Shown here piece by piece: positions 1 through 64,000 of a DNA stretch of 64,000 nt; the first letter of the stretch is position 1; each line of letters starts with the position of its first letter. The position numbers and the translations under genes were made by a program. The notes under the pieces are model-generated. The model worked only from the letters and a program-made list of their open reading frames with translations, did not search any database and was not told where the DNA came from. The DNA comes from Dendrobates tinctorius (lineage: Eukaryota), in assembly GCF_039654945.1 (NCBI RefSeq), contig NW_027361818.1, positions 8,246,001 to 8,310,000 on the forward strand, read 5' to 3'.

Positions 1-37
1 TTTGATATAGTGTGGTCATTAGACCAAGGGTGGAAAG

Positions 38-1046
38 TATTAAATATGGTTGTTTGAATCCAAACACTATATATTGCAATATACTACGGTGTAATATCTT
101 TAATGAATATTTATGCTGCTTGAACAAGGAAGTCTTGTGTTCAATAATAGTATGATGCTCGGAGACAAGGGAGACCAAAATGTTTTTTGATGGTCTCAAG
201 TAGCAATGGTCATGCATGACATCAATAATCAAGGACCGATTGTGATACACATGAGACAAGTATGAGTGTGTGCCTGGGTTACGATAGGTATCCAGCTTTC
301 AGAATAGGTGATTATGGAAGTCATGCTGATCACATGCCACCATCTTAGAGCGTTATGCTATGATCATGAAGAGTTAACTTTGTAACAAGCAACATATGTT
401 GAACTTTGACAGGCAACCTTGATTGTTAGAGGCAAACAGATCTTGGGTTGTAATTAGTAGCAAACAACCTTTAAGCATTGTGCTATTGTTAAGAGACATA
501 CCAATGGCAAATAAATCTTGGGTTGGTGCAAATAAACTTTAAGATTGTAGTAGTCTATAACAAGCAGACCTTGAAGTCTTGTGCTGTTATTAAGACAACA
601 ACCAACTGTGCAATTGCAAAATACTGATGATTCAGCCTAAACATACTGCACAGATGTAATAGGGGAGGATGTGGAAGTTGTGTATAAAAAGGTGGACCCT
701 GTGTCAGTGAGGTAGGGACATTTTCCAGAAGGTATCGTGGGTGCACGGTTTCTGTGATGACAAGACCAGAGTATTTCCTTCTCGCTGACACTGTGGTCCC
801 TCCAGTGGAGAAGTGATGTTAAAATACTTGGTAATGTATAGTATGGATGCTTATTTCTCTATGTACTATAATTCATATTAATTGTATGATTCACATGAAA
901 TGAATTAACACAAAACAGGCTAATATTATATCTGCCATTCCATTAATTTGGTGTTTTATCATTTAAATTAATCATTGTATAATAAAATTGTGTCATATCT
1001 AAGTAGTGCCTTCTTTAAAGCTGTATCCGAACCTTATTGCTAAACA
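38..1046 (+). mobile_element. Possible ERV-type LTR remnant
   Basis: Purine tract at 26-37, short internal repeats, TATAAAA at ~683, AATAAA at 981 and an ...AAACA end at 1046. No coding remnant or TSD seen, so boundaries are tentative. Confidence 0.3.
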
Positions 1047-1539
1047 GTTGGCAATACACTAGACGGCCCCTGCGTCATCACATTAGGGCCCCACTTGCTG
1101 CGTCGTTCTAGCGATATCTGCTCTGCTGTCCCCATAGGTGACATTGTTGTCACATCAACACTGCAGCCAATCAGTGGTCGCTCATTGGCTGCAGCTCATC
1201 TATATAATGTTCGCAGCTGCTGATTGGCTGCAGTGGTCTCGCAACACAACAATATCACATTATCCCCCGGGAACAGCAGTGCTACTATTGCTAACATGTA
1301 AGCACCGCAAGGCTTAATGTCAGTGAATTTTATGACCAGTTTCCCAGGAGGTTACTGTCAGTATCCCTGGTGGTCTAAAGCACTGCAAGGCTTATTTTCT
1401 GTATCCCTGGTGGCTTAGAGCACTGTAAGGCTTACTGTCAAGTATCCCTTGTGGTCTAGACCAGTGATCTGTATTACCAGTATCCCAGGTGGTCTAGGCC
1501 AGTGAAAGATACTTCGAGTGGTCTAGAGCAGCGAATGAT

Positions 1540-3032
1540 ATCCTGGGTGGTCTAGGGCAGTGAATGATATCCCGGGTGGTCTAGGGCAGTGAATGATATT
1601 CCGGGTGGTCTAGGGCAGTGAATGATATTCCAGGTGGTTTAGGGCAGTGAATGATATCCCGGGTGGTGTAGGGCAGTGAATGATATCCAGGGTGGTCTAG
1701 GGCAGTGAATGATATCCAGGGTGGTCTAGGGCAGTGAATGATATCCTGGGTGGTCTAGAGCAGTGAATGATATCCCGGGTGGTTTAGGGCAGTGAATGAT
1801 ATCCCGGGTGGTCTAGGGCAGTGAATGATATCCCGGGTGGTCTAGGGCAGTGAATGATATTCCGGGTGGTCTAGGGCAGTGAATGATATCCCGGGTGGTC
1901 TAGGGCAGTGAATGATATCCCGGGTGGTTTAGGGCAGTGAATGATATCCCAGGTGGTGTAGGGCAGTGAATGATATCCCGGGTGGTCTAGGGCAGTGAAT
2001 GATATTCCGGGTGGTTTAGGGCAGTGAATGATATCCCGGGTGGTGTAGGGCAGTGAATTATATCCCGAGTGGTCTAGGGTAGTGAATGATATCCAGGGTG
2101 GTCTAGGGCAGTGAATGATATCCAGGGTGGTCTAGGGCAGTGAATGATATTCCGGGTGGTCTAGGGCAGTGAATGATATCCAGGGTGGTCTAGGGCAGTG
2201 AACGATATCCCGGGTGGTCTAGGGCAGTGAATGATATCCCGGGTGGTTTAGGGCAGTGAATGATATCCCAGGTGGTGTAGGGCAGTGAATGATATTCCGG
2301 GTGGTTTAGGGCAGTGAATGATATTCCGGGTGGTCTAGGGCAGTGAATGATATCCCGGGTGGTCTAGGGCAGTGAATGATATCCCGGGTGGTTTAGGGCA
2401 GTGAATGATATCCCGGGTGGTCTAGGGCAGTGAATGATATCCCGGGTGGTCTAGGGCAGTGAATGATATCCCGGGTGGTCTAGGGCAGTGAATGATATCC
2501 CGGGTGGTGTAGGGCAGTGAATGATATCCCGGGTGGTCTAGGGCAGTGAATGATATTCCGGGTGGTTTAGGGCAGTGAATGATATCCCGGGTGGTGTAGG
2601 GCAGTGAATGATATCCCGAGTGGTCTAGGGCAGTGAATGATATCCCGGGTGGTCTAGGGAAGTGAATGATATCCCGGGTGGTGTAGGGTAGTGAATGATA
2701 TCCCGGGTGGTGTAGGGCAGTGAATGATATCCCGGGTGGTCTAGGGCAGTGAATGATATCCCGGGTGGTCTAGGGCAGTGAATGATATCCCGGGTGGTCT
2801 AGGGCAGTGAATGATATCCCGGGTGGTCTAGGGTAGTGAATGATATCCCGGGTGGTCTAGGGTAGTGAATGATATCCCGGGTGGTCTAGGGCAGTGAATG
2901 ATATTCCGGGTGGTCTAGGGCAGTGAATGATATCCCGGGTGGTCTAGGGCAGTGAATGATATCCCGGGTGGTCTAGGGCAGTGAATGATATCCCGGGTGG
3001 TGTAGGGCAGTGAATGATATCCCGAGTGGTGT
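1540..3032. repeat. 29-bp minisatellite (CCCGGGTGGTCTAGGGCAGTGAATGATAT)n, left block
   Basis: Directly visible tandem array of about 50 copies. Degenerate ~40-bp precursor units lie at 1300-1540. Confidence 0.97.
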
Positions 3033-4042
3033 AATAAATAATAATAAATTTTATTTCTATAGCGCCGACATATTCCGCAGCACTTTACATTTCAGAGGGG
3101 ATTTGTACAGACAATAGACACTACAGCATAACAATAATCACATAGATCATAACCGATACCAAGAGGAATGAGGGCCCTGCTCGCAAGCTTACAGTCTATG
3201 AGGAAAGAGGTAGACACGAAAGGTGGGAGGTAACAATTGCCCTGATTGTTTGGATCATGTTAAGTGTGTATCAGTACAGACACAGAGGGCTAATGGATGC
3301 ATAAAGCATGTGGGAACATGATGCGGGGAACCTGGTTATGGTAAAACTTTTGGCTGTGCCACACAGGGATAGATTAGGTTATTGTGTTGAGGCGATAGGC
3401 CAGTCTGAATAAATGCGTTTTCAGGGCACGCTTTAAATTGTGGGGATTCGGGACTAATCGTATTGACCTGGGGAGTGCATTCCAAAGAATTGGTGCAGCA
3501 CGTGTAAAGTCTTGGAGACGGGAGTGACTTTTGTGGATGCTAACCTCAGGTCATCAGCAGAACGGAGGGCGCGGGTAGGGTGGTAGACTGAAACAAGGGA
3601 GGAGATGTAGGGTGGTGCTGAGCCGTGGAGGGCTTTGTGGGTGAGGGTAATAAGTTTGTACTGGATTCTGGAGTGGATGGGTAGCCAGTGTAAGGACTGG
3701 CACAAGGTAGAGGCATCGGTGTAACGATTGGCGAGGAATATGATCCTGGCTGCAGCATTCAAGACAGATTGGAGGGGGGAGAGTTTGGTAAGAGGGAGAC
3801 CGATTAGAAGAGAGTTACAATAGTCGAGACGAGAATGAATAAGAGAAACAGTAAGAGTTTTTGCAGAGTCAAAAGTAAGAAAAGGTCGAATTCTAGAAAT
3901 GTTTTTGAGGTGCAGATGACAAGAGCGAGCCAGTGATCGGATGTGAGGGGCAAAGGAAAGTTCGGAGTCAAGTATGACCCCAAGACAGCGGGCATGTTGC
4001 TGGGGAGTAATAGTGGAACCGCACACAGAAATGGCAATGAAA
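3033..4042 (-). mobile_element. 5'-truncated L2-clade LINE (RT C-terminus, 3'UTR, (TTA)n-like tail)
   Basis: ORF 3454-4026 carries CLGVILDSELSF...IHSRLDYCNSLL...LHWLPI, the typical L2/CR1 RT C-terminal region. The 3' end reads GCTGCGGAATATGTCGGCGCTAT followed by a short TTA-rich tail at 3033-3050. Inserted in the 29-bp array. Confidence 0.92.
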
Positions 4043-5632
4043 ATGGTGGTCTAGGGCAGGCAGTGAATGATATCCCAGGATGTCTAGGGCAGTGAATGAT
4101 ATCCCGGCTGGTCTAGGGCAGTGAATGATACTCTCAGTGGTGTAGGGCAGTGAATGATACTCTCAGTGGTGTAGGGCAGTGAATGATATCCCGGCTGGTC
4201 TAGGGCAGTGAATGATATCCCGGCTGGTCTAGGGCAGTGAATGATACTCTCAGTGGTGTAGGGCAGTGAATGACATCCCGGGTGGTCTAGGGCAGTGAAT
4301 GATATCCCGGGTGGTCTAGGGCAGTGAATGATATTCCGGGTGGTCTAGGGCAGTGAATGATATCCCGGGTGGTCTAGGGCAGTGAATGATATCCCGGGTG
4401 GTTTAGGGCAGTGAATGATATCCCAGGTGGTGTAGGGCAGTGAATGATATCCCGGGTGGTCTAGGGCAGTGAATGATATTCCGGGTGGTTTAGGGCAGTG
4501 AATGATATCCCGGGTGGTGTAGGGCAGTGAATGATATCCCGAGTGGTCTAGGGTAGTGAATGATATCCAGGGTGGTCTAGGGCAGTGAATGATATCCAGG
4601 GTGGTCTAGGGCAGTGAATGATATTCCGGGTGGTCTAGGGCAGTGAATGATATCCAGGGTGGTCTAGGGCAGTGAATGATATTCCGGGTGGTCTAGGGCA
4701 GTGAATGATATCCCGGGTGGTGTAGGGCAGTGAATGATATCCAGGGTGGTCTAGGGCAGTGAATGATATCCCGGGTGGTCTAGGGCAGTGAATGATACTC
4801 TCAGTGGTGTAGGGCAGTGAATGATATTCCGGGTGGTCTAGGGCAGTGAATGATATTCCGGGTGGTTTAGGGCAGTGAATGATATCCCGGGTGGTGTAGG
4901 GCAGTGAATGATATCCCGAGTGGTCTAGGGTAGTGAATGATATCCCGAGTGGTCTAGGGCAGTGAATGATATCCAGGGTGGTCTAGGGCAGTGAATGATA
5001 TCCCGGGTGGTCTAGGGCAGTGAATGATACTCTCAGTGGTGTAGGGCAGTGAATGATATCCCGGGTGGTCTAGGGCAGTGAATGATATTCCGGGTGGTTT
5101 AGGGCAGTGAATGATATCCCGGGTGGTGTAGGGCAGTGAATGATATCCCGAGTGGTCTAGGGTAGTGAATGATATCCAGGGTGGTCTAGGGCAGTGAATG
5201 ATATCCAGGGTGGTCTAGGGCAGTGAATGATATTCCGGGTGGTCTAGGGCAGTGAATGATATCCCGGGTGGTCTAGGGCAGTGAATGATATTCCGGGTGG
5301 TTTAGGGCAGTGAATGATATCCCGGGTGGTCTAGGGCAGTGAATGATATCCAGGGTGGTCTAGGGCAGTGAATGATATTCCGGGTGGTCTAGGGCAGTGA
5401 ATGATATCCCGGGTGGTCTAGGGCAGTGAATGATATTCCGGGTGGTTTAGGGCAGTGAATGATATCCCGGGTGGTCTAGGGCAGTGAATGATATCCAGGG
5501 TGGTCTAGGGCAGTGAATGATATCCCGGGTGGTCTAGGGCAGTGAATGATACTCTCAGTGGTGTAGGGCAGTGAATGATATTCCGGGTGGTTAGGGCAGT
5601 GAATGATATCCCGGGTGGTGTAGGGCAGTGAA
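4043..5632. repeat. 29-bp minisatellite, right block
   Basis: The same unit resumes after the L2 insertion. Confidence 0.97.
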
Positions 5633-5827
5633 GACTATTACCAAACCCCAGTGCTTGGATCATAAATGAGGACTGCTGGCAGCGTCACAATTCCCAATAT
5701 CTGAGGTCTCGGCTCTCTGACCCCACGGTCTGTGACCGGACAGTCCGCACAGCTGCTCTCTCTCTCCCTCTTGCAGTTCCTTTTAGTGCTCGCCCTGAAT
5801 AAGCTACAATGGCCGAGCGCCTCTTAC

Positions 5828-8800
5828 CGGAATAGCGATTTCTCTATCGCAGGGAGACGCGGGCGGCAGCAGGGCAGACTCTCTGATGGAAAAAAGCAAA
5901 AACGGATCTCAGGAAACTTGTCCGGTTCTACAAGTTCTACAAGTCAGATCTCTGCTTCCTCTAAAGAAATAACGCAAAAATTCTTCGTAGTCAAAATTCT
6001 GCATAATAATTTCCTCCGAGAGCTGATGTGTTGTTACAATGTGCAGTTATCAGCTGGGACGTGACACATTGGTGCAGCAGCACCTCACACAATGTTATGT
6101 GTCAGGGAGATTATTGCAGAATAACTATGAAAGATTGGTAACACAGGAGACGCCTGTGGAAACTCCTCTGTGTCCGGACGGTGGACGGAGCAGCTCTTCT
6201 TCCCCTCTCAGAGCTGGAGATGGAACAGAAGCACAGACGAAACTTAATCGGAGGGTCTGTACGTACCGTGGGGTGGACTGGTCACTGCCGCACGTAGGAT
6301 GGTGGTAGATGGTCTCACCGCTGAGAGACCCCGGAGAGCGAGGAGGAAGCCAGCTCTAGAAGAGATGAGAGGGAATAAGGAGAGAGATGGAGGAGACAGA
6401 GACACCACACAATAAACGAAAAGGGGGATCTCACCAGATCGTCATTCACCACAGTAAGTAACATCTCTTCTCTTCCCCTCAGCCATGGCTGAAAATATCG
6501 GAAACCCTACAATGATAGCACAACAGTAAAACAAAAAAAACAAGAAAACATTAATACCGCTCCTATATACAAGAATATAACTACTATAATACTGCTCGTA
6601 TATAAAAGAATATAACAACTATAATACTGCCCCTATGTACAAGAATATAACTACTATAATACTGCCCCCTATGTACAAGAATATAACTATGGCTGACGCC
6701 ATTTGACACACTCTCCTTCACATACCCGACGTGACATGTAATTCAGTGTCAATAAACATTCATCATTATCCCGTAGAGTGCGATCTTTTTCTCTTGGATA
6801 CCATTATAATACTGCCCGTATATACAAGAATATGACTACTATAATACTGCCCCCTATGTACAAGAATATAACTACTATAATACTGCCCCTATATACAAGA
6901 ATATAACTACTATAATACTGCTCCTATGTACAAGAATATAACTACTATAATACTGCTCCTATGTACAAGAATATAACTACTATAATACTGCCCCCTATGT
7001 ACAAGAATATAACTACTATAATACTGCTCCTATGTACAAGAATATAACTACTATAATACTGCCCCTATGTACAAGAATATAACTACTATAATACTGCTCC
7101 TATGTACAAGAATATAACTACTATAATACTGCCCCTATGTACAAGAATATACAGTAACTACTATAATACTGCTCCTATGTACAAGAATATAACTACTATA
7201 ATACTGCCCCCTATGTATAAGAATATAACTACTATAATACTGCTCCTATGTACAAGAATATAACTACTATAATACTGCCCCTATGTACAAGAATATAACT
7301 ACTTTAATACTGCTCCTATGTACAAGAATATAACTACTATAATACTGCCCCCTATGTACAAGAATATAACTACTATAATACTGCCCCCTATGTACAAGAA
7401 TATAACTACTATAATACTGCTCCTATGTACAAGAATATAACTACTATAATACTGCCCCTATGTACAAGAATATAACTTCTATAATACTGCCCCTATATAC
7501 AAGAATATAACTACTATAATACTGCCCCAATGTACAAGAATATAACTACTATAATACTGCTCCTATGTACAAGAATATAACTACTATAATACTGCTCCCT
7601 ATGTAGAAGAATATAACTACTATAATACTGCTCCCTATGTAGAAGAATATAGCTACTATAATACTGCCCCTATGTACAAGAATATAACTACTATAATACT
7701 GCTCCTATGTACAAGACTATAACTACTATAATACTGCCCCCTATGTAGAAGAATATAGCTACTATAATACTGCCCCTATATACAAGAATATAACTACTAT
7801 AATACTGCCCCTATGTACAAGAATATAACTACTATAATACTGCTCCTATATATAAGAATATAACTACTATAATACTGCTCCTATGTACAAGAATATAACT
7901 ACTATAATACTACCCCTATGTACAAGAATATAACTACTATAATACTGCCCCTATATACAAGAATATAACTACTATAATACTACCCCTATGTACAAGAATA
8001 TAACTACTATAATACTGCTCCCTATGTAGAAGAATATAGCTACTATAATACTGCCCCTATGTACAAGAATATAACTACTATAATACTGCTCCTATGTACA
8101 AGACTATAACTACTATAATACTGCCCCCTATGTAGAAGAATATAGCTACTATAATACTTCCCCTATATACAAGAATATAACTACTATAATACTGCTCCTA
8201 TGTACAAGAATATAACTACTATAATACTGCTCCCTATGTACAAGAATATAACTACTATAATACTGCCCCTATGTACAAGAATATAACTACTATAATACTG
8301 CTCCCTATGTACAACAATATAACTACCATAATACTGCCCCTATGTACAACAATATACTATAATACTGCCCCCTATGTACAAGAATATAACTACTATAATA
8401 CTGCTCCTATGTACAAGAATATAACTACTATAATACTACCCCTATATACAAGAATATAACTACTATAATACTGCCCCCTATGTACAACAATATAACTACT
8501 ATAATACTGCTCCCTATGTAGAAGAATATAGCTACTGTAATACTGCCCCTATGTACAAGAATATAACTACTATAATACTGCTCCTATGTACAAGAATATA
8601 ACTACTATAATACTGCCCCTATGTACAAGAATATAACTACTATAATACTGCTCCTATGTACAAGAATATAACTACTATAATACTGCCCCCTATGTACAAG
8701 AATATAACTACTATAATACTGCTCCTATGTACAAGAATATAACTACTATAATACTGCCCCTATGTACAAGAATATAACTACTATAATACTGCTCCTATGT

Positions 8801-11220
8801 ACAAGAATATAACTACTATAATACTGCCCCTATGTACAAGAATATACAGTAACTACTATAATACTGCTCCTATGTACAAGAATATAACTACTATAATACT
8901 GCCCCCTATGTATAAGAATATAACTACTATAATACTGCTCCTATGTACAAGAATATAACTACTATAATACTGCCCCTATGTACAAGAATATAACTACTAT
9001 AATACTGCTCCTATGTACAAGAATATAACTACTATAATACTGCCCCCTATGTACAAGAATATAACTACTATAATACTGCCCCCTATGTACAAGAATATAA
9101 CTACTATAATACTGCTCCTATGTACAAGAATATAACTACTATAATACTGCCCCTATGTACAAGAATATAACTTCTATAATACTGCCCCTATATACAAGAA
9201 TATAACTACTATAATACTGCCCCAATGTACAAGAATATAACTACTATAATACTGCTCCTATGTACAAGAATATAACTACTATAATACTGCTCCCTATGTA
9301 GAAGAATATAACTACTATAATACTGCTCCCTATGTAGAAGAATATAGCTACTATAATACTGCCCCTATGTACAAGAATATAACTACTATAATACTGCTCC
9401 TATGTACAAGACTATAACTACTATAATACTGCCCCCTATGTAGAAGAATATAGCTACTATAATACTGCCCCTATATACAAGAATATAACTACTATAATAC
9501 TGCCCCTATGTACAAGAATATAACTACTATAATACTGCTCCTATATATAAGAATATAACTACTATAATACTGCTCCTATGTACAAGAATATAACTACTAT
9601 AATACTACCCCTATGTACAAGAATATAACTACTATAATACTGCCCCTATATACAAGAATATAACTACTATAATACTACCCCTATGTACAAGAATATAACT
9701 ACTATAATACTGCTCCCTATGTAGAAGAATATAGCTACTATAATACTGCCCCTATGTACAAGAATATAACTACTATAATACTGCTCCTATGTACAAGACT
9801 ATAACTACTATAATACTGCCCCCTATGTAGAAGAATATAGCTACTATAATACTTCCCCTATATACAAGAATATAACTACTATAATACTGCTCCTATGTAC
9901 AAGAATATAACTACTATAATACTGCTCCCTATGTACAAGAATATAACTACTATAATACTGCCCCTATGTACAAGAATATAACTACTATAATACTGCTCCC
10001 TATGTACAACAATATAACTACCATAATACTGCCCCTATGTACAACAATATACTATAATACTGCCCCCTATGTACAAGAATATAACTACTATAATACTGCT
10101 CCTATGTACAAGAATATAACTACTATAATACTACCCCTATATACAAGAATATAACTACTATAATACTGCCCCCTATGTACAACAATATAACTACTATAAT
10201 ACTGCTCCCTATGTAGAAGAATATAGCTACTGTAATACTGCCCCTATGTACAAGAATATAACTACTATAATACTGCTCCTATGTACAAGACTATAACTAC
10301 TATAATACTGCCCCCTATGTAGAAGAATATAGCTACTATAATACTGCCCCTATGTACAAGAATATAACTACTATAATACTGCTCCTATGTACAAGAATAT
10401 AACTACTATAATACTGCCCCTATGTACAAGAATATAACTACTATAATACTGCCCCTATGTACAAGAATATAACTACTATAATACTGCTCCTATATATAAG
10501 AATATAACTACTATAATACTGCCCCCTATGTACAAGAATATAACTACTATAATATTGCCCCTATGTACAGTATATAGTTGCGCTCTTGTGTGGTTTTCTT
10601 ACTTGTAAGGACCCCAGTAGAGACAGGTCAGAGAGGAACTGATCCAGTTTTTGCTTTTCTTCTTCCTGGGGAATGAATGTGATGTTATATGAGTAGATAT
10701 TCTAGAACAGGGGTCTCAAACTCGGCAGAGTAAATGGGACGCAGATAAAAAAAAAATTTGAGTTGGGGGGCTGCATTCCTTTCAAACTTAATACACCTCG
10801 TACACACACGGCTCTGCTACATCTACCCTGTAAACCCCTCCTGACCCCACACATAAACTTACCTTCATCTAGCACCATGACAACCAGCACAGACAGCAGC
10901 GTCCTCCTGCACACACTGAGGCCCCTGATCATGTGACTCCTCCCCCTCCTGTGACCTCATCACAGGACCTGTGCAGTGTGCGCACACAGAACAGCCAATG
11001 CCATCGCTGCTCCTGAATGCGTGCCTTCCCCCTGCCTCAGGGAGTGAGACGTGTGGTGCACCGCGGGCCGCAGATGCCTGCCTCAGGGGCCGCGTGTTTG
11101 AGACCCCTGCTCTATAACAATCGTTAATGACCGGGCTGTCTCTGGAGAGCGGAGATGTCATCGCTGTACATTTCTGGACACGGAGATTCCGCGGTCTTTG
11201 ATTTTCCAGTCCAGGGGCAT
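5828..11220 (-). CDS. Uncharacterised protein, 5' exons only (gene continues beyond the left window edge)
   Basis: GT-AG exons in compatible phases: 11220-11170 (MPLDWKIKDRGISVSRN; start and donor less certain), 10665-10603 (EEEKQKLDQFLSDLSLLGSLQ), 6506-6435 (GFRYFQPWLRGREEMLLTVVNDDL), 6355-6267 (SWLPPRSPGSLSGETIYHHPTCGSDQSTP), 5882-5828 (RESALLPPASPCDREIAIP). Strong pyrimidine tracts and no stops. Confidence 0.8.
6550..10570. repeat. 35/36-bp minisatellite (TATGTACAAGAATATAACTACTATAATACTGCCCC)n
   Basis: Visible array filling almost the whole intron 6507-10602. Contains a 1695-bp higher-order duplication. Confidence 0.97.
10708..11109. mobile_element. hAT-type MITE
   Basis: TIR CAGGGGTCTCAAAC...GTTTGAGACCCCTG. 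Flanks TTCTAGAA / CTCTATAA are an imperfect 8-bp TSD resembling the NTCTAGAN target. Confidence 0.8.
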
Positions 11221-11263
11221 TTGTGATGTGTAGCCCCCCTGGCTGCCCGCCCTTCTAGCAGAG

Positions 11264-11297
<34 letters not shown>

Positions 11298-11695
11298 TCT
11301 CTTACGTGGAGATTCATGGTGTCGCCCCTGGATGCTGCCGCTCAGCCTTAACCCCTTGTGGTTTTGCGTTCAGTCTGCCGCTTTCATCTCTTCTCCATCC
11401 TCTGGCTGGAAGCCATTCTCCTCCTCCCCCTGCGTCATCCTGATCCCACCCAGCTGCAGAGGCCGTTTCTTAGCAGACGCTGCTGGAGCAGCATTTGTTG
11501 TAACCTTCCCAGTCCAGGATGTAACAGATGTAGAGCCTGGACTCAGGGGCCGCGTGTTTGAGACCCCTGCTCTATAACAATCATTAATGACCGGGCTGTC
11601 TCTGGAGAGCGGAGATGTCATCGCTGTGGGTTTTGGGGGTTTTTTTGCTTTCACTTTAATGAAATCGATAATTTTAACACAATGTTTGACTTTTA

Positions 11696-12035
11696 GGCTG
11701 TGTGCACACGCTGCGGATTGTGGTGCGGATTTTGTAAAATCCGCAGGTGAAACCGCAGGTCAAAAGACCTGCGTTTTACCTGCGGATTGCTCTGCGGTAT
11801 TTCATCTCCACAGTGGAGGAGATGGCAAACCGCAGCGGAATCCGCAGAAAGAATTGACATGTCAATTCTTTCTGCGGATTGAAAACTGCAGATAATCCGC
11901 TCGGAAAATCCTGCACCGTCTGCACTGCAGTTTTTGATTTCCATAGGGAATCATGGTACTGTACACCGCAGCAAAAACTGCTGCGGGTCCGCAGCAGCCA
12001 AATCCGCTGCAGAACCGCAGCGTGTGCACACAGCC
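11696..12035. mobile_element. PIF/Harbinger-type MITE
   Basis: TIR GGCTGTGTGCACACGCTGCGG...CCGCAGCGTGTGCACACAGCC, TTA target duplication on both sides, internal TGCGGA/TCCGCA subrepeats. Confidence 0.85.
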
Positions 12036-12455
12036 TTACTGAGATCTGATTTCTCTGCACATTGCTGGCTGCAGAATGAGTTAACCGAGAAACTATCAGG
12101 GAGCTCACCCCTACAGTTATTGAGTTTGTTGTGTTAAGTGATACAGTATTGGTTATAGTTGGGGGAGGGTTTCAACAAGAACTAAAGTAATTGATGAGGA
12201 TTTCTGTGGAGTGAGGGTTATTAGGGTGAGACGCTGCCGAGTGCTTTGATTCCTGGGTCAGGGAGGATTGACATTTGTAGTTCGACACATGCAGAAATTG
12301 AAGGGTAATCACATTTTTACATCACATCCTGTAAATCCTGTTTACAGATTGATCGTTCCAGTACTAATCTGGCACACGGCGAGTCACTGCGATCACCTGA
12401 TCAGTCCCCTTTGGTTTTGATATGTACAGTCGGTGACCTCTCCCTGACAATATTT

Positions 12456-12779
12456 GGCTGAGTGCAGACGGACTTTTTGGCCCTGTGGATTTTTCTGCGC
12501 AGAATTGAAGAAATCCACAGGTCAAATGACCTGCATTTTTCCTGCGGATTTCTTCCGGTTTTCCCCTGCGGATATGGTGACAGGAGAGATGGAAAACCGC
12601 ACAAAAGAAGTAACATGCTGCGGATTTTGTACCGTGGGAAAAATCTGCAGCATCTGCACAGCGGGTTTTTTTTACATTGATTTTAAGGCTACTGTACATC
12701 ACAATGCGGATATGCAACATTCCTGCGCAGTAAAATCCGCTGCAGAACTGCTGCAAATCTGCATTGTGTGCACACAGCC
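12456..12779. mobile_element. PIF/Harbinger-type MITE, related and more diverged copy
   Basis: GGCTGAGTGCAGAC...GTGTGCACACAGCC ends, TTT flanks, same internal subrepeats. Confidence 0.7.
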
Positions 12780-13505
12780 TTTAGGTACCATGCTTTTTGT
12801 TTAGTTTTAAAAAGAAAAAAAAAAAAGTACATTTTTGTACCAAATTAGGGCAGTGGATTGGGATGCCTTTAATGAAGATTTGTTACTTTAATGCTAACAT
12901 GGGCTAGTGGCCAGTGAGCTCCATGTTTTTATTTTTCACAGTGCTGCCATTATAGTGAAATAAGATTTCTATTTCCCCTCTAAGCAAGAGAGGGGCAGTA
13001 TTACTCAGTTTCTAGGGGGTGTGTACTATTTCCTCTGCATGATGTTGACCAATCAGGAGGAGGAAGCATCATGCAGGGGGAATAGGACACACCCCCAGAA
13101 GTAAAGAATAGCTTTGGATACATGCATTAACACAATGCTCCATTCCTTGGAACTCTGCTATTCACAATAGTTGGACATCAGTGAGGAAAGGTTTCCATCT
13201 TTCCTATCACAATAGTGTCAGGAGGTTAACCACCTTGTGCCTTTACGAACAGCAGAGCTGAGTGATTATAAACATAGCAGGCTTTCATACCACAGCAGTC
13301 AGGCTGAGAGAAGGTGGAGCAAAGTTGTGTTAAAAACCTCCAACTTCATCAGGTCAGTGTTCTCTTTGCTGTACTCACTTTTCACCTGGCTGACAGTTTG
13401 AGGTGTTCGTGACACTCCTCATGCCCGAGATATATACACTCCTTCCCTCACACTGCCTCAAAGCTTGGTGTTTGGATTCACACTTATCAAAGCCTTACTC
13501 TTACC

Positions 13506-13758
13506 CAGAGTGTCAGACTGGGGTGCCAGGGGCCCACCAGTAACTGACTTTGGGGGCCCACTTTTCACCTGCATACAAATATTACACTACCCTTGTTCAC
13601 AAATTTACCTATATAATAAACTGTATAGTTTGGTTAATGAATGATGAGAGGCTGCTTTCTTCTTTACAAAGTAAGTTATGCCAAGTACTGCCCATAGAGT
13701 GGGGTTGGGGGGTCCAGATCTGGGGAGGTGGATTCCCCGGTGGGCCAGTCCAAGCCTG
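13506..13758. mobile_element. hAT-type MITE
   Basis: CAG...CTG ends with imperfect TIR (GACTGG/CCAGTC) and a perfect 8-bp TSD CTCTTACC at 13498-13505 and 13759-13766. Confidence 0.8.
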
Positions 13759-14514
13759 CTCTTACCAAACACCTCCAGCTTTTATGACACAGCAATGTGA
13801 TGGATTAGCTTACAGCAGAGCCCAGTGTCATTACAGAACTCTAGTACTGGCTTTCCTACAGCAGTCAGTGTGGTGGGAGGTAAGTGCAGATGAGCTTACA
13901 GCCCTTGGAGAGCTGCAGTATGTGTATGTCATTACAATCTACCCTGCTGAAAACCTCTCCCCACATCAGCTGCTGGAAGAAGGCTGGAGGTTTTCATGAT
14001 TAACTCGGCTGCACTCAACCTACCCTTACTTTTGCTGCGATGTGATAGCTGCAGGTGTTTGTATTGACAGTCTTGTCTGCAGTATTTCTCCCCCACACTG
14101 ACTGCTGTGATGTGAAAGCTGGAGGTGTATGTAATTAAATACTGATCACTGCGCACTAACCCAGGGACGACTAATCTTTACACAGCAAGTGAGGGAAAAA
14201 AAAATAAAAAAGCCTGGACTGCCCAGAGATCATTTTAAGATTAGTGTCCTGCCTGGACTTACAGAACACATCAAAGCAGATGATGAAGTAGAGATTGTGA
14301 CAGCTGGTGCCCCCAGCTGTCACAGCCAGACTCCTCACAAGATTTACATGTTTAGGAAGCATCACTGATTGTGCTTCCTTCTCCAGACCCAGTGATCACT
14401 CGTGTAGGAGATTCTGCCCTAGGCAGGTGGATGAAATTTATAATGCAGGTCAATTATATTAAATGTGAACAAGGGATTAAAGGTATATCTGATCTTCCAT
14501 CATACAACCCGAAG

Positions 14515-14546
<32 letters not shown>

Positions 14547-14776
14547 ACCCCACACACAAAGCCTCCATATAGAAATGCAGAGCTGAGAAAGTTATGGCTC
14601 TGAAAGGGGCAATGCAAATATAGATTTTTTTTAATCAGTCACCACTAGTGGGAGCTGTAGAGACATGTGCAGTGAGCTCCCTCTAGTGGTGGCTGCAGGG
14701 AGACCATGCAGGAGATAGAGTCCTTTATGGACAAAATAAAGAACCAGAGACATTTTAGAAAATACAATTGTTTTAT

Positions 14777-16618
14777 TTATTTAATAAAGAGGTGAACTGT
14801 GAGGACGACTGCACCAACAGTAAAAGCGGAGATGACGGCCAGGCCAAGCGACAGTGCCCAGGTCCATGTAGACCACGACGTCTCTCTGGCTGCAGAGGAA
14901 TAAAGGACGTGTTAACCTGATAAGATTGAGTGCATGTAGTGGTCAGGTGTGGTACTTACCAACGTGCTGATACGCGACACCACTCTGATGTCCCACAATT
15001 TGGACAGGGCCTGCAGATACCAACTCTGTGGCCAGGGGGGCAGATCTTTTATCTAGAGAAGAAAAAGAAAGAAACCATCTACAGCAAGAATCCTAAGTAT
15101 GAGTCTGTTACAAGTCAAACTTCCAGGCTTACCCATAGGGCGATCTGTCTGGTTACAGATTTTGGTGCAGCTCTCAGGGTGTGTGAGGGCATCACAGATT
15201 ATAACCTTGCAGTGGATGAAGAGCTGAAGGGAAAGTGGGAGTTCATGAATAGGTTGTAGTTAGTGTTACACCCCACCACCTAGGACCCTTCCCTTACCTG
15301 ACTTATTGGGGCTTCATGAAGCTTCATCTTGAACCTGAGAGACCCTTCTGGAGAAGCCTCGACATCCGTGGAGACATGTTGTGCCTCAACACCACAACTG
15401 AGAAAGAAAACCACAGTAGTGTGACAGTACAAGAGGGGTGGTCTCTCCTACAGAAGGGGGTTCTGACAAGTCCTGGCAGATTTGAGCAGTTGCACTGCTG
15501 AGGTGGCCAAGCGATGCACCCATCACCCCAGCAATGCTGTAGACCAAGTGGTGGCCCATGTGGGGCAACAGCTCCATGACAGAGCCCTGGTCTCAAGATC
15601 AGTGGTCTTCAATGAGGTCTTGACCTCTGGCCAATCTGCTCTAGTATCGCCTCATCCTATGGATCGATGCTTTAGGTGTTACATCAAGGCCCAACCAGGC
15701 AGAAGCCCAGTCTGCAGAGTCACAGGGTATTAGCGCCTGCAGCCATTAGGCCAAGAAGTTCTCATCCTGCCCATTGTTCATAACCCAGTCCCTTTTGCAG
15801 TTAGTTCCTTGCCTGGAGATGGTCATGTTTGGATCACCAGCTTGCAGGACACATGCAGTAAGGTCTACTCACCCATCCATGATGAGATTCCATTGTGTCA
15901 TGCCATTTTTGCCAGGCAGTGTAGTGGCCCAGCAGTCCTTCAGCTCAGCCATGGGTTCTGGACTCTGCACATCTGCCTGGAAGTGTAGGACATCAGTAGG
16001 CTGCACAGATACTGGGAAGTCTCCATCCTGGTGAAAGGATGTGTAGCTCTCATCTGTGGGAACGTTATATGATGGGTCAAGGCAGGAGCAAGATGGTGGC
16101 ACAGTTACAGCACATTACTAGAAGGGTCCACCACCCGACCCTTACCTTTAGCAAGTTTCAGATCAGCCATGTGGGTCCTGGCTCTCCTCCGCAATACTGG
16201 AAGACAAACATCAAATAAACCTTTCCTCCCCCAAGACAACTGCTATTCTACAGATTAACAGGGCTTGAAGTGATGGGCATCAACAGATGAGTCCAAGCCA
16301 ATGCCTTAGCAGTGCAAGTAGTGGATGGACATGCCATAAGGCAACATGCATGAAGACCCATGGGCCAAGATCTGCACTAGTAAGGAGTAGATGGTGTATG
16401 CCAAGGGAATGTCATAATCTATGGTTTAATTTTAAGTGCATTTATCCTGACTTGGGGTTTATTTTTCCATCTCTATGAGAGAAATTTAGTAATTGTCTCA
16501 TTGGTCACTGTCTATTTGCCAGGCGCCCATTACAGCCTTTGTGGTTTGCCTTCCCTGAAGACCTGAATGCCTTCTTCCAGCACCCCGATTTGACATGTTC
16601 CTCCCTGTTGCCATAGCC

Positions 16619-16649
<31 letters not shown>

Positions 16650-19600
16650 ATTTGTAGGTCAATACTGCCAGGAGCCATTTGCAATCTGATCAGCAGGACA
16701 GCCAGCTATATGAAGGAGCTACAGGTTTTACAACAAGATTGTAGGATGGTAAAGAGGCTCAGTTCAGAGAAAGGGAGACTATATAATATATTATATCACA
16801 AATGTGTTAGGTGGGGTGTGACCAGAATCAGTGCCCTTTTGTTCTGAATACCAGAGTAGCGAGTGAAAGGCCAAAGCACATGTTCAAAGCTGAAGATACT
16901 TGGTTAGATGTTAAATGGGTATCTAGCACCATGGAGAAAGTGATCAGAGCCACCTTTTGCCTTAGACGTGGCAATTCCAGAAATGGTGTTCCGATGTTGG
17001 CCACTGATCCACAAGTTGTCTCTGATTGGGTATCTGCAGCGTAGCGTCAGCCTAGAATGTAGGAGATGTCAGGTTAGCGGTGGCTCTACTAGAACAAGAT
17101 TAGATGTAAATGAAGGCCACTACCTGTAGGAAGAGTCCCTGGAAATAATGGGTTGTTCTGGAAAAAGCACCTGGCGATCAAAAGTCACTTCGTTCTCATA
17201 CACCAGGTAGTCACCGTCAAACTGGAAACAGGAAGGTTAGACTTTAATAAGAAGCTTGATGTGTAGCTTTACTAAGCTAGCCTTTTAGATGGCTGGTGGT
17301 TCTGAAGAGCAAGAGACCAGGTTAGACATTTACCTTACATATGCATTAAAGGTTGTGTCTTTCTGACCTGAGATCACCCCATGGTTTATAGGTTACAAGT
17401 GGCTTTTGGTCAAGGTTAGATTTAGGCTACAAGACCCCTGAATATTTATTTTTTTTAGCACCAAATGCCCAAGGTGTCTTACCCGGCGTGTGGTCCCACA
17501 TGTGTAGGCTGCAAAGGTGAACAGAGCCTTCTCGGATGTAGCCTCCTTAGGAGTACAGTTAGGATCCCTCAAATGGGCTTTGTGGGCATCAAATGCAGGT
17601 TTGGTGACAGTGCTGTCGACAACAGCAATCATGGTACCATTGGATATGCAGACTATGGTAGGAAGAGACTCATGTTAGACATAGGTTTTTGACAGGCAAT
17701 TGTGGTCCCAAGAGAAGAGTACTTACTCAGACCCCGGGTAGGGAATGGGCAGCTGATGGCATGAGAGAATCTTATTTCCTGAGTTATATTGTGACGAAAT
17801 GTGAAGTTTAGGCTGACGACAGACCTGTCCAAGCCGACTACCTGCAAGACATCAGGAGCTACATGCAACTACTCAACCTCTAGGCCGCTTTACAGCACTG
17901 CTTTCCAGAAGTTACCACATCCATTGACAGGTCCTCAGATCTGGAAAGGTTTTACATGCGTCACTACAATGACAACTGAAAATTAAGTTTCGCAACTTTA
18001 GCTGAATAGACTACAAGCCTCAATGCCAGGAGTTTAAGTAGTTGCATAAGTAGAAATTTTCCATGAGGTGGATTTTTCCCCCAGAAGAAAAATCTTAACA
18101 TAAAACCCGGCCACATACGTGAGGTTTTGGGACTCAACCATAGTTGACAACACTATAGAATGGATTTACCTCGTAGGTCAAGCCAACTGCAGTATATGGC
18201 ACCTCGATGTCCAGAGCAGTCACAGAATTTTGGACAATGATATTTTGAGAGGTGATCAGGGCATTGTTCAGAGGGAGCTCCCGGATGTATGGTAGCCAGT
18301 AGTAGTCCATATTTCCCCTTTCCACGTTAATAACCAGATGATTGTTTTCACAGTGACTGGTGATGGTTGGTGGTACTGGAAGGTGAAGCATCACATGCAA
18401 ATCAGACACAAGTATGAAGAGTGGTGGTACACAACAACCTTCACCTACCAGCATCCTCAATTATACAATCCACCACACCAGAGTAGGTCATGTTCTTGTT
18501 CTGGGGCAGGAGGACCAGGATATAGGTCACGTAGAGTCTATATCGCCTTTTAAAGCCACCAAGATACTAAAAAGGTACATAAAAAAAAACAAAAAAAAAA
18601 AAACACAAGTATGAGCCCATAAACCATAGAAATAGTCACAACAGGTCTAAAACCCAAGACTACAACTGAGCTCAGAAGGATGGGGTCTCTGTAGAAATGT
18701 TAGCAATCTTTGCCCTTAAACAGCATAGGGAGTACCTGGTACTGCTACAGCCAGTCCCAAAACAATCCCAGCTCTTAGCAGTTCCTACCGTTTGTTCCAC
18801 AACAGGGTCCGAGAAAGGCACTGTAAGGTAAAAAGCACGAGTGTTGTTGGGATGAACGGCAGTCTCAATAGTCATCTTTCTCCGGGGCAATTCATCAAGG
18901 GCAAGAGGGACGCTGTAGATTATGAAGGACTTGACATTCATGTCTGAATAGAAGTTTCCCAGGGACACATTGAAGTAGCCATCCTCTTTAATGGTGTCTA
19001 GAAGGATTGGAGACTCAAGTCAATTTTATAGTTTAGATCTTAGACTTAAGCCCCAGAGGCTGGGAGTTGCCAAAGACTACATATTTCAACCAATACAAGG
19101 CTCGCACTTACGGTTTAGAAACACAGGAACATGTATAACCCTTGGGGAAGTGATTGGCTTGTAAGATGTATGTGTGGTAGAGTCATCTTCATTGATGCCC
19201 AACCACTGGCGCTGAAGGAGGAGGTGGATTCTGTACTCAGTCATGTAAGTGTTATTGATGATATCACTCTGAAAGGCAAGTCTCAGAATGTATAATTAAA
19301 GAAATTCATGGTTAGCATGTGGACAAGGAGCTGCTCAGAAGAACGAAGGCTTGAACCTTGACTTACAACCAAAAAAAAAAAAAAAAAAAAAAAAAGGCGC
19401 AAGAATACCCGAAGTACGTCTGGATTTCTAGAGTCATGGGTGAATGTTCTCCTTGTGGAGGAAGCCAAGCTGGAGTAGCGAGACTTCTAGACCATGTAGT
19501 GACTGCTCCCCTGGCAAAGCAGCATTTTAGTGCCACCTACTGGAGGTAGCAATCCCAAGTCAAAATGACATCTTAAGGATGTGGCCAGATTTAGAAGCCA

Positions 19601-22341
19601 AGCAAAACATCTTGCAGAAGTGCATGTCTGGGTTTTAGGATTTGTACTAAAGCTACTGTCCCCCAACTGCATATGAAAAAGCTTTATGATTACAGTATAA
19701 GTTAAGGGTGGAGATTGGCTGAAGTCATGCCTATGCCAAGTTTGTAGCTTGAGTAAGTATCATGAACACCCACCACATGGTAGGACATTCTGAACACTAC
19801 ATTTTACACCAACCTCTATGTAGCCTCCAGGAGCTCCATATGGAACAGTCACCTCCACCTCGTTAATGTCAGAACGCAGAATGTACTTGTATGCGGTAAT
19901 TTGGGTTGAGTTTATGAGTTTTCCATTGACCCCCATTGCAATGTCATTCATAGTGACGTCTCCACTGATTAGAGGGCTAAGGACCACCGGAGAGAACCAG
20001 GAGAGCACGCTGTCCGTGAACACAGGAGGATCTGTACAGAAATTGAGAACATTAGCTTTAAGACCTGTTTGTTAGACCACCAAGCAGCTTTAGAATCCAC
20101 ATTCTAGATTGGCATGTCCCACAATTTTACCGTTAGGACAAGCAATTGTAGTGTCCACAATGATCCGGAGAAGTGTCTGAGAATACAACATATTGCTCGC
20201 GACGACGTCAAGATGGAAGTTACCAAGCTGCAGAGAATTAGACAGTGTGTGTCATACCCATCATGACAATGTGGTGGACCCATTAGTATCCCTGGGTATA
20301 TCCTACCACAACAATTTGAGACTCGGGGGTGACATATGGGGACCTGAAGAGCACTCGAGTCACAGTTGCATTGACTCCATAGCCTTTATTGATGGCATCT
20401 TGGGCTGGAATTGGTACATTTGAGTTGTTGAACCAAACTTGCCACCTCTGAGAGATGCTAACCTGCAATTGTGAGGGAAATACAAGTTTTCATAAAACAA
20501 AAATTGAGTTTTGGGGAATGCCCACACTAGGAAGAGGCAGTGAGGACACATGGCCAAGATGTTTACCACCATAGTTTAAGCCTACCAGATAGGTACTGAG
20601 GGAGAGTCTGAAATATGGACAGAGTTTGGAGCCACTGTCACCCATTGAACCAGTGACTACAAAGTCACCAAGTAGTGGAAGATTATAAAGATGAGATATC
20701 CCAAAAAGGTTAACAAGCAGAGTAGCTTGGTAGATCAATACCATTAAAGAACCCCACTCACCACAGGTCCAGATAGATTAATTATCTTTAAGATGGCAGC
20801 TGGTATAATCCTTGTAACAGACACCTGGAAACCAGAGAAATCGGTACAAGCCCATAGTTATGAGATCTGTTGACCACAATAAGGGTCATGAAATTAAGGG
20901 ATTTGAGTTGTCTCCTCATTACCCATGATTTGTAGGCAATACCTCCATGTAGTTCTCCTCACAGACGATCTCCCTCACGTCCCAGGCATCAGGGATACAT
21001 GACATGGACACGGGATAGAGCGCGAGACGGCCATTTTGGTTTACACTGAATTGCACCTTTATATCGAACTGCTGATCATTCTGAAGACAATCCAGAGGAA
21101 GATGAAGTGGTGAGAAGACCTCCCAGTCAGTCTCATGTAGATAGTGTACTTTAGAGGCCTTATGAAGGACAGATACTTACTATATTTTTCACCCAGCAGC
21201 CAAGGAAGGAAATCCTGACTTCCACATTGCCATACACATCATTGGTGATGGTATAACCGCATTGTGCTGCTCGGTTCATCTGCATCACATCCGGGAAGCC
21301 AGTATCATCTGCAACAGAGGAGATTGTGAGAATACAAAAGGTGGAGATGTCTGCTGAACTACTACAACGTGGACGGCCAACTTACTCAACGCCTCCAGCT
21401 GCCACTGCTTAGACACCAAGAATGCTTGGTCCACCAAGATCCAGAACGAACGAGACCGACATTCTGTTTGGAGAACACCTACACAAGACATGGTCAGGAT
21501 GAGTACAGACAAGGCTATACACAGCAACTTTAGAGCTAAGCTTCTTTCGCATTAGGACAACTAGAAGTCTTGTGAAGATCTTCCAAGATACCTCAATTTC
21601 CAATGAGCACCTTCCCACATCAAAGCAAGTCACATTTGAGTCTTCTGGGACAACTCCACACAAGTCAAAGTTTGCCATCTCTACACTATGCATTAGGCAA
21701 CTCAGGTTGACATTTACAGCCAACCATGGTGACCACACCATTTATATTTTATGGGGACTGGGAAGCAGATCCCCCAGCAATTTAACTTGTCCAAGGCAAA
21801 ACTGCTCCCACTCTCCATACAGAATGGTCTCAAACATTAAGGATCCCTTCAAGACAAGAACAAATTTCAGCTTAAGGTATAATATTTTAACTTACCCAAA
21901 GGGAAAGTCAGGGTTTGTGCCAATGAAGGGGCACTCAGCGAGAGCAAGGTCACACTAAAACCAAAAGGCAATCATGTCAAAATCCCAAACATGGAGGAAG
22001 TTGAGGAGTTCTACTGTGCACCTACTATAGACATACATGTGGCGAGAAGTGGCAATGCCAGGACTATAGGGTCAGACAGCAGTCAGAGCCAAGTATGGGA
22101 TCTGTGTGCAACGCAAGGAGAGTGATACTGTGCAGTCTAGAGAAACGCTGCAGACGGTCAGTGGTAGGCAGAGCCTATACAACCAGAATAAAGCTCAAGG
22201 GCACCATAGAAGACAGACCTAGGACGGTGCACAACCAGCAGAAAGAGAAGCAGGACTGCACGATTGCAGAGACTTGTAGTACCACAGCAATCCACACACT
22301 GCAACCAATGCCACTTACCCAAGAAGAAACATAAAGTACAT
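14777..22341 (-). CDS. Zona pellucida / egg-envelope glycoprotein of the ZPAX/ZPY type, 924 aa, complete
   Basis: 23 GT-AG exons totalling 2775 nt in frame: 22341-22319, 21954-21896, 21478-21386, 21308-21181, 21080-20943, 20824-20762, 20462-20307, 20227-20131, 20031-19814, 19268-19112, 18997-18789, 18566-18449, 18375-18170, 17841-17727, 17652-17483, 17221-17124, 17051-16954, 16196-16146, 16053-15873, 15397-15298, 15223-15133, 15052-14960, 14889-14777. Features: signal peptide MYFMFLLGVTLLSLSAPSLA; ZPAX-like WDVREIVCEENYMEVSV; ZP module (TCGTTRRF..YENEV..ISRDSSYRLTLRCRY; DCWAT..QWNLIMDGC; FIHCKVIIC); KRS site; hydrophobic patch LVSAGPVQIV; C-terminal TM helix. ZPAX versus ZPY orthology not resolved. 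Confidence 0.93.
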
Positions 22342-22435
22342 GACTATGGACCCTGGTCAGGAAACCAGGCCCACCACAAACACAACCCAGTATTAGAAAG
22401 CCAGGCAGCACAAGGCTGAGGCGTCGCGGGGGCCT

Positions 22436-22456
22436 CTTATAACGAGTGGCCAGGTG
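22436..22456 (-). promoter_or_regulatory. ZP gene core promoter: TATA box plus E-box
   Basis: Minus-strand TTATAAG (22436-22442) ~95 nt above the ATG and CACCTG (22451-22456). E-boxes bound by FIGLA are established in ZP promoters. Confidence 0.6.
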
Positions 22457-23220
22457 ACCACAATTATGGCCACTAATTACTGATCAGGGCTTCTGGGTCT
22501 CTCCGTACTATTTTCTATTGCCGTTCGCATGTTCGGTCTTGAGAGTCTTTTTTTCTTCCCACCAGGCATTTTTTTTTTTTTTTTTTTTTAAAGCCTGAAG
22601 TGAGAAAAAAAATTGACATCTCCCAAATTAGTCAGGTCTAAAGGCTTAAAGAAAAAAATCCTTCAAAAACAGCTTCAGAAAATGAAAACCCCCTGAAGAC
22701 GGAGCGCTGTCACTGCTTTTGACCACTGTTAAAAAAAAAAAAAAAAACCAACACTGGACCCAATTCAGCACTTGGGTTTATTTAATCACTTTTCTTTCTT
22801 GTCTTGTTTTTTTTTTCTTTTTGCGCCAAGTTCTTAGAATAAAGGAAGCGTCTTTTCCACATTTTTATTAGTGCTCTATTCTTCGCAGGTTTTACACTGA
22901 GACGCCGCTCTACGTCTACAATCCAAGTCACTGGGATCTATAAAAAAAAAAATCTGGTTGTATTTTTGAGCATTTTGTCAACATTTTCACCAAGATTTTA
23001 TCCATTTCTTAATGAATTAAATATAAACTTTAGAAAAAGAAACAAAAAAACACAGAAAAAGACGGGTAACAAACATGCTGGCAGAAAAAAAAATTAACAA
23101 AGCGCTTAAGGAAAAGGCCGCAAAAAACATGGAAAAAAAACACCTGGAAAAACGCCAGAGAAAAGGAGACATTCCAAAAAAGTGGGAAAATGGAGGTTTT
23201 TGACCTCCGACAAAAAAAAA

Positions 23221-26200
23221 TACAGTGTGAACGCTCCCTTATTATATGGGGGGGGGGTAAACGCTCCCTTATGATATGGGGGGGTGCAGTGTGAACGCTC
23301 CCTTATGGTATGGGGGGATACAGTGTGAACGCTCCCTTATGGTATGGGGGGATACAGTGTGAACGCTCCCTTATTATATGGGGGGGGGTAAACGCTCCCT
23401 TATGATATGGGGGGGTGCAGTGTGAACGCTCCCTTATGGTATGGGGGGATACAGTGTGAACGCTCCCTTATGATATGGGGGGATGCAGTGTGAGCGCCCC
23501 CTTATGGTATGGGGGGATGCAGTGTGAGTGCTCCCTTATGGTATGGGGGGGATGCAGCGTGAACGCTCCCTTATGATATGGGGGGGATGCAGCGTGAACG
23601 CTCCCTTATATGGGGGGGATGCAGTGTGAACGCTCCCTTATATGGGGGGATGCAGTGTGAACGCTCCCTTATATGGGGGGGATGCAGTGTGAACGCTCCC
23701 TTATATGGGGGGATGCAGCGTGAACGCTCCCTTATGATATGGGGGGGATGCAGCGTGAACGCTCCCTTATGATATGGGGGGAATACAGTGTGAACGCTCC
23801 CTTATGATATGGGGGGATGCAGTGTGAATGCTCCCTTATGATATGGGGGGGATGCAGCGTGAACGCCCCCTTATGATATGGGGGGATGCAGTGTGAACGC
23901 TCCCTTATATGGGGGGAAGCAGTGTGAACGCTCCCTTATGGTATGTGGGGATACAGTGTGAACGCTCCCTTATGATATGGGGGGGATGCAGCGTGAACGC
24001 TCCCTTATGATATGGGGGGATGCAGTGTGAACGCTCCCTTATGATATGGGGGGATGCAGTGTGAACGCTCCCTTATGATATGGGGGGATACAGTGTGAAC
24101 GCTCCCTTATGATATGGGGGGGATGCAGCGTGAACGCTCCCTTATGATATGGGGGGATGCAGCGTGAACGCTCCCTTATATGGGGGGAAGCAGTGTGAAC
24201 ACTCCCTTATGATATGGGGGGGATGCAGCGTGAACGCTCCCTTATGATATGGGGGGATGCAGTGTGAACGCTCCCTTATGATATGGGGGGATACAGTGTG
24301 AACGCTCCCTTATGATATGGGGGGGATGCAGCGTGAACGCTCCCTTATGATATGGGGGGATGCAGCGTGAACGCTCCCTTATATGGGGGGAAGCAGTGTG
24401 AACGCTCCCTTATGGTATGTGGGGATACAGTGTGAACGCTCCCTTATGATATGGGGGGGATACAGTGTGAACGCTCCCTTATGATATGGGGGGATGCAGT
24501 GTGAACGCTCCCTTATGATATGGGGGGATACAGTGTGAACGCTCCCTTATGATATGGGGGGGATACAGTGTGAACGCTCCCTTATGATATGGGGGATGCA
24601 GTGTGAGCGCCCCCTTATGGTATGGGGGGATACAGTGTGAACGCTCCCTTATGGTATGGGGGGATGCAGTGTGAACGCTCCCTTATGATATGGGGGGATA
24701 CAGTGTGAACGCTCCCTTATGGAATGGGGGGATGCAGTGTGAACGCTCCCTTATGATATGGGGGATGCAGTGTGAGCGCCCCCTTATGGTATGGGGGGAT
24801 ACAGTGTGAACGCTCCCTTATGGTATGGGGGGATGCAGTGTGAACGCTCCCTTATGGTATGGGGGGATGCAGTGTGAACGCTCCCTTATGGAATGGGGGG
24901 ATGCAGTGTGAACGCTCCCTTATGATATGGGGGGGATACAGTGTGAACGCTCCCTTATGGTATGGGGGGATGCAGTGTGAACGCTCCCTTATGGTATGGG
25001 GGGGGATACAGTGTGAACGCTCCCTTATGGTATGGGGGGAATACAGTGTGAATGCTCCCTTATGATGTGGGGGGATACAGTGTGAACGCTCCCTTATGAT
25101 ATGGGGGGATACAGTGTGAACGCTCCCTTATGGTATGGGGGGGGATACAGTGTGAACGCTCCCTTATGGTATGGGGGGAATACAGTGTGAACGCTCCCTT
25201 ATGGTATGGGGGGGGATACAGTGTGAACGCTCCCTTATGGTATGGGGGGGGATACAGTGTGAACGCTCCCTTATGGTATGGGGGGAATACAGTGTGAACG
25301 CTCCCTTATGATATGGGGGATGCAGTGTGAGCGCCCCCTTATGGTATGGGGGGGGATACAGTGTGAGCGCCCCCTTATGATATGGGGGGATACAGTGTGA
25401 ACGCTCCCTTATGATATGGGGGATGCAGTGTGAGCGCCCCCTTATGGTATGGGGGGGGATACAGTGTGAACGCTCCCTTATGGTATGGGGGGAATACAGT
25501 GTGAACGCTCCCTTATGATATGGGGGGATACAGTGTGAACGCTCCCTTATGATATGGGGGGATACAGTGTGAACGCCCCCTTATGGTATGGGGGGAATAC
25601 AGTGTGAACGCTCCCTTATGATATGGGGGGATACAGTGTGAACGCTCCCTTATGATATGGGGGGATACAGTGTGAACGCTCCCTTATGGTATGGGGGGAA
25701 TACAGTGTGAACGCTCCCTTATGATATGGGGGGATACAGTGTGAACGCTCCCTTATGATATTGGGGATGCAGTGTGAGCGCCCCCTTATGGTATGGGGGG
25801 GGATACAGTGTGAACGCCCCCTTATGGTATGGGGGGGATGCAGTGTGAACGCTCCCTTATGATATGGGGGAATACAGTGTGAACGCTCCCTTATGATATG
25901 GGGGATGCAGTGTGAGCGCCCCCTTATGGTATGGGGGGAATACAGTGTGAACGCTCCCTTATGATATGGGGGGATACAGTGTGAACGCTCCCTTATGATA
26001 TGGGGGATGCAGTGTGAGCGCCCCCTTATGATATGGGGGATGCTGTGTGAACGCCCCCTTATGATATGGGGGGAATACAGTGTGAACGCTCCCTTATGAT
26101 ATGGGGGGATACAGTGTGAACGCTCCCTTATGATATGGGGGGATACAGTGTGAACGCCCCCTTATGGTATGGGGGGGATACAGTGTGAACGCCCCCTTAT

Positions 26201-27262
26201 GGTATGGGGGGGGATACAGTGTGAACGCTCCCTTATGGTATGGGGGGAATACAGTGTGAACGCTCCCTTATGATATGGGGGGATACAGTGTGAACGCTCC
26301 CTTATGATATTGGGGATGCAGTGTGAGCGCCCCCTTATGGTATGGGGGGGGATACAGTGTGAACGCCCCCTTATGGTATGGGGGGGATGCAGTGTGAACG
26401 CTCCCTTATGATACGGGGGGATACAGTGTGAACGCTCCCTTATGATATGGGGGATGCAGTGTGAGCGCCCCCTTATGGTATGGGGGGGGATACAGTGTGA
26501 ACGCTCCCTTATGATATGGGGGATGCAGTGTGAGCGCCCCCTTATGGTATGGGGGGGATACAGTGTGAACGCTCCCTTATGGTATGGGGGATGCAGTGTG
26601 AACGCTCCCTTATGGTATGGGGGATGCAGTGTGAGCGCCCCCTTATGGTATGGGGGGGAATACAGTGTGAACGTTCCCTTATGGTATGGGGGATGCAGTG
26701 TGAGCGCCCCCTTATGGTATGGGGGATGTAGTGTGAGCGCCCCCTTATGGTATGGGGGGGGATACAGTGTGAGCGCCCCCTTATGATATGGGGGATGTAG
26801 TGTGAGCGCCCCCTTATGGTATGGGGGATGTAGTGTGAGCGCCCCCTTATGGTATGGGGGGGGATACAGTGTGAGCGCCCCCTTATGGTATGGGGGGGGA
26901 TGCAGTGTGAACGCTCCCTTATGATATGGGGGGATACAGTGTGAACGCTCCCTTATGGTATGGGGGATGCAGTGTGAACGCTCCCTTATGGTATGGGGGG
27001 GATGCAGTGTGAACGCTCCCTTATGGTATGGGGGGGATGCAGTGTGAACGCTCCCTTATGATATGGGGGGATACAGTGTGAGCGCCCCCTTATGGTATGG
27101 GGGGGATACAGTGTGAACGCTCCCTTATATGGGGGGATGCAGTGTGAACACTCCCTTATGGTATGGGGGGGATGCAGTGTGAACGCTCCCTTATATGGGG
27201 GGATACAGTGTGAACGCTCCCTTATGGTATGGGGGGGATACAGTGTGAACGCTCCCTTATGG
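23221..27262. repeat. ~35-bp G-run minisatellite (CAGTGTGAACGCTCCCTTATGRTATGGGGGGATR)n
   Basis: Visible array between the divergent ZP and RANGRF promoters. Confidence 0.97.
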
Positions 27263-27369
27263 TTTATGAGGTAATGTAAACGAAAGTGCATTAGAAAAAA
27301 TGAGTAAAATTGTGACATTATAAATTCCAACTAGAAAAGGGGCTAATCAATAACCAATAAAAAACGAAA

Positions 27370-27630
27370 TGCGCATGTGCAGCGCTATACTCGTAAATTT
27401 GGGTTTCATAATCGTAAATGCGCATGCGTAGAAACCACACTTGCCGAAAACAGTCCAATACGTCGTGATTAACAAATTACCGTAATATTTCTAAATCTGC
27501 CCAGGAGCAAATTAAAAAATAGTGACCTCCGAAATGCAAATGGTGGTGTAGTACAATCCTTACGGTAACACAGTCTCACACCGGAAGCAGATATTTCTTC
27601 CGGTGCATCACGGTAAATGTAGTTTGGAGG
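27370..27630 (+). promoter_or_regulatory. RANGRF housekeeping-type promoter
   Basis: NRF1-like TGCGCATGTGC (27370) and TGCGCATGCGTA (27419), ETS CCGGAAG (27581) and CTTCCGG (27597), ZNF143-like GGTAAATGTAGT (~27612). Confidence 0.6.
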
Positions 27631-27685
27631 TGAATTTGCCGGTAGAAGTGTTTCCTGGTAGTTGTCACCGGCCAGAAGTATCAGA

Positions 27686-30270
27686 ATGGAGGGAAGCGCA
27701 GGTCAGCGGCCGCTCTTTGGAGGAGCAATGTCTGCAGTGCTGCCCCCTAGTGTACAGGATGTCAGGTATAAGTACTGCAAGTATGTGTGTGTGTGTGTGG
27801 TTAGTGGCAGCTCAGGGGTCGTATGTAACGTCTGTATACGGGGGGGCGTGTGATCTGTATACGGGGGGGGGCCGTGTGTGACGTGTGATCTGTATACGGG
27901 GGGGGGCCGTGTGTGACGTGTGATCTGTATACGGGGGGGCCGTGTGTGACGTGTGATCTGTATACGGGGGGGTGTGACGTGTGATCTGTATACGGGGGGG
28001 TGTGACGTGTGATCTGTATACGGGGGGGTGTGACGTGTGATCTGTATACGGGGGGGTGTGACGTGTGATCTGTATACGGGGGGGGGCCGTGTGTGACGTG
28101 TGATCTGTATACGGGGGGGGGCCGTGTGTGACGTGTGATCTGTATACGGGGGGGGGCCGTGTGTGACGTGTGATCTGTATACGGGGGGGGGCCGTGTGTG
28201 ACGTGTGATCTGTATACGGGGGGGGGCCGTGTGTGACGTGTGATCTGTATACGGGGGGGGGCCGTGTGTGACGTGTGATCTGTATACGGGGGGGGGCCGT
28301 GTGTGACGTGTGATCTGTATACGGGGGGGGGCCGTGTGTGACGTGTGATCTGTATACGGGGGGGTGTGACGTGTGATCTGTATACGGGGGGGGCCGTGTG
28401 TGACGTGTGATCTGTATACGGGGGGGGGGGCCGTGTGTGACGTGTGATCTGTATACGGGGGGGGCCGTGTGTGACGTGTGATCTGTATACGGGGGGGGGG
28501 GCCGTGTGTGACGTGTGATCTGTATACGGGGGGGGGGGCCGTGTGTGACGTGTGATCTGTATACGGGGGGGGGGGCCGTGTGTGACGTGTGATCTGTATA
28601 CGGGGGGGGGCCGTGTGTGACGTGTGATCTGTATACGGGGGGGGCCGTGTGTGACGTGTGATCTGTATACGGGGGGGGGCCGTGTGTGACGTGTGATCTG
28701 TATACGGGGGGGGGCCGTGTGTGACGTGTGATCTGTATACGGGGGGGGGCCGTGTGTGACGTGTGATCTGTATACGGGGGGGGGCCGTGTGTGACGTGTG
28801 ATCTGTATACGGGGGGGCCGTGTGTGACGTGTGATCTGTATATGGGGGGGGGGCCGTGTGTGACGTGTGATCTGTATACGGGGGGGCCGTGTGTGACGTG
28901 TGATCTGTATACGGGGGGGTGTGACGTGTGATCTGTATACGGGGGGGTGTGACGTGTGATCTGTATACGGGGGGCCGTGTGTGACGTGTGATCTGTATAC
29001 GGGGGGGGGCCGTGTGTGACGTGTGATCTGTATACGGGGGGGGGCCGTGTGTGACGTGTGATCTGTATACGGGGGGGGGGCCGTGTGTGACGTGTGATCT
29101 GTATACGGGGGGGGGGGGGCCCTATGTGACGTTTATCTTTATTATTTCTGCACAGTGACCTCCGGGAGATCCCTGACAACCAGGAGGTCTTTGTCCACCC
29201 TCACACTGACCAGAGCATCATCGTGGAGCTCCTGGAATATCAGGAGGGAATGTCGGACCCCGACGCTGCTCGGTAGGAGGGGACAGAGGTTTTAGTTCTC
29301 CTATTGGCCTCTGGATGTCGCTGCAGAGTTCCCGGAGGCCTCGCTTTTCTGCTTTGCTGTAAATCCTTCTCTGGACACGTTGGGATGTCTCTCTTGTTGT
29401 CCCCCCCCTCCTCATTACATTAACCTCTTCTGTCACCGGTAGATACCACTTTGAGGATGTTGCGGCCAGCAATGATGCCGGCGGCAGAGCGGAGGTGCTG
29501 AGTGTGGAGCCCCTGCCCCTGGCACAGCTGTCTCTCACCCGCTGCTCCGGTGCCTGGGCGCTGACGGGCCACCAGCTCGTCTCTAAGTTCAATGAGCGGG
29601 TAATGTATCAGAGGGGGACAGCAACTCCCAGCATTGCTGACATAGTGGGGATTGTAGCTTTCCACGTCCAGATACCGGACAATAGTCTGGGTGTAATTGT
29701 CCTTCATATTTATTCCTCCTCAGGCTCAGAATACAGTGACGATACATATGGCGCTCCTCCGTATACAGCAGCACGCCACCGACCTCCTGGTGACCTTCAA
29801 TGACCCTGTAGTTATTGAGTAAGTGACAAATGGGAGGAGCTGTGAGTCTCCGTCCCTGCGGGGTGATACAGATAGGAGGAGCTGGGAGTCTCCTCCCCCT
29901 GCAGAGTGATACAGATGGGAGGGGCTATGAGTCTCCTCCCCCTGCAGGGTGATACAGATTAGAGGGGCTATGAGTCTCCTCCCCCTGCAGGGTGATACAG
30001 ATGGGAGGGGCTATGAGTCTCCTCCCCCCTGCAGGGTGATACAGATGGGAGGGGCTATGAGTCTCCTCCCCCTGCTGGGTGATACAGATGGGAGGGGCTA
30101 TGAGTCTCCTCCCCCTGCAGGGTGTGACTGCTCTCTCCCTCCACAGTCCGGCCAGTAGCAGCAGTGTTCCTGTCCCCGGGTCGTCGGACACTTCCCCTCC
30201 GTGGACCGTTGATGATTTCCATCGCCTGCTGTGCAGTTTTCGGCTCCATGATCCCGGCCTCTTCGGATAA
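27686..30270 (+). CDS. RANGRF: Ran guanine nucleotide release factor (MOG1), 190 aa
   Basis: Exons 27686-27765, 29156-29272, 29443-29599, 29724-29818, 30147-30270 (573 nt). Motifs [61 protein letters not shown] and a LHDPGLFG* end. AATAAA at 30511. Confidence 0.96.
27830..29125. repeat. ~30-37-bp G-run minisatellite (GTGTGACGTGTGATCTGTATACG(n)CC) in RANGRF intron 1
   Basis: Visible array occupying over 90% of the intron. Confidence 0.96.
29828..30124. repeat. 43-bp minisatellite in RANGRF intron 4
   Basis: About 7 copies of GGGTGATACAGATGGGAGGGGCTATGAGTCTCCTCCCCCTGCA. Confidence 0.93.
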
Positions 30271-30730
30271 CGTTCTGGCACTGACTACGAGGTGGTGATG
30301 ATGCGGTGATGGACGTTGGGGTTTTCAGCCGCTCTGCACTGTTGTCCCTTCCTGTGTCCGCCCTCATGGCTCCCAGCGCTTGTGCTGTGTAATCTTAGAG
30401 CAGAGTGTGAGGTATAAGAGGGGCCGGATACAGCTGCGACCTATGGGGGCAGAGGTCTCAGGGTTCTGTAAACCCTTTCAATACTGTACATAACATGTCT
30501 AGAAATGTATAATAAAACATTTTCCAGATTTCGTCTGACATACAATGTGTAGAAAAATGTTCTCTACAACGTTAACAGACCTCCATTTATATTACACATA
30601 TTATCTCGTATGGTGTCTTTATTTAATGAGTATCTGTCATATAAGTGTCCCGTATAGTGGAGAGAGTGAGTCTACCGGCGTCCAAAACACAAAGGCACAC
30701 GCAAATAACAGGTATGGCGGCTTTATCTAT

Positions 30731-33700
30731 CTATTGTGAGTGTAGCAGACGAAGCGTCACATCAACACAGCAGTGTCCTCCACATCCAGAAACTGCACCA
30801 CAGGGACCTGAAGAGAACAGAAACACTGCCATAATACTGCACAAGAATATAACTACTATAATACTGCTCCTATGTACAAGAATATAACTACTATAATACT
30901 GCCCCCTATGTACAAGAATATAACTACTATAATACTGCCCCTATGTACAAGAATATAACTACTATAATACTGCCTCCTATGTACAAGAATATAACTACTA
31001 TAATACTGCTCCTATGTACAAGAATATAACTACTATAATACTGCTCCTATGTACAAGAATATAACTACTATAATACTGCCTCCTATGTACAAGAATATAA
31101 CTACTATAATACGGCTCCTATGTACAAGAATATAACTACTATAATACTGCCCCTATGTACAAGAATATAACTACTATAATACTGCCCCTATGTACAAGAA
31201 TATAACTACTATAATACTGCCTCCTATGTACAAGAATATAACTACTATAATACTGCTCCTATGTACAAGAATATAACTACTATAATACTGCCCCTATGTA
31301 CAAGAATATAACTACTATAATACTGCTCCTATGTACAAGAATATAACTACTATAATACTGCCTCCTATGTACAAGAATATAACTACTATAATACTGCTCC
31401 TATGTACAAGAATATAACTACTATAATACTGCCCCCTATGTACAAGAATATAACTACTATAATACTGCCCCTATGTACAAGAATATAACTACTATAATAC
31501 AGCTCCTATGTACAAGAATATAACTACTATAATACTGCTCCTATGTACAAGAATATAACTACTATAATACTGCTCCTATGTACAAGAATATAACTACTAT
31601 AATACTGCTCCTATGTACAAGAATATAACTACTATAATACTGCTCCTATGTACAAGAATATAACTACTATAATACTGCCTCCTATGTACAAGAATATAAC
31701 TACTATAATACGGCTCCTATGTACAAGAATATAACTACTATAATACTGCCCCTATGTACAAGAATATAACTACTATAATACTGCTCCTATGTACAAGAAT
31801 ATAACTACTATAATACTGCCTCCTATGTACAAGAATATAACTACTATAATACGGCTCCTATGTACAAGAATATAACTACTATAATACTGCCCCCTATGTA
31901 CAAGAATATAACTACTATAATACTGCTCCTATGTACAAGAATATAACTACTATAATACTGCTCCTATGTACAAGAATATAACTACTATAATACTGCTCCT
32001 ATGTACAAGAATATAACTACTATAATACTGCTCCTATGTACAAGAATATAACTACTATAATACTGCTCCTATGTACAAGAATATAACTACTATAATACTG
32101 CCCCATGTACAAGAATATAACTACTATAATACTGCCCCTATGTACAAGAATATAACTACTATAATACTGCTCCTATGTACAAGAATATAACTGCTATAAT
32201 ACTGCCCCCTATCTACAAGAATATAACTACTATAATACTGCCCCCTATCTACAAGAATATAACTACTATAATACTGCCCCCTATCTACAAGAATATAACT
32301 ACTATAATACTGCACCCTATGTACAAGAATATAACTACTATAATACTGCCCCCTATGTACAAGAATATAACTACTATAATACTGCCCCCTATGTACAAGA
32401 ATATAACTACTATAATACTGCCTCCTATGTACAAGAATATAACTACTATAATACTGCCTCCTATGTACAAGAATATAACTACTATAATACTGCCTCCTAT
32501 GTACAAGAATCTAACTAATACGGCTCCTATGTACATGAATATAACTACTATAATACTGCCCCATGTACAAGAATATAACTACTATAATACTGCCCCTATG
32601 TACAAGAATATAACTACTATAATACTGCTCCTATGTACAAGAATATAACTGCTATAATACTGCCCCCTATCTACAAGAATATAACTACTATAATACTGCC
32701 CCCTATCTACAAGAATATAACTACTATAATACTGCCCCCTATCTACAAGAATATAACTACTATAATACTGCACCCTATGTACAAGAATATAACTACTATA
32801 ATACTGCCCCCTATGTACAAGAATATAACTACTATAATACTGCCCCCTATGTACAAGAATATAACTACTATAATACTGCCTCCTATGTACAAGAATATAA
32901 CTACTATAATACTGCCTCCTATGTACAAGAATATAACTACTATAATACTGCCTCCTATGTACAAGAATATAACTACTATAATACTGCCTCCTATGTACAA
33001 GAATATAACTACTATAATACTGCCTCCTATGTACAAGAATCTAACTAATACGGCTCCTATGTACATGAATATAACTACTATAATACTGCCCCTATGTACA
33101 AGAATATAACTACTATAATACTGCCCCCTATATACAAGAATATAACTACTATAATGCTGCCCCCTATGTACAAGAATATAACTACTATAATACTGTTCCT
33201 ATGTGCAAGAATATAACTACTATAATACTGCCCCTATGTACAAGAATATAACTACTATAATACTGCCTCCTATGTACAAGACTATAACTACTATAATACG
33301 GCTCCTATGTACAAGAATATAACTACTATAATACTGCCTCCTATGTCCAAGAATATAACTACTATAATACTGCCCCTATGTACAAGAATATAACTACTAT
33401 AATACTGCCCCTATGTACAAGAATATAACTACTATAATACTGCCCCTATGTACAAGAATATAACTACTATAATACTGCCCCTATGTACAAGAATATAACT
33501 ACTATAATACTGCTCCTATGTACAAGAATATAACTACTATAATACTGCCTCCTATGTCCAAGAATATAACTACTATAATACTGCCCCTATGTACAAGAAT
33601 ATAACTACTATAATGCTGCCCCCTATGTACAAGAATATAACTACTATAATACTGTTCCTATGTACAAGAATATAACTACTATAATACTGCCCCTATGTAC

Positions 33701-36700
33701 AAGAATATAACTACTATAATACTGCCTCCTATGTACATGAATATAACTACTATAATACGGCTCCTATGTACAAGAATATAACTACTATAATACTGCCTCC
33801 TATGTCCAAGAATATAACTACTATAATACTGCCCCTATGTACAAGAATATAACTACTATAATACTGCCCCTATACACAAGAATATAACTACTATAATACT
33901 GCTCCTATGTACAAGAATATAACTACTATAATACTGTTCCTATGTACAAGAATATAACTACTATAATACTGTTCCTATGTACAAGAATATAACTACTATA
34001 ATACTGCTCCTATGTACAAGAATATAACTACTATAATACTGTTCCTATGTACAAGAATATAACTACTATAATACTGCCCCTATGTACAAGAATATAACTA
34101 CTATAATACTGTCCCCTATGTACAAGAATATAACTACTATAATACTGCCCCTATGTACAAGAATATAACTACTATAATACTGCCCCTATGTACAAGACTA
34201 TAACTACTATAATACTGCTCCTATGTACAAGAATATAACTACTATAATACTGCCCCCTATGTACAAGAATATAACTACTATAATACTGCTCCTATGTACA
34301 AGAATATAACTACTATAATACTGCCCCCTATGTAGAGGAATATAACTGCAGGATAACTTTTGACAGACAGTAGTTTCTGACCTGTTGTCTTCATACACAC
34401 CTTTTCGGGTCTTCTGAGTGTTCTGTTCGCCGTTACAAATTTAGGAGTTTTCCCAGAGATTGTTTAATAGACTCTAGGATAGAAGAGAGATATTAAAGTT
34501 CACTCATATTTGCAATAAGTCACTGTTTTGGGAGAGATTCTATCTATACAATCTTTCCACAGCTTGGTCCTGGGTGGGATCTTGGGTCCTTTTTGCAGAA
34601 GATGAAGGACCCATCGACATTCACCAGCACCGCCCACCCCCAAACGTAGACTGTTCTGACACCATTGGTGGCAAATGATCCAGAAGTCCTGGCTGTGATG
34701 CCCGTTGGACGCCCTATGTCCCAGCTCTACTTAGGACTATTATTATTTCCGTTTGGATGTGACGTCAGTATCGCCGTGGCCAGTAGTCTCCCAGAGAAGG
34801 AGTAACAAGGTCTATGATTTTGAGAACTTCATGGCTCGTAAAAAATGTCCACTATAGACTTAACGTGACCCATTTGTGGAGCTCCCTACTATAGGAGACT
34901 TGATAAATGGTGGTACACGGTGCTTGCGAGGGACCTTCTAATGGCTTTAATGTCTGGCTTTATGTGTTTTCATACAGACCTTTGGTCTTCTCTGTATTCT
35001 CTCTCACATCGCTGATGATCTCCTTCGCAGTGTCTTTGAGATGGTCGATATCCTTGCTGTTGTGTAAATCTGTGAAAAACTCGAGAAGAAAGAGACAGTG
35101 GTGATCAGATTGGTATCAGGACTCTGACCCTTCAGTACTTCCATCTTGTTCTTGTACCTTCTGTTTGATATACTCTTAAAGAATAACTTTTGGATACTTA
35201 TCCTAGGCTGGGAAAATCGAGATTTTCTATAATCGGAAAATTTTCGAACTGCTCAGTAATCTCTGTTTTTGGCCCCAATCTTTGGTGCCGCTTGTGGGAT
35301 GTCAATGGATGCCCGTAGTCTTTTGTGAAGGTCGGGAGTGTGAGACGGAGGTTTAGTGTCTAACCTTCTGCACTCGGTGCTTGTCCTTCTCAGATCTAAA
35401 CCATTGACGCCTTTATTTTGGATTGTTCCAATGAGACAAGGAAGGTCTGTTAGGTGTCACTGGCACATGTTGGAGAATAGGGCTGTTTTATGGGAAGATG
35501 CCTTGTCAGGTGGAAAGGGATCCTTCTACATTCTTTATTACATTGATTGAACTTCCAATTACTGTCAATGTCAGTAACGAGTCTTGGGTTAACTCTTACC
35601 AAGTTACCAATGTCACAGAATCTTTGTGCTACCTACAAGATTTCTCGAAGGTCAATGGCCATGGTTTCCCTACGTCTTACGTCTTGGGCCTGATGTCTTC
35701 ATACAGACCTTTGATTTTGCTCTCTTCGATGATGAACTTGTCCTGAGTGGTGTTTGTTCCGTTCAGTTCTGAATTCTTGATACCTTAATACAAAACAAAG
35801 AGCTGGGCGTTTAGTTTGTATTAGGGGTTTGTGTTAGAGGTTGTTAATAGTGACACCTATATTACATACTTTATTATGGGTATTAGTGTTGGAGGAGGTG
35901 GGGAGAAATGACTCTCCTACACGCTGCTTGGTGGTCATGTCTACAAATATTCTCACTTTGCAGAGCGGAACAGTCTGCTTTTCACGACATTGATTGAATG
36001 TCTTATGACATCATAGGTCTAAGCCAGCCTAGGGAAATTGCACTTAATTGGGACATGTATCATTATCTAACATTTTCCATGCTTTGTACGTCTGGCCACC
36101 ACTCTAGGTGACATTTCCTTGGATGCCATTACTCAGGAGTCAAGTGTTATGAGATGTGGGTAACCTGTGCTGCTAGTAGTGTATTGACAAATGGGTCCAA
36201 TAAAGGCATAGAGGGAAACTGTGGAGTTTAGTCTCTACGTGGTTTAAAGTGCTCTCGCTTTCTCATCAGGAGAACCAAAAAAGATTTTCTGAAGACTTGA
36301 CATTGAGGGTGTTCTCTAGATACCAACCTTCTACCATTTGTGTCGTGGTTCCTGTTACCCACAGATCGGATCCATTGACCACTTTGTTGTGAAATTGTCC
36401 TACATGAAGAAGACTGGGTGTTTAGTTTTCATTGAGGTTTTTCACCCCTATTGTCACAATCCAACAGGCGTTGGTCCAGCGGATGGAACAACACACTCAA
36501 CGGGATGGAAAAGGGGAGAGGAAGGCCCTAACAACGGGAACGAGGGATGGGACACTTCCTGAGCTTCAACCTGAGTCTGTCCCTGCACTCCCCTAACGGC
36601 TTGATCGCGTCCTTTCCCCCCCACCGCCGTCACGTACCTTGTCCCTAACTGTCACCTCTCAATGCCCTGACTAGTTCACTGGCCGGCAAGGGTGCTAGCA

Positions 36701-39700
36701 TCACCATTGCAGGGGATACTGACTAGCACGAGACAGATGAGGTAAATACACAAAACTTAGCTCCAGACTCCGCTGCTAAGCACACAGCAGAGGACACGGA
36801 AGCAGGACCCCAAACTCCACAGAAGAAGCAAATTCAGCGCAGACACTAGAAAGCTGCAACTGCAAGGCTGGTCTACGTAGAATAACTCACCAACAGTCAG
36901 CTGGTGCGTCAAGTGACTATTTAAAGGATGGTGTGCATGGTCACCACCAACATCAGCTGACCAGCAACACCGCCTCTGCCAGCAAGGAAACGGACATTAA
37001 CCCTTGCTGGCCTGAAAGGAAAAAAGCTACATTTAAATAATCGTGGAACCAGAGCTGCCACGAATCCAAACCTGAATCGTGATACCTATATTACATACTT
37101 TATTATGGGTATAAATGGTGGAGGAGGTGGGGAGAAACGACACTCATACACGTTGCTGGGTGGTCATGTCTACCAATATTCTCACGTTGCAGAGCGGAAT
37201 AGTCTTTCACGACATTGATTGAACTTGACATTGAGGGTGCTCTCTAGATACCAACCTTCTACCATTTGTGTCGAGGTTCCTGTTACCCTCAGATCAGATC
37301 CATTGTCCACTTCCTCATGAAATGGTCCTACAAGAAGAAGACTGAGTGTTTAGTTTGCATTGGGGGTTTGTCACCCTTATATTACATACTATTATGGGTA
37401 AAAGTGTTGAAGGCGGTGGGGAGAAATGACTTGTTCGCATACATCCTGCTTGGTGGTCATGTCTACAAATATTCTCACTTTGCAGGGATAAATAGTGTGG
37501 AGAAGGTGGAGAGAAATGACTCGTTCTCATACATCGCTGTCCTACAAGAAGAAGACTGGGATGATTGGTTGGTGGATCATGAGGTCATTGGTTTTTCTTG
37601 TTTGCCTAGGAACCAAGAAAAGAAGGTGTCGTACAGATGTCTAGCTAGCTCTACGTGATTTTCAGAAGGTTGACAATACGGTCAAACCGTCTGACTTTGA
37701 TTGAGCAGCTTGTTTTCTTCGCATTCCTGAACTACTGATGTCTTCATCTTGCTATTTGCTCGACTAGAGAATGTCACCACTTTACTCAGTGCACGTATCC
37801 TAGGCTCCGATGTGGAAACCACCACTTTACACAGTGCACGTATTCTAGGCTCCGATGTGGAAACCACCACTTTACACAGTGCACGTATCCTAGGCTCCGA
37901 TGTGGAAACCACCACTTTACTCAGTGCATGTATCCTAGGCTCCGATGTGGAAACCACCACTTTACACAGTGCACGTATCCTAGGCTCCGATGTGGAAACC
38001 ACCACTTTACACAGTGCACGTATCCTAGGCTCCGATGTGGAAACCACCACTTTACCCAGTGCACGTATCCTAGGCTCCGATGTGGAAACCACCACTTTAC
38101 CCAGTGCACGTATCCTAGGCTCCGATGTGGAAACCACCACTTTACCCAGTGCACGTATCCTAGGCTCCGATGTGGAAACCACCACTTTACCCAATGCACG
38201 TATCCTAGGCTCCAAATACTCGAAGAACATATCTCCATTCTAGAGGAATCCTTGACTCCAGCTCGCCACCATGGCTTTCCTGCTATCCTCACGCTACCCA
38301 CCACTCTGCTTCATACATACTTACCAGCAACTATATTCTGGACGGCTCCTTTAGTGGTGGACATGTGTAACGAATTCTCAGAGCCCTGTCCAACCTCAGC
38401 ATGTTGCAATAAGGCATTATGAAGGGGTAGATGAATAGGCTGAGTAAATTCTGACAAAAGAAAAAAAATTACATTATTAAGATGATCCCATCTTTCGTTT
38501 CTTTTCAGAATCTTGAGGAACGTACCAAACAGAACCCAATTAAATGAGTGGAACCTCCAAACAATATCTCATCTCAACCTCCTCGACCTGTAAAAGTGTC
38601 ACGTGAGGAGCAAGGAGAGATACTAGGATTTTCCCAATGTCGGGAGAGGACACTACCTATGTCGATAGTGTATCCCCTGACGAAGGACAAGTTCAGAAAC
38701 GCGCGTCGGGGTATGCTCCGCACGGCGTTCCCCATACACCCAGGTAATTTATTATTTGTCTGCCTATTTTTCTGCCCATATTAATTGGCTTAATCTTGCA
38801 GTCATGGCGGATATCTTACATGATGTTTCCCAACCACAGTCTCGGCTCCTTACTATAATTGTGATATATGACCTATTGTACTTGGACATGCCCAGCCAGT
38901 TTATTTTCTGTGAGCACTCAATATCATTTATTACAACCATTAGGACCATCTCATTCTAGTGACCAGCCTTATCCTGCTTTCTTCTTTTCATACTGCACTA
39001 TGCACTTTATTTTGATTTCATTTTTGTGAGTTATTACAATTTTAAATCAATAATTGATCTATTTACAAGTATTTCTTGTTCTCACTCTGTTCCGTACTTC
39101 CTTTCTTTGGTTATACGCTTGTTCCCGAATGGTCTGCCATTCTCCTCTATACAGCATGTATATATCACTCACCGTATACTAGATTTACTATTATCATTTC
39201 TATATTACTAGTGATATATATCTATTGTTAAGTTCAGTAAGTGTTTTAGACCTTGAGATTGTTGATGTTTTCAACAATTTTGGTTCTCAAGTCCTCTGAC
39301 AGTCCTCTTTCTGTTCTCCATGCTTAGTGTGGCACGCAAACACACAATGCAAAGATTGAGCCAACTTCTCCCCTTTTTATCTGGTGTCAGGTGTGGTTTT
39401 CATACTGCTCACACCTGTTACTTGCCACAGGTGAGTGTGAACGAGCATCACTTGCTTGAAACAAAGTTGTTTACCCACAATTTTGGAAAGGTGCCAACAA
39501 TTTTGTCCACTCTTTGGGGTTTTGTGTGAAATTATGTCCAATTTGCCTTTTTTTCAGTTTCTGTGTGTTATTCCAATACACACAAAGGAAATAAACCTGT
39601 GTATAACAAAACTTGGGGAATTGAAATAATTTTCTGGTAGAAACACTTCACTTTCTGGAACAATTTCAAGGGTGCCAACACTTTCAGCCATGACTGTATG

Positions 39701-42700
39701 TGACACAAGAATCAATTAGAAATGACACATTCCCTTTCTAATTTAGGAAAATATTTTTACATTTTAATAAATACAAAAAGGAGAATAGGCCGATGCAAAA
39801 GTTTGGGCATCCTGCATAGTTAGTGCATTTGTTTGGAGGCCTAGGTACTATCAGGGTGCAGTGGACCCAATTAAATATGGCGCCAACACCGATGAAACAA
39901 CCACTCTCAGCCTACCAATCCATACCACCACATGAACATATATATATATGACACATGAATCATACCACCATATAGTGCATATATAATATATATGTGACAC
40001 ATAAATCATTCCGTCATATAGTGCACATATAATATACTGTATATGTGACACATAAATCATTCCGTCATATAGTGCATATATAATATACTGTATATGTGAC
40101 ACATAAATCATACCACCATATAGTGCATATATAATATATATGTGACACATAAATCATACTGTCATATAGTGCACATATAATATACAGTATATGTGACACA
40201 TGATTCATACCACCATATAGTGCATATATAATTTATATGTGACACATAAATCATTCCGTCATATAGTGCATATATAATATACTGTATATGTGACACATAA
40301 ATCATTTCGTCATACAGTGCATATATAATATACTGTATATGTGACACATAAATCATACCGCCATATAGTGCATATATAATATATATGTGACACATAAATC
40401 ATTCCGTCATATAGTGCATATATAATATACTGTATATGTGACACATAAATCATTTCGTCATATAGTGCATATATAATATATGCGACGCATAAATCATACC
40501 ACCATATAGTGCATATATAACATATACTGTATGTGACACATAAATCATACCACCATATAGTGCATATATAATATATATGTGACACATGAATCATACCGTC
40601 AAAGAGTGCACATATAATATATATGTGACACATGAATCATACCGCCATATGATGCACAGATAATATATATGTGACACATGAATCATACCGTCATATAGTG
40701 CACATATAATATATGGGACACATGAATCATACCGCCCTATGATGCACAGATAATATATATGTGACAAATGAATCATACTGCCATATAGTGCACATATAAT
40801 GTGACACATAAATCATACCGCCATATGATGCACAGATAATATACGTGAAACATGAATCATACCGCCATATGAACATATAATATATATGTGACACATGATT
40901 CATACCACCATATGATATATATATGTGACATAAATCAAACCGCCATATAGTGCACATATAATATATATGTGACACATGAATCTTACCGTCATATAGTGCA
41001 TATATAATATATGTGACACATGAATCATACTGTCATATAGTGCACATATAATATACAGTATATGTGACACATGATTCATACCACCATATAGTGCATATAT
41101 AATATATATGTGACACATAAATCATACTGTCATATAGTGCACATATAATATACAGTATATGTGACACATGATTCATACCACCATATAGTGCATATATAAT
41201 ATACTGTATATGTGACACATAAATCATACCACCATATAGTGCATATATAATATATATGTGACACATAAATCATACTGTCATATAGTGCACATATAATATA
41301 CAGTATATGTGACACATGATTCATACCACCATATAGTGCATACAGTGGGGAAAAAAAGTATTTAGTCAGTCAGCAATAGTGCAAGTTCCACCACTTAAAA
41401 AGATGAGAGGCGTCTGTAATTTACATCATAGGTAGACCTCAACTATGGGAGACAAACTGAGAAAAAAAAATCCAGAAAATCACATTGTCTGTTTTTTTTT
41501 CATTTTATTTGCATATTATGGTGGAAAATAAGTATTTGGTCAGAAACAAGCAATCAAGATTTCTGGCTCTCACAGACCTGTAACTTCTTCTTTAAGAGTC
41601 TCCTCTTTCCTCCACTCATTACCTGTAGTAATGGCACCTGTTTAAACTTGTTATCAGTATAAAAAGACACCTGTGCACACCCTCAAACAGTCTGACTCCA
41701 AACTCCACTATGGTGAAGACCAAAGAGCTGTCAAAGGACACCAGAAACAAAATTGTAGCCCTGCACCAGGCTGGGAAGACTGAATCTGCAATAGCCAACC
41801 AGCTTGGAGTGAAGAAATCAACTGTGGGAGCAATAATTAGAAAATGGAAGACATACAAGACCACTGATAATCTCCCTCGATCTGGTGCTCCACGCAAAAT
41901 CCCACCCCGTGGGGTCAGAATGATCACAAGAACGGTGAGCAAAAATCCCAGAACCACACGGGGGGACCTAGTGAATGAACTGCAGAGAGCTGGGACCAAT
42001 GTAACAAGGCCTACCATAAGTAACACACTACGCCACCATGGACTCAGATACTGCAGTGCCAGACGTGTCCCACTGCTTAAGCCTGTACATGTCCGGGCCC
42101 ATCTGAAGTTTGCTAGAGAGCATTTGGATGATCCAGAGGAGTTTTGGGAGAATGTCCTATGGTCTGATGACACCAAACTGGAACTGTTTGGTAGAAACAC
42201 AACTTGTCGTGTTTGGAGGAAAAAGAATACTGAGTTGCATCCATCAAACACCATACCTACTGTAAAGCATGGTGGTGGAAACATCATGCTTTGGGGCTGT
42301 TTCTCTGCAAAGGGGCCAGGACGACTGATCCGGGTACATGAAAGAATGAATGGGGCAATGTATCGTGAGATTTTGAGTGCAAACCTCCTTCCATCAGCAA
42401 GGGCATTGAAGATGAAACGTGGCTGGGTCTTTCAACATGACAATGATCCAAAGCACACCGCCAGGGCAACGAAGGAGTGGCTTCGTAAGAAGCATTTCAA
42501 GGTCCTGGAGTGGCCTAGCCAGTCTCCAGATCTCAACCCTATAGAAAACCTTTGGAGGGAGTTGAAAGTCCGTGTTGCCAAGCGAAAAGCCAAAAACATC
42601 ACTGCTCTAGAGGAGATCTGCATGGAGGAATGGGCCAACATACCAACAACAGTGTGTGGCAACCTTGTGAAGACTTACAGAAAACGTTTGACCTCTGTCA

Positions 42701-43888
42701 TTGCCAACAAAGGATATATCACAAAGTATTGAGATGAAATTTTGTTTCTGACCAAATACTTATTTTCCACCATAATATGCAAATAAAATGAAAAAAAAAC
42801 AGACAATGTGATTTTCTGGATTTTTTTTTCTCAGTTTGTCTCCCATAGTTGAGGTCTACCTATGATGTAAATTACAGACGCCTCTCATCTTTTTAAGTGG
42901 TGGAACTTGCACTATTGCTGACTGACTAAATACTTTTTTTCCCCACTGTATATAATTTATATGTGACACATAAATCATTCCGTCATATAGTGCATATATA
43001 ATATACTGTATATGTGACACATAAATCATTTCGTCATACAGTGCATATATAATATACTGTATATGTGACACATAAATCATACCGCCATATAGTGCATATA
43101 TAATATATATGTGACACATAAATCATTCCGTCATATAGTGCATATATAACATATACTGTATGTGACACATAAATCATACCACCATATAGTGCATATATAA
43201 TATATACTGTATGTGACACATAAATCATACCACCATATAGTGCATATATAATATATATGTGACACATGAATCATACCGTCATATAGTGCACATATAATAT
43301 ATATGTGACACATGAATCATACCGCCATATGATGCACAGATAATATATATGTGACACATGAATCATACCGTCATATAGTGCACATATAATATATGGGACA
43401 CATGAATCATACCGCCCTATGATGCACAGATAATATATATGTGACAAATGAATCATACTGCCATATAGTGCACATATAATGTGACACATAAATCATACCG
43501 CCATATGATGCACAGATAATATACGTGAAACATGAATCATACCGCCATATGAACATATAATATATATGTGACACATGATTCATACCACCATATGATATAT
43601 ATATGTGACATAAATCAAACCGCCATATAGTGCACATATAATATATATGTGACACATGAATCTTACCGTCATATAGTGCATATATAATATATGTGACACA
43701 TGAATCATACTGTCATATAGTGCACATATAATATACAGTATATGTGACACATGATTCATACCACCATATGGTGCACAGATAATATATATTGGACACATGA
43801 ATCATACCGCCATTTTGCGCACAGATAATGTATCAGACTTACCTGTATAGCATACAAATGCAGCCAGAATCAACAATGAGCCTCTCAT
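30731..43888 (-). CDS. Candidate secreted glycoprotein gene made of duplicated phase-1 mini-exons (unrecognised; may be partly decayed)
   Basis: Exons 43888-43843 ([18 protein letters not shown]|gtaagt), 38450-38325, 37327-37256, 36399-36328, 35783-35709, 35069-34980, optional 34473-34401 (contains a stop), terminal 30807-30731 with AATAAA at 30623-30618. All junctions are GT-AG and phase 1. TATAAA at 44069-44064. Confidence 0.5.
30825..34350. repeat. 35/36-bp minisatellite (same family as 6550-10570)
   Basis: Same unit in the same orientation. Confidence 0.97.
36452..37084 (-). mobile_element. Solo LTR (Gypsy-like), 633 bp
   Basis: TGTCAC...GTGATA inverted termini and a perfect 5-bp TSD CCTAT (36447-36451 / 37085-37089). 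Orientation inferred from a TTTAAATA box on the minus strand. Confidence 0.8.
37775..38213. repeat. 45-bp minisatellite, ~10 near-identical copies
   Basis: (CACCACTTTACMCAGTGCACGTATCCTAGGCTCCGATGTGGAAAC)n with no spacers. Confidence 0.95.
39245..39696 (-). mobile_element. Tc1-like transposon 5' fragment (decayed)
   Basis: Minus strand TA|CAGTCATGGCTGAAAGTGTTGGCACC terminus with an inner direct repeat (~39490), and a frameshifted transposase start (MENRKR / [11 protein letters not shown]). Confidence 0.75.
41343..42948 (+). mobile_element. Full-length Tc1/mariner (DD34E) DNA transposon, 1606 bp
   Basis: TA target duplication at 41341-41342 and 42949-42950, 207-bp TIRs (41343-41549 / 42742-42948) with no mismatch found, and an intact transposase ORF. 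Confidence 0.98.
41710..42732 (+). CDS. Tc1 transposase, 340 aa, uninterrupted
   Basis: Paired-like HTH N-terminus, RSGAPRK linker, WSDDTK / FQHDNDPKH / SPDLNPIE with 34 residues between the second D and E. Confidence 0.97.
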
Positions 43889-44105
43889 ATTTCCAAAACA
43901 CTGGACATGTACATCTGGCATCTGCTTTATGTACCTATTAACTAAGGGGCGCGGAGACCTGGGGCACCGCACAATGTCACCTTCAAACAATGGTGATGAA
44001 CGTGGAAGGAGACAGGAATGTTTTACACCATGTGGCCAATCGCTCAGCGAAATAATGGAGGAGTTTATAATAAATCGAAGTTATGAGATAGAAGGTACAT
44101 AGATA

Positions 44106-47100
44106 TGGAGGAGACACCTGTACAGTGTGGCTGCACTGAGGGTGGAGGAGACCACGACCTGAACAGGGTGACTGCACTGAGGGTGGAGGAGACCACGACC
44201 TGAATAGGGTGACTGCACTGAGGGTGGAGGAGAACACGTCCTGAACAGGGTGACTGCACTGAGGGTGGAGGAGACCACGACCTGAACAGGGTGACTGCAC
44301 TGAGGGTGGAGGAGAACACGACCTCAACAGGGTGACTGCACTGAGGGTGGAGGAGAACACGTCCTCAACAGGGTGACTGCACTGAGGGTGGAGGAGACCA
44401 CGACCTGAACAGAGTGACTGCACTGAGGGTGGAGGAGACCACGACCTCAACAGGGTGACTGCACTGAGGGTGGAGGAGACCACGACCTGAACAGGGTGAC
44501 TGCACTGAGGGTGGAGGAGACCACGACCTCAACAGGGTGACTGCACTGAGGGTGGAGGAGAACACGTCCTCAACAGGGTGACTGCACTGAGGGTGGAGAC
44601 CACGACCTGAACAGAGTGACTGCACTGAGGGTGGAGGAGACCACGACCTCAACAGGGTGACTGCACTGAGGGTGGAGACCACGACCTCAACAGAGTGACT
44701 GCACTGAGGGTGGAGGAGACCACGACCTCAACAGGGTGACTGCACTGAGGGTGGAGACCACGACCTGAACAGAGTGACTGCACTGAGGGTGGAGGAGAAC
44801 ACGTCCTGCACAGGGTGACTGCACTGAGGGTGGAGGAGACCACGACCTCAACAGGGTGACTGCACTGAGGGTGGAGGAGACCACGACCTCAACAGGGTGA
44901 CTGCACTGAGGGTGGAGGAGAACACGTCCTCAACAGGGTGACTGCACTGAGGGTGGAGGAGACCACGACCTCAACAGGGTGACTGCACTGAGGGTGGAGG
45001 AGAACACGTCCTCAACAGGGTGACTGCACTGAGGGTGGAAGAGACCACGACCTGAACAGAGTGACTGCACTGAGGGTGGAGGAGACCACGACCTCAACAG
45101 GGTGACTGCACTGAGGGTGGAGGAGACCACGACCTGAACAGGGTGACTGCACTGAGGGTGGAGGAGACCACGACCTCAACAGGGTGACTGCACTGAGGGT
45201 GGAGGAGACCACGACCTGAATAGGGTGACTGCACTGAGGGTGGAGGAGACCACGACCTGAACAGGGTGACTGCACTGAGGGTGGAGGAGACCACGACCTC
45301 AACAGGGTGACTGCACTGAGGGTGGAGGAGAACACGTCCTCAACAGGGTGACTGCACTGAGGGTGGAAGAGACCACGACCTGAACAGAGTGACTGCACTG
45401 AGGGTGGAGGAGACCACGACCTCAACAGGGTGACTGCACTGAGGGTGGAGGAGACCACGACCTGAACAGGGTGACTGCACTGAGGGTGGAGGAGACCACG
45501 ACCTCAACAGGGTGACTGCACTGAGGGTGGAGGAGAACACGTCCTCAACAGGGTGACTGCACTGAGGGTGGAGACCACGACCTGAACAGAGTGACTGCAC
45601 TGAGGGTGGAGGAGACCACGACCTCAACAGGGTGACTGCACTGAGGGTGGAGACCACGACCTCAACAGAGTGACTGCACTGAGGGTGGAGGAGACCACGA
45701 CCTCAACAGGGTGACTGCACTGAGGGTGGAGACCACGACCTGAACAGAGTGACTGCACTGAGGGTGGAGGAGAACACGTCCTGCACAGGGTGACTGCACT
45801 GAGGGTGGAGGAGACCACGACCTCAACAGGGTGACTGCACTGAGGGTGGAGGAGACCACGACCTCAACAGGGTGACTGCACTGAGGGTGGAGGAGAACAC
45901 ATCCTCAACAGGGTGACTGCACTGAGGGTGGAGGAGACCACGACCTCAACAGGGTGACTGCACTGAGGGTGGAGGAGACCACACCTGTACAGGGTGATTG
46001 CACTGAGGGTGGAGGAGAACACGTCCTGCACAGGGTGACTGCACTGAGGGTGGAGGAGAACACGTCCTGCACAGGGTGACTGCACTGAGGGTGGAGGAGA
46101 CCACGACCTCAACAGGGTGACTGCACTGAGGGTGGAGGAGACCACGACCTCAACAGGGTGACTGCACTGAGGGTGGAGGAGAACACGTCCTCAACAGGGT
46201 GACTGCACTGAGGGTGGAGGAGACCACGACCTCAACAGGGTGACTGCACTGAGGGTGGAGGAGACCACACCTGTACAGGGTGATTGCACTGAGGGTGGAG
46301 GAGACCACGACCTGTACAGTATGGCTGCACTGAGGGTGGAGGAGACCACATCCCTATACAGTGTGGCTGCACTGAGGGTGGAGGAGACCACGTCCCTGTA
46401 CAGTGTGGCTGCACTGAGGGTGGAGGAGACCACGACCTGAACAGAGTGACTGCACTGAGGGTGGAGGAGACCACGACCTGAACAGAGTGACTGCACTGAG
46501 GGTGGAGGAGACCACGACCTCAACAGGGTGACTGCACTGAGGGTGGAGGAGAACACGTCCTACACAGGGTGACTGCACTGAGGGTGGAGGAGACCACGTC
46601 CCTGTACAGTATGGCTGCACTGAGGGTGGAGGAGACCACGTCCCTATACAGTATGGCTGCACTGAGGGTGGAGGAGACCACGTCCCTATACAGTGTGGCT
46701 GCACTGAGGGTGGAGGAGACCACGACCTGAACAGAGTGACTGCACTGAGGGTGGAGGAGAACACGTCCTCAACAGGGTGACTGCACTGAGGGTGGAGGAG
46801 AACACGACTGTACAGGGTGACTGCACTGAGGGTGTAGGAGACCACGACCTGTACAGAGTGGCTTCACTGAGGGTGGATGAGACCACGTCCCGGTACAGTA
46901 TGGCTGCACTGAGGGTGGAGGAGACCACATCCCTATACAGTGTGGCTGCACTGAGGGTGGAGAAGACCACATCCCTGTACCGTATGGCTGCACTGAGGGT
47001 GGAGGAGACCACGTCCCTGTACAGTATGGCTGCACTGAGGGTGGAGGAGACCACGTCCCTATACAGTGTGGCTGCACTGAGGGTGTAGGAGACCACATCC

Positions 47101-50100
47101 CTGTACAGTATGGCTGCACTGAGGGTGGAGGAGATCACGTCCCTGTACAGTATGGCTGCACTGAGGGTGGAGGAGACCACGTCCCTGTACAGTGTGGCTG
47201 CACTGAGGGTGGAGGAGACCACGTCCCTGTACAGTATGGCTGCACTGATGGTGGAGGAGACCACGTCCCTGTACAGTATGGCTGCTCTGAGGGTGGAGGA
47301 CTCCACGTCCCTATACAGTGTGGCTGCACTGAGGGTGGAGGAGACCACATCCCTATACAGTGTGGCTTCACTGAGGGTGGAGAAGACCACTTCCCTGTAC
47401 AGTGTGGCTGCACTGAGGGTGGAGGAGACCACGTCCCTGTACAGTGTAGCTGCACTGAGGGTGGAGGAGACCACGTCCCTGTACAGTGTGGCTGCACTGA
47501 GGGTGGAGGAGACCACGTCCCTATACAGTGTGGCTGCACTGAGGGTGGGGGAGACCACGACCTCAACAGGGTGACTGCACTGAGGGTGGAGGAGACCACG
47601 ACCTGAACAGAGTGACTGCACTGAGGGTGGAGGAGACCACGACCTGAACAGAGTGACTGCATTGAGGGTGGAGGAGACCACAACCTCAACAGGGTGACTG
47701 CACTGAGGGTGGAGGAGAACACGTCCTGCACAGGGTGACTGCACTGAGGGTGGAGGAGACCACGACCTCAACAGGGTGACTGCACTGAGGGTGGAGGAGA
47801 ACACGTCCTCAACAGGGTGACTGCACTGAGGGTGGAGGAGACCACGACCTCAACAGGGTGACTGCACTGAGGGTGGAGGAGACCACGACCTCAACAGGGT
47901 GACTGTACTGAGGGCGGAGGAGACCACACCTGTACAGGGTGATTGCACTGAGGGTGGAGGAGACCACGACCTGTACAGTATGGCTGCACTGAGGGTGGTG
48001 GAGACCACATGCCTATACAGTGTGGCTGCACTGAGGGTGGAGGAGACCACGACCTGAACAGAGTGACTGCACTGAGGGTGGAGGAGACCACGACCTGAAC
48101 AGAGTGACTGCACTGAGGGTGGAGGAGACCACGACCTCAACAGGGTGACTGCACTGAGGGTGGAGGAGAACACGTCCTGCACAGGGTGACTGCACTGAGG
48201 GTGGAGGAGAACACGTCCTGCACAGAGTGACTGCACTGAGGGTGGAGGAGACCACGTCCCTGTACAGTATGGCTGCACTGAGGGTGGAGGAGACCACGTC
48301 CCTATACAGTATGGCTGCACTGAGGGTGGAGGAGACCACGTCCCTATACAGTGTGGCTGCACTGAGGGTGGAGGAGACCACGACCTGAACAGAGTGACTG
48401 CACTGAGGGTGGAGGAGAACACGTCCTCAACAGGGTGACTGCACTGAGGGTGGAGGAGAACACGACTGTACAGGGTGACTGCACTGAGGGTGTAGGAGAC
48501 CACGACCTGTACAGAGTGGCTTCACTGAGGGTGGAGGAGACCACGTCCCTGTACAGTATGGCTGCACTGAGGGTGGAGGAGACCACGTCCCTATACAGTG
48601 TGGCTGCACTGAGGGTGGAGGAGACCACATCCCTGTACAGTATGGCTGCACTGAGGGTGGAGGAGACCACGTCCCTGTACAGTATGACTGCACTGAGGGT
48701 GGAGGAGACCACGTCCCTATACAGTGTGGCTGCACTGAGGGTGGAGGAGACCACATCCTTGTACAGTATGGCTGCACTGAGGGTGGAGGAGACCACGTCC
48801 CTGTACAGTATGGCTGCACTGAGGGTGGAGGAGACCACGTCCCTGTACAGTGTGGCTGCACTGAGGGTGGAGGAGACCACGTCCCTATACAGTGTGGCTG
48901 CACTGAGGGTGGAGGAGACCACATCCCTATACAGTGTGGCTTCACTGAGGGTGGAAGAGACCACTTCCCTGTACAGTGTGGCTGCACTGAGGGTGGATGA
49001 GACCACGTCCCTGTACAGTGTAGCTGCACTGAGGGTGGAGGAGACCACGTCCCTGTACAGTATGACTGCACTGAGGGTGGAGGAGACCACGTCCCTATAC
49101 AGTGTGGCTGCACTGAGGGTGGAGGAGACCACATCCTTGTACAGTATGGCTGCACTGAGGGTGGAGGAGACCACGTCCCTGTACAGTATGGCTGCACTGA
49201 GGGTGGAGGAGACCACGTCCCTGTACAGTGTGGCTGCACTGAGGGTGGAGGAGACCACGTCCCTATACAGTGTGGCTGCACTGAGGGTGGAGGAGACCAC
49301 ATCCCTATACAGTGTGGCTTCACTGAGGGTGGAGGAGACCACTTCCCTGTACAGTGTGGCTGCACTGAGGGTGGATGAGACCACGTCCCTGTACAGTGTA
49401 GCTGCACTGAGGGTGGAGGAGACCACGTCCCTGTACAGTGTGGCTGCACTGAGGGTGGAGGAGACCACGTCCCTGTACAGTATGGCTGCACTGAGGGTGG
49501 AAGAGACCACGTCCCTATACAGTGTGGCTGCACTGAGGGTGGGGGAGACCACGACCTGAACAGAGTGACTGCACTGAAGGTGGAGGAGACCACGACCTGA
49601 ACAGAGTGACTGCACTGAGGGTGGAGGAGACCACGACCTGAACAGAGTGACTGCACTGAGGGTGGAGGAGACCACGACCTCAACAGGGTGACTGCACTGA
49701 GGGTGGAGGAGAACACGTCCTGCACAGGGTGACTGCACTGAGGGTGGAGGAGAACACGTCCTGCACAGGGTGACTGCACTGAGGGTGGAGGAGACCACGT
49801 CCCTGTACAGTATGGCTGCACTGAGGGTGGAGGAGACCACGTCCCTATACAGTATGGCTGCACTGAGGGTGGAGGAGACCACGTCCCTATACAGTGTGGC
49901 TGCACTGAGGGTGGAGGAGACCACGACCTCAACAGGGTGACTGCACTGAGGGTGGAGGAGAACACGTCCTCAACAGGGTGACTGCACTGAGGGTGGAGGA
50001 GACCACGACCTGTACAGGGTGACTGCACTGAGGGTGTAGGAGACCACGACCTGTATAGGGTGGCTTCACTGAGGGTGGAGGAGACCACGTCCCTGTACAG

Positions 50101-50842
50101 TATGGCTGCTCTGAGGGTGGAAGAGACCACGTCCCTATACAGTGTGGCTGCACTGAGGGTGGAGGAGACCACTTCCCTGTACAGTGTGGCTGCACTGAGG
50201 GTGGAGGAGACCACGTCCCTGTACAGTGTAGCTGCACTGAGGGTGGAGGAGACCACGTCCCTGTACAGTGTGGCTGCACTGAGGGTGGAGGAGACCACGT
50301 CCCTGTACAGTATGGCTGCACTGAGGGTGGAGGAGACCACGTCCCTATACAGTGTGGCTGCACTGAGGGTGGAGGAGACCACATCCCTGTACAGTATGGC
50401 TGCACTGAGGGTGGAGGAGACCACGTCCCTGTACAGTATGGCTGCACTGAGGGTGGAGGAGACCACGTCCCTGTACAGTGTGGCTGCACTGAGGGTGGAG
50501 GAGACCACGTCCCTGTACAGTATGGCTGCACTGAGGGTGGAGGAGACCACGTCCCTGTACAGTATGGCTGCACTGAGGGTGGAGGAGACCACGTCCCTGT
50601 ACAGTGTGGCTGCACTGAGGGTGGAGGAGACCACGTCCCTGTACAGTATGGCTGAACTGAGGGTGGAGGAGACCACGTTCCTGTACAGTCTGGCTGCTCT
50701 GAGGGTGGAGGAGACCACGTCCCTGTACAGTATGGCTGCACTGAGGGTGGAGGAGACCACGTTCCTGTACAGTCTGGCTGCTCTGAGGGTGGAGGAGACC
50801 ACTTCCCTGTACAGTGTGGCTGCACTGAGGGTGGAGGAGACC
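44106..50842. repeat. 41/42-bp minisatellite (CTGCACTGAGGGTGGAGGAGACCACG core)
   Basis: 6.7-kb visible array. The 41-mer dominates on the left and the 42-mer on the right. Confidence 0.97.
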
Positions 50843-51459
50843 CAGTCTTGATCCTAGGTGTCTGTCTCTAGTCGGTGACTCTCACTTTCTGTATATGATG
50901 AGTTGTTGATGTGACCGCCCGTCGCCATCTCACCTTCCTGCACTTTCTCCTCAGACTAATGTACTAATTATGGTTAATCATTAATGATCGCACTGATCAG
51001 AGATCTCTGACCGGCAATATCCCTGATAACCAGATCATTAGTCACCACATATGAGGCCTGAACATGGTGGCGCTTGTAGTCCTCCTCCTGTGGGAGGTTC
51101 TCTCCCTCCACCATTGATCAGTCACCAGATCCATGTCAGGGCATCTTCTGGGAACGTGAATTCGGAGTCATGTGACTGCGGCTTGGGGCGACAATGTCTC
51201 AGAAGAGGAGATATGAGAAAACCATGTTACCATGGAGACACAACTGTCATGGCAGCCCAGTGGCTCCAACATGTAGCGTTATCACTGTGTAACGAGGATG
51301 CAGGTTTATAGCCGCAGTTCACTCTCATGTTTCAATGGCCGACCTGTCTGCCTAAACAAAATATAAAAATAAACAGTGATCCATTTTCTAAATCTTTGAA
51401 GTTGTAAAATTTATTTTAAAATGAAAACTTTATTGCTACAAACGTGCAAACATTATCCA

Positions 51460-51776
51460 CATTCCAAAATGGCTGCCGCTACAGTCTGCCCTTAACCGTA
51501 ATATAGGGATATTTCCACTATAAATATAGAATTTGGCAGCAAATAGCTTTACTGACGAGCTCTCATCAGCTGCTTTCATATTATACCTCATTATTGCCTT
51601 TTCCTTGTTTTTGCTTCTCCCGTTTCAAAGATGGCCGGCGGAGACCACCTGCCCTCTTCCAATATGTCGGCTCGTCCGGCCGTGGTTACGTCATCAAGCC
51701 ACGCCCCTCACCCTGAGCTCACACACCTCCCGTGTCACCTTGGGGGTCTCTCCGGTCAGTCGGTGACAAGATGGCG
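51460..51776 (+). promoter_or_regulatory. SLC25A11 promoter region
   Basis: YY1-like AAAATGGCTG (~51466), AAGATGGCCG (~51628) and CAAGATGGCG over the ATG; CRE-like TTACGTCA (~51686); GC-box GCCACGCCCC (~51698). Confidence 0.55.
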
Positions 51777-54700
51777 ACAGCGAGCGGCAAAGAGAGGACC
51801 TCCCCCAAGGCCATCAAGTTCCTCTTCGGGGGGCTGGCCGGGTAATGTTTCTGACCCGAATTATTGACGAAGCTACCCTCTAGTTAATCTTTCATAATTG
51901 GTGCTCCCCTATAGTTTTTCATGAGTAATGGTATCTTCCTTATAAGGAATAGTCCTGGACTGTACCATTGTGTCTGTGTAGGGGTGTCTGGCTGTATAGT
52001 TGTGTAATGTGTCTGTTATAACGCTGTGTCATAATCTATGGTTATAATCGCTGACATCCTTCTGTAACTATGTCATATGTATATAAAGGTGCATGGAAAC
52101 CGTCAGCGGGGAGGCTGCGGATGCTGAGCAGACTGTCCAGCACAGGAATCCTTCATTGGCGGCATCCAGCCTGGCAGCCTGCATGCTGACGGTTTCAATA
52201 AAGTGAAAGGGAAGGGTGACAACTGGGTAAATCCGGCATGTGTGATGGTGGAGGGGAGGAAGGAAGGAAGGACGGCGACTCCAGTCATAGGAGAAGGACA
52301 GAAAGTGGTGTAATGAGGGGATGATGTCTGCAGCCTGCAGGGCACTGGTTATAGGGGACACCGCTGCTACTGCAGAACCTCCTAAGAGGAGGTGGGGGCT
52401 GTGTGTCACTGATATATATGCTAATGAGCCCCCCTTATACTGACTGCTACGTGCCCCTGTAACCCCCCACTACCACTGACTGTCCCAGTAACCCCCCCAC
52501 TACCACTGACTGTCCCAGTAACCCCCCCACTACCACTGACTGTCCCAGTAACCCCCCCACTACCACTGACTGTCCCAGTAACCCCCCCACTACCACTGAC
52601 TGTCCCAGTAACCCCCCCACTACCACTGACTGCCCCAGTAACCCCCCCACTACCACTGACTGCCCCAGTAACCCCCCACTACCACTGACTGCCACAGTAA
52701 ACCCCCCACTACCACTGACAGCCCCAGTAACCCCCCCTACTACCGCTGACAGCAGTCCCAGTAACCCCCCCCACTACCGCTGACAGCAGTCCCAGTAACC
52801 CCCCCACTACCGCTGACTGCTCCAGTAACCCCCCCACTACCGCTGACTGCTCCAGTAACCCCCCCACTGCCGCTGACAGCAGCCCCAGTAACCCCCCCAC
52901 TGTCGCTGACAGCAGCCCCAGTAACCCCCCCACTGTCGCTGACAGCAGCCCCAGTAACCCCCCCACTGCCGCTGACAGCAGCCCCAGTAACCCCCCCACT
53001 GCCGCTGACAGCAGCCCCAGTAACCCCCCCACTGCCGCTGACAGCAGCCCCAGTAACCCCCCCACTGCCGCTGACAGCAGCCCCAGTAACCCCCCCACTG
53101 CCGCTGACAGCAGCCCCAGTAACCCCCCCACTGCCGCTGACAGCAGCCCCAGTAACCCCCCCACTACCGCTGACAGCAGCCCCAGTAACCCCCCCCACTA
53201 CCGCTGACTGCTCCAGTAACCCCCCCACTACCGCTGACTGCTCCAGTAACCCCCCCACTACCGCTGACAGCAGCCCCAGTAACCCCCCCACTACCGCTGA
53301 CAGCAGCCCCAGTAACCCCCTACTACCGCTGACTGCTCCAGTAACCCCCCCCACTACCGCTGACTGCTCCAGTAACCCCCCCACTACCGCTGACAGCAGC
53401 CCCAGTAACCCCCCCACTACCGCTGACAGCAGCCCCAGTAACCCCCCCACTACCGCTGACAGCAGCCCCAGTAACCCCCTACTACCGCTGACTGCCCCCT
53501 GTCCGATCAGTGAGGAGAGAGCTCCGCTGTACAGGGGAAAGTCTGATCACTGAGCCAACACCTGCTGAGAGATTGTTACAGTGTATCAGTGTAATACAGT
53601 CCCAGGCTCCTATGTATATTCCACAGTCACAGCTGAGGGGTTGTTACAGTGTATCAGTGTAATACAGTCCCAGGCTCCTATGTATATGCCACAGTTTCAG
53701 CTGATGGGTTGTTGCAGTGTATAGTCCTGATCAGGCACCTGGCCCCTCTGTGGCTGTGGTACTGCAACTCCCATCATGTACAGACATTACAGAGTACAGT
53801 TCATGTGAGCTTCCATCTGTCCATGATCCTGGTGGGGTGAGGGTCCTGTGGTGACTCTGGTGGGGTGAGGGGCCGTTGGTGACTCTGGTGGGGTGAGGGG
53901 CCGGTGGTGACCCTGGTGGGGTGAGGGTCCGGTGGTGACCCTGGTGGGGTGAGGGTCCGGTGGTGACTCTGGTGGGGTGAGGGTCCGGTGGTGACCCTGG
54001 TGGGGTGAGGGTCCGGTGGTGACCCTGGTGGGGTGAGGGTCCGGTGGTGACCCTGGTGGGGTGAGGGTCCGGTGGTGACCCTGGTGGGGTGAGGGTCCGG
54101 TGGTGACTCTGGTGGGGTGAGGGTCCGGTGGTAACTCTGGTGGGGTGAGGGTCCGGTGGTGACTCTGGTGGGGTGAGGGTCCGGTGGTGACTCTGGTGGG
54201 GTGAGGGGCCGGTGGTGACTCTGGTGGGGTGAGGGGTCGGTGGTGACTCTGGTGGGGTGAGGGGCCGGTGGTGACTCTGGTGGGGTGAGGGGCCGGTGGT
54301 GACCCTGGTTAGTTGAGGGGCCGGTGGTGACCTTGGTGGGGTGAGGGTCCGGTGGTGATTCTGGTGGGGTGAGGGGCCGTTGGTGATTCTGGTGGGGTGA
54401 GGGTCCGGTGGTGACCCTGGTGGGGTGAGGGTCCGGTGGTGACTCTGGTGGGGTGAGGGTCCGGTGGTGACTCTGGTGGGGTGAGGGGCCGGTGGTGACT
54501 CTGGTGGGGTGAGGGGCCGGTGGTGACTCTGGTGGGGTGAGGGGCCGGTGGTGACTCTGGTGGGGTGAGGGGGCCGGTGGTGACTCTGGTGGGGTGAGGG
54601 GCCGGTGGTGACTCTGGTGGGGTGAGGGGCCGGTGGTGACTCTGGTGGGGTGAGGGGCCGGTGGTGACTCTGGTGGGGTGAGGGGCCGGTGGTGACTCTG

Positions 54701-57414
54701 GTGGGGTGAGGGGCCGGTGGTGACTCTGGTGGGGTGAGGGGCCGGTGGTGACTCTGGTGGGGTGAGGGGCCGGTGGTGACTCTGGTGGGGTGAGGGGCCG
54801 GTGGTGACCCTGGTGGGGTGAGGGGCCGGTGATGACCCGGGTGGGTTGAGGGGCCGGTGGTGACCCTGGTGGGGTGAGGGGCCGGTGATGACCCGGGTGG
54901 GTTGAGGGGCCGGTGGTGACCCGGGTGGGGTGAGGGGCCGGTGGTGACCCGGGTGGGTTGAGGGGCCGGTGGTGACTCTGGTGGGGTGAGGGGCCGGTGG
55001 TGACTCTGGTGGGGTGAGGGGCCGGTGGTGACTCTGGTGGGGTGAGGGGCCGGTGGTGACTCTGGTGGGGTGAGGGGCCGGTGGTGACTTTGGTGGGGTG
55101 AGGGGCCGGTGGTGACCTTGGTGGGGTGAGGGGCCGGTGGTGACCCTGGTGGGGTGAGGGGCCGGTGGTGACCCTGGTGGGGTGAGGGGCCGGTGGTGAC
55201 CCTGGTGGGGTGAGGGGCCGGTGGTGACCCTGGTGGGGTGAGGGGCCGGTGGTGACCCGGGTGGGGTGAGGGGCCGGTGGTGACCCGGGTGGGGTGAGGG
55301 GCCGGTGGTGACTCTGGTGGGGTGAGGGGCCGGTGGTGATTCTGGTGGGGTGAGGGTCCGGTGGTGACCCTGGTGGGGTGAGGGTCCGGTGGTGACTCTG
55401 GTGGGGTGAGGGTCCGGTGGTGACTCTGGTGGGGTGAGGGGCCGTTGGTGACTCTGGTGGGGTGAGGGGCCGTTGGTGACTCTGGTGGGGTGAGGGGCCG
55501 GTGGTGACTCTGGTGGGGTGAGGGGCCGGTGGTGACTCTGGTGGGGTGAGGGGCCGGTGGTGACTCTGGTGGGGTGAGGGGCCGGTGGTGACTCTGGTGG
55601 GGTGAGGGGCCGGTGGTGACTCTGGTGGGGTGAGGGGCCGGTGGTGACTCTGGTGGGGTGAGGGGCCGGTGGTGACTCTGGTGGGGTGAGGGGCCGGTGG
55701 TGACTCTGGTGGGGAGAGGGGCCGGTGGTGACCCGGGTGGGGTGAGGGGCCGGTGGTGACCCGGGTGGGTTGAGGGGCCGGTGGTGACCCGGGTGGGTTG
55801 AGGGGCCGGTGGTGACCCGGGTGGGTTGAGGGGCCGGTGGTGACTCTGGTGGGGTGAGGGGCCGGTGGTGACTCTGGTGGGGTGAGGGGCCGGTGGTGAC
55901 TCTGGTGGGGTGAGGGGCCGGTGGTGACCTTGGTGGGGTGAGGGGCCGGTGGTGACCCTGGTGGGGTGAGGGGCCGGTGGTGACCCTGGTGGGGTGAGGG
56001 GCCGGTGGTGACCCTGGTGGGGTGAGGGGCCGGTGGTGACCCTGGTGTGGTGACCCTGCAGGATGTCTGCCAGGAGGTGACTGACCTCCGCACTGATCAC
56101 AGGAGCCGCCATGTTCTCTTCTGGGATTATTTCTGTAGGGGGCGCTCTCCCCGGCACTAACACCCTCTGCTCCCCCACACAGGATGGGCGCCACCGTGTT
56201 CGTGCAGCCGCTGGATCTGGTGAAGAACCGCATGCAGCTGAGCGGAGAGGGCGCCAAGACCAAGGAGTACAAGACCAGCTTCCATGCCGTGGGCAGCATC
56301 CTGAGGAACGAGGGTCTGCGAGGGATCTACACTGGGTGAGACCTCACTGATGGTCTCGTAACCCCTCTCTGCCGCCCTGCAGGGGGCGGCACAGTCTCTT
56401 CCATCTGTATTAACCCCTCGCCCTGTTTTCAGGTTGTCCGCTGGTTTGCTGCGTCAGGCGACGTACACGACCACCCGTCTGGGGATCTACACCATTCTCT
56501 TCGAGAAGCTGACCAAGGCGGACGGGACTCCCCCCAACTTCTTCATGAAGGCAGCTATCGGGATGACGGCCGGGGCCACGGGGGCCTTTGTGGGGACTCC
56601 GGCCGAGGTGGCGCTAATCAGGATGACTGCTGATGGAAGGTAAAGTTTCCAGAGAGCGCCCCCGGTGGTCGCTGAGAGTGTTGTTTGCCCCTCCATGTTC
56701 TTGGTGCTCTCCTTCTCGTGCAGGTTACCCGCCGACCAGAGGAGAGGATACAGCAACGTCTTCAATGCCCTGGTCAGGATGTCGCGGGAGGAGGGCATCA
56801 CCACGCTGTGGAGGGTGGGTGTAGTAGTCCATGCAGGGTGCCAGTTGCCTCCTACCCTGCAGTCACCCTGACCCTTCTCTCTCCTCCAGGGCTGTATTCC
56901 CACGATGGCACGGGCCGTGGTGGTCAACGCTGCCCAGCTGGCCTCCTACTCCCAATCCAAGCAGGCCCTTCTGGATTCTGGTGAGAGAGCTACCCCGGGA
57001 GGATGGAGACCGTGAGCATGGAGGTGTCCGGCTGTGTAGGGTAGGATCAGCTCCTGATCATCTGTCCTTGTCCTGCAGGATATTTCCGGGATGACATTCT
57101 CTGCCACTTCTGTGCCAGTATGATCAGTGGCCTGGTCACCACCGCCGCCTCCATGCCTGTGGACATCGCCAAGACCAGGTAAGATTCACAGCTAAAACCT
57201 GCTCTCTTACAGGAGGAAGCCATTGCTCAGCTCATCCAGAGCCTCCTGGTTCAGACACGGTGTGCTCCGACTACAGCTAAGCCGGACACTTAAAGGGACG
57301 GTGCCGTGGCAGAGTGGTCCGGAGTGGGATATAACTGCAATAACTTCTCTCCCCGCCCACAGGATACAGAACATGCGGATGATCGACGGGAAACCGGAGT
57401 ATAAGAATGGACTG
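51771..57414 (+). CDS. SLC25A11: Mitochondrial 2-oxoglutarate/malate carrier, exons 1-7 (last exon beyond the window)
   Basis: Exons 51771-51841, 56183-56335, 56433-56639, 56724-56814, 56890-56980, 57079-57178, 57363-57414. Translation includes TSPKAIKFLFGGLAGMGATVFVQPLDLVKNRMQLSG...LLRQATYTTTRLGIY...GTPAEVALIRMTADGR...MPVDIAKTRIQNMRMIDGKPEYKNGL. Confidence 0.98.
52458..53497. repeat. C-rich 30/33-bp minisatellite in SLC25A11 intron 1
   Basis: (CCAGTAACCCCCCCACTACCGCTGAC[AGC]AGCC)n visible. Confidence 0.95.
53828..56057. repeat. G-rich 28-bp minisatellite in SLC25A11 intron 1
   Basis: (GGTGGGGTGAGGGGCCGGTGGTGACTCT)n, about 80 copies. Confidence 0.97.
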
Positions 57415-57544
57415 GTGAGTGCTGCCGACTGCACAGAGGGGAGCAGAGCACGTGTGTGAGCGCGCAGGGCCCCAAATGTAACAGATCAGCAGCTGTGCAC
57501 AGTATGTCCCCTAGAGAGCCGCGATCCAGGTCATCTACACTGGT

Positions 57545-60209
57545 ACATCCTGTATTATACCCCAGAGCTGCACTCACTATTCTGCTGGTGCAGTCACTGT
57601 GTACATTACATTACTGATTCTGAGTTACATCCTGTATTATACTCCAGAGCTGCACTCACTCTTCTGCTGGTGCAGTCACTGTGTACATACATTACATTAC
57701 TGATCCTGAGTGACATCCTGTATTATACTCCAGAGCTGCACTCACTATTCTGCTGGTGCAGTCACTGTGTACATACATTACATTACTGATCCTGAGTTGC
57801 ATCCTGTATTATACTCCAGAGCTGCACTCACTATTCTGCTGGTGCAGTCACTGTGTACATACATTACAGATCCTGTGTTACATCCTGTATTACACTCCAG
57901 AGCTGCACTCACTATTCTGCTGGTGCAGTCACTGTGTACATACATTACTGATCCTGAGTTACATCCTGTATTAGACTCCAGGGCTGCACTCACTATTATG
58001 CTGGTGCAGTCACTGTGTACATACATTACATTACTGATCCTGAGTTGCATCCTGTATTATACTCCAGAGCTGCACTCACTCTTCTGCTGGTGCAGTCACT
58101 GTGTACATACATTACATTATTATACATTATGATCCTGAGTGACATCCTGTATTATACTCCAGAGCTGCACTCACTCTTCTGCTGGTGCAGTCACTGTGTA
58201 CATACATTACATTATTATACATTATGATCCTGAGTGACATCCTGTATTATACTCCAGAGCTGCACTCACTATTCTGCTGGTGCAGTCACTGTGTACATAC
58301 ATTACATTACTGATCCTGAGTTACATCCTGTATTATACTCCAGAGCTGCACTCACTATTATGCTGGTGCAGTCACTGTGTACACACATTACATTACTGAT
58401 CCTGAGTTACATCCTGTATTATACTCCAGAGCTGCACTCATTATTCTGCTGGTGCAGTCACTGTGTACATACATTACATTACTGATCCTGAGTTACATCC
58501 TGTATTATACTCCAGAGCTGCACTCACTGTTCTGCTGGTGCCGTCACTGTGTACATACATTACATTACTGATCCTGAGTTACAGCCTGTATTATACTCCA
58601 GAGCTGCACTCACAATTCTTATGGTGCAGTCACTGTGTACATACATTACATTACTGATCCTGAGTTACATCCTGTATTATACTCCAGAGCTGCACTCACA
58701 ATTCTTATGGTGCAGTCACTGTGTATATACATTACATTACTGATCCTGAGTGACATCCTGTATTATACTCCAGAGCTGCACACACTGTTCTGCTGGTGCC
58801 GTCACTGTGTACATACATTACATTACTGATCCTGAGTTACATCCTGTATTATACTCCAGAGCTGCACTCACAATTCTGATGGTGCAGTCACTGTTATGAA
58901 TGAGTCACCGTAGGAGGCAGACACAAAAATAGCAGCTAAGTCCAGAAAACCGGAGAAGTTGGCAACTATCAGATTGCAGACTCCTGAACCTAACAACACA
59001 ACTATCAGTAGCCGTGGGGGGTTCCTACGGTGCCCTAGACCCCTCGATCACAGCCGGAGAAACTAAATAGCCTAAAGACAGAAAAGGAAAACTAACCTGC
59101 CCCAGAGCAGACCCCAAAGTGAAAGGCAGCCCCCAACATTTAATGACGGTGAAGCAAGATGAAAAAACACACACACAGATAGAAAGATAGGCTGAGTAAA
59201 CAATGGGGCCCACTAAACGCACTAAAATAGGACAGGATAGGACAGCTGCAATCTGCAAAAACCCTGAAAAGAAATAAGCCAACAGGCTGATATGAAAAAA
59301 GGCCCTGAAGCATCTAGGCTTCAAAAACTATATCAGCACTCAGGTATTTTCTGAAGACAGAGCTAAAGGAATTCAGCTCACCCCAGCAGGGAATGACAGA
59401 AATCCAGAAAAACAAAAACGACGTACAAATGCAAACGGCAGAGCAGAAAACTTAGCTTTTGGAGAGCAGGAATTCAGACTGGTATCCAATGATCCACAGA
59501 GAAGTCACCCGCAGAGCAGACGGGCATGGACAGCCTTATATCCAGTCAGAAACTCCACTCAGCCAATCATCATCATTAGACCCAGATGCCTGAAAATCAG
59601 GCTCACTATCTTTTTTTACTAGAAGAGGGAGTTCATCGGGCCTCAGTGGTAAAGGGGAAAATGAACTCACAACACACTGTGTATATACATTACATTACTG
59701 ATCCTGAGTGACATCCTGTATTATACTCCAGAGCTGCACTCACTATTCTGCTGGTGCCGTCACTGTGTACATACATTACATTACTGATCCTGAGTTGCAT
59801 CCTGTATTATACTCCAGAGCTGCACTCACTATTCTGCTGGTGCAGTCACTGTGTACATACATTACATTACTGATCCTGAGTGACATCCTGTATTATACTC
59901 CAGAGCTGCACTCACTATTCTGCTGGTGCCGTCACTGTGTGCATACATTACATTACTGATCCTGAGTGACATCCTGTATTATACTCCAGAGCTGCACTCA
60001 CTATTCTGCTGGTGCCGTCACTGTGTACATACATTACATTACTGATCCTGAGTTGCATCCTGTATTATACTCCAGAGCTGCACTCACTCTTCTGCTGGTG
60101 CAGTCACTGTGTACATACATTACATTACTGATCCTGAGTTACATCCTGTATTATACCCCAGAGCTGCACTCACTATTATGCTGGTGCAGTCACTGTGTAC
60201 ATACATTAC
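57545..60209. repeat. 86-bp satellite in SLC25A11 intron 7, interrupted by LTR insertions
   Basis: (CATCCTGTATTATACTCCAGAGCTGCACTCACTATTCTGCTGGTGCAGTCACTGTGTACATACATTACATTACTGATCCTGAGTTA)n. Confidence 0.96.
58892..59674 (-). mobile_element. Solo LTR, same family as the Gypsy 5' LTR at 60210, opposite orientation
   Basis: TGTTATG...CACAACA ends. The reverse complement aligns end to end with 60210-60994. Short target duplication (CAC, or CACTG sharing the terminal TG). Confidence 0.92.
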
Positions 60210-63200
60210 TGTTGTGAGTTCATTTTCCCCTTCATCACTGAGGCCCGAGGAACTCCCTCTTCTGGTAAGGAGAGGTAGTGAGTCTGATTATCAGACACCT
60301 TAGATTAATGATGATGACTGGCTGAGTGGAGTCACAGACTGGATATAAGGCTGCATACGCCCATTCTCCCTGCGGGTGATTTCTCTGTGGATCCTTGGAG
60401 TCCAGTCTGAATTCCTGCTCTGCTAAAGCTAAGTTTTCTTCCTTGCTTTTTGCATTTGTGCCTTGCTTTGTTTTTTCTGGATTTCAGCCATTCCCTGCTG
60501 GGGTGAGCTGAACTCCTTAGCTCTGTCTCCTGAAAATACCAGAGTGCTGATTTAGTTTTGAAGCTTAGTTGCTTCAGGGTCTTTTTCCATTTCAGCTTGC
60601 TGGCCTATGTTTTTAATAGGGTTTTTTGCCGATTGCAGACAGCCGCTTTCCTTTCCTTTCCTGTTTAGATTAGATTGGGCCCCAACGTTTGCTCAGTCTA
60701 TCTTTCTATCTGTGTCAGTGTTTTTTCATCTTGCTTCACCGTCATTATATGTTGGGGGCTGCCTTTTACTTTGGGGTCTGCTCTGGGGCAGTTTAGATTT
60801 CCCTTTCTATCTTTAGGCTATATAGTCCTCCGGCTGTGTTCGAGGGGTCCAGGGCACCGTAGGTACCCCCACGGCTACTGCTAGTTGTGTTGATAGGTTC
60901 AGGGGTCTGCAATCGGATAGTTGCCAGCTCCTCTGGTTTTCTGGACGTAGCTTCTATTTTTGTGTCTGCCTCCTACGGTCACTCAATCATAACAGAATCA
61001 CCCGCCTGACCGCAGATCCTAGGGTACTCAATAGCAGGAAAGAATTGCAAAAAAAAAGTGTGTATATTTTTTCCTCTATATCTCTGAGGCCGTAGGGGGA
61101 ATTTTTTTTTCTCTCAATGGGGATAAAGCAATTGTCTGATCGTGTGGAGCAGCTCGCTGCGGAAGTGCGGGGAATTTCCGCCTACCTTGCTCATTCACAT
61201 GCTGCTGAACCAAAGATTCCTACACCTGATGTATTTTGTGGTGATCGGTCTAAATTTTTGAATTTCAAAAATAATTGTAAATTACTTTTTGCCTTGAAGC
61301 CTAACTCGTCAGGGAGCTCCGCGCAGCAGGTTAAAATTGTCATCTCTTTGCTGCGCGGCGATCCCCAGGATTGGGCGTTTTCTTTGAAACCTGATGATCC
61401 TATTCTGACTAATGTGAACGCATTTTTTCAGGCCTTGGGGTTGTTGTATGACGAACCTAATGCCATTGATCAGGCTGAAAAGACCCTGCTGGCATTGAAC
61501 CAGGGTCGAGATTCTGCAGAATCGTACTGTCAAAAATTCTGAAAGTGGGCGGTCCTTACTACCTGGAATGATAATGCCTTGGCTGCTCTCTTTCAGAAGG
61601 GTTTGTCAGAAGCCGTAAAAGATACTATGGTGGGATTTCCTGTTCCCTCTGGTCTTGACGATTCTATGTCATTAGCCATTCAGGTTGATCGGCGTTAGTG
61701 TTAACGCAAAACTGCACGAGAGGTGTTGCCACCTGTTGAACAAATGTCTGAACCTATGCAATGTGATAGAGTTTTGTCCAGAGAGCAGCGTTAGGAGTTC
61801 AGAAGGCGTAATAAGTTGTGTTTTTTCTGTGGAGATGCCTCGCATATTATTTCTGCCTGTCCTAAACGAGAGAAACGCTTTGCACACACGTTTTCTGTTG
61901 GTGGTGTTCAACCTAAGTTTCTTCTGGCTATTACTCTGATCTGCTCCCTGTCCACATTTTCCGCCAAGGCTTTTGTGGATTCGGGAGTAGCTCTAAACCT
62001 AATGGACTTGGATTTTGCTAAACGTTGTGGATTTCCGATGACACCTCTGCAGACGCCTATCCCTTTGAGGGGGATTGATGCTACTCCTTTGGCAAAAAAT
62101 AAACCCCAGTTTTGGACCCAGGTGGTAATGCGGGTCGCCCCAGACCATCAAGAAAATTGCAGATTTTTGGTGTTGCATAATTTGCATGATGCCATTGTTC
62201 TGGGGTTTCCCTGGTTGCAAATTCATAATCCAGTTTTGGATTGGAAATCTGTGTCTGTGGTGAGTTGGGGTTGTCAGTGTGCCCTTAGTGATGCTCCTGT
62301 TTTCTCCACCTCTCCCCAGTCGCATGATGTTCCTGATTATTTGGCGGACTTTTATGATGTATTTAGTGAGAATGAGTCTGCGTCCTTGCCTCCTCATAGG
62401 AGTTATGACTGTGCAATTGAACTGAGCCCGGGGTGTAAATTTCCTAAGGGTCGGCTTTTCAATTTATCTGTACCCGAGCACAAGGCTATGCGATCCTATA
62501 TTAAGGAGGCGTTGGAGAAGGGTCATATTAGACCATCCTCTTCACCCTTAGGTGCCGTTTTTTTTTTTGTAGCCAAAAAGGATGGATCATTAAGGCCTTG
62601 TATTGATTATCGTGCCCTCAACAAAATTACTGTTAAATATCAGTATCCGTTACCCCTGATTTCGGATCTATTCTCTAGAGTTAAAGGTGCTTGCTGCTTT
62701 ACCAAGCTTGACCTCAGGGGGGCGTATAATCTTATTCGCATTAAGCATGGGGATGAATGGAAGACGGCGTTTAATACTCCGGAGGGACATTTTGAGTACC
62801 TGGTGATGCCTTTTGGGCTCACTAATGCCCCTTCTGTCTTCCAGTGCTTCATGAACGATATTTTCCGAGATTTTGTCGATAAATTTTTGATTATCTATCT
62901 GGATGATATTTTGATCTTCTCCAAGGATTGGGATTCTCATGTGGAACATGTTTGGACTGTGTTCCGGATCTTGAGGGAGAATTCCCTGTATGTCAAGGGA
63001 TCTAAATGCCTTTTTGGGGTACAGAGGATTTCATTTTTGGGATTTATTTTGTCTCCGTCAACTATTGAAATGGACCCGGCCAAGGTACAGGCCATTTATG
63101 ATTGGGTTCAGCCCACTTCTTTGAAGGCCCTCCAGAAGTTTTTGGGTTTTGCTAATTTTTATCGGAAATTTATAGCAAAATTTTCTAGTATTGCCAAGCC

Positions 63201-64000
63201 ATTGACTGATTTGACTAAAAGGGTGCTGATGTGTTAAATTGGTCTCCGGAGGCTGTTTTTTCCTTTCAGGAGTTAAAGCGAAGATTCACCTCCGCCCCGG
63301 TTTTGCGGCAACCTGATGTCTCACTTCCGTTCCAGGTAGAGGTGGATGCTTCTGAGATTGGTGCAGGAGCTGTTTTGTCCCAAAAGGATCCTGTAACATC
63401 TAAAATGAATCCCTGTGCTTTCTTTTCCCGAAAGTTCTCTCCATCTGAACGTAACTACGACGTGGGGAATCGGGAACTGTTGGCCATGAAATGGGCATTT
63501 GAGGAGTGGAGACATTGGTTGGATGGAGCTAAGCATCAAGTCGTGGTCCTCACCGACCACAAGAATTTGATTTATCTAGAGTCAGCTAAGCGCTTGAACC
63601 CTAGACAGGCTAGGTGGGCCTTGTTTTTTACACGTTTTGATTTTGTGGTTTCTTTTCTTCCTGGAACTAAGAATGTCAAGGCAGACGCACTCTCTAGGAG
63701 TTTCTTTGCTGATTCTCCTGTGGTGACCAAACCTGCTACCATCTTAGGCGAAGGGGTAGTTCTTTCTGCCATCTCGCCCGATTTGAGACGTGCTCTGGAA
63801 GAATTCCAGAGAGACAAGCCTGAGCGTTGTCCCAGTGGAAAGTTGTATGTTCCTGACCAGTGGAAGAAGAGAGTGATGTCTGAAGTTCATTGCTCTGCTT
63901 TGGCTGGTCATCCAGGTATTTTTGGTACTAGAGATCTTGTGAGTCGGTCTTTTTGGTGGCCCTCCTTGTCTCGTGATGTCAGGAATTTTGTGCAGTCCTG
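60210..64000 (+). mobile_element. Ty3/Gypsy LTR retrotransposon of the Tf1/sushi type (5' LTR 60210-60994 plus gag-pol; truncated by the window end)
   Basis: TG...CA LTR with TATA at 60344, followed by gag-PR-RT-RNaseH-IN domain order. Confidence 0.95.
61117..64000 (+). pseudogene. Disrupted single-frame gag-pol
   Basis: Gag (EPKIPTPDVFCGDRSKF), EPMQ, zinc knuckle [14 protein letters not shown], protease FVDSG, RT ([22 protein letters not shown]), RNase H (VDAS, NYDVGNRELLA, TDHKNL), integrase zinc finger start (GHPG...FWWP). In-frame stops at 61540, 61696, 61702 and 61792, and a frameshift near 63220. Confidence 0.93.

Follow-up and report, generated by a model that had tools for sequence, protein, structure and literature searches.

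The interval between RANGRF and SLC25A11 in the poison frog Dendrobates tinctorius very likely contains a genuine protein-coding gene, the orthologue of LOC143774245 of Ranitomeya variabilis. It is read from the minus strand of the 64,000-nucleotide stretch analysed here (the window, to which all positions refer; all features of the gene lie on its minus strand), and has at least eight exons, seven of them coding and one a probable 3' untranslated exon. A first-pass annotation had proposed a hidden gene for a fast-evolving secreted protein at this place. The spliced exon chain and the class of protein it described stand; the C-terminus and the length do not, and its promoter is doubtful. Nor is the gene altogether hidden: RefSeq predicts orthologues, each as an "uncharacterized protein", in two other dendrobatid genomes. 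The flanks had been named correctly, as seen from the annotated orthologous locus, where LOC143774245 (protein XP_077117749.1) lies between an SLC25A11-like (Mito_carr) and a RANGRF-like (Mog1) gene, and where both flanks align with the corresponding sides of the window.

The exon chain and its transcripts

All seven stretches originally named as exons are present where they had been placed, with canonical AG/GT borders, and every intron separating coding exons is in phase 1. The start-codon exon (43843..43888) has its ATG at 43888 and a GTAAGT donor, and carries 15 codons plus one base of a split codon (phase 1). Exons 2 to 6 show the symmetric phase 1 and the lengths predicted for them. Exon 2 (38325..38450; 126 nt, phase 1-1) supplies the mature protein's N-terminal region; exons 3 (37256..37327) and 4 (36328..36399), each of 72 nt, encode the first and second copies of a 24-residue NGS repeat; exon 5 (35709..35783; 75 nt), with two sequons (NGT and NTT), is a diverged member of the exon-intron unit family to which exons 3 and 4 belong; and exon 6 (34980..35069; 90 nt) encodes a charged, helix-prone segment. 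The N-G-S/T glycosylation sequons reported for three of the repeats are found in exons 3, 4 and 5. Exon 7 (34401..34473), the last coding exon, comprises 12 whole codons and a split codon, a TAA at 34435-34433, 32 nt of 3' untranslated sequence and a conserved donor.

Splicing was followed in contigs of public runs aligned to the window, the aligned stretch stopping at 34400 and avoiding a 45-bp array in intron 2. Runs X1 and X2 were read as RNA on the strength of their spliced contigs and of the ratio of exon to intron depth, the kinds of run being otherwise guessed. One 710-nt contig (run X2, record 11) joins exons 3, 4 and 5, the joint 37255/36398 included, and runs past 37328 into a loose end that matches the end of exon 2; the exon 2-3 junction is given by this loose end rather than by an aligned joint. 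The exon 5-6 joint, 35709>35069, is likewise present in public transcript contigs, so that exons 2 to 6 are connected at exactly the borders predicted. Both runs that cover exon 6 (X1 and X2) carry the joint 34980>34473, which skips 506 nt bounded by GT..AG on the minus strand. In run X1, from a relative about 95% alike, depth is 6,500-33,000 on exons as against 2-127 on the introns covered, and a contig of depth 8,880 is identical across exon 4: for a close relative, at least one library shows very high transcription. Runs X6 and X7, labelled as coming from the same species as X2, contain almost nothing of the gene.

The predicted protein among known secretory products

The precursor predicted from the joined exons, whose frame and composition were checked, is 173 residues long, of which about 158 would form a mature protein devoid of cysteine past the signal peptide. 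The signal-peptide-like start is supported, as judged by hydrophobicity and by the -3/-1 rule: its Kyte-Doolittle mean is 2.45 over residues 4-14, and R. variabilis and P. terribilis share 13 of the 15 residues of the signal exon. The mature part contains 3 Pro in 158 residues, a Ser plus Thr content of 28/158 (18%), only two 24-residue repeats and a net charge of -8. The hydrophobic moment peaks at 0.64 in exon 6 and reaches 0.54 in a short amphipathic segment of the C-terminal exon. An AF2 model of the P. terribilis orthologue, XP_073507107.1, has a pLDDT of 42 and shows repeats without structure and helices at 139-203; the ESM Atlas model has a pLDDT of 0.45.

These properties are best read as those of an exocrine product restricted to the clade, disordered and N-glycosylated, with helices at its C-terminus. 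A 15-residue signal peptide would be cut off at the exon 1/2 border to leave an acidic, cysteine-free mature protein, whose N-terminal and repeat part would be disordered, with N-glycans on the invariant NGS of each 24-residue repeat and probably O-glycosylation on its Ser/Thr runs, and whose last ~65 residues would fold into amphipathic helices; glycosylation, disorder and helices are here predictions from low-confidence models. The abundance of the transcript and the signal peptide suggest bulk export by an exocrine gland, as a soluble component of mucus or another secretion.

Abundance and exon-level duplication also invite comparison with frog skin peptides. The Xenopus skin genes of the caerulein and magainin/PGLa types are abundantly expressed and carry their repeated product units each on a tandemly duplicated exon-intron unit; the precursors are cleaved at dibasic sites into small peptides. 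That the product of the D. tinctorius gene is likewise cut into small bioactive peptides of an antimicrobial or hormone-like kind, with the amphipathic C-terminal peptide as the active part, would also fit the gene's rapid evolution and the short amphipathic segment of its last coding exon. We nevertheless regard this as quite unlikely. None of the three proteins (that of D. tinctorius, XP_077117749.1 and XP_073507107.1) contains KR, RR or a furin-type RxxR site; the C-terminal peptide, of 13, 12 and 8 residues in the three species, has a net charge of about +1 and is conserved in neither length nor sequence; and the repeats carry glycosylation sequons instead of peptide cassettes. The gene is not known to resemble the Xenopus ones in sequence, and no named protein appeared among the matches of the searches with exon 2 and the orthologues.

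The preferred reading, of a glycosylated exocrine product, has a parallel in the mammalian proteins lacritin and dermcidin. These are small, acidic and cysteine-free, and exocrine glands secrete them in large amounts; their N-terminal half is disordered and glycosylated, and their C-terminus forms amphipathic helices. The likeness, in size, acidity, absence of cysteine and predicted layout, is one of analogy only: no sequence similarity was found (by PDB search with E up to 1 and by Pfam), the chromosomal neighbourhood is another, and lacritin and dermcidin have no repeat exons. With secreted mucin-like, PTS-repeat glycoproteins the frog protein shares a signal peptide, runs of Ser/Thr, sequons and tandem repeats whose number differs from species to species, but its repeats number only one to three, of 24 residues and one per exon, its Pro is scarce, its Ser plus Thr come to 18%, and it has no cysteine-rich terminal domains; having no long Pro/Thr/Ser-rich tandem repeats, it was not assigned to that class. 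Membership of the SCPP genes, whose coding introns are all in phase 0, was rejected on the uniform phase 1 of the present ones. So was membership of the zona pellucida or egg-coat proteins, since Pfam found no ZP domain in exon 2 or in the orthologue sequences queried and the ZP-N match in the window belongs to an exon of a separate gene, at 17393-17632; nothing beyond adjacency supports an association with this egg-coat neighbour, whose proximity is suggestive only, as first proposed.

Orthologues and selection on the reading frame

Exon 2 was the only exon used as a search query, the two dendrobatid orthologues standing in for the whole protein. In a phmmer search of 1.84 billion representatives the exon 2 peptide matched XP_077117749.1 (E 6.2e-11, 75% identity) and XP_073507107.1 (E 3.7e-9, 69% identity); two further matches were to unrelated low-complexity repeat proteins and were set aside. 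Word-based homologue searches with XP_073507107.1 and with residues 107-213 of XP_077117749.1 returned nothing past the two dendrobatid proteins, and Pfam nothing above threshold for these two queries or for exon 2. The PDB search with XP_073507107.1, at E up to 1, gave five unrelated chains and no dermcidin chain, and the ESM Atlas search gave no usable match. Literature searches by peptide motifs and by LOC number yielded no relevant paper, and the portions consulted of two frog skin transcriptome studies (PMC6385980, Mantella; PMC7678260, Oophaga) make no mention of such a transcript. The protein was rightly described as lineage-specific, having been seen so far in poison frogs only (D. tinctorius, R. 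variabilis, P. terribilis), and as unassignable to a named family; neither orthologue has a name, a domain or a known function.

The two orthologues have the same build: a signal exon, exon 2, an NGS repeat exon, exons for the helices and a terminal exon of matching type, throughout in phase 1, with donors and acceptors conserved across the exon maps of the three species. They differ in the number of live 24-residue repeats, one in R. variabilis and three in P. terribilis as against two in D. tinctorius; in exon 6, which is 120 nt long in P. terribilis and 90 nt in D. tinctorius; and in the R. variabilis model itself, which starts in an upstream exon, reads through the 5' untranslated region and leaves out exon 5 although an intact-looking copy is present in the genome.

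Between species dN/dS is 0.59-0.86, over 56-79 codons and not clearly below 1, in keeping with the claim that the protein evolves fast; between the duplicate exons it is 1.03. The exons are no better conserved than the flanking introns, which points to weak purifying selection. Such values, together with searches that are empty outside the dendrobatid pair, are what would be expected if the abundant spliced transcript were non-coding, its open frame being untranslated and either a chance feature or a recent one. We consider this very unlikely, however, given that the frame stays open through seven exons in three genera and that length differences between coding exons are all multiples of 3 (126/126/126; 72 and 69; 75/84/84; 90/90/120), whereas the probable 3' untranslated exon has accumulated indels that are not. 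The signal exon is conserved and NGS is kept in 6 of 6 live repeats in the three species; moreover, 32 nt separate the stop codon from the putative last junction, a spacing compatible with escape of the mRNA from nonsense-mediated decay.

The ends of the gene and the duplicated exon units

A TATA box at 44069 had been taken to mark the start of transcription. A TATA-like element does lie at 44075-44065, and a second conserved motif, ATAAAG, at 43930-43925, some 40 nt before the ATG. Both fall within a block (43889..44117; 5' untranslated region and/or proximal promoter) whose mean column identity in the three species, 89%, is above that of the coding exons. The X2 contig that joins exons 3 to 5 carries 318 nt of sequence preceding the ATG, so that the block must be transcribed at least in part. 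The same extension leaves a start at the TATA box unsupported, and the R. variabilis annotation has a splice acceptor at that spot; the promoter assignment is therefore doubtful. Farther upstream, 51046..51134 is 86% identical to the exon with which the R. variabilis model opens, keeps the donor GTGACT and adjoins the SLC25A11 promoter; to judge by this homology it is possibly a 5' exon in D. tinctorius too.

At the other end, the first-pass annotation had joined exon 6 directly to an acceptor at 30807, giving a protein of ~175-185 residues (185 in the joined model) with a cysteine-rich C-terminus. The joined frame is indeed open and ends in a stop, and the 30807 acceptor and the AATAAA beyond it (30623-30618) are good and conserved in R. 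variabilis. Yet both runs covering exon 6 join it to 34473 instead, where the exon has an in-frame TAA, so that the C-terminal peptide first proposed falls outside the main product. The C-termini of XP_077117749.1 and XP_073507107.1 match the exon at 34473-34401, with stop and donor conserved, and in R. variabilis indels of 7, 4, 6, 7 and 1 nt, the 7-nt one just past the acceptor, break any frame read on from 30807. As the main form, the direct junction of exon 6 to 30807 is largely refuted, and we hold the 185-residue model to be highly improbable. The gene model is corrected to 173 residues, cysteine-free after the signal peptide, from 185 with a cysteine-rich tail. The supposed terminal exon (30600..30807, with its 3' end at ~30600) is probably a non-coding 3' untranslated exon, and the sequence between it and exon 7 (30808..34400) probably a 3' untranslated intron, both assignments being made from sequence features. 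This putative intron is almost entirely a 35-bp satellite (30841-34347, ~99 copies), which recurs at the equivalent place in R. variabilis and P. terribilis; no AATAAA occurs between the stop codon and the satellite.

The exons had been described as tandem duplicates, and they do form serial exon-intron units: exons 3 and 4 are 87.5% identical, an intron motif upstream of exon 5 is common to the introns of exons 3 and 4, and the tail of exon 7 shares homology with the last part of exon 6. Intron 5 contains a dead repeat-exon copy (35365..35410), truncated so that both the acceptor and the 5' portion of the exon are missing, which aligns to the VNG..DL core of exons 3 and 4 and to which no joint was seen among the public transcript contigs; R. 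variabilis has a dead repeat copy of 65 nt. Apart from the mutual match of exons 3 and 4, the exons have no other copy, and the gene no paralogue, in the 64-kb window. Besides the 45-bp tandem array of intron 2, a Tc1/mariner element lies in intron 1, with satellites on both sides. For all that the region is rich in such repeats, the notion that the 34.3-38.5 kb array is a dispersed transposon or satellite family rather than a set of exons can be dismissed, its units being spliced into mRNA, present at the syntenic place in two other genera and without further copies in the window save the exon 3/4 pair.

The gene body probably grew as one exon-intron unit was duplicated in tandem again and again. 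With all internal exons in phase 1-1, the frame survives the gain, loss or skipping of a copy, which explains the one, two or three live repeats and the dead copies of the three species. The last coding exon is probably itself a duplicate of a unit like exon 6 that acquired a stop, whereupon the old downstream donor and last exon turned into 3' untranslated sequence. The gene offers a clean example of growth and shrinkage by duplication and death of symmetric phase-1 units, with one duplicate becoming the terminator.

The family previously consisted of two unnamed automatic predictions only. The present analysis verifies a secretory gene that is very highly expressed and taxonomically restricted, in a group of frogs whose skin chemistry is an object of study. 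It is possible, though unlikely, that the product, as a clade-specific orphan glycoprotein, is the dominant component of an exocrine secretion of poison frogs, for example of the skin glands, serving as matrix or carrier for sequestered alkaloids or as a stand-in for classical antimicrobial peptides, with repeat number and C-terminal helix under diversifying selection. Were expression found in skin or in a reproductive gland, the protein would be a direct candidate for poison-frog secretion biology.

Splicing of the exon chain

The minus-strand chain of symmetric, phase-1 GT-AG exons proposed by the first-pass annotation is present throughout. It begins with a hydrophobic exon of 15 codons, from the ATG at 43888 to a GTAAGT donor; exons 2 (38450-38325), 3 (37327-37256), 4 (36399-36328), 5 (35783-35709) and 6 (35069-34980) follow on the same strand, each with a pyrimidine-rich AG acceptor, a GT donor, a length divisible by 3 and phase 1 on entry and exit; and the last proposed exon, 30807-30731, is there with its AATAAA at 30623-30618. 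Joined in frame, this chain gives 185 codons and a stop.

Public sequencing runs were searched with window 34900-38500, and Logan contigs of four of them (X1, X2, X6 and X7) were placed on 34400-37770, a stretch picked so that the 45-bp tandem array of intron 2 stays out. In X2, mostly 99% or more alike to the window, a 710-nt contig connects 37328-37255, 36398-36326 and 35781-35709, that is, exons 3, 4 and 5; its loose end past 37328 matches, as reverse complement, the final 30 nt of exon 2, and a second joint, from 35709 to 35069, links exon 5 to exon 6. X1, filed under a different organism label and with intron contigs about 95% alike to the window, has the exon 4-exon 5 joint, loose ends that spell the adjacent exons at every border, and a depth of 6,500-33,000 in exon bins against 0-127 in intron bins (2-127 where any contig is present). 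X6 and X7, which carry the same species label as X2, have next to nothing over 34400-37770. Splicing thus follows the prediction as far as exon 6, and the transcript reaches extreme abundance in one library while others lack it. The kinds of run are guesses in the record; the spliced contigs and the exon/intron contrast indicate RNA. In X1 the mRNA also has some 15 additional in-frame letters after the end of exon 5, ahead of the point where exon 6 starts in the window (35069-35083, read from loose ends), which suggests a longer exon 6 in this relative, as in P. terribilis.

The two ends of the transcript

Downstream of exon 6 the model needed correction. The first-pass annotation had joined this exon to a C-terminal coding exon at 30807; in both X1 and X2 it is joined instead to 34473, with 506 nt skipped between GT..AG ends on the minus strand. 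The missed exon, entered in phase 1, encodes 13 residues and then a TAA at 34435-34433, and has a donor (AAAAG|GTGTGT) at 34401/34400, 32 bases past the TAA. No AATAAA was found between the stop and the 35-bp satellite starting at 34347; stop, donor, the acceptor at 30807 and the AATAAA downstream of it are all kept in R. variabilis, in which the 30807 exon differs by indels of 7, 4, 6, 7 and 1 nt. Taken together, these features make 30807-~30600 probably a 3'UTR exon, and 34400-30808 would be a 3.6-kb satellite-filled 3'UTR intron. X2 record 9 continues for 159 nt past 34400, the edge of the stretch covered. By the established rule, a final junction 32 nt past the stop is near enough to escape nonsense-mediated decay. 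The 35-bp satellite fills the last intron in all three species, over widely differing lengths: window 30841-34347 (3.5 kb), L001 26440-27220 in the R. variabilis locus (~0.8 kb) and L002 30850-33676 in the P. terribilis locus (>2.8 kb). A second 35-bp array, of 3.8 kb, lies 24 kb away at window 6805-10576.

At the 5' end, the TATA-like element taken as a promoter does exist (44075-44065), but is doubtful as the start site: a start behind it would give only ~150 nt upstream of the ATG, against 318 nt in X2 record 11 (490 nt ahead of exon 3 in all), and the R. variabilis RefSeq model has an acceptor exactly at its position. Conservation over three genera is 89% in the 230 nt ahead of the ATG, higher than in the coding exons, and this block includes a second conserved ATAAAG ~40 nt before the ATG. 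The first exon of the R. variabilis model lies 11 kb upstream, next to the SLC25A11-like gene; an 86%-identical copy with the donor kept makes window ~51134-51046 a possible far-upstream 5' exon. Between this candidate and exon 1, directly upstream of the latter, is a 41/42-bp GC-rich satellite (44106-50850, 6.7 kb), orthologous in R. variabilis (L001 3284-7610 and 13366-14149), where it is split by an insertion resembling the retroelement at 61-64 kb of the window. A gypsy-type retroelement at window 61117-63237 (+) has a gag-like ORF and protease and RVT_1 domains.

Several other elements were seen in the window. Intron 1 holds an uninterrupted 340-aa Tc1/mariner (Sleeping Beauty-like) transposase ORF at 41710-42732 (+), with HTH_SB, HTH_Tnp_Tc3_2 and DDE_3 domains. 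A 28-bp satellite at 53801-56299 (-; 79 copies, 71% GC) leaves three minus-strand frames open; its 832-aa ORF, with a signal-like ATG and Pro/His/Thr-rich repeats, had no match in Pfam and is probably an artefact of the satellite, in or next to the SLC25A11-like gene. A ZP-N domain exon lies at 17393-17632 (-; E 1.2e-7), and the ORFs next to it, at 18-21.7 kb, resemble additional exons of an egg-coat (ZP) gene.

Exon duplication and selection

Exons 3 and 4 each lie in a 158-nt unit, and the two units share 89% identity across exon and flanks; a 120-150-nt intron motif is repeated ahead of exons 3, 4 and 5; the donor block AAAG|GTnTGTATGAA is common to exons 5, 6 and 7; and the part of exon 7 beyond the stop codon, which is untranslated, can be aligned to the end of exon 6, where the sequence is coding. 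Dead copies occur too, truncated in the window (35410-35365) and frameshifted in R. variabilis (65 nt, L001 ~24108-24172, with a 7-nt deletion and an in-frame stop), and live repeats number 1 in R. variabilis, 2 in the window and 3 in P. terribilis. The shared units, motifs, donor blocks and dead copies show the whole gene body to be a family of symmetric exon-intron units, serially duplicated and subject to birth and death. The R. variabilis RefSeq model omits an intact-looking 84-nt exon 5 homologue (L001 ~24630-24713), and so may be one of several in-frame isoforms.

The description of the protein as fast-evolving holds within the limits of few codons: dN/dS is 0.59 against R. variabilis, 0.86 against P. 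terribilis and 1.03 between exons 3 and 4. Substitution rates are thus close to neutral; exons are no better conserved than flanking introns, and identity in the last coding exon is 74% and 67%, compared with 89% and 87% in its flanks. Nevertheless, all three genera preserve the frame, every difference in exon length is a multiple of 3 (126/126/126; repeats 72 or 69; 75/84/84; 90/90/120), 13 of 15 signal-exon residues are kept, and N-G-S persists in all six live repeat exons. It is mainly the contrast between this conservation and the indels of the putative 3'UTR exon that argues for translation of the gene.

Relatives and predicted product

The in-frame part of exon 2 (41 residues) served as query against 1.84 billion representative proteins and returned two real relatives, both uncharacterized: XP_077117749.1 (P0001; LOC143774245) of Ranitomeya variabilis and XP_073507107.1 (P0003) of Phyllobates terribilis. 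Both have the same phase-1 chain and finish in the 34473-type exon; the window is thus dendrobatid DNA, by divergence nearer Ranitomeya than Phyllobates. The R. variabilis gene sits between Mito_carr and Mog1 genes, the same interval, confirming the SLC25A11 and RANGRF flanks first assigned. Searches with P0003 and with P0001 residues 107-213 returned no further relative, and Pfam, PDB sequences and the ESM Atlas gave no match; the protein thus stands, as first proposed, as lineage-specific and assignable to no named family, and the family it forms with its two relatives is confined to the dendrobatid clade as far as annotated proteomes show.

The gene is real, and its model now corrected: the precursor has 173 aa, rather than ~175-185. 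Cleavage after residue 15 (Cys at -3, Thr at -1) would leave a mature protein of 158 aa with no cysteine, 23 acidic and 15 basic residues, 8 His, 28 Ser+Thr and four sequons, upholding the sequons first noticed; dibasic processing sites were absent from the product. An AF2 model of P0003 has low confidence (pLDDT 42) and repeats without structure, with predicted helices at residues 139-203 (pLDDT 50-64); exons 6 and 7 have high helical hydrophobic moments. A bulk exocrine secretory glycoprotein is suggested by the signal peptide, the glycosylation modules, predicted disorder, the extreme abundance in particular libraries and the speed of evolution; it may act as a lubricant, antimicrobial, carrier or pheromone. 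Lacritin and dermcidin, cysteine-free exocrine proteins, are similar in build, and exon-duplicated Xenopus skin precursors in gene growth, but no sequence relationship to any of these was found. The gene is a new member of an unnamed family already auto-predicted in RefSeq.
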